In this document: in pieces, positions 1 through 64,000 of the stretch | How positions within the stretch are numbered: position 1 is the first letter of the stretch | How the letters are laid out: each line of letters starts with the position of its first letter | Assembly (NCBI GenBank): GCA_966250015.1 | Contig: CBINFS010000003.1 | Coordinates: 76,047 to 140,046 of the forward strand | Source of the DNA: an uncultured bacterium | GTDB lineage: Bacteria > Bacteroidota > Rhodothermia > Rhodothermales > DASSAV01 | Length of the DNA: 64,000 bases | Direction: 5' to 3' | The notes under the pieces: generated by a model | The model's database searches: none | What the model saw: only the letters and a program-made list of their open reading frames with translations | What the model was told of the DNA's origin: nothing | Made by a program: the position numbers and the translations under genes

Positions 1-1222
1 GATCGGTGAGCAGTTTTGCGAGATGGGTGTCGACCTGGTTCGCACCAGCGTCGTTGGAGACGTCCTTGAAGACATCGAAAGGGAGCTGTCTTACGCCTCA
101 CGATCGGCCGATTTGATCGTCATCACGGGGGGACTGGGTCCAACCCACGACGACGTGACGAGGACAGCGATAGCCCGATTTTTCAACGTCGGGTTGTATC
201 TCGACGAGTCGGTTAGCGAGGCGATTGCCGCGCGTTTCGCCCGACGCAGCAGGACCATGTCGCCGAGCAACCTCTCACAGGCACTGGTACCGGAAGGCTT
301 CACTGTGTTGCCGAATCCAGTAGGGACGGCGCCGGGGTTGTGGTGGTCTGGCGTACACCAAGATAGGACCCTACTCGTGGCGATACTGCCCGGCGTTCCG
401 CACGAGATGCAGTATCTGTTCCGCCACGAAGTCAAACCGCGAATCCGGGGAATCGAAGGACTCCACGTCATACAACACCGGACGTTGCTCACGTCAGGGA
501 TTGGAGAATCAAATTTGCAGGATCTGATCGGGGATCTGTCGGACTTCCTCGACGATCACTTGAGGCTTGCCTATCTCCCCTCGACCAGCGGCGTCAGGCT
601 CCGCCTGACCGCGTATGCCAGCCTTCCGGAGGAGGCTCAGGAGCGCCTCGACCGAATCGAAACGCACCTACGCAACAGGATAGGCAAATTCATTTACGGC
701 GCCAACTCTGACACGCTCGAAAGCGTCGTCGTGGAATTGTTGAAGCAAAGCGGACAAAAAATTGCGGTCGCCGAAAGCTGCACCGGAGGGTTTGTCGCTC
801 ACAGGCTGACCAACGTCAGCGGGTCGTCGGAAGTCGTGGTCGGTGGCATCATCGCGTACAGCAACAGGGTAAAGGTGGACCTGCTGGATGTCGACCCCGG
901 GGTGCTCGAGGCGGAAGGCGCCGTCAGCGAGCCGGTTGCCAAGCAAATGGCGTCGGGGATCCGACAGCGGCTGGGAGCGGACATCGGAATATCGACCACC
1001 GGCATCGCAGGTCCGACCGGTGGTACACCAGAAAAGCCTGTGGGCACGGTCTGGATCGGGTATTCAGACGAACGCAACACCTTCGCCCGGTTGTTACACC
1101 TTGCTGAGGAGCGGGTACTCAACAAGGAACTTGCCAGCACGTCAGTGCTGACGCTTCTCTATCACCGACTTTTAGAGAAACCAACAGAACAACTGCCGCC
1201 TGAAAAGAAAGAAATGTTGTGA
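1..1222 (+). CDS. cinA: CinA-family protein (MoCF-type N-domain + PncC-type NMN amidohydrolase C-domain); 5' end cut by window edge
   Basis: ORF 23..1222 stays open in frame back to base 2 (..[13 protein letters not shown]). Motifs [13 protein letters not shown] and AVAESCTGG are typical of CinA. It sits just upstream of recA, a common arrangement. Confidence 0.85.
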
Positions 1223-1307
1223 CACACACCTGTCATTCAACTCTGGTATCTTGAGCCGTACATTCGAGAGACCAATTATACCACTTGCACATAACCACGG
1301 GATTACC

Positions 1308-2348
1308 ATGACAGACACAGGCTCAGCAAAAATGAAAGCACTCGATCTGACGGTCAAGCAGATCGAGAAGCAGTTCGGGAAAGGGGCAATCATGCGCCTG
1401 GGAGAGAGTCCTGTAGTAGCAATTGATGCCATACCGACGGGATCACTGGCTCTGGATGCGGCTCTTGGGATCGGTGGCGTTCCGCGTGGCCGAGTCGTCG
1501 AGATTTACGGCCCGGAGTCTTCAGGCAAGACGACTCTTGCCATTCACATCATGGCGGAAGCCCAAAAACTCGGGGGTACGTGCGCCATCATCGACGCCGA
1601 GCACGCCTTCGATGCCGCATACGCCGAGAAGCTTGGCGTGGTGATCGACGACCTGCTCGTGTCGCAGCCCGATACGGGCGAGCAGGCGCTGAACATCGTC
1701 GACATGCTCGTGCGGAGCGGCGCGTTGGACGTGATTGTCGTCGACTCCGTCGCGGCGCTCGTGCCTCAGGCAGAGATTGAAGGCGACATGGGAGATAGCC
1801 ACGTCGGTCTTCAGGCTCGCCTGATGAGCCAGGCCTTACGAAAGCTTGCCGGCTCGATCAACCGGACCAAAACGATCGTCATCTTCATCAACCAGATCCG
1901 TGAGAAGATCGGTGTGATGTTTGGTAGTCCCGAAACGACGACCGGTGGTCGTGCGCTAAAATTCTACGCATCGGTTCGGATGGACATCAGGCGCATCGGC
2001 GCGATCAAGGAAGGCACGGAGGTAGTGGGTAACCGTACGCGTGTAAAGGTCGTCAAAAACAAGGTCGCCCCTCCCTTCCGTGAAGCGGAGTTTGACATCA
2101 TTTACGGGGAAGGGATTTCTTCGATGGGCGAGCTGGTTGACCTGGCGGTCGACGCCAACATCATTCAGAAGAGTGGGTCTTGGTACGCCTATGGCGATAC
2201 CAAGATCGGACAGGGGAGGGATGCGGCGAAACTCTGGCTGCGAGACAATGCCGATATGCGTGAGGAGATCAAGTCGCGTGTTCGTGAATCGCTCGGTATG
2301 CTCAAAATGCGCTCCTCCGTTGACACTTCCGAGGTAGAGCTCGACTAA
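1308..2348 (+). CDS. recA: Recombinase RecA
   Basis: Walker [10 protein letters not shown] and the canonical N-terminus [24 protein letters not shown]. The ATG at 1308 gives a normal length; the track start at 1251 is probably an over-extension. Confidence 0.97.
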
Positions 2349-2371
2349 CGAACTCAGTTTTTCCGGCAATT

Positions 2372-2416
2372 ACATAAAGCCGTTCCGAACCTCTTCGGGC
2401 GGCTTTATGTATTTTA
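2372..2416 (+). terminator. Rho-independent terminator after recA
   Basis: An 11-bp stem ACATAAAGCCG (2372-2382) pairs with CGGCTTTATGT (2400-2410). An inner CCGAA/TTCGG stem is present, and ATTTTA follows. Confidence 0.75.
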
Positions 2417-2452
2417 CGGCACTCCTTTATTGGTGCAGTCCTCTCTTTAGAA

Positions 2453-3295
2453 ATGAACAACGGATCCGAAGAGCAGAAAAATACGAACTACCGACCATTC
2501 TCCGGACAGGAATGGCCCGCCTCGGAGCGTGAGGACGCCTGGCGTCTGTGGCAGTGGCATTTGAGCCTTCGACGACCTCAGGCGCCGTCGGACCAAGAAG
2601 GGGAGAGGAAGGCCTTCTTCGAGCGCGAGGCAGAAAAGGTCCGGCAATTTGAGCCGACCGCTCTGATATCCGCCGAGCTGACGGCTCAGGTCTACGGGAT
2701 TCTGCAACGCAGAAAAATGCCGGCGGACTACCTGGCGGATCAGGTGCTGGCATCGGCCGCTTTCGCTGGTAGGGCCCGGTTCGAAACCGCCTCCGACCTC
2801 AACCAATTCGTCAGGCAATGGGCGGGTTCGCACGGCCGACTCCTCGCTCACCTGGCCGACGCGGCGTACATGTGGCAACTTCAGTATGTGGACGATTTGT
2901 CTCGTGGTTTTTTTCTTACCGGGCGGCTCCTCGAGCTTCCTCAGGATCTCGCAGAGGATCGGTTGTTCATACCGATGGCCGAGCTGGAACGTCATGGTCT
3001 GACCGTCGAGCGCCTGAAAAAGGGAAATCCGGATGAAGCCATACGGCGGTTGCTGTGGAGGCAGGTAATCCTTGCACGCGACGCACTCGCGAGTGGGCGG
3101 CTACTTTCAGAGGAGCTCCCACGGAGTCTATCACGCTCACTTCGCAAGTGGTGGTTCGGCTGCCTGGAAGTGCTCAATGAGATAGAGCGACGGAAATACG
3201 ACGTCTGGTCACGCCCGATCGAGATCCCGGCAATTAGAAGATTTTTTGTGCTTCTACAGATGCAGTTCGGGAAAGCTGCATTCCGTTCGCGATAA
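2453..3295 (+). CDS. Squalene/phytoene synthase family-like protein, divergent and N-terminally atypical
   Basis: The C-terminal two-thirds resemble the trans-isoprenyl diphosphate synthase head-to-head family (..ELPQDLAEDRLFIPMAELERHG.. resembles the second Asp-rich RDxxED..R.YlP region). I could not see a first DxxxD motif. Confidence 0.5.
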   Translation: MNNGSEEQKNTNYRPFSGQEWPASEREDAWRLWQWHLSLRRPQAPSDQEGERKAFFEREAEKVRQFEPTALISAELTAQVYGILQRRKMPADYLADQVLASAAFAGRARFETASDLNQFVRQWAGSHGRLLAHLADAAYMWQLQYVDDLSRGFFLTGRLLELPQDLAEDRLFIPMAELERHGLTVERLKKGNPDEAIRRLLWRQVILARDALASGRLLSEELPRSLSRSLRKWWFGCLEVLNEIERRKYDVWSRPIEIPAIRRFFVLLQMQFGKAAFRSR

Positions 3296-3382
3296 TCGTA
3301 CTTTTAGGTATGGAACCTAAGTATCTTCCTGTCGCCGGTGCGAATCCTGCATCGTGCAGTACTCTTTCCAGTAGAAAGTATC

Positions 3383-4381
3383 ATGACGACCTATAAAGAC
3401 GCCGGTGTGGACATTCGAGCGGGTGAGGAAACCGTAAGGCGTATCAAGCCCCTCGTACGCAAGACTTTTACACCCGGTGTAATCACCGACATTGGCGCAT
3501 TTGGTGCGTTTTTCCGGCCTGACCTATCGGGAATCAAGGAGCCGGTGCTGGTTTCTTCGGTAGACGGTGTCGGGACCAAGCTCAAGGTCGCTTTTATGAC
3601 CGATCGTCACGATACGGTGGGACAGGACCTCGTCAACCACTGTGTCAACGACATAGCCGTCTGCGGCGCCCGGCCTCTGTTTTTCCTCGACTACTTTTCG
3701 ACCGGAAAGCTCAATCCGGACGTGGCCGAGCAGATTGTCGTGGGTTTCACCACCGCCTGCGTTGAGAACGGCTGTGCCTTGATCGGCGGCGAAACCGCCG
3801 AAATGCCCGATTTATACAACGAAGGCGAGTACGACCTGGCGGGTACGATCGTCGGGCTGGTCGATAGGTCAAAAATCATTGATGGATCGGCGATCAGAGC
3901 CGGCGACGTACTGATTGGTCTTCCTTCGACAGGTTTGCACACCAACGGCTATTCACTTGCCAGGAAGGTTTTGTTCGCACACTTTGGACCGGACGACCGA
4001 CCGGACGAGCTGGGGGGAGAAACCATTGCCGAGGCTTTGTTGAAGGTGCATCGATCGTACCTCAAGCCGATCAGGGCTCTAATCGATAGGGAGCTTGCGT
4101 CCGGATTCGTTCACGTTACGGGTGGCGGCATACCCGGGAATACGGTCCGGGTGATACCTGAAGGTTTGAGTTTTACGGTCGAATATCAGGCCTGGCGCCG
4201 GCCAAAGATTTTTGATTTGATTCAACGCCTGGGTGACGTGCCGGAAGACGACATGCGCGACACGTTCAACCTGGGAATCGGTCTGATCGCGGTGGTCCCG
4301 GCAGAGCGATCGCCGGAAGCCGTTTCGGTCCTCAAATCAATCGGAGAAAATCCTGTTGAGATAGGCCGCGTGGTGAACTAA
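3383..4381 (+). CDS. purM: Phosphoribosylformylglycinamidine cyclo-ligase (AIR synthetase)
   Basis: N-terminus [11 protein letters not shown], then [12 protein letters not shown] and GGETAEMP motifs. ATG at 3383 is preferred over the GTG at 3338. Confidence 0.95.
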
Positions 4382-4514
4382 ACAAAAGAATTGACGAACC
4401 GTGTCAATTTCTCCGTGTTAAATCAGGTAGGGGATACGTGCTGTTGAAATGGCTTTAGACCGTATGCTTTTTACATTTATACGGTTGCATGAAGTAATTA
4501 ATTGAGAACCTTAG

Positions 4515-5198
4515 ATGTTGTCACTTCTGGTCATTTTGACACTGAGCTACCTGGTCGGATCCATTCCGGCCAGCGTCTGGATCGGTAAGCTCATTTATGG
4601 GGTAGACGTACGCGAGTACGGGAGCGGAAATGCGGGCGCGACGAATGCGTTTCGCGTTCTCGGTTGGAAAGCTGGCGTCCTGGCGACGTTGATCGATCTT
4701 GGTAAAGGCCTTCTTGCTGCGGGCGTCATAGCGACGATCCGTCTGGACAGTCTGCCGGCAGGCCCAACCTTCTGGGAGATGGATTCGGTAGTCCGCCTGA
4801 TGGCTGGTGTGGCGGCAGTAGCCGGACACATGTTTCCAATCTGGGCTGGATTCAGAGGTGGAAAAGGTGTCAACACGTCTGCGGGAGTCCTGTTTGCGCT
4901 GACGCCCATCACCATGTTCATCACGCTGGGCGTTTTTGCCATCGTTCTCTTTTCTTCCAGATACGTCTCACTGGCATCGGTTACGGCGGCCATCACGTTC
5001 CCTTCGGCCATCGCCATCCGCCGTTACGTGTTTGGCATCGAATCGCTCGATCCAAGTCTGCTCATTTTCAGTGCCATCATGGCGGTAGGTATCATCGTGG
5101 CGCATCGTTCTAACATCAAACGGTTGGTTAACGGGACGGAGAACAGGATCAGGACGTTCCGACCTGCGACTGGAATGAGAGGCCGTGGGGAGATCTGA
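4515..5198 (+). CDS. plsY: Glycerol-3-phosphate acyltransferase PlsY
   Basis: Polytopic membrane protein with GSIPxS..GSGNxGATN and FKGGKGV-like (FRGGKGV) motifs. Confidence 0.93.
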   Translation: MLSLLVILTLSYLVGSIPASVWIGKLIYGVDVREYGSGNAGATNAFRVLGWKAGVLATLIDLGKGLLAAGVIATIRLDSLPAGPTFWEMDSVVRLMAGVAAVAGHMFPIWAGFRGGKGVNTSAGVLFALTPITMFITLGVFAIVLFSSRYVSLASVTAAITFPSAIAIRRYVFGIESLDPSLLIFSAIMAVGIIVAHRSNIKRLVNGTENRIRTFRPATGMRGRGEI

Positions 5199-5227
5199 GC
5201 AGGGGCTTTCTTTACTGATCTAAACGC

Positions 5228-6268
5228 TTGGTTGAACGGGTGTCAGAACGGATCACGGTTTTCGGCGCAGGGAGCTGGGGTACTGCGCTCGCTATCTCGC
5301 TTGCAGGGACCCATCGTGACGTGATTCTGTGGGCAAGACGTAGCGACGCCGCGTCGTTCATGCAGCAGGAACGCCACAACCCGACGTATCTGCCGGACGC
5401 CATCATTCCGGAAAACGTTCTGATTACGGCGGATCTCGAAACGGCAGCACAAGGAAGAGGCCTCTGGGTAATCGCTACACCGTCGCAATCGGTCCGTGAT
5501 CTGGCGACGCAGCTAATTCCTTTTGCTACGAAGGAAACGACAATTGTTTCGGTGGCAAAGGGGATCGAGAACGGTACACTCCTGACGACCACCGGTGTGC
5601 TGCATGAAGTCTTGTCGGATCGGATTTCAGAAAGCCGGTTAGGCGTGCTGTACGGTCCGAGCCATGCGGAAGAAGTCGCGGTCGGCAAGCCAACGACGCT
5701 GGTCTCGGCAGCCCGTTCGACTAAAACGGCCCGGCACATCCAGAAGGTCTTCATGACCCCGAGACTGCGCGTATACCTGAACCGGGACCTTCTCGGGGTC
5801 GAGATCGGAGGCTCGGTCAAGAACGTGCTCGCAATCGCCACCGGCATTAGTGACGGGATCGGCTATGGCGACAATGCCAAGGCCGCCCTCATAACGCGGG
5901 GCATCACGGAGATGCAGCGGTTAGGAGTGGCGATGGGCGCCGAAGCAGAGACTTTTGCGGGACTGACCGGCATTGGGGATCTCGTCGTGACCTGTACGAG
6001 CAAGCACAGCCGCAACCGCTGGGTCGGCGAACAAATCGGCAAGGGGCGTAGTCTACCTGATGTTGAAAAAGAAATGCGGATGGTGGCGGAGGGGGTTCGA
6101 ACGACGATATCGGTGTCGGAACTTGCCCGCAGATACCGGATTGAGATGCCGATTACCTCAGCGGTCCACGCCATTCTATTTGAGGGGAAAACCCCGGAGG
6201 TTGCCGTAAACGACTTGATGACCAGGTCGGCGAAAACTGAGCACCTGCACGACGTGCTGGAGGAATAA
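5228..6268 (+). CDS. gpsA: NAD(P)H-dependent glycerol-3-phosphate dehydrogenase
   Basis: ITVFGAGSWGTALA Rossmann motif with GpsA-like body; plsY-gpsA adjacency. The start is uncertain (TTG 5228 or GTG 5240). Confidence 0.93.
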   Translation: MVERVSERITVFGAGSWGTALAISLAGTHRDVILWARRSDAASFMQQERHNPTYLPDAIIPENVLITADLETAAQGRGLWVIATPSQSVRDLATQLIPFATKETTIVSVAKGIENGTLLTTTGVLHEVLSDRISESRLGVLYGPSHAEEVAVGKPTTLVSAARSTKTARHIQKVFMTPRLRVYLNRDLLGVEIGGSVKNVLAIATGISDGIGYGDNAKAALITRGITEMQRLGVAMGAEAETFAGLTGIGDLVVTCTSKHSRNRWVGEQIGKGRSLPDVEKEMRMVAEGVRTTISVSELARRYRIEMPITSAVHAILFEGKTPEVAVNDLMTRSAKTEHLHDVLEE

Positions 6269-6337
6269 TTCGATCCGGTGCCATTGTCGGCCTGGTTTTT
6301 GTATCCATACCTGCATGCAAATCAGGTTGGCAATACT

Positions 6338-6994
6338 ATGAATTTACAAGAGCTTACGCAGCTGGTCTCGCTTGGTGAGGGTAAGTTCATCGAGTTCAAG
6401 CGCCAGGTTCCGAAACCGGAAAGGATAGCGAAAGAGATCATTGCGATTGCGAACACGAACGGCGGCAGGCTGTTGCTCGGGGTGGGGGATGACGGAACCA
6501 TCGTCGGCGTGCGTGACGCTGAAGAAGAGGAATACGCGCTGCGTCAAGCCCTCAACGAACACTGTGATCCACCTGTCGAATTCACCACGGTGCGCATCCC
6601 CGTCACGACAAAACGCGAGGTGATCCTCGTTAACGTGCCTGAAAGCCGAAAAAAGCCCCATTTTCTGGTCAATGGGGCAACGAATGGGCGCCGCAGCGCA
6701 TACGTCCGGGTAGACGACAAAAGTGTCGAGGCGAGTAAAGAGGCCGTCCGGCTCATGCGGGCCGAACACCTTTCGGAAGGGGTGGTGTTTGAGTTTGGTG
6801 AGAAGGAGCAGATGCTCATGCGCTACCTCGACCACTACGGCAGGATCAGCGTCGCACAATTTGCAGGTCTGGCCAACGTGCCCATTCGGATCGCCTCTCA
6901 GACACTCGTTCTTCTCACACGTGCGAACGTGCTACGCCTGCACACAGGATTGAAAGAAGATTATTTCACGCTGGCGTACGCGCCATCCGAATAG
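6338..6994 (+). CDS. AlbA_2 (Schlafen-type putative DNA-binding) domain protein with C-terminal winged-HTH-like region
   Basis: LVSLGEGKFIEFKRQVP..IAKEIIAIANTNGGRLLLGVGDDGTIVG matches the AlbA_2/'divergent AAA' signature as I remember it. ATG 6338 is preferred. Confidence 0.65.
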   Translation: MNLQELTQLVSLGEGKFIEFKRQVPKPERIAKEIIAIANTNGGRLLLGVGDDGTIVGVRDAEEEEYALRQALNEHCDPPVEFTTVRIPVTTKREVILVNVPESRKKPHFLVNGATNGRRSAYVRVDDKSVEASKEAVRLMRAEHLSEGVVFEFGEKEQMLMRYLDHYGRISVAQFAGLANVPIRIASQTLVLLTRANVLRLHTGLKEDYFTLAYAPSE

Positions 6995-7021
6995 TCTGCT
7001 TCGTATTCTTATCGCATTGCC

Positions 7022-7047
7022 GATCCGTTCCGGATCTGCCATTTTTT
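7022..7047 (+). terminator. Possible weak terminator after the AlbA_2 gene
   Basis: GATCCG-TTC-CGGATC hairpin (7022-7036), then T6 at 7042-7047. Confidence 0.4.
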
Positions 7048-7124
7048 GACCCGGCGTGACGTTCGGTTGTCATCCGTGTTTTCCTATATTGTCTTCGAAT
7101 GCAATCCGTTATTGTGAAGAATAA

Positions 7125-9473
7125 ATGCCAGTAGTAGACGTCATAGCATTGCACGATACCGCCCGCCGGCGGTATCTCAACTATGCATTATCCGTTATTA
7201 CCAGTCGGGCGCTCCCGGACATTCGGGACGGCTTGAAGCCCGTCCAGCGCCGCATTTTATACGCCATGTACGCCAACCTGAGGCTCTATCCGGAGGGAAG
7301 GTACCGGAAGAGCGCCACCGTTGTTGGTGAGGTGATGGGTAAGTACCATCCACACGGTGACTCCGCGATTTACGACGCGATGGTGCGAATGGCGCAAGAC
7401 TTTTCGCTTCGCGCGCCGCTCGTTGACGGCCATGGCAATTTCGGCTCGCTCGACGGTGACAATGCGGCCGCCATGCGGTACACGGAGGCGAAGCTTCGCC
7501 CCCTCGCCATGGAAATGCTGGACGAGATCAAGAAGCAGACCGTCGCATTTCGACCCAATTTTGACGGTACACTTTCTGAGCCGGTCGTGCTGCCGACCAG
7601 AGTGCCGAACCTGCTCGTCAACGGCACGAGTGGCATTGCGGTAGGCATGGCAACGAGCATCCCCCCGCACAACCTTGGGGAGGTGGTCGACGCGCTCGTA
7701 TACATGATCGGAACACCCGGCGCGACGGTGGAGACGCTGGTCAGGCGGTTCATCAAGGGGCCTGACTTCCCGACCGGCGGCCGCATCCTGAATACGGAAA
7801 AGGAGATCATCGAGACCTATCAGAAAGGCGAGGGAGGGTTTGACCTCCGCGGTGAGTACCGGCTGGAAGGTAAGAGCCACATCATCATCTATTCGATACC
7901 GTACGGTGTGACGAAGGCCGATCTGATCGAAAAGATCGCCGAACACATCGCGAGCGAGAAGGTCCCGCAGATCGTTGACATTCGGGACGAATCGACGGAC
8001 GACGTCAGGATCGTCCTGGAACTCAGGCGGGGGGCGTCGGCCGAGGCGGCCATGGCGTACCTCTTCAAACACACGCCCTTGCAGTCGAGGTTCTACGTTA
8101 ACCTGACGTGCCTTCTGCCGACCGAAAACCCGGAGATTTGCACGCCGGGAAAAGTCGACCTGGTCACGATTCTCCGGCACTTTCTCGATTTCCGACTCGA
8201 CGTTGTAAAACGCCGCCTTCGGTGGGAGCTCGAACAGCTCGAAAAGCGGATCCACATCCTCCGGGGGTTCGAGAAGATTTTCGACGCGCTGGACGAAGCG
8301 ATTAAGCTGATACGGTCGTCAAAGGACAAACCGGACGCTGCGCAACGCCTCATTCACCGCTTCAGAATCGACGAGGAGCAGGCAGATGCCATCCTGGAAA
8401 CCAAGCTCTACAAGCTCTCACAGCTCGAGATCGACGCGATTCGCCGCGAGCTCGAGGAGAAGGAAAAGAGAGCGCAGGAGATCCGAGCATTGCTTGCCGA
8501 CGAGGAAGCGCTCTGGGGTGTCGTTAAAACGGAGCTGCGCGATCTCAAAAAGACGTACGCGGACCCCCGCCGGACTGAAATCGCCGGGCCGGACGCCAAG
8601 CTCGACTACACGGAAGAAGACTACATCATCGACGAAGACGTCTACGTCATGGTCACCCGTGACGGATGGATCAAGCGGCAGCGGTCGTATTCCGAAATTC
8701 AGAACATCCGCGTTCGGGAGGGAGACGAGGTTGGTTGGGTTCTCCCGGGATCGACTCGTTCGACCGTCGGCATCTTCACCAGTTTCGGTAAAGCCTACAC
8801 GATTCGCATCGACGAGCTTCCAAGCACGAGCGGATACGGCGACCCGGTCCAGAAGTATTTCGATTTTTCGGACCGCGAGCAGGCGATCGGGGTCGTTTCA
8901 TTCGACGCGCGAATACTCCCGCAGCCAGTACCCGATCCGGAGTCGGCACTCGAGCTGTTTGGTGAGAATGGCACCGCCGCAACCGATCCCCGTTCTGCCT
9001 ACGTGGTAGCGGTAACTGAGAAAGGGCAGACGTTGCGGCTGCCGATCGACGGTTTTGCGGAGCCTTCCACAAAGGTTGGGCGGACGTTTATGAAGCCCGA
9101 GAAGGGAGACCGCGTGCTCGGCGTAATGGTGGCGGCAGGCAACGAGAACGTTTGCCTCGCATCGCACGAGGGACACGTTTTGATCTTCCCGGTGCATCAG
9201 ATCCCCGTTTTTAAGGGTGCTGCGAAAGGGGTCATTGCGATGAGGCTCGGCAAAACCGATCGCATCATCGGGTTTACGCTTTCGTCGGCGGCGCGAGATG
9301 GACTCGAGATCGTGACGAACAGGGGCCGACGCGAGATCGTCCGTACGACGAAATTTGAGGTGGCGAACCGTGGAAACAAGGGGCGTCAGATCATCAAGCG
9401 CGGACACATCGAGCGCGTCGTCGTACCTCCCGTCGAAATCCGGCTCAACGGGCAGGCGAAAAACGGTGACTGA
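7125..9473 (+). CDS. parC: Type IIA topoisomerase subunit A, ParC-like
   Basis: [21 protein letters not shown] (the Q is typical of ParC; GyrA usually has PVHRR), GKYHPHGD, and AAMRYTE with the catalytic Tyr. There is no GyrA box at the start of the CTD. Length 782 aa. Confidence 0.8.
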
Positions 9474-9519
9474 TCCGGGAATACTGTATTTTTGACAATA
9501 TTGAGTGTATCAAAGTTAG

Positions 9520-11460
9520 ATGGCGGAAGTAGTTGCAACCTATACCGGAAAGGACATCCAGGTCCTCGAAGGCCTCGAGCCGGTCAGGAAACGGCCCGGA
9601 ATGTACATCGGGGGCACCGGTAAGCCTGGGCTTCATCACCTGCTCTGGGAGATCGTGGACAATGCCGTCGACGAAGCGACGAACGGCTTCGCGTCGGTGA
9701 TCGAGGTCACCCTGCACAAGGATGGCAAGAGTGTCACGGTAACCGATAACGGCCGGGGTATTCCCGTTGATATCCATCCAGTCAAGAAGATCCCGACGCT
9801 CGAGCTGATCCTGACGACGCTCCACTCCGGAGGAAAGTTCGATACGTCGAACTACATCACGTCGGGTGGTCTCCACGGCGTCGGGTCGTCGGTCGTGAAC
9901 GCCCTTTCCGAGGAGCTTATTGCGACGATCAAAAAGGACGGCAAGACCTACCAGCAAAAATTCAAGCGCGGCAAGGTTGCGAGTAAGCTCAAGGTCATCC
10001 AGGAAAACTCGCGAGGGTCAGGAACGAGCATCTTTTTCCGCCCGGATCCCGAAATATTCGAATCCACTGAGTTCGATCCAAAATGGATCAGCGAAAACCT
10101 GGAGGTCAAGACCTACCTGAATCGTAACCTCCGGATCCTGTTCATAAACGAGCTGGAAGGAACCCGGCAGGAGTTCCATCACGAAGGGGGCATCCGTGAG
10201 TACCTGGGCCGGCTCGTGCAAGAGATGAAGGTCCGGCAGGTCCACGAGGACATGTTCGTCATCAGCCAGGATTCGCTTCAGAATGGGAGCCGCCTGGAGG
10301 TTGCCTTACAGTGGACGGAATCGACGAAGGAGGAGATTCGTTCGTTCGTAAACGGCATTCCAACGACCGACGGCGGCACTCACGAGCAGGGCCTTCGCGA
10401 TGCGGTCCGAAGCGCCGTGCGGGCATATATGGAAACGCACGAAATGATCCCGAAGAATCTGGACGTTTCGGCGGACGACATCCGGGAAGGCCTCGTCGGG
10501 GTGATCAACCTGTTTATGGTCGATCCCCAGTTTCAGGGACAGACGAAAGAAAAGCTCAACAACCCCTCGGCACGTTCGCTCGTGGTGAGCACGGTTCGCC
10601 TCGAGCTCGAACAGTACTTCAACGCCCACCCGACGACCGGCGAGGCCATTGCAACGCGGGTCATCCAGGCAGCGCGCGCACGCCATGCGAGCCGAACGGC
10701 GGCAAACGCCGTGCGTCGAAAGAGCAGCGTCAGTCACCGATTGAATTTGCCTGGTAAGCTCGCGGACTGCTCGTCGACCGATCCTACCGAATGCGAGCTC
10801 TTCATCGTGGAAGGCGATTCGGCAGGTGGGTCGGCAAAACAGGGGCGAGACCGGCGGTTTCAGGCCATCCTCCCGCTCAGGGGCAAGGTGCTCAACGCGG
10901 AGCAGGCAACGCTTCGAAAGGTGCAGGAAAACAAAGAGCTCTCAAACATTGTCCAGGCACTCGGATGCGGCGTTGGCGAACACATCGACCTGACGAAACT
11001 CCGGTACCACAAGGCGATTCTACTCATGGACGCCGACTCGGACGGGCACCACATTGCGACGCTGCTACTGACGTTCTTCTACCGGTACATGCGTCCGTTG
11101 ATCGAGCAGGGGCACGTGTACATCGCGCAGCCGCCTCTTTACCGGATTGATGTGGGGAAGGAGACGTACTGGGCGCTCGACGATCAGGACCGAGATAAGA
11201 TACTGGCAGACCTCAAGAAGGGGAGGAAGAACCTGAATGCCGACATCCAGCGTTTCAAGGGTCTCGGCGAGATGATGCCGGCTACCCTGAAGGAAACCAC
11301 GCTCGATCCCGCAAAACGTCGGCTTTTACAGGTAACCATACACGACACCGAACGTTTGATCACCGAGCAGATGATCACACAGCTCATGGGTCGCGACACG
11401 TCTGCACGGTATTCCTTCATCATGGATCACGCTGAAGAGGTAGAGGAGCTGGACGTTTAA
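9520..11460 (+). CDS. parE: Type IIA topoisomerase subunit B, ParE-like (GHKL ATPase + TOPRIM)
   Basis: VLEGLEPVRKRPGMYIGGT, LHHLLWEIVDNAVDE, the TOPRIM motif ELFIVEGDSAGGSAKQGRDR, and PLRGKVLN. It lies immediately downstream of the A subunit. Confidence 0.8.
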   Translation: MAEVVATYTGKDIQVLEGLEPVRKRPGMYIGGTGKPGLHHLLWEIVDNAVDEATNGFASVIEVTLHKDGKSVTVTDNGRGIPVDIHPVKKIPTLELILTTLHSGGKFDTSNYITSGGLHGVGSSVVNALSEELIATIKKDGKTYQQKFKRGKVASKLKVIQENSRGSGTSIFFRPDPEIFESTEFDPKWISENLEVKTYLNRNLRILFINELEGTRQEFHHEGGIREYLGRLVQEMKVRQVHEDMFVISQDSLQNGSRLEVALQWTESTKEEIRSFVNGIPTTDGGTHEQGLRDAVRSAVRAYMETHEMIPKNLDVSADDIREGLVGVINLFMVDPQFQGQTKEKLNNPSARSLVVSTVRLELEQYFNAHPTTGEAIATRVIQAARARHASRTAANAVRRKSSVSHRLNLPGKLADCSSTDPTECELFIVEGDSAGGSAKQGRDRRFQAILPLRGKVLNAEQATLRKVQENKELSNIVQALGCGVGEHIDLTKLRYHKAILLMDADSDGHHIATLLLTFFYRYMRPLIEQGHVYIAQPPLYRIDVGKETYWALDDQDRDKILADLKKGRKNLNADIQRFKGLGEMMPATLKETTLDPAKRRLLQVTIHDTERLITEQMITQLMGRDTSARYSFIMDHAEEVEELDV

Positions 11461-11481
11461 CGCAGATGGAGTCTTCCGCAC

Positions 11482-12285
11482 ATGAAAGCAGCCTTCGTGC
11501 AGTACAAACCGGTGTACCTCCAAGTCGATCAAAACCTCGATCGGGTTGAACAGCTCATCGAAGGGATCGACGCCGACTTGGTCGTACTGCCGGAAGTGTT
11601 TGCCACCGGCTATTATTTTAAGGATGCGGAAGACCTGAAAAAGGTGGCGGAGCCGCTCGACGACGGGAAGACGGCCAGACGGCTCGTTCAGTGGGCTGAA
11701 AAAACGGGCGCAACGTTCGTCGCGGGTTTTCCCGAGATCGACGGGGACGAGATATTCAACAGCGCGATGATCGTTTCAACGCAGGGGATCGTCGGGAGCT
11801 ACCGGAAAGTCCACCTCTTTTTTGAGGAGAAGCTTTGGTATTCGCCCGGAAATCTCGGATTTCCCGTTTTCCACGTAACCGACAGGAATGGCGAATCCTA
11901 TCAGCTCGGGGTGATGATTTGCTTTGACTGGTATTATCCCGAATCGGCCCGCAGCCTGGCGCTTGCCGGCGCAGATCTGATCGCCCACCCGTCCAACCTC
12001 GTCCGAAAGGACTGCCCAAGAGCCATGCCCATCCGTGCGCTGGAAAACCACGTGTACACGATCACGGCGAACCGTACTGGCAGAGAGGTGAAAAACGGCT
12101 CGACCCTCGAGTTCATCGGCCAGAGCCTCATTTGCAATCCAGACGGAGACGTACTGGTACAGGCCGGACGTGATGAGGAAACGGTCGGCATCGCCGAATT
12201 TGACGTCACGATGGCGCGTAACCGTCAGATCACGGACCACAACGACCTGCTTGCCGACCGCCGCCCCGATGCCTACGCACTTTAG
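11482..12285 (+). CDS. Carbon-nitrogen hydrolase (nitrilase superfamily)
   Basis: The E-K-C triad contexts are visible: VLPEVF, YRKVHLF, VMICFD. Confidence 0.85.
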   Translation: MKAAFVQYKPVYLQVDQNLDRVEQLIEGIDADLVVLPEVFATGYYFKDAEDLKKVAEPLDDGKTARRLVQWAEKTGATFVAGFPEIDGDEIFNSAMIVSTQGIVGSYRKVHLFFEEKLWYSPGNLGFPVFHVTDRNGESYQLGVMICFDWYYPESARSLALAGADLIAHPSNLVRKDCPRAMPIRALENHVYTITANRTGREVKNGSTLEFIGQSLICNPDGDVLVQAGRDEETVGIAEFDVTMARNRQITDHNDLLADRRPDAYAL

Positions 12286-12294
12286 ACTCTCGTA

Positions 12295-13278
12295 TTACGG
12301 AACTGCCGGTGACGGGATGCCCAGCACCTCGTGAAGCTTAGAGCGGATTCTGGCGGCGGGATCGGGATGGGTATCGGGCACGAAGGTCTGGCCCGTGACC
12401 GTTTCGTACAGCTCGATGTAGCGGTGTGACACCTCGACCCTGAAATCGTCCGGAAGGTCGGGAAGAACCTGGCCCTCCTTACCCTGAAAATCGTGGGCCA
12501 TCAGCCATTCGCGGACGAACTCTTTCGATAGCTGTCGTTGAGGCTCATCCCGTCGCAGCAGGTCTTCGTACGTATCCGCGTAGAAGTACCGTGAGGAATC
12601 CGGCGTGTGCACCTCGTCGATCAGGACAATGCGGCCGTCTGTCGTCCGGCCGAATTCGTATTTGGTATCGACGAGGATGAGCCCGTGCTCGGCGGCCATT
12701 TGCGTACCGCGCTCGAAAAGCCTGAGTGCCATGTCCTCGAGCGTATCGAAATCCTCCGCACTGATGATTTCCCGCTCGATAGCTTCCTCGCGGCTGACGT
12801 CTTCGTCGTGTCCCTCCGCCGCCTTCGTTGCAGGGGTCAGGATGGGCTCAGGCAGCTTGCTGTTCTGCTTCAGGCCCCCCGGCAGCGCCTTCCCACACAA
12901 CTCGCGTTTCCCGGCCTTGTACTCTCGCCAGGCATGCCCGGCAAGGTACCCGCGGACGACGAATTCAATGGGGAAGGGGGTGCACCGGAGGGCTAGCGTC
13001 ACGTTTGGATCGGGCACGTCGAGTACGGCGTTGGGCACGACGTCAGCCGTGTGCTCGAAAAAGTATGCCGCGAGCTGGTTGAGGACCTGACCCTTGAACG
13101 GTATGGGCTGCTTCAGAATGTAATCAAACGCCGAGATGCGGTCGGTAGTAATCAGTATCAGACGGTCGCCGTAGCGGTAGGTATCTCGAACCTTGCCTCT
13201 ATATCGTTCTCCAAACTCCTTGAAGTCCGTTTCGGCGAGCGTACGGCTCATCTGGTTGCGGATGAGGGCATCTTCCAT
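12295..13278 (-). CDS. purC: Phosphoribosylaminoimidazole-succinocarboxamide synthase (long form)
   Basis: GKVRDTY..LILITTDRISAFD and LVDTKYEFG motifs. The start could be the internal Met (MSRTL). Confidence 0.92.
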   Translation of the reverse strand: MEDALIRNQMSRTLAETDFKEFGERYRGKVRDTYRYGDRLILITTDRISAFDYILKQPIPFKGQVLNQLAAYFFEHTADVVPNAVLDVPDPNVTLALRCTPFPIEFVVRGYLAGHAWREYKAGKRELCGKALPGGLKQNSKLPEPILTPATKAAEGHDEDVSREEAIEREIISAEDFDTLEDMALRLFERGTQMAAEHGLILVDTKYEFGRTTDGRIVLIDEVHTPDSSRYFYADTYEDLLRRDEPQRQLSKEFVREWLMAHDFQGKEGQVLPDLPDDFRVEVSHRYIELYETVTGQTFVPDTHPDPAARIRSKLHEVLGIPSPAVP

Positions 13279-13326
13279 GGTGACCTTCCTCGGCAGGGTG
13301 GGAGGGACCGGCTCGCAGCCGGCGGA

Positions 13327-14358
13327 TCAGTCGGCAACACGCACTTTCCGGCTCGACTCGCGAACGTTGAGCCGGGGCGTGATCAGTACGGAAACCTTCT
13401 CGTCGGTGTTGATCCCCATCACACGCTGGATCAGGAGCTGGGTAGCCTGATAGCCCACGTCGTGCATGTTCTGATCGACACTCGATAGCCCGATGTATTT
13501 ACTGGTCTTGATGTCGTCATATCCGACAAGGGCGATGTCATCGGGAACAGATTTACCGGCATCACGAATGGCCTTCCAGGCTCCGATGGCCTGCACGTCG
13601 CTGCTGGCAAAAAGCGCCGTAATCGGCGGGTCGATTTCGAGCAGGCTTTGCATCGCCTCGTAGCCCGCCTCCTCACTGAAACCGGCGTGTTTGGAGGTCC
13701 GGCCACTATGGAGGAGCGACGGGTCAAACTCGATCCCGGCGGATTCGAGTGCTTCACGATACCCCTGAATGCGCTGGTCTTGCAGGGTGCTTTGAGAGTG
13801 GGTCGTGATCATCCCGATCCGGCGGTGGCCTTGCTTGATCAGGTGGTCGACAGCCGACCGTGCACCGGCCACGTTATCCCAGTAGAAGGAGTCAAACTCC
13901 TCCCACTTATAGCCAATGTGGACGACCGGTGCACCGAGCGCCTTGAGCTCGGCGGCGACTTTTTCGTCCTCTGGGAGCCCGGCGAGCAGGAGCCCGTCAA
14001 CCGTCCCGCGCTTCAGGAAATTCATCAACGTCCGGTGGACGTTGTCCCACCCAAGGTCACAGAGGAGCAGGTCGATGTCGTAATCGCGCAGGCATAGCCG
14101 GACGCCCTTCAGCATTTCGTTGTGGAAAGGCGTTGTAAAGGTCGGGGTTGCGATGGCCAGCGAACGCGTTTGCTGCTGCGCCAGACTTTTCGCCGTGCGA
14201 TCGGGCCGAAATTGAAGCTCTTCAATGGCCTTCAGGACGCGTTCGCGCGTCTGTTCCGACACGTCACTCGATTCGTTCAACACCCGCGATACGGTGGAGA
14301 TGGCCACTCCTGCCTTGTCGGCAACGTCATATATGGTAACTTTATGCTTTTCCAGCAT
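13327..14358 (-). CDS. LacI-family transcriptional regulator
   Basis: N-terminal HTH TIYDVADKAGVAISTVSRVLN plus a periplasmic-binding-like sugar-binding core. Confidence 0.92.
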   Translation of the reverse strand: MLEKHKVTIYDVADKAGVAISTVSRVLNESSDVSEQTRERVLKAIEELQFRPDRTAKSLAQQQTRSLAIATPTFTTPFHNEMLKGVRLCLRDYDIDLLLCDLGWDNVHRTLMNFLKRGTVDGLLLAGLPEDEKVAAELKALGAPVVHIGYKWEEFDSFYWDNVAGARSAVDHLIKQGHRRIGMITTHSQSTLQDQRIQGYREALESAGIEFDPSLLHSGRTSKHAGFSEEAGYEAMQSLLEIDPPITALFASSDVQAIGAWKAIRDAGKSVPDDIALVGYDDIKTSKYIGLSSVDQNMHDVGYQATQLLIQRVMGINTDEKVSVLITPRLNVRESSRKVRVAD

Positions 14359-14412
14359 GGGAGACTATTTATGTTAGATTTATGTGCAATATAAGGGATC
14401 ACTCAGCCCATA

Positions 14413-15288
14413 CTATTCAACGATCCGGTCGCCGGTTTGCGCTTCGTTTCTCAATTTCCAAAAATAATCAGCGGCGTCGTGAATAGCACGGGCTTTCGCG
14501 CTTCTGAGCGCCTCCGACACAAATGATTTGGCGAATTGGATGGCCTCGATCATGTTGCCGTTTCGCTCCAGACGCGACAATAACGCCATCAGGTATACAC
14601 TCGAAGCCCCGTAAGGTTGTATCCCGTCCTGACGAGGCGCTTCGAAAAGGCTAAAGTCGTTGCCGTCGAAGAAGAGGTCGTACGATGACGCAGGAGGCGT
14701 TTCATCAGCCTCGAAGAAACGTCCCGGTAACGATCCGAGGCGGAGCAGGATGGAGCGGGCGCCCATCAACTTGATGCGTTGTACGGCCACCTGGGCATCG
14801 TCGAGCGAATCGATCTGCATGCCGGTTAGACGGCTGGCATCGAAGCGGCGGAGGGTGACCAGATCCGGCATACTCATCGCTTCACGCATGACCTCGACGG
14901 TTTGCCGCCCGGCCAGATCCTCACCGCTGGGTCCGCTCAAGGTCACGTCAAAGATGATGGGCCCGCTGAATTGTTTGGATAATCGACGGAAAATCAATTC
15001 GGCTGTTGCGGCATTTCCCACAATGCCTATCTTCACGCAGTCCGGTCGTGTAAGCTCAAGCAGATGCCCGAGTTGCGAATCGATGGAATCGGTGGGTACT
15101 TCGAGCACCTCGGTCACTTTCCCATGGCTGGCCACGATGATCGCGGTGCAGACCGGGAGGGCGGAACCACCGAGAGCACCGGCGGCGAGTACGTCCGCTT
15201 TGAGACCGCGGTCGATGCCGCTATAAAGCGCACCAAAAACGAGGGGATGAAATTGATTTTTTTTAGCTTGTTTTTCTGCCTCTGTCAT
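14413..15288 (-). CDS. ThiD/PdxK-like ribokinase-fold protein with degenerate catalytic motifs
   Basis: Colinear with phosphomethylpyrimidine kinase, but the key motifs are substituted: GSDSGGGAG->[13 protein letters not shown]->GSL, GTGC->GASS. ATG 15288 (MTEAEKQ) is preferred. Confidence 0.55.
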
Positions 15289-15415
15289 TCCATTTTGGGT
15301 TTGGCCGACAAAAATGCCGGCCGGGCGACACGACAAGACTCGATATCTCCTGAGCGGCGCCTCGTTCAGACCTGAACTTGAAACAAACCACCATTGGCAT
15401 CGAGCAGTACATCAC

Positions 15416-16552
<1,137 letters not shown>

Positions 16553-16569
16553 TCTGCAAATTGGAGAAA

Positions 16570-16604
16570 CCGGGGGCAGCCAGTTGCGACTGCCTCCGGT
16601 TTTT
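16570..16604 (+). terminator. Rho-independent terminator after the ABC ATPase gene
   Basis: CCGGGGGCAG (16570-79) pairs with CTGCCTCCGG (16590-99), including one G-U pair. T5 follows. Confidence 0.8.
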
Positions 16605-16616
16605 CGTAGCTTCCAA

Positions 16617-16642
16617 TGTTTGATAATTATTCTTATCAAACA
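16617..16642. repeat. Perfect 26-bp palindrome, 10-bp arms + 6-bp spacer (dif-like recombinase core-site candidate)
   Basis: TGTTTGATAA-TTATTC-TTATCAAACA. The inner ATAA-N6-TTAT matches the conserved dif core. It lies 30 nt upstream of the recombinase ATG. Confidence 0.6.
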
Positions 16643-16671
16643 TTGATTATCACCAATCCACGGTGCTTTTG

Positions 16672-17622
16672 ATGGCGTCCGAACATCCCATACAACGATA
16701 CCAGGCAGAGATTACGGTTGGAACTGAGTCCAGCGGTCTCGACCTGCTCTCTGCCTTCTTGCAACGGTTCGACCGCGAGCAGACACGCCGCGCATACCGA
16801 AACGACATCTCGCACTTTTTTGAAAGCGAATACGTTTTGCTCGACGACGTTCGGCGAGTCTCGTTCCTTCACGTCAACGAGTACATCGCCCGATTGGAAG
16901 CCGCAGGATTGAAAGCGACGACGATCAAACGAAGGATTGCCGCATTGCGTGGATTTTTCGACTGGCTACTCGCTCTCGAACTCGTCGAAAGAAATCCGGT
17001 GAACCGGCAGTTCGTTCGGCGTGTACGCACCGTCAGGCGCCAGGATCAGACGATCTTTGTGCTCACCGCTCAGCAAGCCGAGGCGTTACTCGCCGCAACG
17101 GAGCTGTCCGGCGAAGCAGCAATACGTGACCGCACGCTGATGACCACGATGATCCATTGTGTGTTGAGACGATCGGAAGCGGCTGCAATGGACGTCGAAC
17201 ACATCAGACCACTCGGCCGCTACTGGGTGCTCGATTTGCCCAAAACGAAAGGCGGCGCCGACCAGTACGTAAAAGTGCCGACGCACGTGGTGGACGAGAT
17301 CGAAGCAATGAAAAGCCACTACGGGATCACGTCGGGGCCTCTCTGGCGTTCGTTCAGCCCCCGAAGCTTTGGTAAACGGCTCACCCCGCACTCGATCTAC
17401 CGGATCGTAAAACAGGCTGCCATACGGGCTGGCTTATCAAACTCTATCGGCGCACACACGCTGCGACATTCCGGATGCACACTGGCCATCGAGGCCGGCG
17501 CCACCCTTCAGCAGGTCCAAGCTCACGCAAGGCACAAAAACCTGGAAACCACGATGGTCTACATCCACCAGCGCGACCGGCTACGCGACAGCGCCGCGGA
17601 CTATATCCATATAAAAAAGTGA
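16672..17622 (+). CDS. Xer-type tyrosine recombinase/integrase
   Basis: N-terminal SAM-like core-binding domain (TRRAYRNDISHFF, TIKRRIAALRGFFDWL). Catalytic residues R (RRSE), K (KTKGG), HxxR (HTLRHSG), H (HKNLETT) and Y (MVYIH) are all present. Confidence 0.9.
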   Translation: MASEHPIQRYQAEITVGTESSGLDLLSAFLQRFDREQTRRAYRNDISHFFESEYVLLDDVRRVSFLHVNEYIARLEAAGLKATTIKRRIAALRGFFDWLLALELVERNPVNRQFVRRVRTVRRQDQTIFVLTAQQAEALLAATELSGEAAIRDRTLMTTMIHCVLRRSEAAAMDVEHIRPLGRYWVLDLPKTKGGADQYVKVPTHVVDEIEAMKSHYGITSGPLWRSFSPRSFGKRLTPHSIYRIVKQAAIRAGLSNSIGAHTLRHSGCTLAIEAGATLQQVQAHARHKNLETTMVYIHQRDRLRDSAADYIHIKK

Positions 17623-17685
17623 GTTATGCATTCTTGCAATAACGGATATATGCCTCCGAATACCGAATTATTCACTCCTTTTAGC

Positions 17686-17735
17686 AAAAAAAAGCGAACC
17701 TCGGAGGCGGAAACCTTCTGGCTCCACCTCCGAGG
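17686..17735 (-). terminator. Rho-independent terminator of the eRF1-like gene
   Basis: A 9-bp stem CCTCGGAGG (17699-17707) pairs with CCTCCGAGG (17727-17735). On the minus strand it is followed by T8 (complement of A8 at 17686-17693). Confidence 0.7.
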
Positions 17736-17758
17736 CTCATTTCGGTTGATTAGTTTGA

Positions 17759-18970
17759 TTAGCTCACCTCTGCTGCCACGCGAGCCGGGAATCGGAATGT
17801 TGCGGCCAGAGACGCGTTGACAGGCATGTTCTCCGGTTTTAGGGCGTGTACCGAGCCACCGTTCAGGAAGGTATGGACGGCGGCAAGGTCGAGCAGATCG
17901 TAGTCTCCCGTTTTCTGTTTGTCGTGGATGGTCACCGTGTTTGAATTCGGATCGTACCGTCCCCACGCCTGCCGGCCGACGGGTACGAAGATATCTTCGA
18001 TCCTGCTGAATACGGCGGCCGGCACGATCTCCTTGAGGTCGTCCGACGTCCGGTGATCATTTTTGGCGTGTAGCTCCAGGAAGCGCTTCGTTGCTTTTCT
18101 ACGATCCTCCTGGAAAACGGGCTCGACGATGCTCCAGGCTTTTTCGTGGAGCTGTTTGAGCTGCTTATTGGGCAGGTAATCGGGGCTACCGGAAACGATA
18201 CTTTCGTCAATAAGTCGAGGATAGCTGTTGACCTCCCGGTAAATTGGCAGGTAGTAGTCTACGCCGGCGAGGACAAGTGGCGCTTTATCGTCGCCTAGCA
18301 CCTTCATGATACCCTCGTCGATCTCCTGGAAGAATCGGTATAGCTCGTCTTTTGGACGTCGAGCGAGGTCGTCTTCGGACTGTCCGTGTCCGTGGAACGA
18401 CGTTCTGCTCTGATCCCGGTTGCCTTTCGCGGCTGGCCTGATCTCGGCTTCACGTCCCACAGTGACGTCGTACGACAGCGCCTCCTTTATGCTTTTGGGT
18501 ATGTCGTCGGATTTTAGCTCTTTGATGCTATATCGTGTACCAATGAAAAGGCGGACGGAATCAAGGCTGATCGCAACGATATAAAAATGGTTTTCGCTGT
18601 CAAGGAGTGGGAATAGCTGTTTCAGATGGAATCTTGAGCTCGTGACGACGAGCTCGGGGAACGGAATCGGGAGCCTGTAAATGCGTGAAAAGTTGGGAGC
18701 GAGAAAAATGGCGAGACCATCCTCCACGTTTCGCCAGTAGGTTTCACTTTCGACGAGGGACTGAGCGGGACGGAGGACGTCTTCAATTTCCGCATCCCTG
18801 AAGTCGTGCTCCTTCAGCTCAGCGCGAGCCTGTTTTAGAAGGTTTTTGAGCCGGATCGGGTTTTGTGATAGTTCAGATTCAACGTGAAAGGTCGGCATGT
18901 AGATCGAAACGCTCATTGGTTCCTGAACCTGCGCGAGCTCTCTCAACTGGTCTCTACTGAATTGGTCCAT
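17759..18970 (-). CDS. Bacterial archaeo-eukaryotic release factor (eRF1/Pelota-like, baeRF-type) family protein
   Basis: 403 aa. The N-terminus (..EPMSVSIYMPTFHV..QNPIRLKNLLKQA) matches the baeRF families as I remember them. The central SFHGHGQSEDDLARRPKDELYRFF aligns with the eRF1 segment HGRGGQSALRFARLR. The C-terminus FLNGGSVHAL resembles eRF1 domain 3 GG..ILRY. Confidence 0.6.
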   Translation of the reverse strand: MDQFSRDQLRELAQVQEPMSVSIYMPTFHVESELSQNPIRLKNLLKQARAELKEHDFRDAEIEDVLRPAQSLVESETYWRNVEDGLAIFLAPNFSRIYRLPIPFPELVVTSSRFHLKQLFPLLDSENHFYIVAISLDSVRLFIGTRYSIKELKSDDIPKSIKEALSYDVTVGREAEIRPAAKGNRDQSRTSFHGHGQSEDDLARRPKDELYRFFQEIDEGIMKVLGDDKAPLVLAGVDYYLPIYREVNSYPRLIDESIVSGSPDYLPNKQLKQLHEKAWSIVEPVFQEDRRKATKRFLELHAKNDHRTSDDLKEIVPAAVFSRIEDIFVPVGRQAWGRYDPNSNTVTIHDKQKTGDYDLLDLAAVHTFLNGGSVHALKPENMPVNASLAATFRFPARVAAEVS

Positions 18971-19129
18971 AGCGCTCTCGATTCATCTAACAGGTTATGA
19001 ACTGGTTATGCGGCGGAAGCCGCCCTAGATATGGTATGCAAAATTTCAGGTCCGGTTTGGCAGGAGGTTGTCACATTGGTGTAAATGGCCCCAACCCGAC
19101 CTGTATGTAGACCAGTTCTTCGAGAGACG

Positions 19130-19771
19130 TTAATCCTTTACCAGTATCGCCCTTACGGGTGCGCCGTCTAGCCCTTCCAGTTTGAGAGGCAGTGCAAAGA
19201 GTTGGTAGGAGCCGGGCTCGACGTCTTTGAGCAGCAGGTTCTCGAGGTTGACGATGCCCTTTTCGGACAGGCGATGGTGGACGGGTAGGTCTTCACTATC
19301 GAAAGGATCTACGGATGGAGCGTCGGTTCCAATCAGCACGACGCTCCTTTCGGCAAGCAGATCGATTGTCTCCGGGAGGAAATACGGGAAGTCCACTTCC
19401 CAGGCAAAATTATCACGCAGGCTGCTTCTCGTACGGAAAAGCACACGCTGGACCTGAGCGACGTCTTTCAGACGATCCTCCACGACGTCAGGGCTGATGA
19501 CGTCCACGTTGGAACAATCCACGACGACGGCGGGGCCGACAAAGACCTCCAGCGGAATATTGTCTATCGATAGGCCATTCGGGATAAAGTGAAGCGGAGC
19601 GTCCGCATGTGTTCCGGTATGGACGCTAAGTAGAATCGCGCTGACGTTGGCGGCAGCCCCTTGTCGCATCTCTGACGTCCAGAAATGGTAATAGGCCTGG
19701 TCGCCGGGCCAGACGGCCATACCGGGTTGAAGTGGACGGGTGATGTCAAATAGACGCATTTTTCCGAGCAC
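19130..19771 (-). CDS. kynB: Kynurenine formamidase / cyclase-family arylformamidase
   Basis: Cyclase-family metal motif HTGTHADAPLHF; about 210 aa. Confidence 0.8.
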   Translation of the reverse strand: MLGKMRLFDITRPLQPGMAVWPGDQAYYHFWTSEMRQGAAANVSAILLSVHTGTHADAPLHFIPNGLSIDNIPLEVFVGPAVVVDCSNVDVISPDVVEDRLKDVAQVQRVLFRTRSSLRDNFAWEVDFPYFLPETIDLLAERSVVLIGTDAPSVDPFDSEDLPVHHRLSEKGIVNLENLLLKDVEPGSYQLFALPLKLEGLDGAPVRAILVKD

Positions 19772-19812
19772 GCCGGAGCAAATCAGGAAGGCGCTCCCCT
19801 CCTCTCCTATTT

Positions 19813-19820
19813 GGGGGGGG
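19813..19820. repeat. Homopolymeric G8/C8 tract in the kynB upstream region
   Basis: GGGGGGGG at 19813-19820, preceded by the C/T-rich CCCCTCCTCTCC. It lies 42-49 nt upstream of the kynB start on the minus strand. Confidence 0.9.
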
Positions 19821-19825
19821 AAAGT

Positions 19826-19875
19826 AACCCGGCCGAAACGAACAGGGGATCGTCCAACGCTCTGCCGGGTTTTTT
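19826..19875. terminator. Hairpin + T6; probable terminator between the lrp-like gene and kynB
   Basis: AACCCGGC (19826-33) pairs with GCCGGGTT (19864-71) over a 30-nt loop. The T-run is on the plus strand. On the minus strand only TTACTTT follows, so orientation is ambiguous. Confidence 0.4.
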
Positions 19876-19885
19876 CAGTGATTGA

Positions 19886-20380
19886 CTATTTGTCTACTTC
19901 ATCTTCGAACGGCACCAGATACGTCGGGAGCGCCTTGATGAAGCGGGTTTCCTTGTACGAGCTGAGCACGATGCTCGTGCTGGTCCCGTGGACGCCAGGC
20001 CACGACTGAAGCTCGAGGAGGAAGTGTTCCAGCGACGTCGTATCGCGCGTGCGAACCTTGAGAAGATGCGACCCCTGCCCGGTAATGAGGTGCACTTCGA
20101 GGATCGATTCGTTTTCGGAAGCGAGTCTTACAAATTCATCGTAGTTTTCCTTCCCGTCGACGTTTATCAGAATAAACGCCGTAATATCCATCCGCAGGCG
20201 TTTATGGTCGACCACGGCGTAATAGCCCTGAATGACGCCGCGCTCTTCGAGCTTGCGCATTCGCTCACTCACGGAAGGCAGGGACAGGCCCACTTCCTCA
20301 GCGATGCGATTGCGTTTCATCCTGCCGTTCATTTGTAGCAGGTTTAGGATCTGGGCATCGATTTCGTCGATACGTTCCAT
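19886..20380 (-). CDS. Lrp/AsnC-family transcriptional regulator
   Basis: N-terminal HTH (IDAQILNLLQMNGRMKRNRIAEEVGLSLPSVSERMRKLEE) plus a RAM/ligand-binding domain. Confidence 0.92.
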   Translation of the reverse strand: MERIDEIDAQILNLLQMNGRMKRNRIAEEVGLSLPSVSERMRKLEERGVIQGYYAVVDHKRLRMDITAFILINVDGKENYDEFVRLASENESILEVHLITGQGSHLLKVRTRDTTSLEHFLLELQSWPGVHGTSTSIVLSSYKETRFIKALPTYLVPFEDEVDK

Positions 20381-20574
20381 GTTTTTATCAGAAATTTGGT
20401 GTCACTGAGTGCATGAAGGAGACCGGCCATCGATCCCTGCAAAGGTAATTTATTTAGTCAATGTACTGATTGGAAGCGATACCAGTGGCCGATTTTGGGT
20501 GAAATCGGAACGATTTCCTTATTTATTTCAAGCCCGTCGGCTATACTCCCCTGAAGTAAGAGACAGATTGCGCC

Positions 20575-21492
20575 ATGCCCTCAAAGGATTATCCAATCCT
20601 TATCATCACGGGTCCCACGGCTGTCGGCAAGACAGACCTCAGCATCCAGGTCGCCGAAGCGTGGGGTGGCGAAATCATTTCGGCCGACAGCAGGCAAATA
20701 TTCCGGGGTTTGGATATTGGAACGGCCAAGCCTGATCCGTCCCAATTGACGCGTGTCCGTCATCATTTCATTGACGAGCTTGAACCGGGTGAGCCCTTTT
20801 CCGCCGGAGCGTTCGCCAGAGCGGCCTACGAACGGATCGAGGACATCCTTTCCCGAAACCGGGTCCCCGTCGTCACGGGAGGCTCGACGCTTTACCTTCA
20901 GGCGCTTCAGTTTGGACTGGCAGACGTGCCTCCCGCTGATCTGGAGGTCAGAGCCGGGCTGCAACAGCGGATCATTCAGGGAGAAGCGGACGACTTGTAC
21001 CGCGAGCTTCAACGTGTCGACCCGGCTTCAGCGGCCACAATGGACAAAACGAAGACCCAGCGGCTCGTCCGGGCACTCGAAGTCTACTACGCAACCGGCA
21101 AGCCCCTGTCGAGCTACTTCCAAGACGCACCACCCCTACCCTACACATTCCGAACGATCGTTCTGATCCGGGAGCGAAAGGAGCTTTATCGTCGAATTGA
21201 TGAACGCGTTGAAGAGATGCTTTCCGCCGGCCTCGTCGACGAAGTTCGAACGCTGCTCGATCGGGGCGTGGATCCTACATTGAATGCCCTGCAAACCATC
21301 GGCTATAAGGAGCCTTTGCAGTACATCCGTGGCGAAATCGGCTACCAGGAGATGGTTGACCTGCTCAAACGTAACACGCGAAGGTATGCCAAACGCCAGA
21401 TCACCTGGTTTCGGCGGTTTCCTTCTTACGAGTGGATCGATGCGTCGGACGTCGACGCCTTCTGGACGGCAGTCCATTCGATGCGGCCCTAG
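20575..21492 (+). CDS. miaA: tRNA dimethylallyltransferase
   Basis: P-loop ITGPTAVGKT, then ISADSRQIFRGLDIGTAKP. Confidence 0.95.
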   Translation: MPSKDYPILIITGPTAVGKTDLSIQVAEAWGGEIISADSRQIFRGLDIGTAKPDPSQLTRVRHHFIDELEPGEPFSAGAFARAAYERIEDILSRNRVPVVTGGSTLYLQALQFGLADVPPADLEVRAGLQQRIIQGEADDLYRELQRVDPASAATMDKTKTQRLVRALEVYYATGKPLSSYFQDAPPLPYTFRTIVLIRERKELYRRIDERVEEMLSAGLVDEVRTLLDRGVDPTLNALQTIGYKEPLQYIRGEIGYQEMVDLLKRNTRRYAKRQITWFRRFPSYEWIDASDVDAFWTAVHSMRP

Positions 21493-21914
21493 GAATCGGG
21501 ATACCTGAAACCCAGCCGAACGCGACGACCGTCATTTTCGTACGCTACCTCGTCGGCCATCGACTCCATCAGAAAAATGCCACGTCCGGAAGGCCTGATC
21601 AGGTTTTCTTCGTCGAGTGGATTTCGGATCTCCTTTCTGACAAAACCCTCTCCCTCATCTTCTACGGAAACCCTGACCTCGCGGCCGTTGACGGAAATGT
21701 CGAGCGTCACGTATCTGGATTCGTCAAACCGGTTGCCATGTTTCATGGCGTTGGTGACCGCCTCGGTAACGGATAGCACGACGCGGTAAACGAAGTCGTC
21801 GTCCGGGATGTGGTCAATCAGAAATGCCTGGGAGTCATCAACGATCTGGTCGAGGTACGCCAGGGAGCTGGGAACCCGAATTGAAAAACGTTCTGGCTTA
21901 GCCCCGGTTGTCAT
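21489..21914 (-). CDS. RsbW/SpoIIAB-type anti-sigma factor serine kinase (HATPase_c_2)
   Basis: N-box-like TEAVTNAMKHGN, G-box region EDEGEGF..SGRGIFLM. About 141 aa. No STAS partner is present in the window. Confidence 0.8.
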   Translation of the reverse strand: MTTGAKPERFSIRVPSSLAYLDQIVDDSQAFLIDHIPDDDFVYRVVLSVTEAVTNAMKHGNRFDESRYVTLDISVNGREVRVSVEDEGEGFVRKEIRNPLDEENLIRPSGRGIFLMESMADEVAYENDGRRVRLGFRYPDS

Positions 21915-23220
21915 AAGTGGAATCGAGCGTGGAATCAGTTTCGAATGTAAGGATTAGTTCAGGCTCAAGTAGACCGGCGAGCACCCCTGCAATCTTTTTT
22001 CTGTCGAAGCGATTAACAAAGCCAAAATCAGGTTCCGGCAGGGTGCCTGATTCCCAGTGCTCGAACAGGACCTCGATTTGCGTGCTAACAGCATCGACGT
22101 TATCCGGTTCCGCGATCAAGGAAGCCCCGTATGCTTCGAGCGTCCTGCGTGCCGTTCCTTCCGGTACGAGGCCGAGAATCGGCTTCCTCGTACCCACGTA
22201 CTCGTAGAGCTTTCCCGTCGAAATACCTTCCGAACCCGGTCTTTTCCCGACGGTCAGCCATAACGCGTCGGCTCCAATCAGAAACTCCACCACCTCGTGA
22301 TGCTCGAGGTATCCAGTGCATTTTACGACCGTATCTAATCCCAGCTCTTTTACCAGGTCCCCCATGTAGGGCGGGACGAGCCCTACAAAAACGGCTTCGA
22401 TGCGGCTTTTAATATCCGGCCTACGTGAGATAAGGGCAGCCAGCGCCCGGAGAAACGTGTCAGGAGTTTGCACGTCGTAGAAGACACCTGTGTACACCAG
22501 CCGCATCTTCCCGTCACTTCGATTTGCCTGCACCTGGCCGTCGAAGTCATCGGGGTCGAAGCCCTGAGGCAGGACGCGAACGTCCGGGTGAGTCTCCCCA
22601 TTCCGTTCTAACAACGAATCCCGGATGTGATCGTTGATTGTCGTCGAAACGGACGACCGGCCGAGCACCCACTTTTCAAGCCGCTGATTGATAGCCCTGT
22701 GCAGGCGCGTCGGGTACCAGTGCCGGGGGTTGCCAACCCAATCGTCGCGGAAATCGGTTACCAATCGGATACCACTCCATTTGCTGAGGTAGGCGCCGAT
22801 CAGATGCGCGGTATAGGGCGGCGCTGACACAAAGATGGCATCGAACGGTTTGGACCGCAGGATGGATTTCCCTTTCCGGATCGCGGGGATGAACCAGCCG
22901 ATCTTGTTGTCCGGAACGAATACGAGCTGGCCAATCTTGCTCAACAGGTTTCGGGTGGGCTCAGCCGGCAACCCGACCGTTTTCTGCCTGCCGAACAATC
23001 GGGTTGGGTCCCAGCTAAACGTCCGATGTACTGTAGCGCCACTTCTATTCACCTCCTCCTCAAGCCCACGATCAAAAGCAAAATAGCCGCCCGGATGGAC
23101 GGTCAACACTTCTACTTCCCATCCATATTCCGGCAGGTACTTCACGAACTTCGCGACTCGCTGCACCCCGCTCAACCCCATGGGAGGGAAATAGTAGGCG
23201 ATAACGAGTACACGCTTCAT
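21898..23220 (-). CDS. Glycosyltransferase, GT4-like (GT-B fold)
   Basis: N-terminus MKRVLVIAYYFPPMGLSGVQRVAKF and a C-terminal GT1/GT4-type domain (E..GKLYEY). It overlaps the downstream kinase gene by 17 nt. Confidence 0.8.
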   Translation of the reverse strand: MKRVLVIAYYFPPMGLSGVQRVAKFVKYLPEYGWEVEVLTVHPGGYFAFDRGLEEEVNRSGATVHRTFSWDPTRLFGRQKTVGLPAEPTRNLLSKIGQLVFVPDNKIGWFIPAIRKGKSILRSKPFDAIFVSAPPYTAHLIGAYLSKWSGIRLVTDFRDDWVGNPRHWYPTRLHRAINQRLEKWVLGRSSVSTTINDHIRDSLLERNGETHPDVRVLPQGFDPDDFDGQVQANRSDGKMRLVYTGVFYDVQTPDTFLRALAALISRRPDIKSRIEAVFVGLVPPYMGDLVKELGLDTVVKCTGYLEHHEVVEFLIGADALWLTVGKRPGSEGISTGKLYEYVGTRKPILGLVPEGTARRTLEAYGASLIAEPDNVDAVSTQIEVLFEHWESGTLPEPDFGFVNRFDRKKIAGVLAGLLEPELILTFETDSTLDSTYDNRG

Positions 23221-23232
23221 CGCGAAGAAATT

Positions 23233-24294
23233 CTAAAGGCAGATCAGGTTTTTGACAGCTCTGCTCAGGTTTTCGCAGCCGTCTTCGGTGATCACGACCA
23301 TGTCTTCAATGCGCACGCCAAAAGAATCCGGAATGTAGACGCCCGGCTCGATCGTGACTACGGCGCCCGCTGGGATCTCGAACTCGGCATCCTTCGAAAT
23401 CCGGGGCCATTCGTGAATCTGAAGGCCGACGCCGTGCCCGAGGCTGTGATTGAAGTGGTCCCCGTAACCGGCTTCCTGTATGACGGAGCGGGCGGCGAAA
23501 TCAAGGTCCTTGGCACGCATTCCGGCTCTCGCCTGCCGGATCGCTTCGTTCTGAGCCTTGAGGACGACCTCGTAAACGGCGCGAGCTTCGGGGGAAGGCT
23601 GCCCGACGCAAACCGTACGGGTCATGTCCGAGGCATAACCGTCCAAGAAACAACCGATGTCGAGGACGATGAGGTCGCCGGGCACGATTTTTTTGTCGGA
23701 TGGACGGGCATGTGGCAGCGCACCGTTCAGGCCCGATGCAACGACCGGATCGAACGACATCTTCTCTGCCCCACGTTTCAAGTGTTCGTAAACGATCTCG
23801 GCCGCTATCTCCTTCTCCGTCACACCCGGCTGTATAAATCCCAGAATCTTTTCAAAAACAGATTCCGTGATTCGCAGGGCTTCGGTAATGCGCCCAATCT
23901 CGTCCTTGTCCTTTACCGCAACTTTTCTCGTGAGCAAATCCGGGGAGGGGTGCCAGATCACGCCCGGAATTAAGCTGGTCAGCTGCACGAATGTGCTGTG
24001 CAGGATGTGGTCGGATTGAAAGAGAATGTGCTCGTTTGAAAGCAGACGTGACGAGGCGAGGTGTTCGAACAGGTTGTCCGAGGTGATGTGAATCTCTGCC
24101 CCGGATACCTCGCGTGCGGCCTGAAGTAAATATCGACCGTCGGAGAAAAAGTGGGCGCTCGATTGCGTAACGAGTAGAATGCCGTTAGAGCCCGTGAAGC
24201 CGCACGCCCATCGTACGTCCGGGAGGAAGGTCAGGAGCACGCCGTCGGCGCCGTGCTCCCGTACGAGCGCCCTGACTAAATTGATGCGATCCAT
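23233..24294 (-). CDS. pepP: Xaa-Pro aminopeptidase (M24B)
   Basis: Creatinase-like N-domain plus the M24 metal ligands: DIGCFLDGYASDMTRT, HSLGHGVGLQIHE, TIEPGVY. Confidence 0.9.
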   Translation of the reverse strand: MDRINLVRALVREHGADGVLLTFLPDVRWACGFTGSNGILLVTQSSAHFFSDGRYLLQAAREVSGAEIHITSDNLFEHLASSRLLSNEHILFQSDHILHSTFVQLTSLIPGVIWHPSPDLLTRKVAVKDKDEIGRITEALRITESVFEKILGFIQPGVTEKEIAAEIVYEHLKRGAEKMSFDPVVASGLNGALPHARPSDKKIVPGDLIVLDIGCFLDGYASDMTRTVCVGQPSPEARAVYEVVLKAQNEAIRQARAGMRAKDLDFAARSVIQEAGYGDHFNHSLGHGVGLQIHEWPRISKDAEFEIPAGAVVTIEPGVYIPDSFGVRIEDMVVITEDGCENLSRAVKNLICL

Positions 24295-24303
24295 AGCCGT
24301 TCC

Positions 24304-25824
<1,521 letters not shown>

Positions 25825-25850
25825 TCACGGGAAAAGGAATCGACGGTCAT

Positions 25851-26672
25851 TCATAATTTGACGAGGGCTCGCAACCGCCTGACCTCGTGCGGAAACAACT
25901 TACGCCACTTGCCTCGCCTGACTCCTTTTGTGGTCAATCCAGCATAGTTGAGCCGTTCAAGGTGAATGACTTCGTGTCCCAGATGTTCGATCATCCGCCT
26001 GACTTGCCGGTTTCGGCCTTCATGAAGCTGGACGGCGATCTCGTTGAAAACGCCGGGCGTTACATAGTCCACCCGATCGACCTTTGCGGGGCCGTCTTCG
26101 AGCACCACACCATTCTTGAGATCCTGAAGATCGTTAGGCGTAATGTCGTCACGCGTCCTGACGAGGTACAATTTGTCCACCTTGTACCGTGGATGCATGA
26201 GCCGGTGGGCCAGGTCACCGTCGTTGGTCAAGAGCAGGACGCCCTCCGTATTACGATCGAGCCGGCCGACGGGAAACAGTGTACTTTTTGTCTCTTCCGG
26301 CAGGTCAATCAGATCCAACACTGTTTTCCGGCCTTTCTCGTCACTGCGCGTCGTTATGGTATCGGAGGGTTTGTTCAGCAGGATGTAAACGAATTTCCCC
26401 GGAGAAATGACGCGACCGTTGACCTCCACCTTGTCTCCCTTGAAGACCTTGGCGCCTAACTCCGTGACCGTCTGGTCGTTCACCTTGACGAGGCCCTGTT
26501 CGATCAGCTCGTCCGCTTTCCTCCGCGAGCATACGCCGGCACGCGCGATGTACCGATTAAGCCGAACGCCCTCCTCGGCATCGATTTCCATCGAGCGTTC
26601 GGATTGTATTTCGGGTTTTCGTCCCCGACCTGGTCTGCCTGGCCGTCTACCTTTTTTGTGTTGATCCATCAA
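25851..26672 (-). CDS. rluB: 23S rRNA pseudouridine synthase, RluB/RsuA family, with an R/G/K-rich N-terminal tail
   Basis: S4 domain RLNRYIARAGVCSRRKADELI and catalytic GRLDRNTEGVLLLTNDG. Confidence 0.92.
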   Translation of the reverse strand: MMDQHKKGRRPGRPGRGRKPEIQSERSMEIDAEEGVRLNRYIARAGVCSRRKADELIEQGLVKVNDQTVTELGAKVFKGDKVEVNGRVISPGKFVYILLNKPSDTITTRSDEKGRKTVLDLIDLPEETKSTLFPVGRLDRNTEGVLLLTNDGDLAHRLMHPRYKVDKLYLVRTRDDITPNDLQDLKNGVVLEDGPAKVDRVDYVTPGVFNEIAVQLHEGRNRQVRRMIEHLGHEVIHLERLNYAGLTTKGVRRGKWRKLFPHEVRRLRALVKL

Positions 26673-26715
26673 TTTTGGTTATTCGTTTCCAAACCTGCAA
26701 ACCAACCAGCAGAAA

Positions 26716-27378
26716 TCAGGATTCCGCTTGCAACGCCTGTCCGGTTTCACTTTCGGTTTCGTCGATGCGCAACGAAAACAACCTCGCCCTTTCCCGATTG
26801 AACGACGGGTCATTCAGCAGCTCCTCGATGTCTCTCAGCTGTGGGAGCTCGTCGAGGCTGCCGATTCCAAGCTGGTCGAGAAATCGTGGGGTTGTGCCGT
26901 ACAATAACGGGCGTCCAAGCGATTCACTTCTACCAACGATCTCGATCAAACCCAGCTCCATTAGCCGACGTATTGCGTAGTCCGCGTCCACACCCCGTAT
27001 GAAGTCAACTTCCGGGCGAGTAACCGGTTGCCTGTACGCAACGACTGCGAGGGTTTCCATGAGCGACGGGGAAAGACGCCTGTTCTTGCTCTCGTTGAAA
27101 AACACCCTCAGGAATGGGGCCATACCGGGTACGGTGGCCATCCGGTAGCCGCCCGCCCACTTGTGAATGCGGAAAGGACGGCCGGTCCGGGCATATTCGG
27201 AATTGATCCGCTCGATGGACTCTCCCACCTCCTGTCCGGTTGGACGCTGGCGCCCGGTCACTTCCACATAGACGTCGAGCATCATCTCTTCCGTGACGGG
27301 TTCGTCTGCCGCAAATATGAGCGCCTCGACGACGGTTTCGAAATCGGTACTGATGAGGTTGGAATCCATTCTATACAA
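26716..27378 (-). CDS. scpB: Segregation and condensation protein B
   Basis: VEALIFAADEPV.. ScpB signature; it follows scpA. Confidence 0.9.
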   Translation of the reverse strand: MYRMDSNLISTDFETVVEALIFAADEPVTEEMMLDVYVEVTGRQRPTGQEVGESIERINSEYARTGRPFRIHKWAGGYRMATVPGMAPFLRVFFNESKNRRLSPSLMETLAVVAYRQPVTRPEVDFIRGVDADYAIRRLMELGLIEIVGRSESLGRPLLYGTTPRFLDQLGIGSLDELPQLRDIEELLNDPSFNRERARLFSLRIDETESETGQALQAES

Positions 27379-27389
27379 TTACGCACTAA

Positions 27390-28157
27390 TCACGCAGCAG
27401 CACCGTTGCTGAGCCACTCCTTCTTTTGTTCGACCTTTCCGCTGGGCTCCCTCCTGCTCACATAAAAATCCAGAATCCGGGTGGACTCCGTCAGGAGCCA
27501 GATTCGTTCCGCACGCGCCAGCTCCAGCACTGCCAGGAAAGTTGTAATAATAAAGGGCTTGGATCGTCCTTTCACCAGCGATGCAAACGAGTGTTTCGGC
27601 TTTATCGCCAGCTGAGCCAGTACGTATTCCTGTTGATCCTCGACGGTGTATTCGAACCGTCTAACTTCGTGTACCGGTTCTTCGGACGCCCTCGTTAGCA
27701 CCCGGCGAAGCGCCGTAACGAGGTCGGATACGGAGACGTCGAGCCGGACGTCCATTTCGTCGAGGAATTGCCGTGCCTCCCCCGACGCAAGCCCTCTGGT
27801 AAAGTGCTCGGTACGTCTCTCGTGGTATTCCGAAAGCTGCTGCGCTCCCTCCTTGAACCGTACGTATTCTAGCAGCCGGTCAACGAGCTCTCGACGAGGA
27901 TCGACCGGTTCGCCTTCTTCATCCGTCTCCTGCACCGGAAGCAACATCTTCGCCTTTATCCGGATCAGCAGAGCCGCCATGTAAATGAAGTCGCCTACCC
28001 CATCCAGGTCCACCCGCTCGAGGTGCCGCACGTATTCGAGGAACTCGTCAGCGATCTGAGCAACGGGTATGTCGTAGATGTCGAGCTCGTCCCTCCGGAT
28101 GAAAAAAAGCAGCAGGTCGAGCGGACCTTCAAACTCCTGCAGCTGGATGCGATACAT
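27390..28157 (-). CDS. scpA: Segregation and condensation protein A (kleisin)
   Basis: FEGPLDLLLFFIRRDELDIYDIPVAQI, the canonical ScpA N-terminus. Confidence 0.93.
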   Translation of the reverse strand: MYRIQLQEFEGPLDLLLFFIRRDELDIYDIPVAQIADEFLEYVRHLERVDLDGVGDFIYMAALLIRIKAKMLLPVQETDEEGEPVDPRRELVDRLLEYVRFKEGAQQLSEYHERRTEHFTRGLASGEARQFLDEMDVRLDVSVSDLVTALRRVLTRASEEPVHEVRRFEYTVEDQQEYVLAQLAIKPKHSFASLVKGRSKPFIITTFLAVLELARAERIWLLTESTRILDFYVSRREPSGKVEQKKEWLSNGAAA

Positions 28158-28192
28158 GTAGGCTTATTTTTTATGGCAGATCTGCTAACCAG

Positions 28193-29122
28193 TCATCGGT
28201 TTGATGCGGCTGCTTTGAACCAGTCCACCGTTAGCTGTAATCCGGTTTTCAGATCCACTTTTGGCGCCCAACCCAGCTCGGCGCGTGTCTTTTCGTAGGA
28301 GAGTACACTGCGGCGCTGTTCGCCGGGCTTGCCTTCCACGTGCTTTTCCGGTACGTCTGCATTGATGCGGTCACGGATGATCCGGAAGAGTGTATTGACG
28401 TCGGTTTCAATGCCGGTACCCACGTTAAAAACGCCGTCGTTTTCATACGACAGGGCGGCCGTAAAGGCATCCACAACGTCACCTACGTAAACGTAATCCC
28501 TGGTCTGGAGCCCATCACCGTTGATGAACGGTTGCTCGCCTGCGAGCAGGCGTTGCGTGAAGATCGCCACGACGCCCGCCTCACCGTGGGGGTTTTGACG
28601 TGGGCCATAAATGTTGGCGAAACGAAGAGCGACGTACGAAATCCCGTACTGCTGCCGGTAAAAGTAGAGGTATTTTTCGCTCGTAAGCTTCGAGACGCCG
28701 TAAGGAGAAACGGGTTGGAGCGGGTGGTCTTCGTCCTGGGGCGTGTACACCGGCTCTCCGTAGATCGCCCCACCTGTCGAAGCAAACACTACCTTTTTGA
28801 GCCCGCTCACCCGGCCTGCTTCGAGCAAGTTGAGAATGCCCATGATGTTGACGTCAGCGTCGAACTTGGGGTCGGCAACAGACTTTCGGACGTCCATCTG
28901 AGCGGCCAGGTGGGCTAACACGTCGAAGCGTTCACGGGCAAAAAGTGCGGGGATCTCTTCGGAGCGCACGTCCATTTTGTGCAGTACGGCCTTTGCAGGC
29001 ACGTTCTCCATCCGGCCGGTTGAGAAGTTGTCGAGGACGTGTACCTGATGTCCTGCTTCGATCAATGCGTCGGCCACGTGCGATCCAATAAAACCGGCGC
29101 CGCCGGTTACGAGTATTTTCAT
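28193..29122 (-). CDS. NAD-dependent epimerase/dehydratase (UDP-glucose 4-epimerase-like SDR)
   Basis: GGAGFIGSH Rossmann motif, YxxxK (YGVSKLTSE). Confidence 0.88.
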   Translation of the reverse strand: MKILVTGGAGFIGSHVADALIEAGHQVHVLDNFSTGRMENVPAKAVLHKMDVRSEEIPALFARERFDVLAHLAAQMDVRKSVADPKFDADVNIMGILNLLEAGRVSGLKKVVFASTGGAIYGEPVYTPQDEDHPLQPVSPYGVSKLTSEKYLYFYRQQYGISYVALRFANIYGPRQNPHGEAGVVAIFTQRLLAGEQPFINGDGLQTRDYVYVGDVVDAFTAALSYENDGVFNVGTGIETDVNTLFRIIRDRINADVPEKHVEGKPGEQRRSVLSYEKTRAELGWAPKVDLKTGLQLTVDWFKAAASNR

Positions 29123-29171
29123 GTGCGAAAGGAGAGGTTGCTAAATGTGAGGAAATACGTGGAAAGCCCGA

Positions 29172-30431
29172 TCAGACGCCGGGCACCAGGACCACCGAGG
29201 AAAATCGTTCGGGGTTCAAAAGCTCTCTGGCAACTTCCAGGATGTCTTCTGCCGTAACGGCCTCAACTTCCTGAACCGTCTCGTCCAGGGAGATGAACCG
29301 TTCCAGGAAAAGCTCCTGACGTCCCATTCTCATCATCCGGTTACTCATACCCTCGAGCCCGAGTAGAATAGAACCTTTCACCTGGTTCTTAGCCTGATTC
29401 AATACTCTCGGGCTGACTGGTTTCTGCGCTAACTTATCAAACTCGCGAAAAATGAGCTTCTTTGCACGTTCAATTTTTGATGCATCCGTCCCCATGTACA
29501 CCCCGAAGTCACCCGTGTCCGAGTGCATGTTCGCGAATGAGTAGATGTTGTAGCAGAAACCGTATTTCTCGCGAATGTTCTGATTCAGTCGGCTCGACAT
29601 TCCCCCACCGAGCAACGTATTCAACACCGACAGGGTCGTACGCCGGGGATCGTGTACATCGAGCCCTCTTGTCCCCACCACGAGATGTGCCTGCTGGATT
29701 GGGCGAATCTGCACAAATTCGCGTGGGACGTAGCCATTTACCGGAACTCTGGATCGGTTTGTCGGCCTGCGATCGGTCGACCCGAATATTCGCCGGGCGA
29801 TCCTGACCACTTCATCGTGTTTTGCATTGCCGGCCACGGCCAGCACGGTGCGTTCCGGTGTGTAGTGTGAATCGATGTACGAAACGAGCTGGTCGCGCGA
29901 AAAGGCACGGACGGTATCCGGGAAGCCAAGAATGGGTCTGCCGAGATCGTGATCCTTGAAGATGACGGCTTCAAACTGCTCGAAGACGAGGTCCTCGGGA
30001 GTATCCTCGTACATCTTCATTTCTTCGAGCACGACCTCCTTTTCCTTTTCGAGCTCCTTGGCCGGAAAGTTGGGATGGAGGATCAAATCGGTGACGATGT
30101 CAATGGAGCGTTCGAGGTGCTCGTCGAGCGCACGGGCGTAATAACAGGTGTACTCCTTCGCCGTGAAGGCATTCAGGTAGCCCCCGACCGCCTCCATCCG
30201 CTGTGCGATGTGGTGTGTCCTCCGCTTCTCGGTACCTTTGAACACCATGTGTTCAATGAGGTGACTGATCCCCGCCTCTTCGTTCGACTCGTCACGGCTC
30301 CCGCTGTAGACCCAGAGTCCAACCGCGATGGAACGGACCGAAGGGATATGTTCCGTCAGGACCCTGACACCGTTAGGAAGAACGGTTTTGTCGAAACGCG
30401 GAAGCGCCGTTTGGCTTGATTTGCTTGTCAT
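29172..30431 (-). CDS. M16-family zinc peptidase (pitrilysin-like)
   Basis: Inverted zinc motif HLIEH in GISHLIEHMVFKGT, plus the downstream E of the motif. Confidence 0.9.
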   Translation of the reverse strand: MTSKSSQTALPRFDKTVLPNGVRVLTEHIPSVRSIAVGLWVYSGSRDESNEEAGISHLIEHMVFKGTEKRRTHHIAQRMEAVGGYLNAFTAKEYTCYYARALDEHLERSIDIVTDLILHPNFPAKELEKEKEVVLEEMKMYEDTPEDLVFEQFEAVIFKDHDLGRPILGFPDTVRAFSRDQLVSYIDSHYTPERTVLAVAGNAKHDEVVRIARRIFGSTDRRPTNRSRVPVNGYVPREFVQIRPIQQAHLVVGTRGLDVHDPRRTTLSVLNTLLGGGMSSRLNQNIREKYGFCYNIYSFANMHSDTGDFGVYMGTDASKIERAKKLIFREFDKLAQKPVSPRVLNQAKNQVKGSILLGLEGMSNRMMRMGRQELFLERFISLDETVQEVEAVTAEDILEVARELLNPERFSSVVLVPGV

Positions 30432-30524
30432 CGCACGAATCTCAAAAAAGTCAGGTTAACCCCCTATCCCAATGTACGCCGGCCAGCCATTCAAAACGCT
30501 GACGCGCCGGTTTTAGTGGATAAT

Positions 30525-30557
30525 CAAAAGGCGAGAGCCGTCGTACAGCGCTCGCCT
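30525..30557 (-). terminator. Rho-independent terminator after pnp
   Basis: Minus strand: AGGCGAG..(15-nt loop)..CTCGCCT, followed by TTTTGATT. Confidence 0.6.
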
Positions 30558-30586
30558 GATTTGATCGTAGGCACTCCGGCAGGGCA

Positions 30587-32875
30587 TTAACGGCGACCGC
30601 CGTGCCGCCCTCCCCGGCCACCACCGCCACGACGCTCTCCTTGATGACGGTCTCCCCTTTCACCTCGGTCACCCCGTTCACTACGGGCTCGCTCTCGCTC
30701 ACCATTTTCAGACCCGGGTTCGGGTTTCGGGAGGAATGGTTTGCGGCTGAGACGCAGCTTTCCGTCGTCACGGATCTCGATCAACTTGACCTTGACCTTG
30801 TCGCCCACCTGGAAGTAGTCCTCTACTTTGTCAACAAAGCCGTAATCGATTTCGGAAACGTGTAGCAGGCCTTCCTTACCGGGCAACACCTCGACGATGG
30901 CTCCAAAGCTTTGTATACTCCGGACGGTTCCCTCATATTCCTCACCCACTTCGGGCACGGCAACGATCTGCTTGATGCGATCGATTGCCGCTCTGGCATC
31001 GTCGGCTGATGTTGCGGCAATGGTAACGTAACCCAGGTTGTCACGTTCCTCGATGACGATCGTCGTGTTGGTCTCACGCTGGATCCCTTGAATGACTTTG
31101 CCGCCGGGCCCTATAATGGCGCCGATAAAGTCGGGATCGACGGTGATCTGGGTAAGGCGTGGTGCGTAGGCCGAAAGGTCGGCGCGTGGCTCGGATATCA
31201 CGGAGTACATGATGTCCAGAATGTACTCGCGACCTTCCTTTGCCTGATGTAATGCCTGGGTCAGAATTTCGCGCGTCAGTCCGCTGACCTTGATGTCCAT
31301 CTGGCAGGCCGTTACGCCATCGCGCGTGCCCGTGAGCTTGAAGTCCATGTCGCCGAGGTGATCCTCAGTCCCGAGGATGTCCGTCAGGACGCGAGTCCGC
31401 GTGCCATCAGTGATCAGGCCCATGGCGATACCGGCAACGTGTTTCTTTACCGGGACGCCGGCATCCATCAACGCGAGGGAGCCGGAGCACACGGTGGCCA
31501 TCGAAGACGAACCGTTCGACTCGAGCACGTCTCCGTTGAGGCGGATCGTGTACGGGAAAGTTTCCTCGTCGGGCAACATGCCTCCGAGTGCCCTTTCCGC
31601 GAGGTATCCGTGGCCGATCTCCCGGCGGCTCGCGCCGCGTAGCATCTTGACCTCTCCCGTGCTGAAGGGCGGGAAATCGTAATGCAGGAAGAATCGTTTC
31701 TCTTTGGTCTCGAAAATCTGATCGATCGCCTGTACGTCCCGAGCCGTTCCGAGCGTTACCGAAGCAAGCACCTGAGTTTCACCTCGGGTGAAGATCGCCG
31801 AGCCGTGAACGCGTGGAAGGTAGCCCACTTCTGCCCAGATCGGGCGAATTTCCGTCAAGCCGCGCCCGTCGATGCGCCTACCCTCTGAAAGAATCATCTC
31901 ACGCATGACGTCGCGTTCGACGATGGCTACGGCCTCCCGAATCTGCTTCTCAACCCAGCCTTCTTCCGTCATGAGGGCACGGACTTCACCGGTCTCCGGA
32001 TTGTCTACGCCAAGCAGCTGGTCAACAATACGATCCTTGATTTCCGAAATTCCGGAATAAAAGGTTTGTTTATCGTACGGCTTCCGAATGTGTGCATCGA
32101 GCGTGCCGGCAGCGAGGCTCCTGACCTTTTCGATCAGGGCTTCGGGGATGGTTACCGGTTCGAACTCGAACGGGGGCGGCGGACCGTATGCCTCAACCAG
32201 CTCACGCTGCGCACGGCATATTTTCCGAATCGCTTCGTGCGCCACCTCGAAGGCTTCGAGCACGTCCTCTTCGGCGACTTCCTGCATCGAGCCTTCCACC
32301 ATCACTATGGCGTCTTCCTTACCTGCTACGACAATGTTGATGTCGCTTTCCTTGAGCTGCTGGATAGTCGGATTAACGACGTACGATCCGTTGATACGAC
32401 CGACACGCACTTCTGCGATGGGTCCATCGAACGGGGCGCCGGCCAGCATGAGCGCTGCTGAGGCGCCGACACCGGCCAGAACGTCGGCATCGTTCTCATC
32501 GTCGGCCGAAATGACGTAGATGATGATCTGGACTTCGTTCAGGAAACCCTCGGCGAAAAGCGGACGGAGCGCACGGTCCACGAGCCGGGATGACAGAATC
32601 TCTTTGTCTGTGGGACGCCCCTCTCGTTTAATGAAACCTCCCGGGATTTTGCCGCCCGCGGAGTACTTCTCCCTGTAGTCGACCGTTAGTGGGAAGAAAC
32701 TCTGTCCCTCCTTCACTTCATCGGAGAGTACGGCCGTGCACAGGACCATCGTATCACCGAGTCGAACCACCACTGAGCCGTTGGCCTGCTTGGCCAGCTT
32801 TCCCGTCTCAATCTGGAGGAATCTGCCTGGTGTAAATTCAGCGTTTACGTTTACTACTTGTGGTTTGTCGTTCAT
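30587..32875 (-). CDS. pnp: Polyribonucleotide nucleotidyltransferase (PNPase) with an Arg/Gly-rich C-terminal tail
   Basis: Two RNase PH domains, KH and S1 domains, then ..RERARSERGDRGERGDRHQGERRGGGGRGGRHGGRR. Classic rpsO-pnp synteny. Confidence 0.97.
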   Translation of the reverse strand: MNDKPQVVNVNAEFTPGRFLQIETGKLAKQANGSVVVRLGDTMVLCTAVLSDEVKEGQSFFPLTVDYREKYSAGGKIPGGFIKREGRPTDKEILSSRLVDRALRPLFAEGFLNEVQIIIYVISADDENDADVLAGVGASAALMLAGAPFDGPIAEVRVGRINGSYVVNPTIQQLKESDINIVVAGKEDAIVMVEGSMQEVAEEDVLEAFEVAHEAIRKICRAQRELVEAYGPPPPFEFEPVTIPEALIEKVRSLAAGTLDAHIRKPYDKQTFYSGISEIKDRIVDQLLGVDNPETGEVRALMTEEGWVEKQIREAVAIVERDVMREMILSEGRRIDGRGLTEIRPIWAEVGYLPRVHGSAIFTRGETQVLASVTLGTARDVQAIDQIFETKEKRFFLHYDFPPFSTGEVKMLRGASRREIGHGYLAERALGGMLPDEETFPYTIRLNGDVLESNGSSSMATVCSGSLALMDAGVPVKKHVAGIAMGLITDGTRTRVLTDILGTEDHLGDMDFKLTGTRDGVTACQMDIKVSGLTREILTQALHQAKEGREYILDIMYSVISEPRADLSAYAPRLTQITVDPDFIGAIIGPGGKVIQGIQRETNTTIVIEERDNLGYVTIAATSADDARAAIDRIKQIVAVPEVGEEYEGTVRSIQSFGAIVEVLPGKEGLLHVSEIDYGFVDKVEDYFQVGDKVKVKLIEIRDDGKLRLSRKPFLPKPEPGSENGERERARSERGDRGERGDRHQGERRGGGGRGGRHGGRR

Positions 32876-33006
32876 TTGTTGGGTTGTCTTTTATTCTTTC
32901 TCTCCACCTACACAACAAGGGGCGGGATAATACCCACCAGTTCCGGTCGCGCAATGCCAGGGTGCAGAAGGGAAGGCCGGCAGGAAAATGCTTATGGCAC
33001 TAGCTC

Positions 33007-33043
33007 AAAAAAGGAGCGGCACCCCGAAGAATCCGGGTGCCGC
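33007..33043 (-). terminator. Rho-independent terminator after rpsO (upstream of the pnp leader)
   Basis: Minus strand: GCGGCACCC (33043-33035) pairs with GGGTGCCGC (33024-33016), then CTCC-T6. Confidence 0.75.
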
Positions 33044-33058
33044 TGGCTGGACTCACGT

Positions 33059-33325
33059 TTACTTACGAATACCAAGTTCCTTGATAATGGTACGATAACG
33101 CTCGATATCGCGTTCTGTAAGGTAATTCAGGAGTCTGCGTCGTTTACCGACGAGCTTGAGCAAACCACGGCGGGTGGAATGGTCTTTCTGGTGTTTTTTC
33201 AGATGCTCGGTCAGCTCGTTGATCCTTTTCGTAAAAATGGCGATCTGTACTTCAGGCGTCCCCGTATCGCTTTCGTTTTTACCGTATTTCGCGACGATCT
33301 CCTTTTTCTCTTCGGCTGTAATCAT
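33059..33325 (-). CDS. rpsO: 30S ribosomal protein S15
   Basis: 88 aa. [37 protein letters not shown] is canonical S15. Confidence 0.98.
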
Positions 33326-33345
33326 TCGTTTGTGATCCTCTTTAG

Positions 33346-33354
33346 ATTATACCA
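33346..33354 (-). promoter_or_regulatory. Candidate extended -10 promoter of rpsO
   Basis: The minus strand reads TGGTATAAT, followed by SD-like AAGAGGA 8 nt before the ATG at 33325. The -35 is poor. Confidence 0.45.
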
Positions 33355-33405
33355 TGCTAAAGAAGAAGTATTCTTTCTTCTCTTCCGGATGCGACACCGC
33401 ACATC

Positions 33406-34356
33406 TCATAAAGGAGGTGAAGATACTCCATTCAATATCCCGATGCAACGCTGTTTGTCCTCATTTAGTTGCCTGACCAGGTCATCAATCGAAGCAAATC
33501 GCATTTCATCACGCAACCTTCTAACAAACAGCACTTCTATCGAACGCTCGTACAGCTCACTTTCGAAGTCGATTATGTGTACTTCGATTTTGACCGGACC
33601 TCCGCCAAAGGTCGGCCGCCTGCCGATATTCATCATGCCTTTCAACAGGCGGCCGCTTGAATCGACGTTGACCATTACGGCGTAGACTCCTTCCCTGGGT
33701 ACCAGCTTGCGGGGATGATCGACCTGAATGTTGGCTGTTGGAAATCCGATACTTCGGCCCCTTGCGGCTCCAGGCACCACCGTCCCCCGCAGGCTGTACC
33801 AACGTCCCAACATTTCGGCCGCCCCGCCGACGTCCCCGGCTTCTAGTAACAACCTTCTGATACCAGTCGACGAGACGACGTGCTGGTCGAGCACCGCCGG
33901 CGGCACGAGATCGACTCCATAACCCAAATCCTCTGCGAGGCGGCCGAGCAAATCCCGGTTCCCGCTTCTGTCTTTCCCGAAAGCGTGGTCGTAGCCGATC
34001 ACGATCTCCTTCATGCCAATCGTACCCACGAGATATTCCTCGACGAACGTTTCGGCTCGGAGCGCAGCAAATTCCCTGGTAAAAGGAATGACGATCAATC
34101 GGTCGACGCCCAGGTCTTCCATGATAAGAGCGCGTTCGTCGACGGTCGTGAGTAGCGGGACCGCCTCGTTCTGTACAACTTCCCTCGGATGTGGATCGAA
34201 CGTCACCACCGTGCTCGCACCCCCTGATTCCTTTGCACGCTCGACGAGATAAAGCAGTATGGCCCGATGGCCGACGTGAACACCGTCAAATGTACCGACG
34301 GTAACCAGTGACGAATCGTCGCGACGTATTTCGCTCAGCCCAACTTCAAGCTTCAT
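33406..34356 (-). CDS. ribF: Bifunctional riboflavin kinase / FAD synthetase
   Basis: VGTFDGVHVGHR nucleotidyltransferase motif and a C-terminal riboflavin kinase domain (PTANI, E..H). Confidence 0.95.
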   Translation of the reverse strand: MKLEVGLSEIRRDDSSLVTVGTFDGVHVGHRAILLYLVERAKESGGASTVVTFDPHPREVVQNEAVPLLTTVDERALIMEDLGVDRLIVIPFTREFAALRAETFVEEYLVGTIGMKEIVIGYDHAFGKDRSGNRDLLGRLAEDLGYGVDLVPPAVLDQHVVSSTGIRRLLLEAGDVGGAAEMLGRWYSLRGTVVPGAARGRSIGFPTANIQVDHPRKLVPREGVYAVMVNVDSSGRLLKGMMNIGRRPTFGGGPVKIEVHIIDFESELYERSIEVLFVRRLRDEMRFASIDDLVRQLNEDKQRCIGILNGVSSPPL

Positions 34357-34368
34357 GAGTTCCGTAAT

Positions 34369-35163
34369 TCACCTGTCTGAGGGTCCGGGAGAGTCGGCGG
34401 AAGGCAGAACGCGTTCGAGTGCGTCGATGGTCCACGCGTCACGGACGTCCAAATCACCGATGGCCGTACGTCTAAGGGCAACCAGGTGCGCTCCTACGCC
34501 CAAACGCTGGCCAAAATCGTGCGCCAGGCTACGGATGTAGGTACCTTTGGAGCATCGAATCACAAAACTTACGTCTTGCCCCCGGACGTCCGTGATGTCG
34601 AACGAATAAACGCTCACGTGCCGAGGGGGCCGTTCGATGCTTTCACCACGGCGAGCCTTCTTGTATAACCTCTCCCCTCCCACCTTGACCGCTGAATACA
34701 TTGGCGGAAGCTGTACGATCTCTCCAATGAACTGACTTTTTGCCCTTTCGAGATCTTCCGACGTGATGTGACGCCAGTCGCGCGTTTCCAGCACTTCCGT
34801 GTCGGCGTCGTAGGAAGCCGTCGTTTCGCCCAGCCTCATCGCACCCGTATACGTTTTGGGTGCCTCGAGCCACTTCGTCATCTGTCGGGTCGCCTTACCG
34901 AGAAGACAAATGAGAAGGCCCGTTGCCATGGGGTCGAGCGTCCCGGCATGACCGATCCTTCGAAGACGAGTAAGCTTTCGCAACCTGCGGATGACGTCGA
35001 ACGAGGTCCACCCGGCCGGCTTATCGACGGGGAGCACGACGTTATCCCAACTACCTGGTAATTCGTCGGTCGCACGGAGAATAACGTCAGGAGAAGAGAT
35101 CACGACCGGGAGGTATTGCGATTCAGCGGGAAAGAGACCTGAAGTCGAAACGACGGTGTTCAA
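34369..35163 (-). CDS. truB: tRNA pseudouridine-55 synthase
   Basis: [17 protein letters not shown] and [14 protein letters not shown] with the catalytic Asp. The TTG start overlaps the rbfA stop (TTGA); the start is uncertain. Confidence 0.93.
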
Positions 35164-35528
35164 GATTCACGGCGAGCCCGTTCTGCACGGATTCGATCAA
35201 ACAGATCCTCTAGATGTTGTGCCTTCTCCAGTGACTCGTCGAGAAAGAGACGCAGCTCAGGGATCGAGCGCACCTGATGGCGAATCCGCCCGGCCAGCAC
35301 GGTACGCAGCTCCGGTAGAAGGCTCTCGAGCTGCTTGAACGCCGCCTGTCGCTGCGCAGACGTATCGCCCAGAACACTGACGTATATGTACGCAATGGAA
35401 AGGTCTTTCGTCACCCGAACGTCGGTAACCGTTACCATCGGCTGCAACTGCTCGCGATATTCGGTGGTCAGAATGTCAGCCACCTCGCGTTGCAGCAGCT
35501 TCGCAATACGTTCTGTTCTTATGCTCAT
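35160..35528 (-). CDS. rbfA: Ribosome-binding factor A
   Basis: [40 protein letters not shown] 35528 is preferred over the track start at 35594. Confidence 0.93.
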
Positions 35529-35614
35529 TGGAGTACAGGGCGCTCTACAAAGCCTTCCTCCATCATCGCATTCACGATCGAAGAGGAAGTACACCCGCAG
35601 GGAACCCGATGTGG

Positions 35615-38509
35615 TTATCGCTCTAGCTTACGTTTCGTCTCGACGATCTCGAAGGATTCGATCTGGTCGCCAATGTTGATGTCATTGAAGTTCTCGATCG
35701 AGAGGCCGCACTCGTACCCGCTTTGCACTTCCCGAGCGTCGTCTTTGAATCGTTTCAGTGAAGAGATGTGGCCGGTATGGATGACGACGCCGTCGCGGAT
35801 CACGCGTATCCGATCGCTTCGGTGAATCCTGCCTTCGACGACGTAACAGCCGGCAACTGTCCCGACCTTCGGCACCCGAAACGTATTCCTGACTTCTACA
35901 ACACCCGTGATCTTCTCCGTCTCTTCGGGAGTTAGCAGGCCTTCAAGAGCGTCGCGCACGTCTTCGATTGCCTTGTAAATGATCGAATAGGTACGAATGT
36001 CGATCTCCTCCCTTTCGGCGAGCAGACGTGCACCAGCGATGGGACGGACCTGGAACCCGATGATGACGGCATCCGACGCGGAGGCAAGCATGACGTCACT
36101 TTCGGTGATGGCGCCTACACCGCTGTGGATGATGTTGACCGCGACTTCATCGGTTGAGAGCTTCAACAGAGAATCTGCAAGTGCCTCAACTGAACCGCCC
36201 ACGTCTGCCTTGATGATCAAGTTAAGCTCGCGGAACTCTCCCAGGGCAAGACGGCGTCCGATCTCGTCGAGCGTAACGTGTTTGCGTTGCCTGAGGGCCT
36301 GCTCACGATGGATCTGTTGCCTGCGCTGTGCGATTTCCCTGGCCTCTCGCTCTTCGTTGAGAACGACGAACTGGTCGCCCACTTCGGGCGCACCGTCGAA
36401 GCCAATAACCAGCGCCGGCTGCGCGGGGCCTACTTCGTCTACACGGTTGTCGCGCTCGTCAAACATGGCGCGAACACGCCCGCTGTAGATACCCGCAATG
36501 AACGGGTCACCGACCCTGAGCGTGCCATTCTGTACCAGTACGGTTGCCACGTTTCCACGTCCCTTTTCGAGACGGCTTTCGATGATGACACCCGTTGCCT
36601 TCCGCTTGAAATTGCCTCTCAGCTCGAGCAGATCGGCCTCGAGGAGCACCTTATCCAAAAGGTCACTTACTCCTTCACCCGTCTTGGCCGAGACAAAGCT
36701 CGCCTGGACCTTTCCGCCATACTGCTCGACTAGCACATTGTGGTCGGCGAGCTGCTGCATAACCCGTTGCGGATTGGCTTCGGGCTTATCGATCTTGTTG
36801 ATCGCGACCACAATCGGCACGTTGGCGGCCTTTGCGTGATTTATGGCCTCAACGGTCTGAGGCATCACGGCGTCGTCAGCGGCAACCACCAGAATGACCA
36901 CGTCGGTCGCCTGGGCGCCACGGGCACGCATGGCCGTGAAGGCCTCGTGGCCCGGGGTGTCGAGGAAGGTAATCTGACGGCCATCCTGTAGCTGGACGTT
37001 GTAGGCACCAATGTGCTGTGTGATGCCACCGGCCTCTCCCGCCACGACGTTCGTCCGGCGTATGAAGTCCAGCAAAGAAGTTTTACCGTGGTCGACGTGG
37101 CCCATGACGGTCACGACGGGTGCGCGAGGCTGCAAGTCTTCCGGACGGTCCTCTTCAAGATCGAGATCCACCTCTCCAAAGTCGGTGATGAACTCGACCT
37201 CGTAGCCAAATTCATCGGCAACGAAGGTGATCGTATCGGCGTCGAGCCGCTGGTTGATTGAAACCATCAGGCCCGATTTGAATAGCATGCTGATGATCTC
37301 CGTCACGGGAACGTTGAGCAGGTTGGCCAGCTCACCCGTTGAGATGAACTCGGTCACCCGAATGGTGTGGCTGCTCTCCTGCTCTTGCATGCGATCGCGT
37401 TCTCTATCGGCTGCGCGTTCTTCACGGCGCTGGCGGCGACGGCGTTGCCTGACGCGGCCCGCACCATGTTCGAGCTCGCGCAGGGTTTCCTGCATCGTGC
37501 TTTCGATGTCTGCCTCGTCGATCTCCAGGCCTTTGCGGCGCTTGCGCTTCTTCTTGTCCTTATCCGTCAAGACAGAAGCCTTACCGGGGCGTTCTACTTT
37601 TTCTTCGAGCACCTCCGCAATTGCCGGAACCTCTTCCTTGCCCTTTCTCTTTCTCTTACGCTTTTTCTTTTTCTTCCCGGCAGCTTCTTCAAGGCTACTC
37701 AGGTCAATTTTCCCAATGACCTTCGTTCCGGCAAGTTTGTATCGATCGGCAGTCAGAATGCCATCGTCGAGTATGACCGGTTTACTCGTAGACTCGTCGA
37801 CGAGATCGGTGTCTTCGATTTCTTCAACGGTTTCATCCTCTACTTCATCCGCAATCTGATCGACGTCGACCACTTCCCCCGTCTCTTCCTCGACTTCCTG
37901 AAGTGCCGGCTCCATTGTTTCCAGGCTTTCAGGTTCGAGGACCTCCCTTACGCCGTTTTCAGAATAGATATCGGACTGGTCGGCGCCAGCCTCGACGGGT
38001 TCAGGGGTAGGCTCGGGCGTTTCCTTCTCAACGGCCTGGCTTTCAACCGGGACTTCTTCGGTCTCTTCGGCCTCAGGCATGGAAACCGGTGGCCTGGCCT
38101 CAACCTCTTTGGGACGTTCTTCCTCTTCAGTGGCTTCGACCGGAGGCAATTCGACGTGTTCGGGCACCTCGGGTGCTGCCGGTTTTTCAGGCTGGGGCTC
38201 CGGTTTGGGCGTCGACACCTCCCGATCTACTGCGGGCCGTTCGTAAGCTTCTTCCTGTTCTTCCGATTCGGTGCGAATAGCCGTACGCTTCTCTTTCACC
38301 CTCGAAGCTGCTGCTCTATCCGCAGCGAAAGCCTCGAGTAGCTCCTGGTAAGCTTCCTCAGATACAATGGAGGCGTTGATACCCGTACCTTCGAGGACCT
38401 TGGTAAAGCCTTCGACTTGCAGGTGCTCCACCAGTGTATCGACGGCTACATTGAGCTCTTTCGAAACCTGAAACAGTCTTTTTTTAAACTTTTTGTTCTC
38501 TTTCGCCAT
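35615..38509 (-). CDS. infB: Translation initiation factor IF-2
   Basis: G-domain [29 protein letters not shown]. Long acidic N-terminal region with K/R clusters. ATG 38509 (MAKENKKF) is preferred. Confidence 0.97.
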
Positions 38510-38590
38510 GAACCACACTAATTGAAATACAAGCACCGAGTCGTAGCCCTTACCGCTACCGGCCTTCAGGTTGCCTACGTACCATACGCA

Positions 38591-39859
38591 TTAACCTTCG
38601 AATTCTTCTTCCTCTTCATCCTCGAATTCCGCCCGGATAACCGACAACACGTGCCGGGCGGTCTCCACGTCGAGCCCGGAGCGACGCACCAGCTCGTCGA
38701 CGCTCAGCTCCAATACCACCTTGGCCGAATCACAGCCGATGTCACGCAACCGTTGGACAGTCTCGGGGGCGAGCTCGTCGGCAAACTCGCCAATCTCGAT
38801 GTCCTCCTCGTCCGGCGGGATCTCCCGGTAGACGTCGATCTCATAACCGGTCAACTGCGAGGCCAGACGAATGTTGATACCGCCTCTACCGATGGCCTGG
38901 CTGACTTCGTCCGCACGCACCTCAACCTTGGCGCGCGGTGGATCGAGGTCGTTATTAATGGTAACCGACTTCGGATGCGCCGGTGAAAGCGCACGTTTGA
39001 TCATTTCAACCGGATCGTCGGACCACTCGAGCACGTCAATATTTTCGTTGCCGAGCTCGCGGACCACTGCGTGGATACGTACACCTTTGATTCCCACACA
39101 GGCGCCGACCGGGTCGATTCGTTCGTCGTGGCTGACGACGGCCACTTTCGCACGCTCACCCGGCTCACGAACGATCTTTTTGATCTCGACGATGCCGTCG
39201 TAAATCTCCGGCACCTCGAGCTCGAAGAGCCGCTCCATGAAGATGGGGTCAGCGCGGCTAATGATGACCTGCGGGCTGCCCCCGGCATCACGGATAACTT
39301 CCTTTACGACCGCCCTCAGCATGTCGCCTTTTCTGTAGCGGTCTTTGAAGATCTGCTCCTCACGCGGAAGAATGAGCTCCACCCGGTTGTGGATCACCAG
39401 AACCTCGCGCCGTCGCACCTGATAGATTTCACCAACAACGATTTCCCCAACCAGGTCGTTATAGACGCGGTATATGTTTTCCTTCTCAATATCTCTGATG
39501 CGCTGGCTGAATAGCTGGCGGGCCGTCATGATAGCTCGGCGCCCGAACTCCGCTATGTTTACCTCACTCGCGACCTCGTCCGATATTTCGAAATCTTCGC
39601 CTATCTTTTTGGCGTCGGAGTACTCGATCTGGGTCACCGGATCTTCGAGATCCATATCGGGCACGACCTCGCGGATGTGCAGCACCTGAATGTCGCCGTG
39701 ATCCGGATTAAAAATGATTTCGAAGGACTCATCCGAGCCATACCGTTTGCGGATCATCGCACGAAATACGTCTTCGACGATCATTTGAAGCGTATCGCGG
39801 TCGATATCTTTTTCGCGCGCTATCTCCGCGAAGGAGGATACCAGTACTGAGCTATGCAT
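38591..39859 (-). CDS. nusA: Transcription termination/antitermination factor NusA
   Basis: N-terminal domain, S1, two KH domains (ACVGIKGVRI, AIGRGGINIRLA), and an acidic C-terminus. Confidence 0.97.
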   Translation of the reverse strand: MHSSVLVSSFAEIAREKDIDRDTLQMIVEDVFRAMIRKRYGSDESFEIIFNPDHGDIQVLHIREVVPDMDLEDPVTQIEYSDAKKIGEDFEISDEVASEVNIAEFGRRAIMTARQLFSQRIRDIEKENIYRVYNDLVGEIVVGEIYQVRRREVLVIHNRVELILPREEQIFKDRYRKGDMLRAVVKEVIRDAGGSPQVIISRADPIFMERLFELEVPEIYDGIVEIKKIVREPGERAKVAVVSHDERIDPVGACVGIKGVRIHAVVRELGNENIDVLEWSDDPVEMIKRALSPAHPKSVTINNDLDPPRAKVEVRADEVSQAIGRGGINIRLASQLTGYEIDVYREIPPDEEDIEIGEFADELAPETVQRLRDIGCDSAKVVLELSVDELVRRSGLDVETARHVLSVIRAEFEDEEEEEFEG

Positions 39860-39924
39860 ACGGCTACTCTGTCTTTTTAAAAATCATACCGATAACCGCC
39901 GTTTTAGTCTGGCGTCGGAATGTA

Positions 39925-40410
39925 TTACCAGGGCAATTTTACTTTGGCGACCTTTATGTTTTCGTACGGCAATCGGAGGCTATCACCGTCCGGCAGCTTC
40001 AATTCGATAGCCCTTTCGTCACTGGCCGTAAGCAGACCGATGACCGATTTTTCGCTTTCCTGATTCTCTGTCAAATAGCTTACCTGTAAGGTCCGTCCTA
40101 CGTTCTTTTTGTATTGACGGGGCTGGCCGAGCGGCCGATCGACGCCCGGGCTCGACACGTTCAGCGAATACCGATCCGTAAACACTTCCTCGGTATCGAG
40201 CAGAAATCCCACCTCGCGGTTGACGCGGGCGAGCTCCTCGACGTCGAGCGCCTCGTCGCTATCAATGAATATTTCCACTACCTGTGATCCTGACCTCCCT
40301 CTTATGGCGACGTCGACGAGAAAAAGCGGGCTGTTCGCGATCACTTCCTCGACGGCTGCCCTGACTTTTTCCAGTCGCGGGTCGGATACGGTATGTCCCT
40401 TTTCCGTCAT
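39925..40410 (-). CDS. rimP: Ribosome maturation factor RimP
   Basis: ..YSLNVSSPGVDRPL.. RimP signature. ATG 40410 (MTEKGH) gives a normal length of about 161 aa. The track start at 40527 would run through two terminator hairpins. Confidence 0.9.
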   Translation of the reverse strand: MTEKGHTVSDPRLEKVRAAVEEVIANSPLFLVDVAIRGRSGSQVVEIFIDSDEALDVEELARVNREVGFLLDTEEVFTDRYSLNVSSPGVDRPLGQPRQYKKNVGRTLQVSYLTENQESEKSVIGLLTASDERAIELKLPDGDSLRLPYENIKVAKVKLPW

Positions 40411-40426
40411 TTCGACTATATGTTGC

Positions 40427-40457
40427 AAAAAACGCCCGTACCCCAGGGGACGGGCGT
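40427..40457 (-). terminator. Leader hairpin 2 (terminator-like), 17 nt upstream of the rimP ATG
   Basis: Minus strand: ACGCCCGT..ACGGGCGT (8-bp stem), followed by TTTTTTGC. Confidence 0.6.
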
Positions 40458-40481
40458 TGACATAAACTTCGTCACGCCAAT

Positions 40482-40510
40482 AAAAAGGGGCGGCTTGCAA
40501 CGGCCTCCCC
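40482..40510 (-). terminator. Leader hairpin 1 (terminator-like), downstream of nadB and upstream of rimP
   Basis: Minus strand: GGGGAGGC-(8-nt loop)-GCCGCCCC (7 of 8 pairs), followed by TTTTTATT. Confidence 0.6.
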
Positions 40511-40525
40511 GTTCCTCTAAACTCC

Positions 40526-40555
40526 AATATACGGCCCTTGGAGGCGTGTTAGCAA
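40526..40555 (-). promoter_or_regulatory. Candidate sigma70-type promoter for the rimP-nusA-infB leader
   Basis: The minus strand reads TTGCTA-N18-TATATT (-35 at 40555-40550, -10 at 40531-40526). Both terminator-like hairpins would fall in the 5' leader. Confidence 0.3.
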
Positions 40556-40634
40556 ACAACTACCAGCTTATTTAAAACGCAAGCTAGATCCCAATGTTTC
40601 CAGGATTTGCACATAGCGAACCGCCTCCAGGCAC

Positions 40635-42227
40635 TCAAATGAGTGTGGGTCGCCGCTCCCACTCGACCGTCTCCGGGTAGTCGAGTGTATAATGCAGTCC
40701 CCTGCTCTCCCGTCGCATCTGCGCGCAACGGACGATCAGATAGGCAACGACGATGAGGTTTCTTAGTTCACACAACCCCACAGACACACGCGAGCGCTTG
40801 TAAAAATCCTCCGTTTCCTGATAGAGCAGGTACGTCCGGCGCGAGGCCCGCTCGAGCCGGAGGTTGGAGCGGACGATCCCCACGTAGTGCGACATAATGC
40901 TCTTCAACTCGTCGCGATTGTGCGAAACGAGAACCCATTCGTTGGGGATCTGCGTGCCGCTATCGTCCCAGTCCGGCACGTCATCTCGATAATTGGCCTC
41001 TTTTGCATAGGCGACGGACGCCTCGACCGCCCTCTTGGCAAACACCAGCGCTTCAAGTAGGGAGTTACTCGCTAGGCGATTCGCCCCATGCAGGCCGGTA
41101 TAGCTCACCTCACCGCACGCGAAGAGCCCGTTAATGCTCGTCCGAGCCAAGGAGTCCGTAACTACCCCTCCACACTGGTAATGCGCCGCCGGTACGACTG
41201 GTATGGGCTGTGTCGTGATGTCGATCCCGTACTTGAGGCACGTCTCGTATATGTTCGGGAAGTGGTTTTTAACCTCGTCGGCGGGTTTGTGGGAGATGTC
41301 GAGCAAAACGTACTCTTCCCCACGCTGCTTGAGCTGGTCGTCGATCGCCCTCGCAACGATGTCGCGTGGTGCGAGCTCGGCGCGCTCGTCGTAATTCAGC
41401 ATGAACCGGTCGCCTGCCTGATTGAATAGCAATCCGCCGGCTCCTCGTACGGCTTCTGATATCAAGAAGGAGTTGGCGTCCGGGTGATAAAGGGTGGTCG
41501 GATGGAACTGCATGAACTCCATGTTGGCAATCCTTCCTTTCGCCCGGTAAACCATTGCCACTCCATCGCCTGTAGCAATTTCGGGGTTCGTGGTGTGCTT
41601 GTAGACCTGCCCGCATCCCCCAGTGGCCAGCATGACGGCGCGTGCGAGAAACGTGTGGACCCTACCCGACTTTTCATCCAGTACGTATGCGCCGAAACAG
41701 TGAATGTCGGGACGCAGCCGCGTGACCGTCTGCCCCAGGTGGTGCTCCGTTATGAGATCGATCGTAAAGTGATGATCGAACAGCTGGACGTTTGGGTGTT
41801 CGCGGACACGGCTTAACAACGCCCGTTCGATCTCACGACCCGTTATGTCGGCGGCGTGGACGACCCGGTTCGCCGAATGCCCCCCTTCCCTGCCCAGATG
41901 CAGATGGTCGTCCTCAAGAGTGAATTCGGCACCGAGCTTGATCAGCTCACGTATCCGTTCCGGTCCTTCTCGAACTACGATCTCGACGATCTCCGGGTCA
42001 CAGATGCCAGCCCCGGCAATGAGGGTATCTCGAACGTGGCTTTCGTACGAATCGTGGGCATCCATCACGGCGGCGATGCCACCCTGCGCATAATTCGTAT
42101 TGGATTCAGCGGGAGCTTTTTTGGTGACGACTGCTACCGAGCCATAATCCGCCACCTTGAGCGCATAAGACAACCCGGCGGCGCCGCTGCCGATGACGAG
42201 GAAATCAAACTTGTATCGTTCAGACAT
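40635..42227 (-). CDS. nadB: L-aspartate oxidase
   Basis: FAD-binding FDFLVIGSGAAGLS, NYAQGGIAA, and the fumarate reductase/succinate dehydrogenase flavoprotein fold. 530 aa. Confidence 0.95.
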   Translation of the reverse strand: MSERYKFDFLVIGSGAAGLSYALKVADYGSVAVVTKKAPAESNTNYAQGGIAAVMDAHDSYESHVRDTLIAGAGICDPEIVEIVVREGPERIRELIKLGAEFTLEDDHLHLGREGGHSANRVVHAADITGREIERALLSRVREHPNVQLFDHHFTIDLITEHHLGQTVTRLRPDIHCFGAYVLDEKSGRVHTFLARAVMLATGGCGQVYKHTTNPEIATGDGVAMVYRAKGRIANMEFMQFHPTTLYHPDANSFLISEAVRGAGGLLFNQAGDRFMLNYDERAELAPRDIVARAIDDQLKQRGEEYVLLDISHKPADEVKNHFPNIYETCLKYGIDITTQPIPVVPAAHYQCGGVVTDSLARTSINGLFACGEVSYTGLHGANRLASNSLLEALVFAKRAVEASVAYAKEANYRDDVPDWDDSGTQIPNEWVLVSHNRDELKSIMSHYVGIVRSNLRLERASRRTYLLYQETEDFYKRSRVSVGLCELRNLIVVAYLIVRCAQMRRESRGLHYTLDYPETVEWERRPTLI

Positions 42228-42270
42228 AAAACCAATGGAGACGGCATGGAGCCGTCTCCAACCGTTCTAA

Positions 42271-43396
42271 TTAACTGTTTTCTGTTCCGGCCTGTTCGAG
42301 AAGAAACGCTTTGATGAAAGGTTCGAGCTCCCCTTCCATGACGCCGTGCACGTCGGTAACCTTTGTTTCCGTCCGATGGTCGTTGACCATCGTATAGGGC
42401 TGAAAGACGTAGGACCGAATCTGGCTTCCCCACTCGATCTTTTTCTTCGAGCCCTCCAGCTCGTTCTTGGCGGCTTCCTGAATTTCGCGTTCGAGCTGAT
42501 AGATCCGGCTCTTGACCATGGTCATGGCCCGTTCGCGGTTCTGGAGCTGGCTTCTCTCTTCGGTACATTCAGCGACAACCCGGGCCGGCTCGCCGTTGGA
42601 CAGCGTACCCGTCCAGATCAGGCGGACGCCGGTTTCGACCTTGTTCACGTTCTGCCCGCCCTTTCCACCTGACCTGAACGTTTGGAGTTCGATCTGATCC
42701 GGCGTGATTTCGACGTCGATCTCGTCGTCGATCTCGGGGTAGACGAATACGCTGGTAAAAGACGTGTGCCTACGACCACTCGAGTCGTATGGAGAGATTC
42801 GTACGAGCCTGTGCACACCGGATTCCCCTTTGAGGTATCCGTAGGCGTACGGCCCCGAAAACTCGAGCGAAGCGCTCTTGATGCCGGCGACTTCACCCGG
42901 TTGATATTCGAGGAGATGTACGTCGAATCCGTTCTTTTCTCCCCACCGGGTGTACATTCTGAGCAGCATCTCCGCCCAGTCCTGGCTCTCGGTGCCTCCC
43001 GCTCCGGGATGAATGACGAGGATGGCGTCCCGGTGGTCGTCGGGCCCACTCAGCATACTCCTGAGCTCGAGCGCATCAACGAGCCGTTTCAACTGTTCCG
43101 CTTCCGCCCGAATCTCTCCTTCGAGGCTCTCATCGTTCTCTTCCTCGGCGAGGAGGCGAAGCGTTTCGACGTCCTCTGCCTTTCGTTTCAGCTCGTACCA
43201 CGATTCGAGCCATTCATTTTCGGCAGCAATCTTTTTCTCGACTTCCCGCGCCTGTTCGGGGTTGTTCCAGAAATCAGGATCCAACCGCTTTTCGCTCAAC
43301 TCGGCAACGATCTGTTCACGTTTTTCGACGTCAAAGATAGTCTCCGAGCGTGTGCGCACGCTCCAACAATTGATCTATGTCGATCGATTCTTCCAT
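42271..43396 (-). CDS. prfB: Peptide chain release factor 2, with a +1 programmed frameshift
   Basis: ORF0 is ATG 43396..CTT 43334 (MEESIDIDQLLERAHTLGDYL), then an in-frame TGA at 43333-43331. The +1 frame continues DVEKREQ.. as track ORF 42271..43359. GGQ is present (SGGKGGQNVNK); the tripeptide reads SPY. Confidence 0.95.
43330..43348 (-). other. RF2 autoregulatory +1 frameshift site
   Basis: The minus strand reads CTC GGA GAC TAT CTT TGA C. This gives an SD-like GGAG, the slippery CTT, and an in-frame TGA followed by C, as in E. coli prfB (TAT CTT TGA C). Confidence 0.9.
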
Positions 43397-43456
43397 ACAG
43401 TTCAGAACTCCTTCTCAATCCGCAGTTTTTTCGAACGCACCGGTATAACGAAACAA

Positions 43457-43519
43457 CACACAAAAAGTGCTGGCAGGTGGTTGCGTCTCAAAACGAATTG
43501 CGGTTTCGCCTGCCAGCAC
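43457..43519 (-). terminator. Rho-independent terminator after the aminotransferase gene
   Basis: An 11-bp stem GTGCTGGCAGG (43467-77) pairs with CCTGCCAGCAC (43509-19). On the minus strand it is followed by TTTTTGTGTGTTGTTT. Confidence 0.75.
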
Positions 43520-43557
43520 GTGTGCCGCACAATTTCGGCAAGCGGCCGATAATTTGC

Positions 43558-44778
43558 TTACCTGGTTTGCCCGTTAAGCGCCTGGTATTTTCGTGAAAAC
43601 CGAATGATGCGCTCTATTGCCCGAAGCAAGTCTTCTTTTTCGGCAGTGTACGAACAGCGGACGTAGCCCTCGCCACTGGGTCCAAACGCATTGCCCGGTA
43701 CACAGGCCACGTGCTCTTCCCTCAACAGTCGTTCGGCAAACCCTTCGGACGTAAGCCCGGTCGATCGGACGTCCGGAAAGCAATAAAAGGCGCCCTCCGG
43801 CTCAACCGTCTCGAGGCCGGCCGCACGGAGCCCGTCAACGAGCAGCCGACGGCGCTCGTCGTACGAACGACGCATCCGTTCGACGTCGTCCTGTGCCTCA
43901 CGGATGGCGGTGGCCGCTCCGATCTGCGCCATCGTCGGCGCGCTCATCACGATGTATTGGTGGGCCCGATACATCGCCTGGGCGAGCTCCGCCGGCGCGC
44001 ACGCATAGCCGATCCGCCATCCAGTCATCGCAAAGGTCTTGGAGAAGCCCCCGATCAAGATCGTGCGTTCTCGGAGTGCTTCGTGTGCCGGGACGCAGGT
44101 GTGGCCACCTTCGAGTGCCGTGTCGTATATGAGCCGGTCGTAGATCTCGTCCGATATCACGATCAAATCGTGTTCAACAACGACGCGTGCAATTTCGTTG
44201 AGCCTGTCCCGATGAAGCACGGCGCCTGTCGGGTTGCTAGGATACCCGATGAACAGGACCTTTGACCGCGGGGTGATTCGCGCTTCGATGTCACTCGCCG
44301 TAACGACGAAATTGTTTTCAGCATACGTTGGGACGTAAACCACCTCGGCGCCCGCCATCCTGGCCGTAGGCCCGTACGAAACAAAGCAGGGCTCGGGTAT
44401 GAGAATCTCGTCGCCGGGATCGAGTGTGGCCAGCATGGCGAGCAACATGGCTTCACTCACCCCGACGGTTATGATGATCTCGTTCGACGGGTCATACGTA
44501 ACGTTATACCGCTCCTCGTAATCCCGGGCAATCAGGGCACGTAGCTCGGGAAGACCGGCGTTCGCCGTATAACCCGTTTTCCCTTCGCGCAGCGACTCGA
44601 TGACCGCTTCGACGATCGGCTGAGGTGAAACGAAGTCCGGCTCACCGATCCCGAGCGAGATCACGTCCTCCATGGTAGACGCAATCTCAAAAAAGCGGCG
44701 TATCCCGCTCGGCGGAATCGACTGCATCCGGCGCGACACCTTTGAGCCAAGATCTATATCAGACGCATCAACCTGCAT
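43558..44778 (-). CDS. Class I/II pyridoxal-phosphate-dependent aminotransferase (aspartate/aromatic type)
   Basis: GEPDF, PSNPTG, and the PLP-lysine context GFSKTFAMTGWRIGY. ATG 44778 is preferred over TTG 44799. Confidence 0.9.
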   Translation of the reverse strand: MQVDASDIDLGSKVSRRMQSIPPSGIRRFFEIASTMEDVISLGIGEPDFVSPQPIVEAVIESLREGKTGYTANAGLPELRALIARDYEERYNVTYDPSNEIIITVGVSEAMLLAMLATLDPGDEILIPEPCFVSYGPTARMAGAEVVYVPTYAENNFVVTASDIEARITPRSKVLFIGYPSNPTGAVLHRDRLNEIARVVVEHDLIVISDEIYDRLIYDTALEGGHTCVPAHEALRERTILIGGFSKTFAMTGWRIGYACAPAELAQAMYRAHQYIVMSAPTMAQIGAATAIREAQDDVERMRRSYDERRRLLVDGLRAAGLETVEPEGAFYCFPDVRSTGLTSEGFAERLLREEHVACVPGNAFGPSGEGYVRCSYTAEKEDLLRAIERIIRFSRKYQALNGQTR

Positions 44779-44984
44779 ATTTTTTTCTACTTGAACCAAA
44801 TTCAGAACATTCCAACCGGAATCAAAGGAATCTCTAACAGGTAACGCATCGGTCAGATCCCGAAGCGAATAAATCGGCAGATGATGTAACAGCCTGTATA
44901 CGCCGGTAGCATTTGAGTGAAGGAACCTCTACGATTGCGGTATAGCCATTTCTGAGCGAATTCAAGGCAATCAACTCCTACCCT

Positions 44985-46469
44985 ATGGCAGAGCAATTTT
45001 TCAATTATGTAGGCGGCCAGTGGAAGCCTTCGGAGTCTGGACGAACGTTCGAAGACATCAACCCTGCGAGGACAACGGACGTGATCGGGACCTTCCCGGA
45101 GTCAACAGCGAAGGACGTCGATGAGGCGGTCGTCGCTGCCCAGTCCGCGTTCAAGTCCTGGTCGAGCCTTCCAGCCCCAAGGCGCGGAGAGATCCTGCGC
45201 AAACTCGGTGATCTTCTTACTGAGCGTAAGGATGAGATTGCGTTCGAGATGACGCGTGAGATGGGTAAACCGTTCAAGGAAACCCGTGGGGACGTCCAGG
45301 AGGCAATCGACACGGCCTACTATGCGGCTTCCGAAACGCGTCGTCTTTTCGGCCACACCGTCCCGAGCGAGCTGCCGGACAAATTCAACATGACCGTACG
45401 CCGCCCTATCGGGGTGTGCGGCATCATTACCGCGTGGAACTTCCCGGTGGCCGTGCCAAGCTGGAAAATTATCCCCGCACTCGCGTCCGGAAATACGATT
45501 GTTTTCAAACCAAGCGAAGAGGCGCCCTACAGTGGATTGCTTTTCGTCCAGGCGATGCTGGACGCCGGCGCCCCGGGGGGTGTCGTCAACCTCGTATGCG
45601 GGGGTGGTGAAGCGGGTTCGGCGCTCGTTTCCCACCCGGACGTCCAGGTGATCTCCTTCACCGGGTCAACTGAAACCGGAGCGAAGATCGGAGCCGTCTG
45701 TGGCAGTATGCACAAGCGGTTTTCGATGGAAATGGGGGGCAAAAACCCGATGATCGTGATGGACGACGCCGACCTCGACCTGGCTCTCGAAGGGATACTG
45801 TGGGGCGCATTCGGAACGACGGGCCAGCGATGTACGGCGACGAGCCGTCTCATCCTGCACGAGAAAATCCACGACACGCTGGTATCGCGCCTCGCCGAAG
45901 CTGCTTCGAAGCTCAAGCTGGGTTACGGGAATGACGAAGGGGTCGACGTGGGACCGCTCATCAACCAGAAGGCAATGGAAAAAGTTGTCCATTACGTCGA
46001 AATTGGCAAATCCGAAGGTGCCGAGCTCGTGCTTGGAGGAAAGCGTGCGACAGGTGCCGGGTTGGATCAGGGCTTTTTCTTCGAGCCCACCCTGTTTATT
46101 GGGGTCAAGCCGGAAATGCGCATTGCGAAGGAAGAGATATTTGGCCCGGTCCTCTCGATATTTCGTGTCGCTTCCTATGAGGAGGCTATAGCAATCGCAA
46201 ACGGGACTCGCTACGGCCTCTCTTCGAGCATCTACACCCGCGACGTTAACGTGGCCTTCCGGGCAATGCGAGACCTCGAAACCGGCATCACGTACATCAA
46301 CAGCCCCACCATTGGAGCCGAGGCGCACCTGCCTTTTGGTGGAGTCAAGCAAACGGGCAACGGCCACCGGGAAGGTGGCTGGGAGGTGTTCGACTTTTAC
46401 ACGGAAACGCAGACGATCTACGTTGACTTCTCCGGCCGCCTCCAGAGGGCGCAGATCGACATTTCTTAG
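44985..46469 (+). CDS. NAD(P)-dependent aldehyde dehydrogenase
   Basis: FTGSTETG, catalytic Glu in MEMGGKNP and Cys in GQRCTA, EEIFGPV. Confidence 0.93.
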   Translation: MAEQFFNYVGGQWKPSESGRTFEDINPARTTDVIGTFPESTAKDVDEAVVAAQSAFKSWSSLPAPRRGEILRKLGDLLTERKDEIAFEMTREMGKPFKETRGDVQEAIDTAYYAASETRRLFGHTVPSELPDKFNMTVRRPIGVCGIITAWNFPVAVPSWKIIPALASGNTIVFKPSEEAPYSGLLFVQAMLDAGAPGGVVNLVCGGGEAGSALVSHPDVQVISFTGSTETGAKIGAVCGSMHKRFSMEMGGKNPMIVMDDADLDLALEGILWGAFGTTGQRCTATSRLILHEKIHDTLVSRLAEAASKLKLGYGNDEGVDVGPLINQKAMEKVVHYVEIGKSEGAELVLGGKRATGAGLDQGFFFEPTLFIGVKPEMRIAKEEIFGPVLSIFRVASYEEAIAIANGTRYGLSSSIYTRDVNVAFRAMRDLETGITYINSPTIGAEAHLPFGGVKQTGNGHREGGWEVFDFYTETQTIYVDFSGRLQRAQIDIS

Positions 46470-46477
46470 CATTACAC

Positions 46478-46515
46478 AAAAAAAGAGGGGCGCCCTGGTT
46501 GGAACGCCCCTCTTT
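46478..46515. terminator. Bidirectional rho-independent terminator between the convergent ALDH and rpsA genes
   Basis: A7, then AGAGGGGCG (46484-92) pairing with CGCCCCTCT (46505-13), then TTT. Confidence 0.75.
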
Positions 46516-46538
46516 CGGTCTATCGGGAGTTGAGAGGA

Positions 46539-49118
46539 TTATTCCTCAGCTTTCTTCGTCACGTCCTCGGCGTCCTCTTTCGATTCTGCTTCGGCCTTGG
46601 CTGAGGACTTCCCTGCCTTTTTCGGTTTTGCCACGTCCTCTTTGGACTCAGCAGGAGCCTCCTCGGGAGACTCGCTGGTTTCCACTGTGGCTACCGGTTT
46701 TGCGCCGGAGCCTTTCGAAGGCGTCTTGTCTTCGACAACCTCTTCTGTAGCTTCGGCCATCTCTTCCTTCTCCACCTTTCCGGTGCCTTTCACGGCGGCT
46801 TTGGACTTCTCCGAGGAAGCCTCGCTACCCGCATCTTCAGAGGGCTCTTTGCGCTTTGCAGGAGGCTCTTTCGGGGACTCACTCGAAGTCGCGCTCTCTT
46901 CCGGTCGTTTGCCGGATGCGGCCTTGCTGCCAACACTGGGAGTCTCCTCGACGTCTCCGGAAGCCGCGGGCGTGGCCACGACCTTGCTTTCCTCGGCCTG
47001 CGTGGAACGCTCGGCAGCTTCCATCTGCTCCTTCAGGTCCGCGAGGCCCGCCAGCTCACCAAAGGTCGTCGGACCTGTGGTCGCACGTTCGGTATACTGG
47101 CTGATTTCCTTCCGTTCGCGTTCGCGTTCCAGCCGCCGCTCGCGCTGTTCTTCTTCCTTCTTGGCACGCTCTTCGGCGCGGAACTTCGCCGTTTCGCTGA
47201 GGATGATCTCTTTGTTGTTCGCGTCGAACCGAATGACACGCAGCTCTAGGCGGTCACCGATCCGATACGAATCCTGGAAGTGCTGGCTGTTTTTCAGCTC
47301 GTTCGAAGGCACGAAGGCTTCGACGTCGAGCGGCAGGTCAACGACAAGGCCCTTGTCCTCGATCCGCGCGATCGTCGCTTCCGTATCGTTCCCTTCAGCA
47401 TACAGCTTGGCGAATTGATTCCAGGGGTTCGTTTCCACCTGCTTGTGGCCGAGAGAAATGCGGCGCTCCTTCTCGTCGACGTTGAGAATGACGACGTCCA
47501 GCTCCTGACCTTTCTTCACGATCTCGCTTGGGTGGCGAATCCGTTTCGTCCATGAAAGATCGCTGATGTGGACGAGGCCGTCGATACCGGGCTCGATCTC
47601 AACGAAAACGCCGAAGTTGGTGATGTTACGCACCTTGCCCCTGAGTACCGTTCCGGCCGGGTAACGTTCGGCGATACCCTGCCACGGATCCGGCTGGAGC
47701 TGCTTCATGCCGAGTGAGATCTTCTTGCCCTCGTGGTCGATGTTGAGGATCTTGACGTTCACCAATTGCCCGAGGGCAACCATCTGGCTGGGATGACGGA
47801 TGTGTTCCGTCCAGCTCATTTCTGAAATGTGAACCAGGCCCTCGATCCCCTTCTCGAGCTCGACGAATGCACCGTAGTCGGTGATCGAAACGACTTTGCC
47901 TTCGACCACGTCGCCTTCGTTGTACTTCTCGCCGATGTTTTCCCACGGATGCGACTGAAGCTGCTTGAGGCCGAGCGAAATGCGCTGGCGCTCCTTGTCG
48001 TAGTCGAGCACGACCACGTTGAGCTTCTGATCGAGGGAAACCAGCTCGGACGGATGCGATACGCGTCCCCAGGAAAGGTCCGTGATGTGAAGCAACCCGT
48101 CTACGCCGCCCAGGTCGATGAACACACCGAAGTCGGTGATATTCTTGACGGTGCCTTCGAGCACCTGTCCGGGCTCCATGGTCGACAGGATCTTCTTCCG
48201 CTGCGCTTCGAGCTCTTTCTCGATGAGCGCCTTGTGCGAGACGACGATGTTCTCGTTGGCCTCGTTGAGCTTGACGATCTTGAACTCCATCCGCTTGTCG
48301 AGGTACGCATCGAAGTCACGGACGGGGCGAACGTCAATCTGGGAGCCCGGCAGGAATGCCTCCATGCCGTCGAAGAGCTCGACGATCATGCCGCCCTTGA
48401 TTCGGCGAACGATCGTACCTTCGAGCACCTGCTCCTGCTCGTACGCATCGACGATCCGCTGCCAGCGACGTACGGTATCCGCTTTGGACTTGGAGAGGAC
48501 GAGCTGCCCTTGATAGTCCTCGATACGCTCGAGGAAGACTTCTACCTCGTCGCCAGGTTTGAGCTCACGGTCGAACTCGTTTTTGGGAACGATGCCGTCG
48601 CTTTTAAAGCCGATGTCGATCACGACATCCTTTTCACCTACGCTGACCACCCGGCCTTTTACTATTTCATTGGCCGTTACGTCGGTGAGCGTCTGTTCGA
48701 CGAGGTTCCGGAACTGGTTTAAGGAGCTGTCTACCTCCTCTTCCTGCATGTGTTCGAGCTCCTCGAGGCTGTACACTCGGCCAATGATTTCGCCGGTGAA
48801 GCCAATGCTACCAGTAGGTACGAGCTCTTCCGGGCCCGACACTGAGGTCGGCTCGTCTGCCTGAGTGTCCGATTCGACCACCGGTGTCTCCACTTCCTGA
48901 TCTGGAACGGCTTCGGATACTTCCTGCTCCGTCGATTCCGGCGCCTCAGTCGATGCCTCAACCGGCACGTCCTGAACGGTTTCTTCCGGTGCATCTGGCG
49001 GCGTGGCCGCTTCTTCAGCCTCAGTTACGGCTTCGTTTTCGACCTGAGGTTCAACTACCGGCTCTTCGGTTTCGATGTTATCCGCTGGGTTGTTGGGGTT
49101 CTGCTGATTTTCAGCCAT
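46539..49118 (-). CDS. rpsA: 30S ribosomal protein S1 with long acidic N-terminal and E/K/A/S-rich C-terminal extensions
   Basis: Six S1 (OB) repeats, e.g. VEGKVVSITDYGAFVEL and LRGKVRNITNFGVFVEI. Length is 859 aa against about 557 aa in E. coli. cmk-rpsA synteny. Confidence 0.95.
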   Translation of the reverse strand: MAENQQNPNNPADNIETEEPVVEPQVENEAVTEAEEAATPPDAPEETVQDVPVEASTEAPESTEQEVSEAVPDQEVETPVVESDTQADEPTSVSGPEELVPTGSIGFTGEIIGRVYSLEELEHMQEEEVDSSLNQFRNLVEQTLTDVTANEIVKGRVVSVGEKDVVIDIGFKSDGIVPKNEFDRELKPGDEVEVFLERIEDYQGQLVLSKSKADTVRRWQRIVDAYEQEQVLEGTIVRRIKGGMIVELFDGMEAFLPGSQIDVRPVRDFDAYLDKRMEFKIVKLNEANENIVVSHKALIEKELEAQRKKILSTMEPGQVLEGTVKNITDFGVFIDLGGVDGLLHITDLSWGRVSHPSELVSLDQKLNVVVLDYDKERQRISLGLKQLQSHPWENIGEKYNEGDVVEGKVVSITDYGAFVELEKGIEGLVHISEMSWTEHIRHPSQMVALGQLVNVKILNIDHEGKKISLGMKQLQPDPWQGIAERYPAGTVLRGKVRNITNFGVFVEIEPGIDGLVHISDLSWTKRIRHPSEIVKKGQELDVVILNVDEKERRISLGHKQVETNPWNQFAKLYAEGNDTEATIARIEDKGLVVDLPLDVEAFVPSNELKNSQHFQDSYRIGDRLELRVIRFDANNKEIILSETAKFRAEERAKKEEEQRERRLERERERKEISQYTERATTGPTTFGELAGLADLKEQMEAAERSTQAEESKVVATPAASGDVEETPSVGSKAASGKRPEESATSSESPKEPPAKRKEPSEDAGSEASSEKSKAAVKGTGKVEKEEMAEATEEVVEDKTPSKGSGAKPVATVETSESPEEAPAESKEDVAKPKKAGKSSAKAEAESKEDAEDVTKKAEE

Positions 49119-49314
49119 ACTTTTCTCCGGGCATGCCGCAGGTGTCGAGTTGGGTTTTCAAGGTATGCGACCTTGCCCTTGTGTTGTTTTGTCTGCTCCT
49201 TCCCTCCCTTGAAAAGAGAATGTGCAGGTTTAGGGTTAAACGTTTAGTGAATGTTTACTGCTTACGTCTATGCACCGTTACGGACCAGTTAGGACTGTGA
49301 CGGTATAGTTGTTT

Positions 49315-49998
49315 TCAAACGGAAAAACGCCCTTTGCGTTCCTTTACTTTTTCGATTACGAAGTCAACCTGTTCACCGATGCTGCGCTTCGTCGTATCCA
49401 GGTCAATGGCGTCTTCGGCTCGGCGCAAGGGTGATAGTTCACGCTCGCTATCTTGCCGATCGCGCTCCACGATTTCCTGCAAAATGGTTTCATACGGCAG
49501 TACCTTCCCCGCCGCTTCCAACTGCTCCTGCCGTCTTCGCGCGCGAATGGCCGGGTCGGCCACCATGAAGATCTTGACGTCGGCGTCGGGGAAAACGACC
49601 GTTCCGATGTCCCGACCTTCGACAACGACGCCTCCACCCTGCCGCAAGTACTCCCGGGCAATACGCCGCTGCTCTGCAACCAGCTTCTCTCTCACAGCCT
49701 TGTACGCGCTTATCCGGCTCGAAAGGGCGCCGACCTCAGGTGTCCGAATCGAATCGGTCACGTCTTCCCCATTAACCAGCACCCTAATGCCGTCAGGCTC
49801 ATGCCGGAAAGCAAGCTGCAAACCCTCCAATCGCTCCCGCACCACCGACTCATCCTCGATGGGCGAATCGGCCAGCGCATAGGCTACTGCCCTGTACATT
49901 GCGCCCGTATCGAGGTAATGATACCCCAGCCTTTCCGCCACAAGGCGAGCCGTCGTGCTCTTCCCTGAGCCGGCCGGACCATCGATTGCTACAATCAC
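49315..49998 (-). CDS. cmk: Cytidylate kinase
   Basis: VIVAIDGPAGSGKST P-loop, LDTGAMYR. The start is uncertain. GTG 49998 gives a canonical N-terminus; ATG 50073 and the track start 50118 add an atypical hydrophobic extension. Confidence 0.9.
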   Translation of the reverse strand: MIVAIDGPAGSGKSTTARLVAERLGYHYLDTGAMYRAVAYALADSPIEDESVVRERLEGLQLAFRHEPDGIRVLVNGEDVTDSIRTPEVGALSSRISAYKAVREKLVAEQRRIAREYLRQGGGVVVEGRDIGTVVFPDADVKIFMVADPAIRARRRQEQLEAAGKVLPYETILQEIVERDRQDSERELSPLRRAEDAIDLDTTKRSIGEQVDFVIEKVKERKGRFSV

Positions 49999-50114
49999 GG
50001 GCGACAGTGTACAATTACGAACTAAACACGAGCCGAGAAAAATAGCAACTACACGATCTTGAAACAAGATCATGAAAACTAAGCCGTAATGAAGGTACCG
50101 ACGTTCCGGAGCCG

Positions 50115-50735
50115 TCACCTGCCTTCAGGAGCAGCACCCACGTCTCGGCTCAGAATGGTGATCGGATTGGGATACCGAATGGGTCCCAACGGCGTATCGA
50201 TCACCGGGACGGCATCCAGCCTAATGTTCCGTGGAGAACCGCCCTGCCCCGTGACGGCGAGCGCCAGCTCGACCAGATCAGGCGCGTTTCGCTCGAAAAA
50301 GTCGTACAGATCGAGGCTGATTGTTATTGGGACGTCCGTTGGCTGTCCCGGTGGTAAAAGGATCGCCCGGTCGAACACGCCGCTAACGGTCTGTCGGTCC
50401 TCTATGAAAAGCGTCCAGTCCATCCCCACCAGGCGAGCCTGTACGTCGTTGGTTGCCGGATTCTCGGCACGTAGGTGGAGCGTAAAATTGAGCGGCAGGT
50501 TTTTCTGGGCGATCCCGGTGGTGATCCGAATGAGATCGGTCGCCCGCAAGTCACTGTAAGATTGAATTCTATCGAGCGCGACACCGGCCAGGTTGGCCTG
50601 TGAAACGCGGTCGATGTCGAAATCGACCTGCCGCAAGCTCGCGATCTCGCGCAGAGTCTGGCAGCCTGCGATCGTCACAGTGAAAAGCAGGAACGTGAGT
50701 AGGAAAGCCCGTTGGGGTCGGAAAGGAGAGGTCAT
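50115..50735 (-). CDS. LEA_2/WHy-like lipoprotein
   Basis: Signal peptide with lipobox VTIAGC. The body resembles LEA type-2 (..LHLRAENPATN..LVGMDWTLFIEDR..). It overlaps the longest cmk ORF by 4 nt. Confidence 0.55.
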   Translation of the reverse strand: MTSPFRPQRAFLLTFLLFTVTIAGCQTLREIASLRQVDFDIDRVSQANLAGVALDRIQSYSDLRATDLIRITTGIAQKNLPLNFTLHLRAENPATNDVQARLVGMDWTLFIEDRQTVSGVFDRAILLPPGQPTDVPITISLDLYDFFERNAPDLVELALAVTGQGGSPRNIRLDAVPVIDTPLGPIRYPNPITILSRDVGAAPEGR

Positions 50736-50832
50736 GCTCGTTCGGTTGGTTAATTAGCGTAGAGTGGATGAAAAATCCGCTTCATCCGTCGGTGAGTCCG
50801 AAACTCCTCGTACCTTCCCGTCGGAATTTCAG

Positions 50833-51399
50833 ATGGCACGCAACAAAAAATGGGCCATGCGAAAGCTCAGACACGATGAAATACCGAGGCCGGATCCGAA
50901 AGAGGTAGCGTTATTACCGAGGCATCCCATCTCAATCGTCCTCAACAACGTCCGCTCAATATATAACGTCGGATCGATCTTTCGAACATCCGACGCCGCC
51001 TTGATAGAACACGTTTACATAACGGGATATACCGGTACACCCGACCACCGGTCACTGCACAAGACTGCGTTGGGCGCGCAGGAGACAGTACCATGGTCCT
51101 ACCATCGTGACCCTGTAGAGGTGCTGACCGCGTTACGGTCGAAAGGATACGCCCTTGCCGTTCTCGAAATAACCGATTCACCGAAGTATGCGGACGACCT
51201 GCAGCTCGATCACTTCCCTCTGGCGTTGGTGCTCGGAAATGAGGTGACGGGCGTGGACGACGTGCTCGTCGAGATGGCCGACCTGGCTATCGAGATTCCT
51301 CAGTTCGGCGCCAAGCAGTCGCTCAACGTTTCCGTTGCGTACGGGATTGCCGTTTTCGATCTGGTCCGCCGCTACCGGAAGCTCCACGAATCAACTTGA
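50833..51399 (+). CDS. SpoU/TrmH-family RNA 2'-O-methyltransferase
   Basis: SPOUT motifs NVGSIFRTSDA, LVLGNEVTGV, IPQFGAKQSLNVSVA. ATG 50833 is preferred. Confidence 0.88.
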   Translation: MARNKKWAMRKLRHDEIPRPDPKEVALLPRHPISIVLNNVRSIYNVGSIFRTSDAALIEHVYITGYTGTPDHRSLHKTALGAQETVPWSYHRDPVEVLTALRSKGYALAVLEITDSPKYADDLQLDHFPLALVLGNEVTGVDDVLVEMADLAIEIPQFGAKQSLNVSVAYGIAVFDLVRRYRKLHEST

Positions 51400-51406
51400 A
51401 ACCGAA

Positions 51407-51446
51407 AGGCCCTCCCGTATTCCCGAACGGAAAAACGAAAGGGCCT
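51407..51446. terminator. Possible hairpin terminator between the convergent spoU-like and gltX genes
   Basis: AGGCCCT (51407-13) pairs with AGGGCCT (51440-46). The loop is long and the U-tract weak. Confidence 0.35.
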
Positions 51447-51466
51447 GATTTCGAATCGTCTATTCC

Positions 51467-52957
51467 TTATCCCAGCACTTCCGCTGCGCGGTACATTCGC
51501 CTCCGGCACGTCTCTTTTCCGAGAACGGCCATCATGTGGAAGAGGCTCGGGCCGAACGACACGCCGCTGACGGCAATGCGTGTCGGGTGTATGATACGCC
51601 CCGTCCCGACCCCACGCGCTTCGGCGAGCTCACGCAGCGATTGTTCGATCTGTTCGGATTCGAACACCTCCAGATGCTCGAGCCTGTCGGCAAAAGCGGT
51701 CACCAGCTCGGCCGAATCCTCCTTCCATCTCTTTTTGACACCCTGCTCCTCGTACGATTCCGGATCGACGAAAAAATACGGGCTCGATAATGCGACGTCT
51801 TCGGCCAGTGTGATTCTTTCCTGTATCAAGATGGCGACTTCGCGCACGTATTCGTCACTTGCCGTGAATCCGTGTTTTTCGATGAACGGGCGTACGCGTT
51901 TTGTAAGCTCCTCAGGCGACAGCCGGCGTAGGTACTGCTGATTGTACCAATGGAGCTTATCCAGATTGAATTGCACACCGCTGGAACCTACACGTTCGAT
52001 CGTGAAGGCTTCCACCAGCTCGTCGAGTGAAAAGATCTCCTGCTCGGTGCCCGGGTTCCAGCCGAGGAACGCGAGGAAGTTCACAAGCGCCTGCGGCTCG
52101 TACCCGGCGTCCCGATATTGCCTGACTGAAACGGGGATTCCGATCTTGTCCGCACTTCGTTTTGACAGCTTCCCTCCTTCCGGGCTCAGAATGAGGGGAA
52201 GGTGAGCCCACTGTGGGGGCGTCCACCCCAGGAACTGGTAAAGCAGGATGTGCTTGGGCGTAGAAGGTAGCCACTCCTCTCCTCTGATGACGTGTGTGAC
52301 CCCCATCAGGTGGTCGTCCACGACGTTTGCCAGGTGGTAGGTGGGCATGCCGTCCGACTTGATGAGCACCTGATCGTCGACGACGCTCGATTCGAAGGTG
52401 ACGCTGCCCCGTATCAGGTCGTCGAAACGGACCGATTCACCCCTGGGCACTTTGAGCCGTACGACGTAGTCCTGCCCGCTTTCGAGCCGCCGTTTTACCT
52501 CTTCTTCCGGCAAGGTGAGGGAGTTGCTCATCTGGGTGCGCGTCGAGGCGTCGTATTTGGCCCCGATGACACCCTGGGCTTCCATTCGCCTGCGCATCGC
52601 TTCGATCTCGTCCGGCGAGTCGAAGGCAATGTAGGCATATCCCTTTTCGAGCAGCTGGTCGGCGTATTGTTTGTATAATGCCTTCCTTTCGGATTGCCGG
52701 TAGGGTTCGTGCGGTCCACCCTTGCGGACCCCTTCATCGTACTCGAGTCCGGCCCATTCGAGTGACTCGAGGATGTCCTCCTCGGCGCCATCGACGTACC
52801 GTTCCTGATCGGTATCCTCGATCCTGAGGATAAACTTTCCGCCCCTATTCCGTGCAAACAGATAGTTGTATAGCGCCGTTCGTAATCCGCCTATGTGAAG
52901 CAAGCCGGTCGGGCTGGGCGCAAATCGGACGCGAACGGCAGAATCAGTTGTTTCCAT
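51467..52957 (-). CDS. gltX: Glutamyl-tRNA synthetase
   Basis: [21 protein letters not shown] (HIGH motif) and KLSKRS (KMSKS motif). ATG 52957 ([10 protein letters not shown]) removes the overlap with glnS. Confidence 0.95.
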
Positions 52958-52970
52958 TCTATAAGGGGTA

Positions 52971-55376
52971 CTAAGCGTCGAGTTTTTTGACGAACAGGTC
53001 GCGTGCGGTTTCCGGATTGGCGCGGCCACCGGTTTCCTGCATCAAACGGCCGAGGAAGAACCCAATAAGGCCGGTTTTCCCCTGGCGATACTGTTCCCTT
53101 TTATCCGGATGAGCGTCAAGAATACGGTCGACCATAGCCTCCAGCTCCGAGGTGTCGGTTAGCTGCCGCAACCCCTTATCATTAACGATGGCGACCGGAT
53201 CTCGTCCTGTTTCGAGCATCTCCGCAAACACGTCCTTGGCGATCCGACCGGTTATCACGCCGCCGTCGATCAGCTCGACGAGCTTTCCAATTTGCTCACC
53301 GGTGAACGGAAAGTCGTCAATCGGCCGGTTTTTGGTTTCACGCAGCACCTCATTGATGATCCAGTTGGCCACACTCTTTGGATTGTTGTGAGCCCTGATT
53401 GCTTCTTCGAAGAACGCACTAAGCTTTCGATTTTCAACCAGGATGAGGGCGTCGTCCTTTTGCAGGTTCATTTCCTGCGTGTATCGGGTCAATCTTTCGC
53501 GTTTATCCGGAGAAAGGGTGGCAACAGGATCCGACTTCTCCTCCGACGTCCTCACCGGTTCGAGTTTCTCCTTAGCACTACGTCGCCGAGCTTCATCCTT
53601 CTTAACCTCCGCGTCCTTCTGCTCCGCCTGAACGATTTTTCCCCATGAATCACGCAGGGAAATGATTCGATTGAACACCAGCTTATCGGGTTTCGAATCG
53701 ACCGGATCGCGCCAGAAGTACCCCTGGCGCTCGAACTGATACCGCGTCTCCGGGTCGTCGTCCAGGATGCTGGGCTCGACCATACATCCCTCCTTCACGA
53801 CAAGCGACTCCGGATTCAGCAGCTCCCGGAAATCCGTCTCGACCTCATCCGGATTCGGGACCGTGAAGAGCCGATCGTAAAGCCTGACTTCGACCGGGAC
53901 TGCATGCTCGGCCGACACCCAATGGATCGTCCCTTTGATCTTGCGCCCGTCCGGGGCATTCCCGCCCCGGCTCTCGGGGTCGTACGTACAGAATAGCTCG
54001 ACGATCTGCCCGGTGGATTCGTCCTTGATCACGCGCTCACACTTGATGATGTACGCATATCTCAGCCGGACCTCCTGCCCTGGCGAAAGCCGATGAAACT
54101 TCTTCGGCGGGTTCTCCATAAAGTCGTCCCGCTCGATGTAGATGGTACGGCAGAAGGGAACCTTTCGTGAGCCCTCACGCGGCACGTCGTGCGGCCAGTA
54201 CGGTGCATCGAGCCATTCTACTTCGCCTTCGGGGTAGTTCGTGATGGTCACTTTCAGTGGATCGAGCACACCCATGACTCTGGGAGCGCGGTAGTTCAGG
54301 TCGTCACGAATACTATGTTCGAACAGCGCGATGTCGACCCGGCTGTTAGCTTTCGCTACACCGATACGTTCTGCGAAATCTCGGATTGCCTCGGGCGTAA
54401 TACCCCGACGCCTCATGCCAGCGATGGTGGGCATTCGGGGATCGTCCCACCCGTCAACGTGACCGCCCTTGACGAGCTCGAGCAGCTTCCGCTTGCTCAG
54501 GACCGTGTAGTCGAGCGCCAGCCTTGCAAACTCGTACTGATGCGGCCGTGGATCGCCCACCGTGTTGTCGAGCACCCAGTCGTAAATCTCACGATTGTTG
54601 TCGAACTCCAGCGTACACAGAGAGTGTGTAATGGACTCGATGGCGTCCGAGAGTGGGTGGGCAAAATCGTACATCGGGTAGATGCACCACTTGTCTCCCG
54701 TGCGGTAATGCGTGGCGTGTCGAATCCGGTAGAGTAGTGGGTCGCGCGCTTTCATGTTTTGCGAGGCCATATCCATTTTTGCCCGCAAGACGTGTTCGCC
54801 GTCCTTAAACTCTCCAGCTCTCATTCTCTGAAAGAGATCGAGGTTTTCTTCAACCGTTCGATTCCGGTAAGGGCTCTCCTTGCCCGGCTCGGTTACGGTG
54901 CCTCTATTCAGCCGGATCTCCTCCTCCGTCTGGCTGTCGACGTAAGCTTTGCCGTCCTTGATCAATTTGACGGCGTAGTTGTACAGCGCCTCGAAGTAGT
55001 CCGAAGCAAAAAACAACCGATCCTCCCAGTCAAAACCGAGCCAGCGCACGTCGCGCTGAATCGCTTCGACGTACTCGAGGTCTTCAGTAGTGGGATTGGT
55101 GTCGTCAAACCGAAGGTTGCACTTGCCGTTGTAGTCACGCGCCAATCCAAAATTCAGGCAGATCGACTTGGCGTGCCCAATGTGGAGATAACCGTTCGGC
55201 TCGGGAGGGAACCGCGTCCTCACGCGGCCGTCGTGCAGACCGGCCTTCAGATCCGCCTCGATGATTTCGCGGATAAAGTTGGTAGTGCTTCCTGATCGCC
55301 CTTCAAGTTTGGCGCCCGATAGATCCGCATTAGATACGGTCTTGTCGGTAATCGATTCGGTTTGGGAAAGACTCAT
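52971..55376 (-). CDS. glnS: Glutaminyl-tRNA synthetase with a C-terminal GatB/YqeY-like appended domain
   Basis: [29 protein letters not shown] (HIGH), VLSKRKL (KMSKS). The canonical end ..[16 protein letters not shown] is followed by 218 extra aa with a GatB_Yqey-like pattern. ATG 55376 is preferred. Confidence 0.93.
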
Positions 55377-55385
55377 TTCATCATC

Positions 55386-55427
55386 TAAAAACAGTGCGTC
55401 CGGAACAGTGACCTCGTTCCGGACGCA
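55386..55427 (-). terminator. Terminator-like hairpin ending about 10 nt upstream of the glnS ATG
   Basis: A 12-bp perfect stem TGCGTCCGGAAC (55395-55406) pairs with GTTCCGGACGCA (55416-55427). On the minus strand it is followed by CTGTTTTTAG. Confidence 0.65.
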
Positions 55428-55596
55428 ATCAACCTCATCAATAATTTTATAACGCTTCCTGACGAACCTCGCTCGAAGTGGCGGCATCATCCGGCGAGTC
55501 CAGTTCGGGGCCAGGCTTGTTGATAGTTCCACGCCTGAACCTTCGAAAAAGTGCCGTGTCAGGTTCCAGCGGATTTGAGATACTAGATGTCCGCGG

Positions 55597-56148
55597 TTAT
55601 AAAGTTTCGACGGCCTGTAGTTCCTCTGCTTTCGAAGCCTCGATCGTCAATCCTGGGTAGAAAACGTATACGGCTTCCCTCACACCGGGCGTTTGCGGGA
55701 ACTCGACCCGTTCTTCCCCTCCGGAAACGAAAAACACGGAAGGCGAGCGCGGTGGTTCGACGCGTAACAGCAAGCCGGTTATGAACAGTACGATTGCAGC
55801 CAGCATGGCAGCTCGTATCGAAATGCGGGTTTGCAGCCGCCAGACTGGTTCGCGGTCGGCGGCACGATCGAGACGCATACGGCTCCCCTTGTGCTGCGCA
55901 AGCCGTTTGAAGAAAGCATCGTCCGTAGCGGGTGGCACTACTATGTGTTCCATCCTGCCGTAGCGCCGGAATCGCATGACACTGTCGAGGGTATGACGGC
56001 AGGAGTCGCACGTAGCCAGGTGTGCAAAGAACTCTGCCTGTCGGCTCGTTGCCAGCTCGCCGTCGACAAACAGGTTCAGCGCCTCCACCATTTCAGGGCT
56101 GCAGCGATCCTTCCCGGATGCCGTGCGATCAATTAATTCAATGCTCAT
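55597..56148 (-). CDS. Anti-sigma factor (zf-HC2 type, single-pass membrane)
   Basis: The H..C..C motif [14 protein letters not shown], a TM segment [16 protein letters not shown], and position immediately downstream of the ECF sigma gene. Confidence 0.8.
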
Positions 56149-56189
56149 AGACTTCTTGCGCTCATTAAATCACACTCTACTACTGCGTG

Positions 56190-56762
56190 CTATTCTGATT
56201 CGACCTCCCACGACTCTTTCTGAAGCACCACCTCCATGTAATCGGCCAACTTACGTCTTGCCTTGAACAGGCGCGACTTGACGGCACTCATCGTACTCCG
56301 GGTGATCGCCGCGATCTCTTCATACGAAAGATTCTGATACTCTCGTAATACGATGACTTCACGGTAGTCGGGCTTCAATTCGGCGAGGTAGCGATTGATC
56401 AGGTCGATCTGCTCGCTTTTCTCCATACGGCTAACAGGCGTATCCGTTGCGTACGCTACGGGCTCGCCTTCATTTTCAAGAGAGGTCTGTTTGCTCACCC
56501 GCCGGAGATAATTCAGGCATTGATTCCGGGCGATGGTGAATAACCACGACTTGAAGCTGCTGGTATTTATGAGACGATCACGATTCTCGTAGACCCGCAG
56601 AAAGGTCTCCTGCATGATGTCCTGCGCCGGATCGCGATCGAGGAGCATTTTGACGCAGAAGGCATAAACGCTACCCTTGTACCTGTTATAAAGAGATACG
56701 AAGGCAAACTCGTCTCCGGCCTGAAAAGCCTCGATCAAGGTTTTATCGTCCGTGTGCATCAC
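56190..56762 (-). CDS. ECF-family RNA polymerase sigma factor (sigma-70 regions 2 and 4)
   Basis: FVSLYNRYKGSVYAFC, QETFLRVYEN, FKSWLFTIARNQCLNYLRR, REYQNLSYEEIAAITRSTMSAVKSRL. Confidence 0.93.
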   Translation of the reverse strand: MMHTDDKTLIEAFQAGDEFAFVSLYNRYKGSVYAFCVKMLLDRDPAQDIMQETFLRVYENRDRLINTSSFKSWLFTIARNQCLNYLRRVSKQTSLENEGEPVAYATDTPVSRMEKSEQIDLINRYLAELKPDYREVIVLREYQNLSYEEIAAITRSTMSAVKSRLFKARRKLADYMEVVLQKESWEVESE

Positions 56763-56763
56763 A

Positions 56764-56787
56764 GTGGTTCAGGGTTGGCGTGGTTCA
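56764..56787 (-). repeat. 8-nt direct repeat TGAACCAC x2 (16-nt period) abutting the ECF sigma start codon
   Basis: Plus strand: GTGGTTCA at 56764-71 and 56780-87. The minus strand reads TGAACCAC-N8-TGAACCAC-TGTG-ATG. Confidence 0.8.
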
Positions 56788-57154
56788 AGCGCGAACTGCC
56801 TCCCTTCTAACGGGTAGACAATCGGATTATGCAAAGGTTGCTTATTCAAGCCGTCCGTCGTGGTTTTGGCGATCGGATACCGCATTTTGCAGACCGGAAG
56901 CACATCTTGATTCATTGAAACTACATGAATTCCGAACGGTCTGATGGTTAGCACCGCTTAAGAATACCTGATTATTTGATTTACAAACCGACGAAATAAC
57001 GTGTTTTCTGAGCGCATATACTGCTTTTAGCAGAGGATTGTCCGGCAATGCATTTGACGTAGCAGTGGAAAAATGATTCCGTTGCATCCCATCAGCAGGC
57101 GATATAAGTTAGGTCGCCTCGTGGAATAATGGATGTATCGATAAGTTGAATGAA

Positions 57155-59236
57155 ATGAGAACAATTAGCGGTATCCTGTCATTTTCTTTCTTCCTGGTTG
57201 CCGTTCTATCCGGTTGCAGCGGGGCGCGAACGTCTACGCTACAGGCGACAGACGAGCCTGCCACTTCTATGGCGCCCGAGCAACTTGACTCTTCAATCGT
57301 GGCGGTATATGACGATCAGGTCGTCACCATCGAGGAGTTTGAGGACCAGTACACTCGGTCCGCCGGCGCGACGGGGTTGTCCTCTACCGATACCCTTTCG
57401 AACTACCGTGAGTTTCTCTCGAGGTACGTCGACTTCCGTCTGAAGGTGCTCGCCGCGCGGGCAGCTGGATTGGATACGGTCGAGAGCATCAAGCAGGAGC
57501 TCAATGCGTATCGAACGAATCTCGCCCGTCCCCTGTTGCTGGAAAAAGAAGTGATTGAGCCGCTTATGCGCCAGTTCTTCGAGCGGATGCAGACGGCAGT
57601 AGACGTCAGCCACATCCTCGTTCAGGTCCGGCGGGACGCAAGCCCGGAAGACACGCTGGCGGCGTACAACCGGATCAGCGCCATTCGGGACTCGGTGATC
57701 CAGGGAGCAGATTTCGGCGAAATGGCCCTCCGGCATTCCGAAGATCCGTCTGCCCGAATGGAAGGCAGACAGGGTTACCAGGGGAGACTAGGTTTCTTTA
57801 CCGCCGGCATGATGGTTAGCGAATTCGAGGACTTCTCCTACAACACGCCGGTTGGTGAGATCTCGCCCGTTTTCAGGACCCAGTACGGGTACCATTTCCT
57901 GAAGGTTCACGATGAAAAGCCGTCCGAACCTGCCGTTCGCATCTCGCACATCATGATCACACCGGACGGAATCGACTCCACCGCGGCGCGTAACGCAAGG
58001 GCGGAGCTACAAAAGATTCTGGATCGAATCGCAGCGGGAGAAGACTTCGGCGACCTTGCCCGGACGTATTCGGACCATCCGTTCAGTGCAGAAAGGGGCG
58101 GCGACGTTGGTTGGGTAAGTCCTTACCGGCGCGAGGCGATGCCGGCGTGGGGTAACGCACCGTTCGAGCTGAAAGAAATTGGCGACATCTCGGGCATCGT
58201 CCGGTCTCAATACGGGTTCCACATTCTCAAGCTAACGGGGCGACAGACCCTGGACGATTACGAAAAAATAAAAGGCGAAATCAGGACTTACGTTTCGAGA
58301 TTGCCAGAGGCGCGAGAGGCACAGGACCGTCTGGCGCAGCGAATAAGAGACGAGGAGGGTTCCAACTACGATGTTTCCGTGCTGATGCAAGCGCTCGAAG
58401 GCATCGCGCCAGACTCCATCATCATTTACCTCACGCACGGAGATTTTTCAGAGAATCGCACACCCTTTGCCAACCTCGGCGAACGATCCTTTTCTGTTCG
58501 TGATCTGGCGGAATACGTAAAGGCTTATCGGCCAAGAATCACAGGACAGGATCTTTCATTCGTGCTCGACAGGCTTTCGAATCATTTTCTGAATCACGAA
58601 GCCATCGAGCTGGCCGCCCAAACGCTTGAAGATCGGGATCCGGAGTTTCGCAGAACGATGGAGGAGTTCCACGACGGCCTGTTGCTCTTCCGCGTGATGG
58701 AAGATTCGGTTTGGAACGCGGCCGCTCAGGATTCGCTCGCCCTCGAAGCGTTATATGAGGCAAATCGGGGTAAATATCGTTTCCCCGACCGCGTGCGGAC
58801 GCTGGCGTTCTCGCACCGTTCCGACTCGCTGCTGAATGCAATCGGTGAGCGTATCAAACAGGGAACGCCGCTGACCGAGATAGCTGCCGAGATCCTCGCC
58901 GATACGGTGTATCACGTCCAGCTCGACACCGTTATGGTGGCCGAGCGGACCGGGTCGGTGTATGATCGCGTCCTCCAGATGAACGAAGGAGACGTGACCG
59001 AACCGATCGAAATGCCGCGGGGGAAGGTCATGCTCTACCACGACGGCATCGATCCTGCCCGGGAGAAGACGTTCAAGGAAGCACGAGCGGAGGTCCTTAG
59101 CGACCACCAGGCGGCGCTCGAAGAGGCCATGTTGCAACGGCTTCGTACGGTGTACAACGTAAGGCTATTCCCTGAAAGGCTGAGTCAGGCTTTCAAAAAC
59201 AAGCCGGAACCGTCCGTTTCCACGTCCTCGCTTTGA
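57155..59236 (+). CDS. PpiD/SurA-like lipoprotein with two parvulin-type PPIase domains
   Basis: Lipobox AVLSGC. Two parvulin domains (VSHILV..GFFTAGMMVSEFE..YGYHFLKV and ISHIMI..GWVSPY..YGFHILKL). ATG 57155 is preferred. Confidence 0.88.
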   Translation: MRTISGILSFSFFLVAVLSGCSGARTSTLQATDEPATSMAPEQLDSSIVAVYDDQVVTIEEFEDQYTRSAGATGLSSTDTLSNYREFLSRYVDFRLKVLAARAAGLDTVESIKQELNAYRTNLARPLLLEKEVIEPLMRQFFERMQTAVDVSHILVQVRRDASPEDTLAAYNRISAIRDSVIQGADFGEMALRHSEDPSARMEGRQGYQGRLGFFTAGMMVSEFEDFSYNTPVGEISPVFRTQYGYHFLKVHDEKPSEPAVRISHIMITPDGIDSTAARNARAELQKILDRIAAGEDFGDLARTYSDHPFSAERGGDVGWVSPYRREAMPAWGNAPFELKEIGDISGIVRSQYGFHILKLTGRQTLDDYEKIKGEIRTYVSRLPEAREAQDRLAQRIRDEEGSNYDVSVLMQALEGIAPDSIIIYLTHGDFSENRTPFANLGERSFSVRDLAEYVKAYRPRITGQDLSFVLDRLSNHFLNHEAIELAAQTLEDRDPEFRRTMEEFHDGLLLFRVMEDSVWNAAAQDSLALEALYEANRGKYRFPDRVRTLAFSHRSDSLLNAIGERIKQGTPLTEIAAEILADTVYHVQLDTVMVAERTGSVYDRVLQMNEGDVTEPIEMPRGKVMLYHDGIDPAREKTFKEARAEVLSDHQAALEEAMLQRLRTVYNVRLFPERLSQAFKNKPEPSVSTSSL

Positions 59237-59243
59237 AGATCAT

Positions 59244-59275
59244 ATGAGCGGCGGAGATCCGATCCTGCCGCTCAT
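59244..59275 (+). terminator. Hairpin after the first PPIase gene (possible terminator/attenuator)
   Basis: A 9-bp stem ATGAGCGGC pairs with GCCGCTCAT, followed by TTGCGTCGTTCTTC. Confidence 0.5.
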
Positions 59276-59312
59276 TTGCGTCGTTCTTCATGCAACCGAG
59301 TGATTGCGCGTC

Positions 59313-60173
59313 ATGAACGCGAAGTGTATCCCTGCTTTCGTTTCGATTGTTTTGGTGCTTGCATCTGGAGGTTGCGGCAGGGAATCGGCGCCTCCGAACT
59401 TCGTAGCACGCGTCGGAGACCAGTACCTGTTCGAAAGTACGCTGCGAGAGATGATCGAGAGCTCTCCCTTCGTGCAAGACACGGTTGAATTGCGTCGCCA
59501 GATCATCGACCGGTGGGTATCCGATGCCATACTGCTCGATGAGGCGAGGCGCCGCTCACTCCACAGGAAAGAGGAGGTACAACGGCTGTTACGGGAGAAC
59601 GAGCGTTCGGTACTGATCAGCGCCCTGCTCGAAGAGCTGTACGAGGAGACGGACTCGGCTCCTTCCGACGTCGAGCTCCTCACGTACTACGAACGTAACA
59701 AGGAATCGCTGGTGCTCCGCGAGCCGTTTGTACGCGTTCACTATCTGAGCGCCTCCGTGCGAGACTCTGCCGAATCGGCGAGAGCCTTGTTGGTGGCGGC
59801 TCAACAGAGCAACGATCCGGAAGCACGGTGGCTGGAGATCGCAGAAGAGTTCTCGTCCGATAAATCGGGCTCGCAGATTTTATCGGATCATTTCCTTCCC
59901 GAAAGCAGACTGTTCACACACAATCCCGTACTCAGCCGTGCCCTTGCGTCACTTCAGGATGGGCAGATTTCGCCCGTCATTGAGTCCGATAGCTTGTTTC
60001 ACGTAATACAGCTCGTCGAGCGAGTGCCGGCAGGGAGCATCCCGCAATTTGAATGGGTGAAGGAGGATCTCGCTGAGCGTTTATCCATCCAGGCCAGGAA
60101 ACAGATGTATGCTCAACAGGTTCAACGCCTCAGAAATGAAGCCCTTGCACGGGAGGACCTCGAGATCAGGTGA
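59313..60173 (+). CDS. SurA N-terminal-like / degenerate parvulin chaperone lipoprotein
   Basis: Signal peptide ending LASGGC; SurA_N-like helices; a weak parvulin-like segment (VRVHYL..LFHVIQL). Confidence 0.7.
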   Translation: MNAKCIPAFVSIVLVLASGGCGRESAPPNFVARVGDQYLFESTLREMIESSPFVQDTVELRRQIIDRWVSDAILLDEARRRSLHRKEEVQRLLRENERSVLISALLEELYEETDSAPSDVELLTYYERNKESLVLREPFVRVHYLSASVRDSAESARALLVAAQQSNDPEARWLEIAEEFSSDKSGSQILSDHFLPESRLFTHNPVLSRALASLQDGQISPVIESDSLFHVIQLVERVPAGSIPQFEWVKEDLAERLSIQARKQMYAQQVQRLRNEALAREDLEIR

Positions 60174-60295
60174 TCAGGCCTGACTAAGAATACTATTCCG
60201 ATTCAATCTTTTCGATATTACCCTATATGCGGGGCGTTCGATTCTTCGAGCACCTCGATCACGTTGACTTTTAGGACGAACGCTCGTTGACCTTG

Positions 60296-61666
60296 ATGCT
60301 GTTATTTCGTCGCATAGTATCCGTACTGTTTTGTTCTCTGAGCCCCCTTCTTTTCCTGGCCCCGTCAGCACCTGTACTGGCACAGTCAGGTAAGGTGGTT
60401 GACGAGATCGTCGCCATTGCGGGCGATCAGATCATCCTCCGCTCCGACGTTGACGGGTACGTCATGGGGATCATGCAGCAGCGTCAGATGCCGTATTCCG
60501 AGCAGCTCTGGAATGAAGCCCTGAACCAGCTCATCAACCAGAAAGTGCTCGCAATACACGCAAAAAAAGACACTACCATCGAGGTGTCGGACGATCAGGT
60601 CGAGCAAGCGCTGAATCAACGGATCGAACAGCTGACGGCACAGGTCGGGAGTGCGTCTCAGCTCGAGGACATCTACGGTAAAAGCATATTGCAGATCAAA
60701 AATGACCTCCGCGAAGAGTATCGTGACCAGATGATGGCGGAGATCTTTCAGAGCAGGAAGCTGCAACAGATCAAAATCACCCCGAGCGAAGTCCAGGAGT
60801 GGTTTTCCAGAATACCGGTTGATTCTCTACCCACCCTGCCCGAAATCGTACGGATCGCTCACATCGTTCGGTATCCGGGCGTTACCGATGCCGCTCGCGA
60901 GGAAGCGAACGAAATCATTTCGGCCATTCGGGATTCAATCGTGATCGGGGGGTCGTCCTTCGAAGACATGGCGCGCCAGTTTTCGGACGACATCGCCTCT
61001 GCTCGAAATGGAGGCCGCGACTCCGGGCGGAGGTTGAGCGAGCTCGTGCCCGAGTTTGCTGCCGTCGCTGCGAGGATACCGATCGGCGAGATTTCCCAGA
61101 TATTCGAGACTCAATTTGGTCTTCACATTCTGAGAGTGAATGACCGGCGCGGCGAGGTGATCGATTACAATCACATTCTGATCCGGTTCGACGAATCGAA
61201 GTTTGATCCAACGGTCGCGATCGAGTACCTCAAGGCGGTGCGCGATTCCCTGGTAAACATGAATGCTCCGTTCGAGCTCATGGCCAGAAGACACTCTCAA
61301 GAAACGAGTACGGCAAATCGAGGAGGTAGAGTCGTCGATCCGCGTACGGGGATTCGAGACCTGCCACTTGACGCACTCGGACCAACGTGGAGAGCCACGA
61401 TCAACGCCCTTGAAGTGAACGAAATAAGTGAACCTGCCGAGGTGGAGCTTCTCGATGGGCGCCGGGCATACCACATCCTGAAACTTCAGAAACGAGAGCC
61501 GTCTCACCGGGTTGACATTCACACGGATTACGAACGTATCGAGCAGATTGCGTTGCAGGAAAAACAGGCCATCGTCTTTGAAGAGTGGCTAGCTCAGCTC
61601 AGAAAAGACGTATACATCGAGATCCGAGGAAAGGCGCAAGATTTTTCCGAAGTGCTGAAGCAATAG
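60296..61666 (+). CDS. surA: Periplasmic chaperone SurA (two parvulin domains)
   Basis: Signal peptide. VDEIVAIAGDQIILRSDVD (SurA_N), then two PPIase domains (VRIAHIV..FGLHILRV and YNHILI..AYHILKL). Confidence 0.88.
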   Translation: MLLFRRIVSVLFCSLSPLLFLAPSAPVLAQSGKVVDEIVAIAGDQIILRSDVDGYVMGIMQQRQMPYSEQLWNEALNQLINQKVLAIHAKKDTTIEVSDDQVEQALNQRIEQLTAQVGSASQLEDIYGKSILQIKNDLREEYRDQMMAEIFQSRKLQQIKITPSEVQEWFSRIPVDSLPTLPEIVRIAHIVRYPGVTDAAREEANEIISAIRDSIVIGGSSFEDMARQFSDDIASARNGGRDSGRRLSELVPEFAAVAARIPIGEISQIFETQFGLHILRVNDRRGEVIDYNHILIRFDESKFDPTVAIEYLKAVRDSLVNMNAPFELMARRHSQETSTANRGGRVVDPRTGIRDLPLDALGPTWRATINALEVNEISEPAEVELLDGRRAYHILKLQKREPSHRVDIHTDYERIEQIALQEKQAIVFEEWLAQLRKDVYIEIRGKAQDFSEVLKQ

Positions 61667-61717
61667 CAGGTTGTTTGCGCTCAGTTTACCCGTCAATTTT
61701 TTTTGGTAGCTCGACCC

Positions 61718-62749
61718 ATGCCCGATCCGGCGATCAGCCCGACATCCGACCCGGCCACATTAGGCTCACTTCAAGAATCTTACCGTCAGCTTCTCGATCA
61801 GATCGGTAAAGTGATCATTGGCCAGGAAGAGGCGATCGATCAGATCATGATCAGTCTGCTTTCCAACGGGCACGTCCTGCTCGTTGGCGTGCCTGGTCTG
61901 GCAAAAACAATGCTGATCCGCACACTCGCACAGTCACTTGATCTACGGTTCAACCGGATCCAGTTTACGCCCGACCTCATGCCGAGCGACATCACCGGCA
62001 CCGAAATAATCGAGGAAGACGTTCAGACGGGCAGGCGGACGTTCCGATTTGCCCGGGGGCCGGTTTTTGCAAACGTGGTGCTGGCTGACGAAATCAACCG
62101 TACGCCGCCTAAAACCCAGGCGGCCCTGCTGGAGGCCATGCAGGAGCATCACGTCACCGCTGCCGGCGAGACGTTCGTGCTCGAGGAGCCGTTTTTCGTC
62201 CTCGCCACGCAGAATCCCATCGAACAGGAAGGCACATACCCTCTCCCGGAAGCCCAGCTCGATCGGTTCATGTTCAACCTGTGGCTGGACTATCCGACTT
62301 TCGATCAGGAGGTCGAGGTGGTACGTTCTACGACTAGCGCACGCCGGGTCGTTATCGAACCCGTCATGTCGGCAGAACAGCTCCTCCGGTTCCAGGAGTT
62401 CGTCAGGCAAATCCCCGTTGCGGACAACGTGATCGAGTACGCGGTGCGGCTAGTGGCCAGAACCCGTCCGAACCGCGACGGATCGCCCGATTTCATCAAC
62501 AACTATCTCAGCTACGGCGCGGGACCAAGGGCATCTCAATACCTCATCCTGGGGGCGAAAGCACGCGCCGCCCTCCAGGGGCGCATCACGCCGCTCATCG
62601 AAGACGTTCGGGCGCTTGCCATACCCGTACTCAGGCACCGAATCGTGACGAACTTCAACGCGGACGCCGACGGCGTGACGCCCGTCGACGTCGTTAACCG
62701 GCTTCTGGAAGAAAGTGAAGGCAGCTACCGAAGGGCAGGCCGGGTTTAG
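61718..62749 (+). CDS. moxR: MoxR-family AAA+ ATPase
   Basis: GHVLLVGVPGLAKT Walker A, VVLADEINRTPPKTQAALLEAMQE, FFVLATQNPIEQEGTYPLPEAQLDRF. Confidence 0.95.
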   Translation: MPDPAISPTSDPATLGSLQESYRQLLDQIGKVIIGQEEAIDQIMISLLSNGHVLLVGVPGLAKTMLIRTLAQSLDLRFNRIQFTPDLMPSDITGTEIIEEDVQTGRRTFRFARGPVFANVVLADEINRTPPKTQAALLEAMQEHHVTAAGETFVLEEPFFVLATQNPIEQEGTYPLPEAQLDRFMFNLWLDYPTFDQEVEVVRSTTSARRVVIEPVMSAEQLLRFQEFVRQIPVADNVIEYAVRLVARTRPNRDGSPDFINNYLSYGAGPRASQYLILGAKARAALQGRITPLIEDVRALAIPVLRHRIVTNFNADADGVTPVDVVNRLLEESEGSYRRAGRV

Positions 62750-62808
62750 GAGCCTTTCATATGGTTAGCCGTATTCTCCTTCTGTGAAGTACCCACGTCG
62801 GCGCCGTC

Positions 62809-63327
62809 ATGTTTGCACGACTCTTTCTCCTCATCCTCGTGGTACCCATCGTTGAGCTGACGCTGCTCGTCCAGATCGGGGGTGTGATTGGTTTCTGGCC
62901 TACTGTTGCACTGGTCGTGCTCACCGCACTGGCAGGCAGCTTCTTCATCAGGCACGAAGGCTTTTCAACGTGGAAACGGTTAAACCAAAAGCTCGCCACG
63001 GGAAGTCTGCCAGGAGACGAACTGCTCGACGGCGTTATCATCCTGGTGGCGGGCATTTTGCTGCTTACTCCCGGTTTCCTGACAGACGTCGTCGGTGTTG
63101 CGGGACTCTTTCCCCCAACACGGACGTGGATACGGAAGAAGGCGCTCCAGAAGCTCCGACCGATCATGGTGGGTGGAATGCACGATGTCAGCGGGGGAGT
63201 CTTCGGAGCGTCGCCTTTCGAAGCCACGAATCCATCCGAAAAGCCACCGGGGACGAGTGAGTGGGGAGGCACTCCTCGCTCCAGGCCGGCCTACGCGGAA
63301 CAACCGCCGGACGACAAAGAGGGATGA
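62809..63327 (+). CDS. fxsA: FxsA-family membrane protein
   Basis: IVELTLLVQIGGVIG.., LLLTPGFLTDVVG. Typical FxsA topology with a charged C-terminal tail. Confidence 0.85.
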   Translation: MFARLFLLILVVPIVELTLLVQIGGVIGFWPTVALVVLTALAGSFFIRHEGFSTWKRLNQKLATGSLPGDELLDGVIILVAGILLLTPGFLTDVVGVAGLFPPTRTWIRKKALQKLRPIMVGGMHDVSGGVFGASPFEATNPSEKPPGTSEWGGTPRSRPAYAEQPPDDKEG

Positions 63328-63334
63328 CGAACCG

Positions 63335-64000
63335 TCATGCCTCTGCTGAGCCGTCCAGGCGCACGGAAAGCTGCCAGGCTTTCGAAAGGTTCGTGATCAT
63401 CTCCTTTTCGAGTTGGCTCAGCTCCCCGTCTGATCGGGCGATGTAGACGAGATCGTCGAGCAGGGCAAGCCGCTGCATCACCGGCAGAGAATCACGAATT
63501 GCCCGCACCGAACTGGAAAGCGCCTCGTTGTCGGGCTGGGTTTTGTAGAACTGGAGCGTATCACTCATCACCGACCTGATTTCCGCTTCATTCAGATCGG
63601 GCTGCCACTCACCCAGGCGTTCGATTATCGCGTTGATCTCATCACGGCTCAGGTCGTTATCCGTGCTATGGGCGACGATGATGTAGATGAGGCTTATGTC
63701 GTGCATGAGCGTCCAGGAAGACGACGTCTCGTGTGACGAGGTGCTCTGATCGAGCAGCCTGTCGCCCACGTCTTTTACTCCCCACTTCTCCGCAAGCATC
63801 GATACGATGCTACGCTCGCTCGACATCAATACCCCATCGGCCTCCGCAACCGACATGATCTGTTCGAGCGCGCGTTCTCGCTCTTCGGGAGAAAGGGTTT
63901 TACCAAGAGATTGAATCGATCGGACAACCTCGTCCTCTGCCGTCTTTTCGAGAAAAACTGCCGCCGACTCGATTACGATTTCCTGAACCTGCTCACGCGA
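63335..64000 (-). CDS. TerB-like (tellurite-resistance TerB fold) tandem-domain protein; 5' end beyond window
   Basis: The frame stays open past the first listed Met (63856) to the window edge. Two TerB-like units are visible (..IMSVAEADGVLMSSERSIVSMLAEKWG.. and ..YIARSDGELSQLEKEMITNLSKAW..). Confidence 0.6.
   Translation of the reverse strand, partial: SREQVQEIVIESAAVFLEKTAEDEVVRSIQSLGKTLSPEERERALEQIMSVAEADGVLMSSERSIVSMLAEKWGVKDVGDRLLDQSTSSHETSSSWTLMHDISLIYIIVAHSTDNDLSRDEINAIIERLGEWQPDLNEAEIRSVMSDTLQFYKTQPDNEALSSSVRAIRDSLPVMQRLALLDDLVYIARSDGELSQLEKEMITNLSKAWQLSVRLDGSAEA

Follow-up and report, generated by a model that had tools for sequence, protein, structure and literature searches.

A palindrome in front of a recombinase gene

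The window, that is, the whole 64-kb stretch of DNA analysed here, contains a perfect inverted repeat between a ugpC-like ABC ATPase gene and the gene of a Xer-like tyrosine recombinase (Table 1). Its arms of 13 nt each are 100% complementary and flank a spacer of 6 nt, 32 bp in total. The first-pass annotation had described the palindrome TGTTTGATAA-TTATTC-TTATCAAACA at 16617-16642 as a 10-6-10 core site. It is present at these positions and perfect, but the repeat is longer (13-6-13) and the functional arms measure about 12 nt. Even with three mismatches allowed the site is unique in the window; no match is expected by chance, and none of 100 shuffles gave one. It is intergenic, and its arms and centre agree with the architecture of dif-type sites (arms of about 11-13 bp, a centre of 6-8 bp, non-coding). 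The proposed spacing of some 30 nt to the recombinase gene also holds: the conserved ATG at 16672 lies 29 nt past position 16642 and 26 nt past the end of the full 13-6-13 palindrome.

Two hairpins delimit the surroundings. The upstream one (inverted repeat I6) has 16-nt arms that are 88% complementary, a loop of 10 nt and a following TTTTTC; a simple terminator scan gave no call there. It bounds a 66-nt intergenic segment that ends at the recombinase ATG. This gap is shared by the site, which fills most of it, and the recombinase promoter, so that the site must overlap the promoter. The downstream hairpin (I10) likewise has 16-nt arms with 88% complementarity, around a loop of 11 nt. A sigma-70 scan returned no plus-strand promoter at its thresholds. 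Read by eye, a possible weak promoter is TTGATA-19-GATTAT, with the -35 element TTGATA within the left arm and the -10 element GATTAT just beyond the right arm.

TTATC half-sites flanking the core were considered as accessory sites and discarded: on the gene side they show a mild enrichment (12 in 60 nt, where about 3 are expected), and their positions are not fixed.

Table 1 Features of the window around the palindromic site and the recombinase gene
Feature	Position	Strand	Remarks
KOPS-class words GGGNAGGG, left flank	2107..12978	+	3 of 3 copies (2107, 2213, 12971) on the + strand
Type IIA topoisomerase A/B pair	7125-11460		
Hairpin followed by T-run, probable terminator of the upstream ugpC-like ABC ATPase gene	16564..16605	+	inverted repeat I6
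Probable dif-type core recombination site	16614..16645	.	perfect 13-6-13 inverted repeat, unique in the window
Left arm of the site	16614-16626		CAATGTTTGATAA
Comparatively constrained part of the site, 12-6-12	16615-16644		left/right arm covariation to position 12
Central region of the site, 6 bp	16627-16632		TTATTC
Right arm of the site	16633-16645		TTATCAAACATTG
Xer-like tyrosine recombinase gene, 316 aa, presumed cognate of the site	16672..17622	+	Pfam, invariant residues, AlphaFold
Hairpin, probable terminator common to the recombinase gene and the convergent downstream gene	17696..17738	.	inverted repeat I10
Convergent gene downstream of the recombinase gene	17759-18970	-	
KOPS-class words GGGNAGGG, right flank	20073..60841	-	8 of 9 copies on the - strand; exception 23942 (+)

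A tyrosine recombinase outside the curated Xer families

The open reading frame as listed (16663-17622) begins at a GTG at 16663, and the start conserved among homologues is the ATG at 16672 (M4 is invariant). Its product exceeds the Pfam cut-offs for both Phage_integrase (PF00589, 84.7 bits, cut-off 27.1) and Phage_int_SAM_1 (PF02899, 46.3 bits, cut-off 22.3), and the predicted fold agrees: the protein is a tyrosine site-specific recombinase. R169, K196, H265, R268, H291 and Y300, which we take to be the catalytic residues, are invariant in 24 sequences, and their equivalents in 74; the complete R-K-H-R-H-Y set claimed in the first-pass annotation falls entirely into invariant columns of the family alignment.

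Is it one of the known Xer proteins? The curated thresholds were missed for the XerC equivalog (TIGR02224, 124.6 bits, cut-off 335.15), the XerD equivalog (TIGR02225, 118.9 bits, cut-off 329.6), archaeal XerA (NF040815, 113.1 bits, cut-off 220) and XerS (NF003462, 42.7 bits, cut-off 267), which therefore points to a new Xer-like lineage. XerH was compared by sequence similarity to 5jjv_A and by length rather than by a curated model, and here too the protein falls outside, with 30.3 bits and 316 aa against the 354-362 aa of XerH. The AlphaFold model (pLDDT 83.5) has its best fold matches in XerA, XerD, XerH, lambda Int and Cre, with XerA the best. At identities of about 16-21% for XerA, Brujita Int, lambda Int, XerD and XerH alike, these matches do not discriminate between subfamilies of tyrosine recombinases, and the fold stands as near to lambda Int or Cre as to Xer proteins. 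Because the curated Xer thresholds failed and the fold is not Xer-specific, it is the genomic context that has to carry an assignment to chromosome-dimer resolution.

Conservation of the site-gene pair across Rhodothermales

The recombinase family is tight: the listed database homologues and the proteins of 80 Rhodothermales genome loci, each from a different contig and with one recombinase copy apiece, are 54-71% identical to the window protein. A single GATAA-N6-TTATC site was found upstream of the recombinase orthologue in 73 of 81 loci, where chance would provide about 0.04 per 20 kb. A spacer length of 6 nt holds without exception, and the core GATAA/TTATC is invariant in the 73 lineages. 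On the complete chromosome CP030158.1 of Roseithermus sacchariphilus, the GATAA-N6-TTATC site is located at about 3,477,330. The loci, examined with flanks of up to 10 kb on each side (1.29 Mb of flanks in total), sit among housekeeping genes such as purC, miaA (60 of 80 loci), infB and pnp, and their synteny is partly conserved, for which reason they are not fully independent samples. The ParC/ParE-like pair to which the first-pass annotation had drawn attention does exist in the window as a type IIA topoisomerase pair, but its link to the site is incidental: a ParC-like gene occurs in 1 of 80 loci and a ParE-like gene in 5 of 80.

Could the palindrome simply be an autoregulatory operator, bound by a homodimer at its own promoter and never a substrate of recombination? 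The earlier annotation had raised this alternative. It would fit the forced overlap with the promoter in the window and the 44 of 73 sites that lie within 100 nt of the start codon. The distance between site and gene, however, ranges from 3 to 3938 nt and exceeds 350 nt in 12 loci; in some of these another, unrelated ORF intervenes or the opposite strand is involved. Relative to the gene, the spacer points one way in 51 loci and the other way in 22. Such variation in distance and orientation, together with the intervening ORF, speaks for linkage rather than promoter geometry. For an operator, moreover, a 6-bp centre that is asymmetric and yet conserved would be superfluous, and there would be no reason to expect a location at the change of GC skew and KOPS-type polarity in about 55 genomes, as described below. 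Taken by itself the operator is insufficient, and we regard it as a very unlikely explanation.

The arms themselves are instructive. Their sequence varies by lineage (TTCC, GTTT, GTAT, TCCCC and others), and the left and right arms nevertheless remain complementary, with covariation at positions 6-10 and 12 (z between 3.6 and 8.8) and chance level beyond position 12. Covariation of the arms thus extends over 12 nt, which makes this a 12-6-12 site, read by one protein species. The spacer is conserved and asymmetric, with the consensus CTRTTM. A resemblance of the right arm to XerD arms, as suggested earlier, did not stand up: TTATCAAACAT agrees with TTATGTTAAAT at only 7 of 11 positions, which is no special likeness. 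Between the commonest arm of the clade, ACTTCCGATAA, and the XerC/CodV arm of B. subtilis, ACTTCCTAGAA (PMC3025954), 9 of 11 positions agree, so that the site looks like two XerC-type arms.

This likeness might also be taken to mean that the site is a dif served by XerC and XerD encoded elsewhere, with the adjacent recombinase in some other role or as one partner of a heteromer, all the more as other Bacteroidota carry XerC/XerD and an asymmetric dif (PMC3025954 supplement). Against it, two arms that are alike and covary are ill-suited to two different binding proteins, and the linkage of site and gene is kept across the order. In the 1.29 Mb of flanks (up to 10 kb on each side) a second tyrosine recombinase is absent, a search for canonical dif (ATAA-N6-TTATGTTAAAT, with up to 2 mismatches allowed) found nothing, and an XerD-type arm is lacking both at the polarity switch and near it. 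A weak and indirect point is the absence of Salinibacter and Rhodothermus from Kono's tables, which list only genomes with XerCD orthologues. We consider service by a distant XerC/XerD pair to be unlikely.

Signals of a replication terminus

The switch in gene orientation that the first-pass annotation had read as a terminus pattern is present in the window, with 12 of 15 genes on the plus strand up to 17622 and nearly all on the minus strand from there to 44.8 kb. It fades across the clade: pooled gene strands amount to 236 plus and 202 minus on the left and 139 plus and 228 minus on the right. With gene convergence this weak, the call of a terminus is founded on GC skew and polar words and not on gene strands.

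In 41 of 47 loci the left side of the site has a higher GC skew than the right side (flanks up to 10 kb; Wilcoxon p 1e-10). In 1-kb bins the mean skew is positive in all nine populated left bins and negative in every right bin, with the change of sign at the site. In a regression, the side of the site retains an effect of 0.020 +/- 0.002 once a coding-strand effect of 0.016 has been removed; the skew change at the site is independent of gene strand. The shift from positive to negative skew by which dif sites are recognised therefore occurs at the site locally, within flanks of up to 10 kb. Skew in the window is positive over 1-16 kb and mostly negative over 20-56 kb. A point on the other side is that the cumulative maximum of the window does not coincide with the site but follows roughly 3.4 kb further right, at about 20 kb.

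When 7- and 8-mers were scanned across the loci without preselection, words of strong polarity emerged, which point toward and away from the site in ratios of 185:22 (GGGGAGG), 60:1 (GGGGGAGG) and 67:5 (GGGGAGGG). Regardless of gene strand, GGGNAGGG pooled over loci is found 87 times on the plus and 10 times on the minus strand to the left, and 21 and 73 times to the right, its strand switch falling in the same 2-kb bin as the site. Words of the KOPS type point toward the site more often than away from it in 55 of 58 loci and the reverse in none, and the pooled polarity peaks at offset 0. Being on the plus strand on the left and on the minus strand on the right, the GGGNAGGG copies of the window point toward the site in 11 of 12 cases. 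The convergence of KOPS-like words that the first-pass annotation had proposed to look for is thus found.

These observations point in one direction. The central proposal of a dif-type site beside its own Xer-like recombinase at a terminus-like switch is supported by the conservation of the pair, the skew, the KOPS-type words and the lack of a canonical dif in the flanks searched. The 32-bp palindrome is very probably the chromosome-dimer resolution site of a Rhodothermales bacterium, and the adjacent gene would encode the dedicated Xer-like recombinase acting on it.

Metagenomic copies and insertions at the site

Metagenomes were scanned with the commonest arm variant, CTTCCGATAA-N6-TTATCGGAAG. 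At least 120 contigs carry the pattern, only one of which (L175) is of Rhodothermales type. Most of these 10-6-10 matches are unrelated hairpins with arbitrary loops, some followed by T-runs, and about 25 copies lie within 600 bp of diverse Xer-like recombinases. Unrelated metagenomic copies, which served as a negative control, are without terminus skew (10 of 17, p 0.4).

The many hairpins with the same arms could suggest that the palindrome of the window, too, is a structural element, a terminator or 5'-UTR hairpin, or a product of chance with no link to the recombinase. Yet no match is expected in the window, a hairpin loop would need neither the conserved spacer nor a GATAA/TTATC core that is invariant in 73 lineages, and the terminus signals from skew and polar words disagree with such a role. 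Its probability is close to negligible.

Tyrosine recombinases beside their own sites are typical of mobile elements. Hence gene and site could be an integrated element, with integrase and att site, or an invertible switch, rather than a device for chromosome maintenance. The layout itself, the occurrence of the same 10-6-10 arms beside diverse Xer-like recombinases in unrelated metagenomic contigs, and locus L059, where a second, degenerate site with an inverted spacer lies 390 bp away, all go in this direction. L059 is the one exception among loci of up to 21 kb, which otherwise hold a single clearly site-like copy each; the few other core matches with one mismatch all lack arm symmetry. Also contrary to a mobile origin, the pair occurs once per locus in a housekeeping neighbourhood of partly kept synteny, and the listed family members stay within the identity range given above. 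No other mobile-element genes were found in the locus flanks, and the scan of IMG/VR for CTTCCGATAA-N6-TTATCGGAAG gave 0 matches, so there is no sign of phage-borne copies of the commonest arm variant. That the pair is a mobile element thus appears highly improbable.

Two loci (L036 and L040) carry about 0.75 kb of inserted DNA with an HNH ORF between a complete site and an orphan right arm, which is identical to the right arm of their uninterrupted relatives (L013 and L034). This is the footprint that integration by recombination within the site would be expected to leave, an indirect hint of recombination there.

Relation to known Xer systems

To our knowledge, single-recombinase Xer systems are few, namely XerS, XerH, XerA and XerL. 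Each of them showed how a homomeric tyrosine recombinase orders strand exchange and how FtsK controls the recombinase.

In canonical XerC/XerD-dif systems the recombinase gene is not normally beside dif, unlike the adjacent pair found here. The canonical systems of E. coli, B. subtilis and other Bacteroidota share with the Rhodothermales site the inner ATAA-N6-TTAT, the 6-bp centre, the position at the skew shift point and the KOPS-type polarity of GGGNAGGG; their proteins have the same size (about 300 aa) and two-domain architecture as the window recombinase. They employ two paralogous recombinases on an asymmetric site with the conserved XerD arm TTATGTTAAAT, however, whereas here the two arms match each other and both belong to the XerC type.

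XerS/difSL of streptococci and lactococci (PMC1914069, PMC2965235, PMC5357621) comes close in organisation: a single recombinase, a site that adjoins the gene as a module, and a place at the terminus. It is guided by FtsK, with polar words converging on the site, and FtsK may be used in the same manner in Rhodothermales. XerS nevertheless has about 356 aa and belongs to a different lineage; difSL is 31 bp long with unequal arms and an 11-bp centre, as opposed to symmetric 12-bp arms and a 6-bp centre; and the polar words of Lactococcus are A-rich heptamers, whereas Rhodothermales has G-rich words belonging to the GGGNAGGG class. XerH/difH of Helicobacter and Campylobacter (PMC3325230; 5JK0, 5JJV) also combines a single recombinase with a site near its gene, and its nearly palindromic arms are bound by one protein, as would be the case here. 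Its similarity to the window protein is very low, and the difH arms AGTTATGAAAA are unrelated in sequence to those of Rhodothermales.

Archaeal XerA/dif (PMC2958812; 4A8E) likewise relies on a single recombinase and a 28-bp site of the ATAA-N6-TTAT type, but it is reported to be independent of FtsK and unlinked to its site. XerL/dif of Legionellales (PMC9765430) is a single-recombinase system that was recognised recently; its palindromic site at the terminus is uninterrupted, and an element integrated there helped to reveal it. XerL has no sequence homology to XerC, XerD, XerS or XerH (PMC9765430), and we liken it to the present system by description, not by sequence. The xerL gene and dif of L. 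pneumophila are more than 400 kb apart, in contrast to the adjacent gene and site of Rhodothermales.

Proposed mechanism and implications

By analogy with the mechanisms of canonical Xer, Cre and XerH, one recombinase monomer would bind to each 12-bp arm, the two arms being all but identical. Once a chromosome dimer has formed, a KOPS-reading translocase, presumably FtsK, would travel along the converging GGGNAGGG-type words and bring the sister sites together at the septum. A homotetramer may then exchange the two pairs of strands in turn across the 6-bp centre and so convert the dimer into monomers. The asymmetric spacer CTRTTM would be the sole source of polarity in an otherwise symmetric site, and it probably fixes both the alignment of the synapse and the order of strand exchange. 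Since the promoter must fit into the same 66-nt gap, repression of the recombinase gene is probably a by-product of site occupancy; autoregulation is therefore possible as a role secondary to that of dif.

In the literature searched we found no description of Xer/dif in Rhodothermales, Rhodothermus or Salinibacter, and the supplements of PMC8138268 do not mention these genera. Beyond the site itself, we lean cautiously towards a wider reading: Rhodothermales, and perhaps all Rhodothermota, would possess an undescribed single-recombinase Xer system, consisting of a recombinase lineage of about 316 aa, an adjoining symmetric 12-6-12 site of two XerC-type arms around an asymmetric centre, and KOPS of the GGGNAGGG type. 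The site would also be an integration point for small HNH/NUMOD4 elements, and in unrelated phyla the same arm sequence would be used by further Xer-like recombinases without a class, which would mean that more such modules have gone unrecognised.

The combination of features is not known from other systems: near-symmetric XerC-type arms, a conserved asymmetric centre, tight linkage to the gene and words of the E. coli KOPS type. As a model of polarity that stems from the spacer and nothing else, the system would be a clean one. Dif surveys that chose genomes by their XerCD orthologues left a gap that it fills, and small mobile elements may have an integration hotspot here. For Rhodothermales genomes and MAGs, the site would provide an exact marker of the terminus.

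Conservation of the site with its gene

The first-pass annotation had described a perfect 10-6-10 palindrome at 16617–16642. Its sequence is as stated and the repeat is indeed perfect, with arms that were drawn too short: the inverted repeat is 13-6-13 and 100% complementary, CAATGTTTGATAA and TTATCAAACATTG flanking TTATTC. It is unique in the 64 kb with up to three mismatches allowed; 100 shuffles yielded no match. It lies between the hairpin and T-run of the upstream ugpC-like gene and the recombinase gene, whose conserved start, by alignment with homologues, is ATG 16672.

Upstream of the orthologous gene a single GATAA-N6-TTATC core is found in 73 of 81 loci (80 genome loci and the window), against a chance expectation of about 0.04 per 20 kb, and the spacer is 6 nt long in all. 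This is the XerS/difSL-like layout, a site beside a recombinase gene, that had been suggested from the window. The consensus is roughly yCTACtTyc-GATAA-CTRTTM-TTATC-grAaGTAGr; the outer arm varies by lineage (TTCC, GTTT as in the window, GTAT/GTAC, TCCCC, CTGT), and the arms of any one site remain each other's complement. Their agreement is above that of shuffled arms at positions 6–10 and 12 (z 3.6 to 8.8, values inflated by shared ancestry) and is down to chance from position 13 on. The constrained unit is accordingly judged to be 12-6-12, with both arms read alike, and is as long as the core site of a tyrosine recombinase. Two arms that are identical and covary make it unlikely that the site is served by a canonical XerCD pair encoded elsewhere.

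The conserved spacer is asymmetric and points either way with respect to the gene (51:22). Site and start codon are typically 52 nt apart (median), with a gap of 351–900 nt in nine loci and of over 900 nt in three. The association is thus one of genetic linkage, not of fixed promoter geometry.

The XerD-arm likeness initially proposed is not borne out, and the arms resemble the XerC type in sequence: the commonest arm of the clade, ACTTCCGATAA, agrees with ACTTCCTAGAA of B. subtilis in 9 of 11 positions and has CCGATAA in common with Frankia (PMC3025954). The XerD-arm type, ATAA-N6-TTATGTTAAAT, is that of E. coli and also appears in Bacteroidetes entries of the supplement of the same paper (PMC3025954); searched with up to two mismatches across 1.29 Mb of loci, it had no matches other than two of the palindromic sites. 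The dif survey of Kono et al. covered only genomes chosen for XerCD orthologues, and its tables include neither Salinibacter nor Rhodothermus (PMC3025954), an omission that hints, weakly and indirectly, at XerCD absence.

The recombinase and its genomic setting

The protein carries Phage_integrase and SAM-like domains. The R-K-H-R-H-Y residues proposed earlier, which we take to be the catalytic set, sit in invariant alignment columns. Scores against the models for XerC (124.6 bits, curated cut-off 335), XerD (118.9, 330), XerA (113.1, 220) and XerS (42.7, 267) all fall far short, and the nearest solved sequences, XerD, XerA and XerH, reach only 30–49 bits. The structure model is confident (pLDDT 83.5) and fits XerA, Brujita Int, lambda Int, XerD, XerH and Cre to a similar degree. 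From these sub-threshold scores and undiscriminating fold matches we read the protein as an Xer-type tyrosine recombinase of the 'simple' two-domain kind, outside every named Xer family. As a separate observation, its best PDB sequence match is 9i5v_14 (E 3e-13, residues 70–301, 401-aa chain), deposited as 'Ribosome-associated translation inhibitor RaiA', a name ill-suited to a tyrosine-recombinase-like sequence.

The family is tight, with 60–71% identity to the window protein among the 120 database relatives listed, one identical copy excepted. A genome scan gave 80 loci, each on a separate contig and titled Rhodothermales, Rhodothermia, Rhodothermaceae, Rubricoccaceae, Longimonas, Roseithermus, Bacteroidota/Bacteroidetes or uncultured bacterium. 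Each holds one copy of the recombinase, and no second tyrosine recombinase was found in any of the 80. Genes of the flanks such as purC, miaA, infB, pnp, rpsA and tRNA synthetases have housekeeping functions. Gene and site as the integrase module of a mobile element would not fit a recombinase that occurs order-wide, once per locus and in such a context, nor the presence of only one clearly site-like copy per locus, save L059.

In the window the genes converge on the site as the first-pass annotation described. The ParC/ParE-like pair it reported is present. Of the 80 loci, one has the A subunit near the site and five the B subunit, so topoisomerase proximity is not conserved with the module. 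The convergent neighbour (17759–18970, minus strand) matches the AOC03_06830-family ribosome hibernation factor model, presumably Balon-like, at a sub-threshold 145.6 bits (cut-off 330); in 17 of the 80 loci a homologue of it stands beside the recombinase.

Signals of a probable replication terminus

Loci were oriented by the recombinase gene before skew and words were counted. Of the 47 loci whose flanks are long enough, 41 have a higher GC skew left of the site than right of it (means +0.020 and −0.028; Wilcoxon p 1e-10). Binned by 1 kb, mean skew is above zero in each of the nine populated left bins and below zero in each of the ten right bins, so that cumulative skew has its maximum at the site; such a change from plus to minus is terminus polarity whichever strand is read. 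Per-gene regression gives a side effect of 0.020 ± 0.002, separate from a coding-strand effect of 0.016: plus-strand genes average +0.035 left and −0.002 right of the site, minus-strand genes +0.006 and −0.036. The expected skew extremum at the site is hence seen across loci, on local flanks, and in the window alone the maximum falls about 3.4 kb to the right. Synteny is partly kept (miaA in 60 loci, purC in 32), so the loci behind the skew and word polarities are not independent. As a metagenomic control, unrelated palindromes with the same arms are without the skew switch (10/17, p 0.4).

An unbiased tally of all 7- and 8-mers, toward versus away from the site, is headed by the G-rich words GGGGAGG (185:22), GGGGGAGG (60:1) and GGGGAGGG (67:5). 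All are instances of GGGNAGGG, the E. coli consensus of KOPS (FtsK-orienting polar sequences), and share the polarity of KOPS relative to dif in that species. Within genes of both strands, GGGNAGGG counts 87+:10− on the left and 21+:73− on the right, switching in the 2-kb bin that contains the site. The convergence of KOPS-like words named earlier as a check, with words toward the site outnumbering those away from it, is found in 55 of 58 loci and reversed in none; pooled polarity peaks, at 85.6%, with the switch point assumed at the site itself. In the window, all 3 such words left of the site are on the plus strand, and of the 9 to its right 8 are on the minus strand. Gene orientation converges only weakly across the clade and cannot account for these ratios. 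Were the palindrome a mere hairpin, its invariant core, its conserved 'loop' and the terminus signals would all be unexplained.

A second polar word, GTTATTGC (extended CCGTTATTGCAA), also converges on the site in the flanks of the 80 loci (left 36+:4−, right 4+:62−), independently of gene strand and often in intergenic positions; TTGCAATAAC[AG]G stands at most about 25 nt past the recombinase stop codon in seven loci, including the window. A role as a Chi-like, architecture-imparting or promoter-related element is conceivable. In the same flanks GCTGGTG, with which the E. coli Chi site begins, likewise points toward the site more often than away (146:59); it makes up the first seven bases of Chi.

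Interrupted, doubled and unrelated sites

A NUMOD4/HNH_3 ORF of 180–230 aa, absent from the window, separates site and recombinase in about ten loci, on either strand. In L013 and L034 about 50–70 nt separate the gene from a site whose right arm is TTATCGTACATTA. In the related L036 and L040, a complete site with right arm TTATCATACAT is followed by about 0.75 kb with an opposite-strand HNH-type ORF and then, immediately ahead of the gene, by an orphan TTATCGTACATTAAGA identical to the right arm of the uninterrupted L013 and L034. Such a layout would be expected had a small, IMEX-like circle with one good arm integrated by exchange within the central region, as integrative elements exploiting Xer do, and it is no more than suggestive of that event.

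L059 has two sites 390 bp apart, one perfect with spacer CAGTTC, the other degenerate in its left arm and carrying the reverse complement, GAACTG, as spacer; its recombinase lies 1.6 kb off, behind an unannotated 375-aa ORF. The pair may reflect an inversion or be what is left of an insertion.

In metagenome loci, identical 10-6-10 arms CTTCCGATAA/TTATCGGAAG with unrelated spacers lie about 0–600 bp from diverse tyrosine recombinases, which have 26–33% identity to the window protein where tblastn aligned; five have any NCBIfam match, all under Xer cut-offs. The contigs have 46–64% GC, and L115 holds three copies with differing spacers within 4.2 kb.

Coordinates of the site and of associated features in the window and other loci
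Feature	Locus and position	Strand	Remark
Hairpin and T-run	window 16564–16605		ends upstream ugpC-like gene
Site left arm	window 16614–16626		CAATGTTTGATAA, perfect inverted repeat
Site right arm	window 16633–16645		TTATCAAACATTG, perfect inverted repeat
Type IIA topoisomerase A/B pair, ParC/ParE-like	window 7125–9473 and 9520–11460	+	A subunit passes PRK05561
Second polar word	window 17636–17647	−	window copy
NUMOD4/HNH_3 ORF	L008 9430–9978, L016 2882–3457, L024 187–804, L009 1012–1629, L038 9360–10004	as recombinase	
NUMOD4/HNH_3 ORF	L032, L036, L040, L063	opposite	
NUMOD4/HNH_3 ORF	L057 8642–10084, P0085, P0115		fused to recombinase N-terminus
Complete site and orphan right arm	L036 9113–9146 and 9894–9909		
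Complete site and orphan right arm	L040 3982–4015 and 4759–4774		
Two sites	L059 7944–7969 and 8327–8360		
CTTCCGATAA/TTATCGGAAG near tyrosine recombinases	L105, L108, L113, L115, L131, L136, L146, L148, L187, L191		metagenome loci

Proposed mechanism and relation to known systems

Our proposal builds on the site, gene and terminus results and on the known mechanism of the Xer, Cre and XerH recombinases. Recombinase monomers would bind both 12-bp arms; FtsK, steered by the converging G-rich words, would join sister sites at division; and a homotetramer would swap strands over the 6-bp centre, whose asymmetry would be the sole source of polarity. The 66-nt intergenic gap of the window must hold the promoter too, so binding at the site probably represses the recombinase gene. 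A possible, weak candidate promoter has its −35 TTGATA inside the left arm and its −10 GATTAT just past the right arm, 19 nt apart; a promoter scan of the window did not call this pair. A palindrome serving purely as operator of the gene would leave the variable distance and orientation of the site unexplained, together with its conserved centre and terminus position.

The module is like XerS/difSL and XerH/difH in layout, where a single recombinase has its site beside the gene (PMC5357621, PMC9765430). It differs from them in a protein that belongs to neither family, in site sequence and geometry, and in polar words of the proteobacterial KOPS type. The literature searched contains no published description of this recombinase–site system, which is well supported in silico.

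Follow-up and report, generated by a model that had tools for sequence, protein, structure and literature searches.

A Balon-like protein of the aeRF1 superfamily as a probable ribosome hibernation factor in a Rhodothermales-type bacterium

Introduction

Balon, the AOC03_06830 protein of Psychrobacter urativorans (PDB 8rd8, 8rdv and 8rdw), was described by Helena-Bueno et al. (Nature 2024; PMC10901736). Like its mycobacterial relatives Msmeg1130 and Rv2629 (PDB 8v9j, 8v9l and 8v9k), it binds the ribosomal A site without the GGQ and NIKS motifs and keeps the catalytic centre inert. Balon needs no mRNA for binding and leaves the nascent chain intact (PMC10901736). Its middle-domain loop passes like a lasso around A2602, outside the PTC, a hairpin of its C-terminal domain touches EF-Tu, and a bL27 trap loop is one of the features of the family (PMC10901736). 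RaiA/HPF or Hsp20 operon partners have been reported for Balon genes, and the mycobacterial homologue genes (Msmeg1130, Rv2629) are hypoxia-induced. A Balon homologue of Synechocystis was found on hibernating 70S ribosomes, only on vacant ones, together with LrtA and without EF-Tu; it contacts the PTC and the decoding centre through residues unlike those of the Psychrobacter protein (preprint 10.64898/2026.07.03.736309).

Proteins of this kind also appear among the baeRF families of Burroughs and Aravind (2019, PMC6514570), in which a two-strand insert in the Pelota-like domain was described. The baeRF families 7, 3 and 6 are comparative-genomics families, and the protein described here is no different in kind. 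It is encoded in a 64,000-nucleotide stretch of a contig from an uncultured bacterium (CBINFS010000003.1), referred to below as the window.

Results

The gene, which starts with ATG, occupies positions 17759–18970 of the minus strand; its length of 403 amino acids is that given in the initial annotation of this DNA. The motifs singled out there are all present: HGHGQ, residues 193–197, is the exact translation of 18380–18394, and the segments VSIYMPT, QNPIRLKNLL, LVLAGVDYY and FLNGGSVHAL are found at residues 21, 36, 232 and 368. A recount also reproduced its hand-made G+C counts (26, 32, 30 and 38 of 60). The total GC content of the gene is 0.539 compared with a window mean of 0.568 (sd 0.016, z = −1.8), which is low within the range of the window, and its GC3 of 0.641 compared with 0.672 in the window (z = −0.9) is no outlier. 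The GC deficit sits in codon position 2 and reflects the amino acid composition of the protein.

Profile searches place the protein among the bacterial eRF1/Pelota-like (baeRF) proteins, in agreement with the initial assignment. Pfam baeRF_family7 (PF18849) matches residues 129–284 over its full length (positions 1–144 of 144) with an E-value of 2.9e-40 and 138.2 bits, the gathering threshold being 27.2. The matches to baeRF_family3 (1.2e-37) and baeRF_family6 (1.3e-28) overlap with it, and the scores of families 7, 3 and 6 (138, 130 and 101 bits) all pass gathering thresholds of about 27–31. Pfam eRF1_1, eRF1_2 and eRF1_3 do not match the protein even at E = 10. The protein is additional to the canonical RF2, whose gene prfB lies in the window at 42271–43359 of the minus strand (TIGR00020, 473 bits; cut-off 370).

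The solved protein most similar in sequence is Balon itself: phmmer aligns residues 9–391 with residues 5–366 of 8rd8_B at E = 1.2e-19, and the family profile aligns with the same chain over its full length at 4.3e-31. The Balon family has been delimited by HMMER searches starting from P. urativorans Balon with an inclusion E-value of 0.01, up to three iterations and a length of at least 300 amino acids (PMC10901736); with the phmmer E-value given above and its 403 residues, the window protein belongs to the family so defined. Identity to Balon is only 23–25%. Of 104 positions conserved in the subfamily, Balon shares 38, which are distributed over all three domains and include Q-x-P-I-x-L-K-N, R-x-P, R-F, F-F and P-L-V. 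NCBIfam NF052287 ("AOC03_06830 family ribosome hibernation factor") matches residues 9–394 with profile positions 1–361 at E = 2.6e-42. Its score of 145.6 bits is far under the equivalog cut-off of 330, which makes the window protein a homologue outside the narrow equivalog and a member of a different subfamily from AOC03_06830. The NCBIfam MSMEG_1130 family reaches only E = 0.026.

The subfamily is very large, comprising thousands of clusters at 50% identity, and is common to Rhodothermales/Salinibacteraceae, Cyanobacteria, Anaerolineae and others; the many cyanobacterial members have 40–44% identity to the window protein. The homologues compared fall into three sets, one of 121 close homologues, one of 76 genome homologues that cover five phyla, and one of 150 diverse representatives.

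The AF2 model of the protein (pLDDT 83.9, pTM 0.75) has a three-domain aeRF1-like fold. Foldseek searches against the PDB return Balon first (1.1e-24, TM 0.62–0.69), followed by Msmeg1130 (2.6e-17), the aRF1/eRF1 proteins at around 1e-13 (4af1, 7.7e-14; 5lzv, 1.8e-13), Rv2629 (8e-13) and Pelota/Dom34 (3oby, 1.9e-8; 2vgn, 2.3e-6). Msmeg1130 and Rv2629 share the fold with TM values of 0.56–0.70, although their identity to the window protein is 13–14%. The closest solved relatives, Balon, Msmeg1130 and Rv2629, are thus ribosome hibernation factors, and the view that such proteins are experimentally uncharacterised no longer holds.

The N-terminal domain, delimited from the secondary structure of the model (approximately residues 1–125; 18596–18970, minus strand), corresponds to the domain of Balon that faces the decoding centre. 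It contains a conserved helix start, Q36-N-P-I-R40-L-K-N43, in which Q36, R40 and N43 are invariant in the 121 close homologues and 87–97% conserved in the 150 diverse representatives; Balon has the same residues at Q36, K42 and N43. The string NIKS is absent from the window protein. The only His-Pro of Balon (in REHPAND) pairs with E31-S32 of the window protein, inside a conserved V-E-S-E. The N-domain HP motif, which contacts A1492/A1913 and whose position in Balon we infer from the Balon sequence, is accordingly not conserved here.

The C-terminal domain (approximately residues 305–395; 17786–18058, minus strand) is modelled with pLDDT above 90 and is covered by the full-length alignment with Balon, where the domain faces EF-Tu and the stalk. 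A beta-hairpin insertion at residues 336–348 (17927–17965, minus strand), with high-confidence strands at 336–340 and 345–348, is equivalent to the EF-Tu-contacting hairpin of Balon and matches the two-strand insert described for the Pelota-like domain (PMC6514570). The segment aligns to Balon ...YIQAAKVDEDAQTLTMAD. W336 and G337 of the hairpin, where Balon has A-A, are invariant in the 121 close homologues and reach 97% and 100% in the 150 diverse representatives.

The middle domain (residues 129–284; 18119–18586, minus strand) is the region of the baeRF Pfam match and has an RNase-H-like core. Its elements follow in the order of three beta strands, a loop, a helix (206–225) and the strand LVLAG (232–236). 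In common with baeRF families 7, 3 and 6, the protein has a conserved arginine (R212) in the helix that follows the loop. The loop spans 53 residues (153–205; 18356–18514, minus strand) where eRF1 has its GGQ loop and, presumably, Balon its lasso loop. Residues 168–200 have pLDDT below 50. The loop aligns to the Balon segment ...TTGDGGSDRSANN..., the TGDGGS region, and both proteins have a long middle-domain loop with G-x-G.

Within this loop the window subfamily carries a signature with the consensus F-H-G-[H/Q]-G, represented in the window protein by F192-H193-G194-H195-G196 (18383–18397, minus strand) and followed by Q197 (18380–18382). The signature is missing from Psychrobacter Balon and present in the 76 genome homologues from five phyla. 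H193, G194 and G196 are at least 90% conserved in the 121 close homologues and 80%, 96% and 86% conserved in the 150 diverse representatives. Such a strongly conserved core differs from baeRF families 1, 2 and 6, in which loop conservation is poor (PMC6514570). Since the signature is kept across five phyla in an otherwise variable, predicted-flexible loop, the loop is under selection.

Conservation does not extend to the glutamine. Among the 121 close homologues Q197 is restricted to four, the window protein and its three closest relatives (P0001, P0002 and P0003), which share at least 62% identity; V, G, A, R, S, T or D is found here in other sequences. None of the other 74 genome homologues of the five phyla has it, and Gln is not among the six commonest residues at this position in the 150 diverse representatives. 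GGQ is found in neither the window protein nor any of the 121 close and 76 genome homologues, and sporadically in 2 of the 150 diverse representatives. HGRG, as in eRF1, occurs in 11 of the 121 close homologues.

Topologically, the loop that holds the HG.G segment is equivalent to the GGQ loop of eRF1: the third beta strand is followed by a long loop, a long helix and the LVLAG strand, and HG.G stands in place of HGRGGQ. A search of human eRF1 with the middle-domain profile (hmmsearch, filters off) paired HG.G with HGRG and LVLAG with LVLAG at −0.7 bits, a non-significant alignment to a hand-entered sequence that serves as a consistency check only. It pairs H-G-x-G with H180-G181-R182-G183 and places Q185 at position 198, not 197. 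A full-length hhalign comparison of the family alignment with the single hand-entered human eRF1 sequence gave a probability of 0.3% with only the N domain sensibly aligned, and global hhalign of the middle domain with that sequence gave nothing useful. The eRF1 loop, which we take to be roughly 11 residues long by a count on that hand-entered sequence, is about one fifth the length of the loop of about 53 residues here. The HGHGQ string, which the initial annotation had mapped onto the catalytic GGQ segment, is borne out in its HG.G part, conserved in a GGQ-equivalent loop, and fails at the glutamine, which is confined to the clade of the window protein. Judged by these comparisons, the apparently GGQ-like glutamine is a coincidence specific to this lineage. 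The very strong conservation of F-H-G-[H/Q]-G, for its part, shows that the loop has a specific role which the Psychrobacter structure leaves unexplained. The differing PTC contacts of the Synechocystis homologue, which may be a member of the subfamily, fit a loop signature specific to the subfamily.

The convergent neighbour at 16663–17622 of the plus strand, previously described as a Xer-type recombinase, is a tyrosine recombinase with matches to Phage_integrase and a SAM-like N domain; it is Xer-like and scores under the XerC/XerD equivalog cut-offs. The surroundings of the gene are housekeeping genes. The order GT4, HATPase, miaA, AsnC, cyclase, Balon-like gene, recombinase, ABC, (kinase), LacI, SAICAR synthetase is kept, recombinase included, where protein identity is 62% and 47%. 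The recombinase accompanies the gene in 28 loci of Rhodothermales type, and proteins identical to the window protein turn up in many samples with the same surroundings. PADLOC reported no defence families, and the window contains no tRNA genes. Synteny, GC3, and the lack of tRNA genes and defence matches argue against a mobile island, which the recombinase had suggested. No RaiA/HPF, Hsp20 or stress gene adjoins the gene in the window, a difference from Balon. No neighbouring gene family was common to Rhodothermales and cyanobacterial loci among neighbour clusters of which some are Pfam-annotated, and no candidate splitting partner recurs beside the gene across phyla.

The gene has its own intrinsic terminator at 17686–17738 of the minus strand, in line with the hairpin and T8 noted earlier (17699–17735). 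A hairpin with a 19-bp stem (17696–17738) is followed by GC and then by U8 (17686–17693); it folds at −37.8 kcal/mol (z = −7.4), and none of 200 shuffled sequences was as stable. A simple terminator scan did not report this terminator, which was recovered by folding. Upstream, the intergenic block GGCCATTTACACCAATGTGACA (19069–19090, minus strand), which may serve the gene as promoter or operator, is identical at 21 of 22 positions to the 62%-identity relative (L001). Similar copies with 2–5 mismatches over 19 nt occur in L001 and four further loci (L007, L010, L012 and L015), where they precede the called start of the homologous ORF by 83–170 nt. A second block, TGCATACCATA (19030–19040, minus strand), a putative promoter element, is present in L001 with one mismatch. 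The gene lies in the core chromosome, is vertically inherited and forms a monocistronic unit that ends in its own terminator and is preceded by a conserved block.

Discussion

With this gene product the known Balon family gains an ordinary new member. We consider it probable (about 0.75) that it is a Balon-family ribosome hibernation factor of the baeRF-1 clade of the aeRF1 superfamily. The three-domain architecture, the match to Balon in full-length sequence and fold, and the lack of NIKS and GGQ carry this reading; the low identity to Balon, the NF052287 score below the equivalog cut-off, the unconserved HP motif, the W-G of the hairpin in place of A-A, the lack of an adjoining RaiA/HPF or stress gene in the window and of a neighbour family common to Rhodothermales and cyanobacterial loci, and the loop signature that the Psychrobacter structure does not account for count against it. 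From the homology described, its most likely function would be that of a non-catalytic ribosome hibernation factor that binds the A site. By analogy with Balon, the protein would enter the ribosomal A site under stress or in stationary phase. Its N domain, which has no NIKS, would contact the decoding centre without reading mRNA, and its C domain with the W-G hairpin would face EF-Tu or the L7/L12 stalk. Occupancy of the A site would block the binding of tRNA and factors and protect the ribosome, and no peptidyl-tRNA would be hydrolysed.

The initial annotation favoured chemistry instead, with the protein as a catalytically active peptidyl-tRNA hydrolase of eRF1 type that serves in release or rescue as a non-canonical factor, HGHGQ being the GGQ equivalent and Q197 the catalytic residue. 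The topological position of HG.G, its pairing with H180–G183 of eRF1 in the non-significant alignment, the HGRG variants and the two nearly invariant loop glycines speak for such a role. It is also favoured by the fact that catalysis in bacterial release factors depends more on the glycines and the backbone than on the Gln side chain. Burroughs and Aravind considered a few baeRF-1 families possibly catalytic (PMC6514570). The distribution of Q197, the lack of a conserved GGQ in the subfamily, the offset of eRF1 Q185, the length of the loop and the missing eRF1_1/2/3 matches argue against it, as do the structurally characterised relatives, all of them non-catalytic and kept out of the PTC; we regard a hydrolase as very unlikely. 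Just as improbable, in our estimate, is that the F-H-G-[H/Q]-G core is a modified but functional descendant of the eRF1 HGRGGQ loop, with which the subfamily reaches the PTC, unlike Psychrobacter Balon. If that were true, members of the subfamily would free the nascent chain ahead of hibernation or else hold A2602/U2585 locked in a manner unlike any solved structure, and the protein would be a factor of aeRF1 type that performs PTC chemistry in bacteria.

A non-catalytic rescue factor resembling Pelota/Dom34, which spots stalled or damaged ribosomes and leads them to subunit splitting or recycling and not into long-term hibernation, is also unlikely, though the fold does match Pelota/Dom34. 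Dom34-like relief of stalled ribosomes is one option named for baeRF-1 proteins (PMC6514570), and a possible parallel to RRF/Pelota is raised in the Synechocystis preprint (10.64898/2026.07.03.736309). The protein resembles Balon much more closely than Pelota (1e-24 compared with 1e-8), Balon neither depends on mRNA nor gives up the nascent chain (PMC10901736), and no splitting partner accompanies the gene across phyla. As for its origin, a further reading makes the gene the cargo of a horizontally acquired element or of a translation-targeting conflict or defence system, mobilised by the neighbouring recombinase. The adjoining recombinase and the slightly low total GC content invite this interpretation, and baeRF-1 clade genes are said to spread by lateral transfer (PMC6514570). 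It is largely refuted already by the synteny, in which the recombinase itself takes part; together with the normal GC3, the housekeeping surroundings, the recurrence of the exact protein in one context and the lack of PADLOC matches and tRNA genes in the window, this leaves horizontal cargo extremely improbable.

The hibernation factor thus remains the preferred reading. The original observation amounts mostly to a correct family assignment, since overtaken by the work of 2024, in which baeRF-type proteins of such architecture proved to be hibernation factors (Balon). Rather than being acquired, the gene is a stable part of the chromosome in this Rhodothermales-type lineage. Its F-H-G-[H/Q]-G signature offers a concrete mutational target for the engagement of the PTC by divergent Balon homologues, a contact flagged as unlike that of Psychrobacter in the Synechocystis preprint (10.64898/2026.07.03.736309).

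Homology to the hibernation factor Balon

The minus-strand ORF at 17759-18970 encodes a 403-aa protein whose middle domain (residues 129-284) matches the Pfam model baeRF_family7 with an E-value of 2.9e-40. The models of baeRF families 3, 6, 8 and 11 also match, overlapping this hit, while eRF1_1, eRF1_2 and eRF1_3 give no match in the protein even at E = 10. Profile comparison thus bears out the baeRF assignment made in the initial annotation. The segments quoted in its favour, VSIYMPT and QNPIRLKNLL (both N-terminal), LVLAGVDYY and FLNGGSVHAL, are all found in the protein. The view that the family is experimentally uncharacterised is now outdated. The NCBIfam model "AOC03_06830 family ribosome hibernation factor" matches the whole protein (2.6e-42; 145.6 bits, well under the equivalog cut-off of 330), and the sole significant PDB sequence match is full-length chain B of 8rd8, 8rdv and 8rdw (1.2e-19, improving to 4.3e-31 using a profile of 121 homologues). 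This chain is Balon, a hibernation factor that was found occupying the A site in ribosomes of Psychrobacter urativorans (PMC10901736).

From the 121-sequence alignment, AlphaFold2 gives a confident model (pLDDT 83.9, pTM 0.75). Foldseek comparison of the model with the PDB recovers Balon (1.1e-24) and Msmeg1130 (2.6e-17) at the top, followed by aRF1/eRF1 (~1e-13), Rv2629 (8e-13) and Pelota/Dom34 (1.9e-8 and weaker); the eRF1-like architecture read from the sequence is thus recovered in the predicted fold, with Balon ahead. Of the subfamily's 104 positions with 90% conservation or more, 38, distributed across the three domains, are identical in Balon. Judged by profile matches among representatives of 50%-identity clusters (10,477 at E <= 1e-3 and 4,710 at E <= 1e-30), the Balon homologues are a common protein family. 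The window protein is a further member of this known family, in a distinct subfamily.

Conservation of the GGQ-like loop

The middle domain of eRF1 places its GGQ loop before a long helix. In the model of the window protein, three strands are followed by a 53-residue loop (153-205; pLDDT <50 at residues 168-200), a long helix (206-225) and the LVLAG strand, an order that, as modelled, is that of the eRF1 middle domain. The HGHGQ motif, located exactly at residues 193-197 (18380-18394, minus strand), is therefore well placed positionally. The best filters-off local alignment of the middle-domain profile with an eRF1 sequence is not significant (-0.7 bits); it pairs H-G-x-G with H180-G181-R182-G183 of eRF1 and LVLAG with LVLAG, and sets Q185 opposite position 198, not 197. 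In HMMER alignments HGHGQS lies opposite TGDGGS of Balon.

The glutamine had been taken as a retained catalytic-type residue, which the homologues do not support. Among the 120 closest of them (45-99% identity; 121 sequences with the window protein), conservation reaches 90% or more at H193, G194 and G196, with V, G, R, A or S at position 197. HGHGQ[S/T] is confined to the window protein and three relatives (99%, 82% and 62% identity), and none of the 121 sequences has GGQ. Five phyla are covered by 76 homologues of named genomes (Rhodothermales/Salinibacteraceae, many Cyanobacteria, Anaerolineae, Acidimicrobiia and Desulfobacterota-type genomes); these too have the signature F-H-G-[H/Q]-G, with GGQ in 0/76. 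Across 150 diverse sequences, each representing a 50%-identity cluster and sharing 34-47% identity with the window protein, conservation is 96% for G194, 86% for G196 and 80% for H193; H or Q fills position 195 in 84%, and V, A, G, D, S or T occurs at position 197. Two of these 150 sequences, P0161 and P0265, have a sporadic GGQ inside the loop, and the P0161 string VHGQGGQS is almost the HGRGGQS of eRF1.

The GGQ-like reading thus does not stand, and the initial annotation's own grounds for refutation apply in part: the homologues keep the H-G-x-G core without the glutamine. The HGHGQS segment most plausibly derives from the ancestral catalytic loop, in degenerate form and with its glutamine lost. 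Most baeRF-1 families have a degenerate loop without glutamine and a conserved Arg in the next helix (Burroughs and Aravind, PMC6514570), which is R212 in the window protein.

Proposed transcription unit

The gene's own terminator, proposed in the initial annotation, is real: a hairpin with a 19-bp stem (17696-17738, minus strand) folds at -37.8 kcal/mol (z = -7.4, with 0/200 shuffles equally stable) and is directly followed by GC and then eight U. It is not reported by a simple terminator scan; folding supports it. Upstream of the gene, a 159-nt spacer carries block 1, GGCCATTTACACCAATGTGACA (22 nt; 19069-19090, minus strand), and block 2, TGCATACCATA (19030-19040, minus strand). Both are conserved in L001, the locus of the 62%-identity relative (at about 7876-7930), where block 1 is identical at 21/22 positions. 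Copies of block 1 with 2-5 mismatches occur, with or without an upstream cyclase, in the loci L001, L007, L010, L012 and L015, 83-170 nt upstream of the called start of the orthologue, and the block can be made out ahead of several ~50%-identity orthologues. Block 1 may be a promoter or operator. The upstream block and the terminator suggest that the gene is an independently regulated monocistronic unit.

Genomic context and origin

The convergent Xer-type recombinase noted beside the gene is a Xer-like tyrosine recombinase (16663-17622, plus strand), which scores ~120 bits, far under the XerC/XerD equivalog cut-offs of ~330. The window's gene order recurs on the 80-kb contig of the 62%-identity relative: IMP dehydrogenase, M24 peptidase, GT4, HATPase, miaA, AsnC, cyclase, Balon homologue, recombinase, ABC ATPase, kinase, LacI, SAICAR synthetase, gyrB and gyrA. 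A 47%-identity relative (1-Mb contig) keeps the order for the most part, convergent recombinase included, and the identical window protein is found in the same context in many metagenome samples. When flanking ORFs were clustered for 80 loci, the recombinase adjoined the Balon homologue in 28 (within L003-L036, plus L059 and L079) and the cyclase lay upstream in 22, all of Rhodothermales type (Rhodothermales/Salinibacteraceae); cyanobacterial loci have quite unlike neighbours.

Recombinase orientation varies by lineage, being convergent in the window, L001, L007, L009-L011, L027 and L087 and co-directional elsewhere, and many Salinibacter/Salinivenus loci have two tandem recombinase ORFs. Three recurring genes lie upstream of the cyclase and Balon homologue in Salinibacter/Salinivenus-type loci (L014, L016, L019, L022, L026, L030, L032, L033 and L059). 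They encode a protein that by eye alone resembles a rhodopsin, with a RYVDWLLTVPLL-type helix (cluster C11), a membrane protein like lycopene cyclase (C5) and a protein like amino-oxidase/phytoene desaturase (C3). Their position there is probably just lineage synteny.

Horizontal acquisition had been suggested from low-GC lines, together with a role in a conflict system. The four hand-counted GC values are correct. Over the whole gene, compared with 51 long ORFs, GC is 0.539 (z = -1.8), with the deficit in codon position 2, and GC3 is 0.641 (z = -0.9) and no outlier. GC rises over the thirds of the gene (0.509, 0.533, 0.575; GC3 0.607, 0.615, 0.701), and the low-GC lines all lie in the N-terminal third. 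Both suggestions are unsupported, because GC3 is ordinary, gene order is conserved down to 47% identity, PADLOC gives no defence match, the window has no tRNA genes, and the surroundings are housekeeping genes, including the rimP-nusA-infB-rbfA-truB-ribF-rpsO-pnp cluster. The window has no paralogue of the protein.

RF2 is encoded in the window, as had been recognised (prfB, 42271-43359, minus strand), with a classical programmed +1 frameshift. A 21-codon ORF0 (ATG at 43394-43396, minus strand) ends in TAT CTT TGA C; GGAG precedes the shift site CTTTGAC (43330-43336, minus strand), and the main ORF goes on in the +1 frame, so the mechanically listed 362-aa ORF lacks the true N terminus. The window's real GC outlier is an ECF-type sigma factor gene (56190-56762, minus strand; GC 0.513, z = -3.4, GC3 normal), adjacent to a zf-HC2 anti-sigma-like gene (55597-56148, minus strand). 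A Schlafen AlbA_2-domain protein (PF04326, 2.8e-24) is encoded in housekeeping surroundings at 6278-6994 (plus strand), adjoining a G3P_acyltransf-family gene (PF02660).

Inferred function

Balon, Msmeg1130 and Rv2629 sit in the A site without NIKS and GGQ. They bind the decoding centre leaving mRNA untouched, pass a lasso-like loop round A2602 with U2585 barring entry to the catalytic centre, trap the tail of bL27 and touch EF-Tu with a C-domain beta-hairpin (PMC10901736). The window protein itself has three domains, a long middle-domain loop, a C-domain hairpin (336-348, with invariant W336-G337) and a conserved Q-N-P-I-R-L-K-N helix start. From these features, it is most likely a non-catalytic hibernation factor that would occupy the A site. 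Several points speak against plain equivalence with Balon: sequence identity is low, the score lies under the AOC03_06830 cut-off, the hairpin residues differ, the single His-Pro of Balon aligns with E31-S32, and no hibernation or stress gene lies beside the gene.

A Synechocystis homologue was found with LrtA on hibernating 70S ribosomes, contacting the PTC and decoding centre by residues unlike those of Psychrobacter (preprint 10.64898/2026.07.03.736309). A further point against equivalence is the sharp conservation of F-H-G-[H/Q]-G, which points to a subfamily-specific contact. There is a slim chance that the loop engages the PTC differently from Psychrobacter Balon, conceivably with chemistry. 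If the clades of P0161 and P0265 keep GGQ, they would be better candidates for a catalytic baeRF than the window protein.
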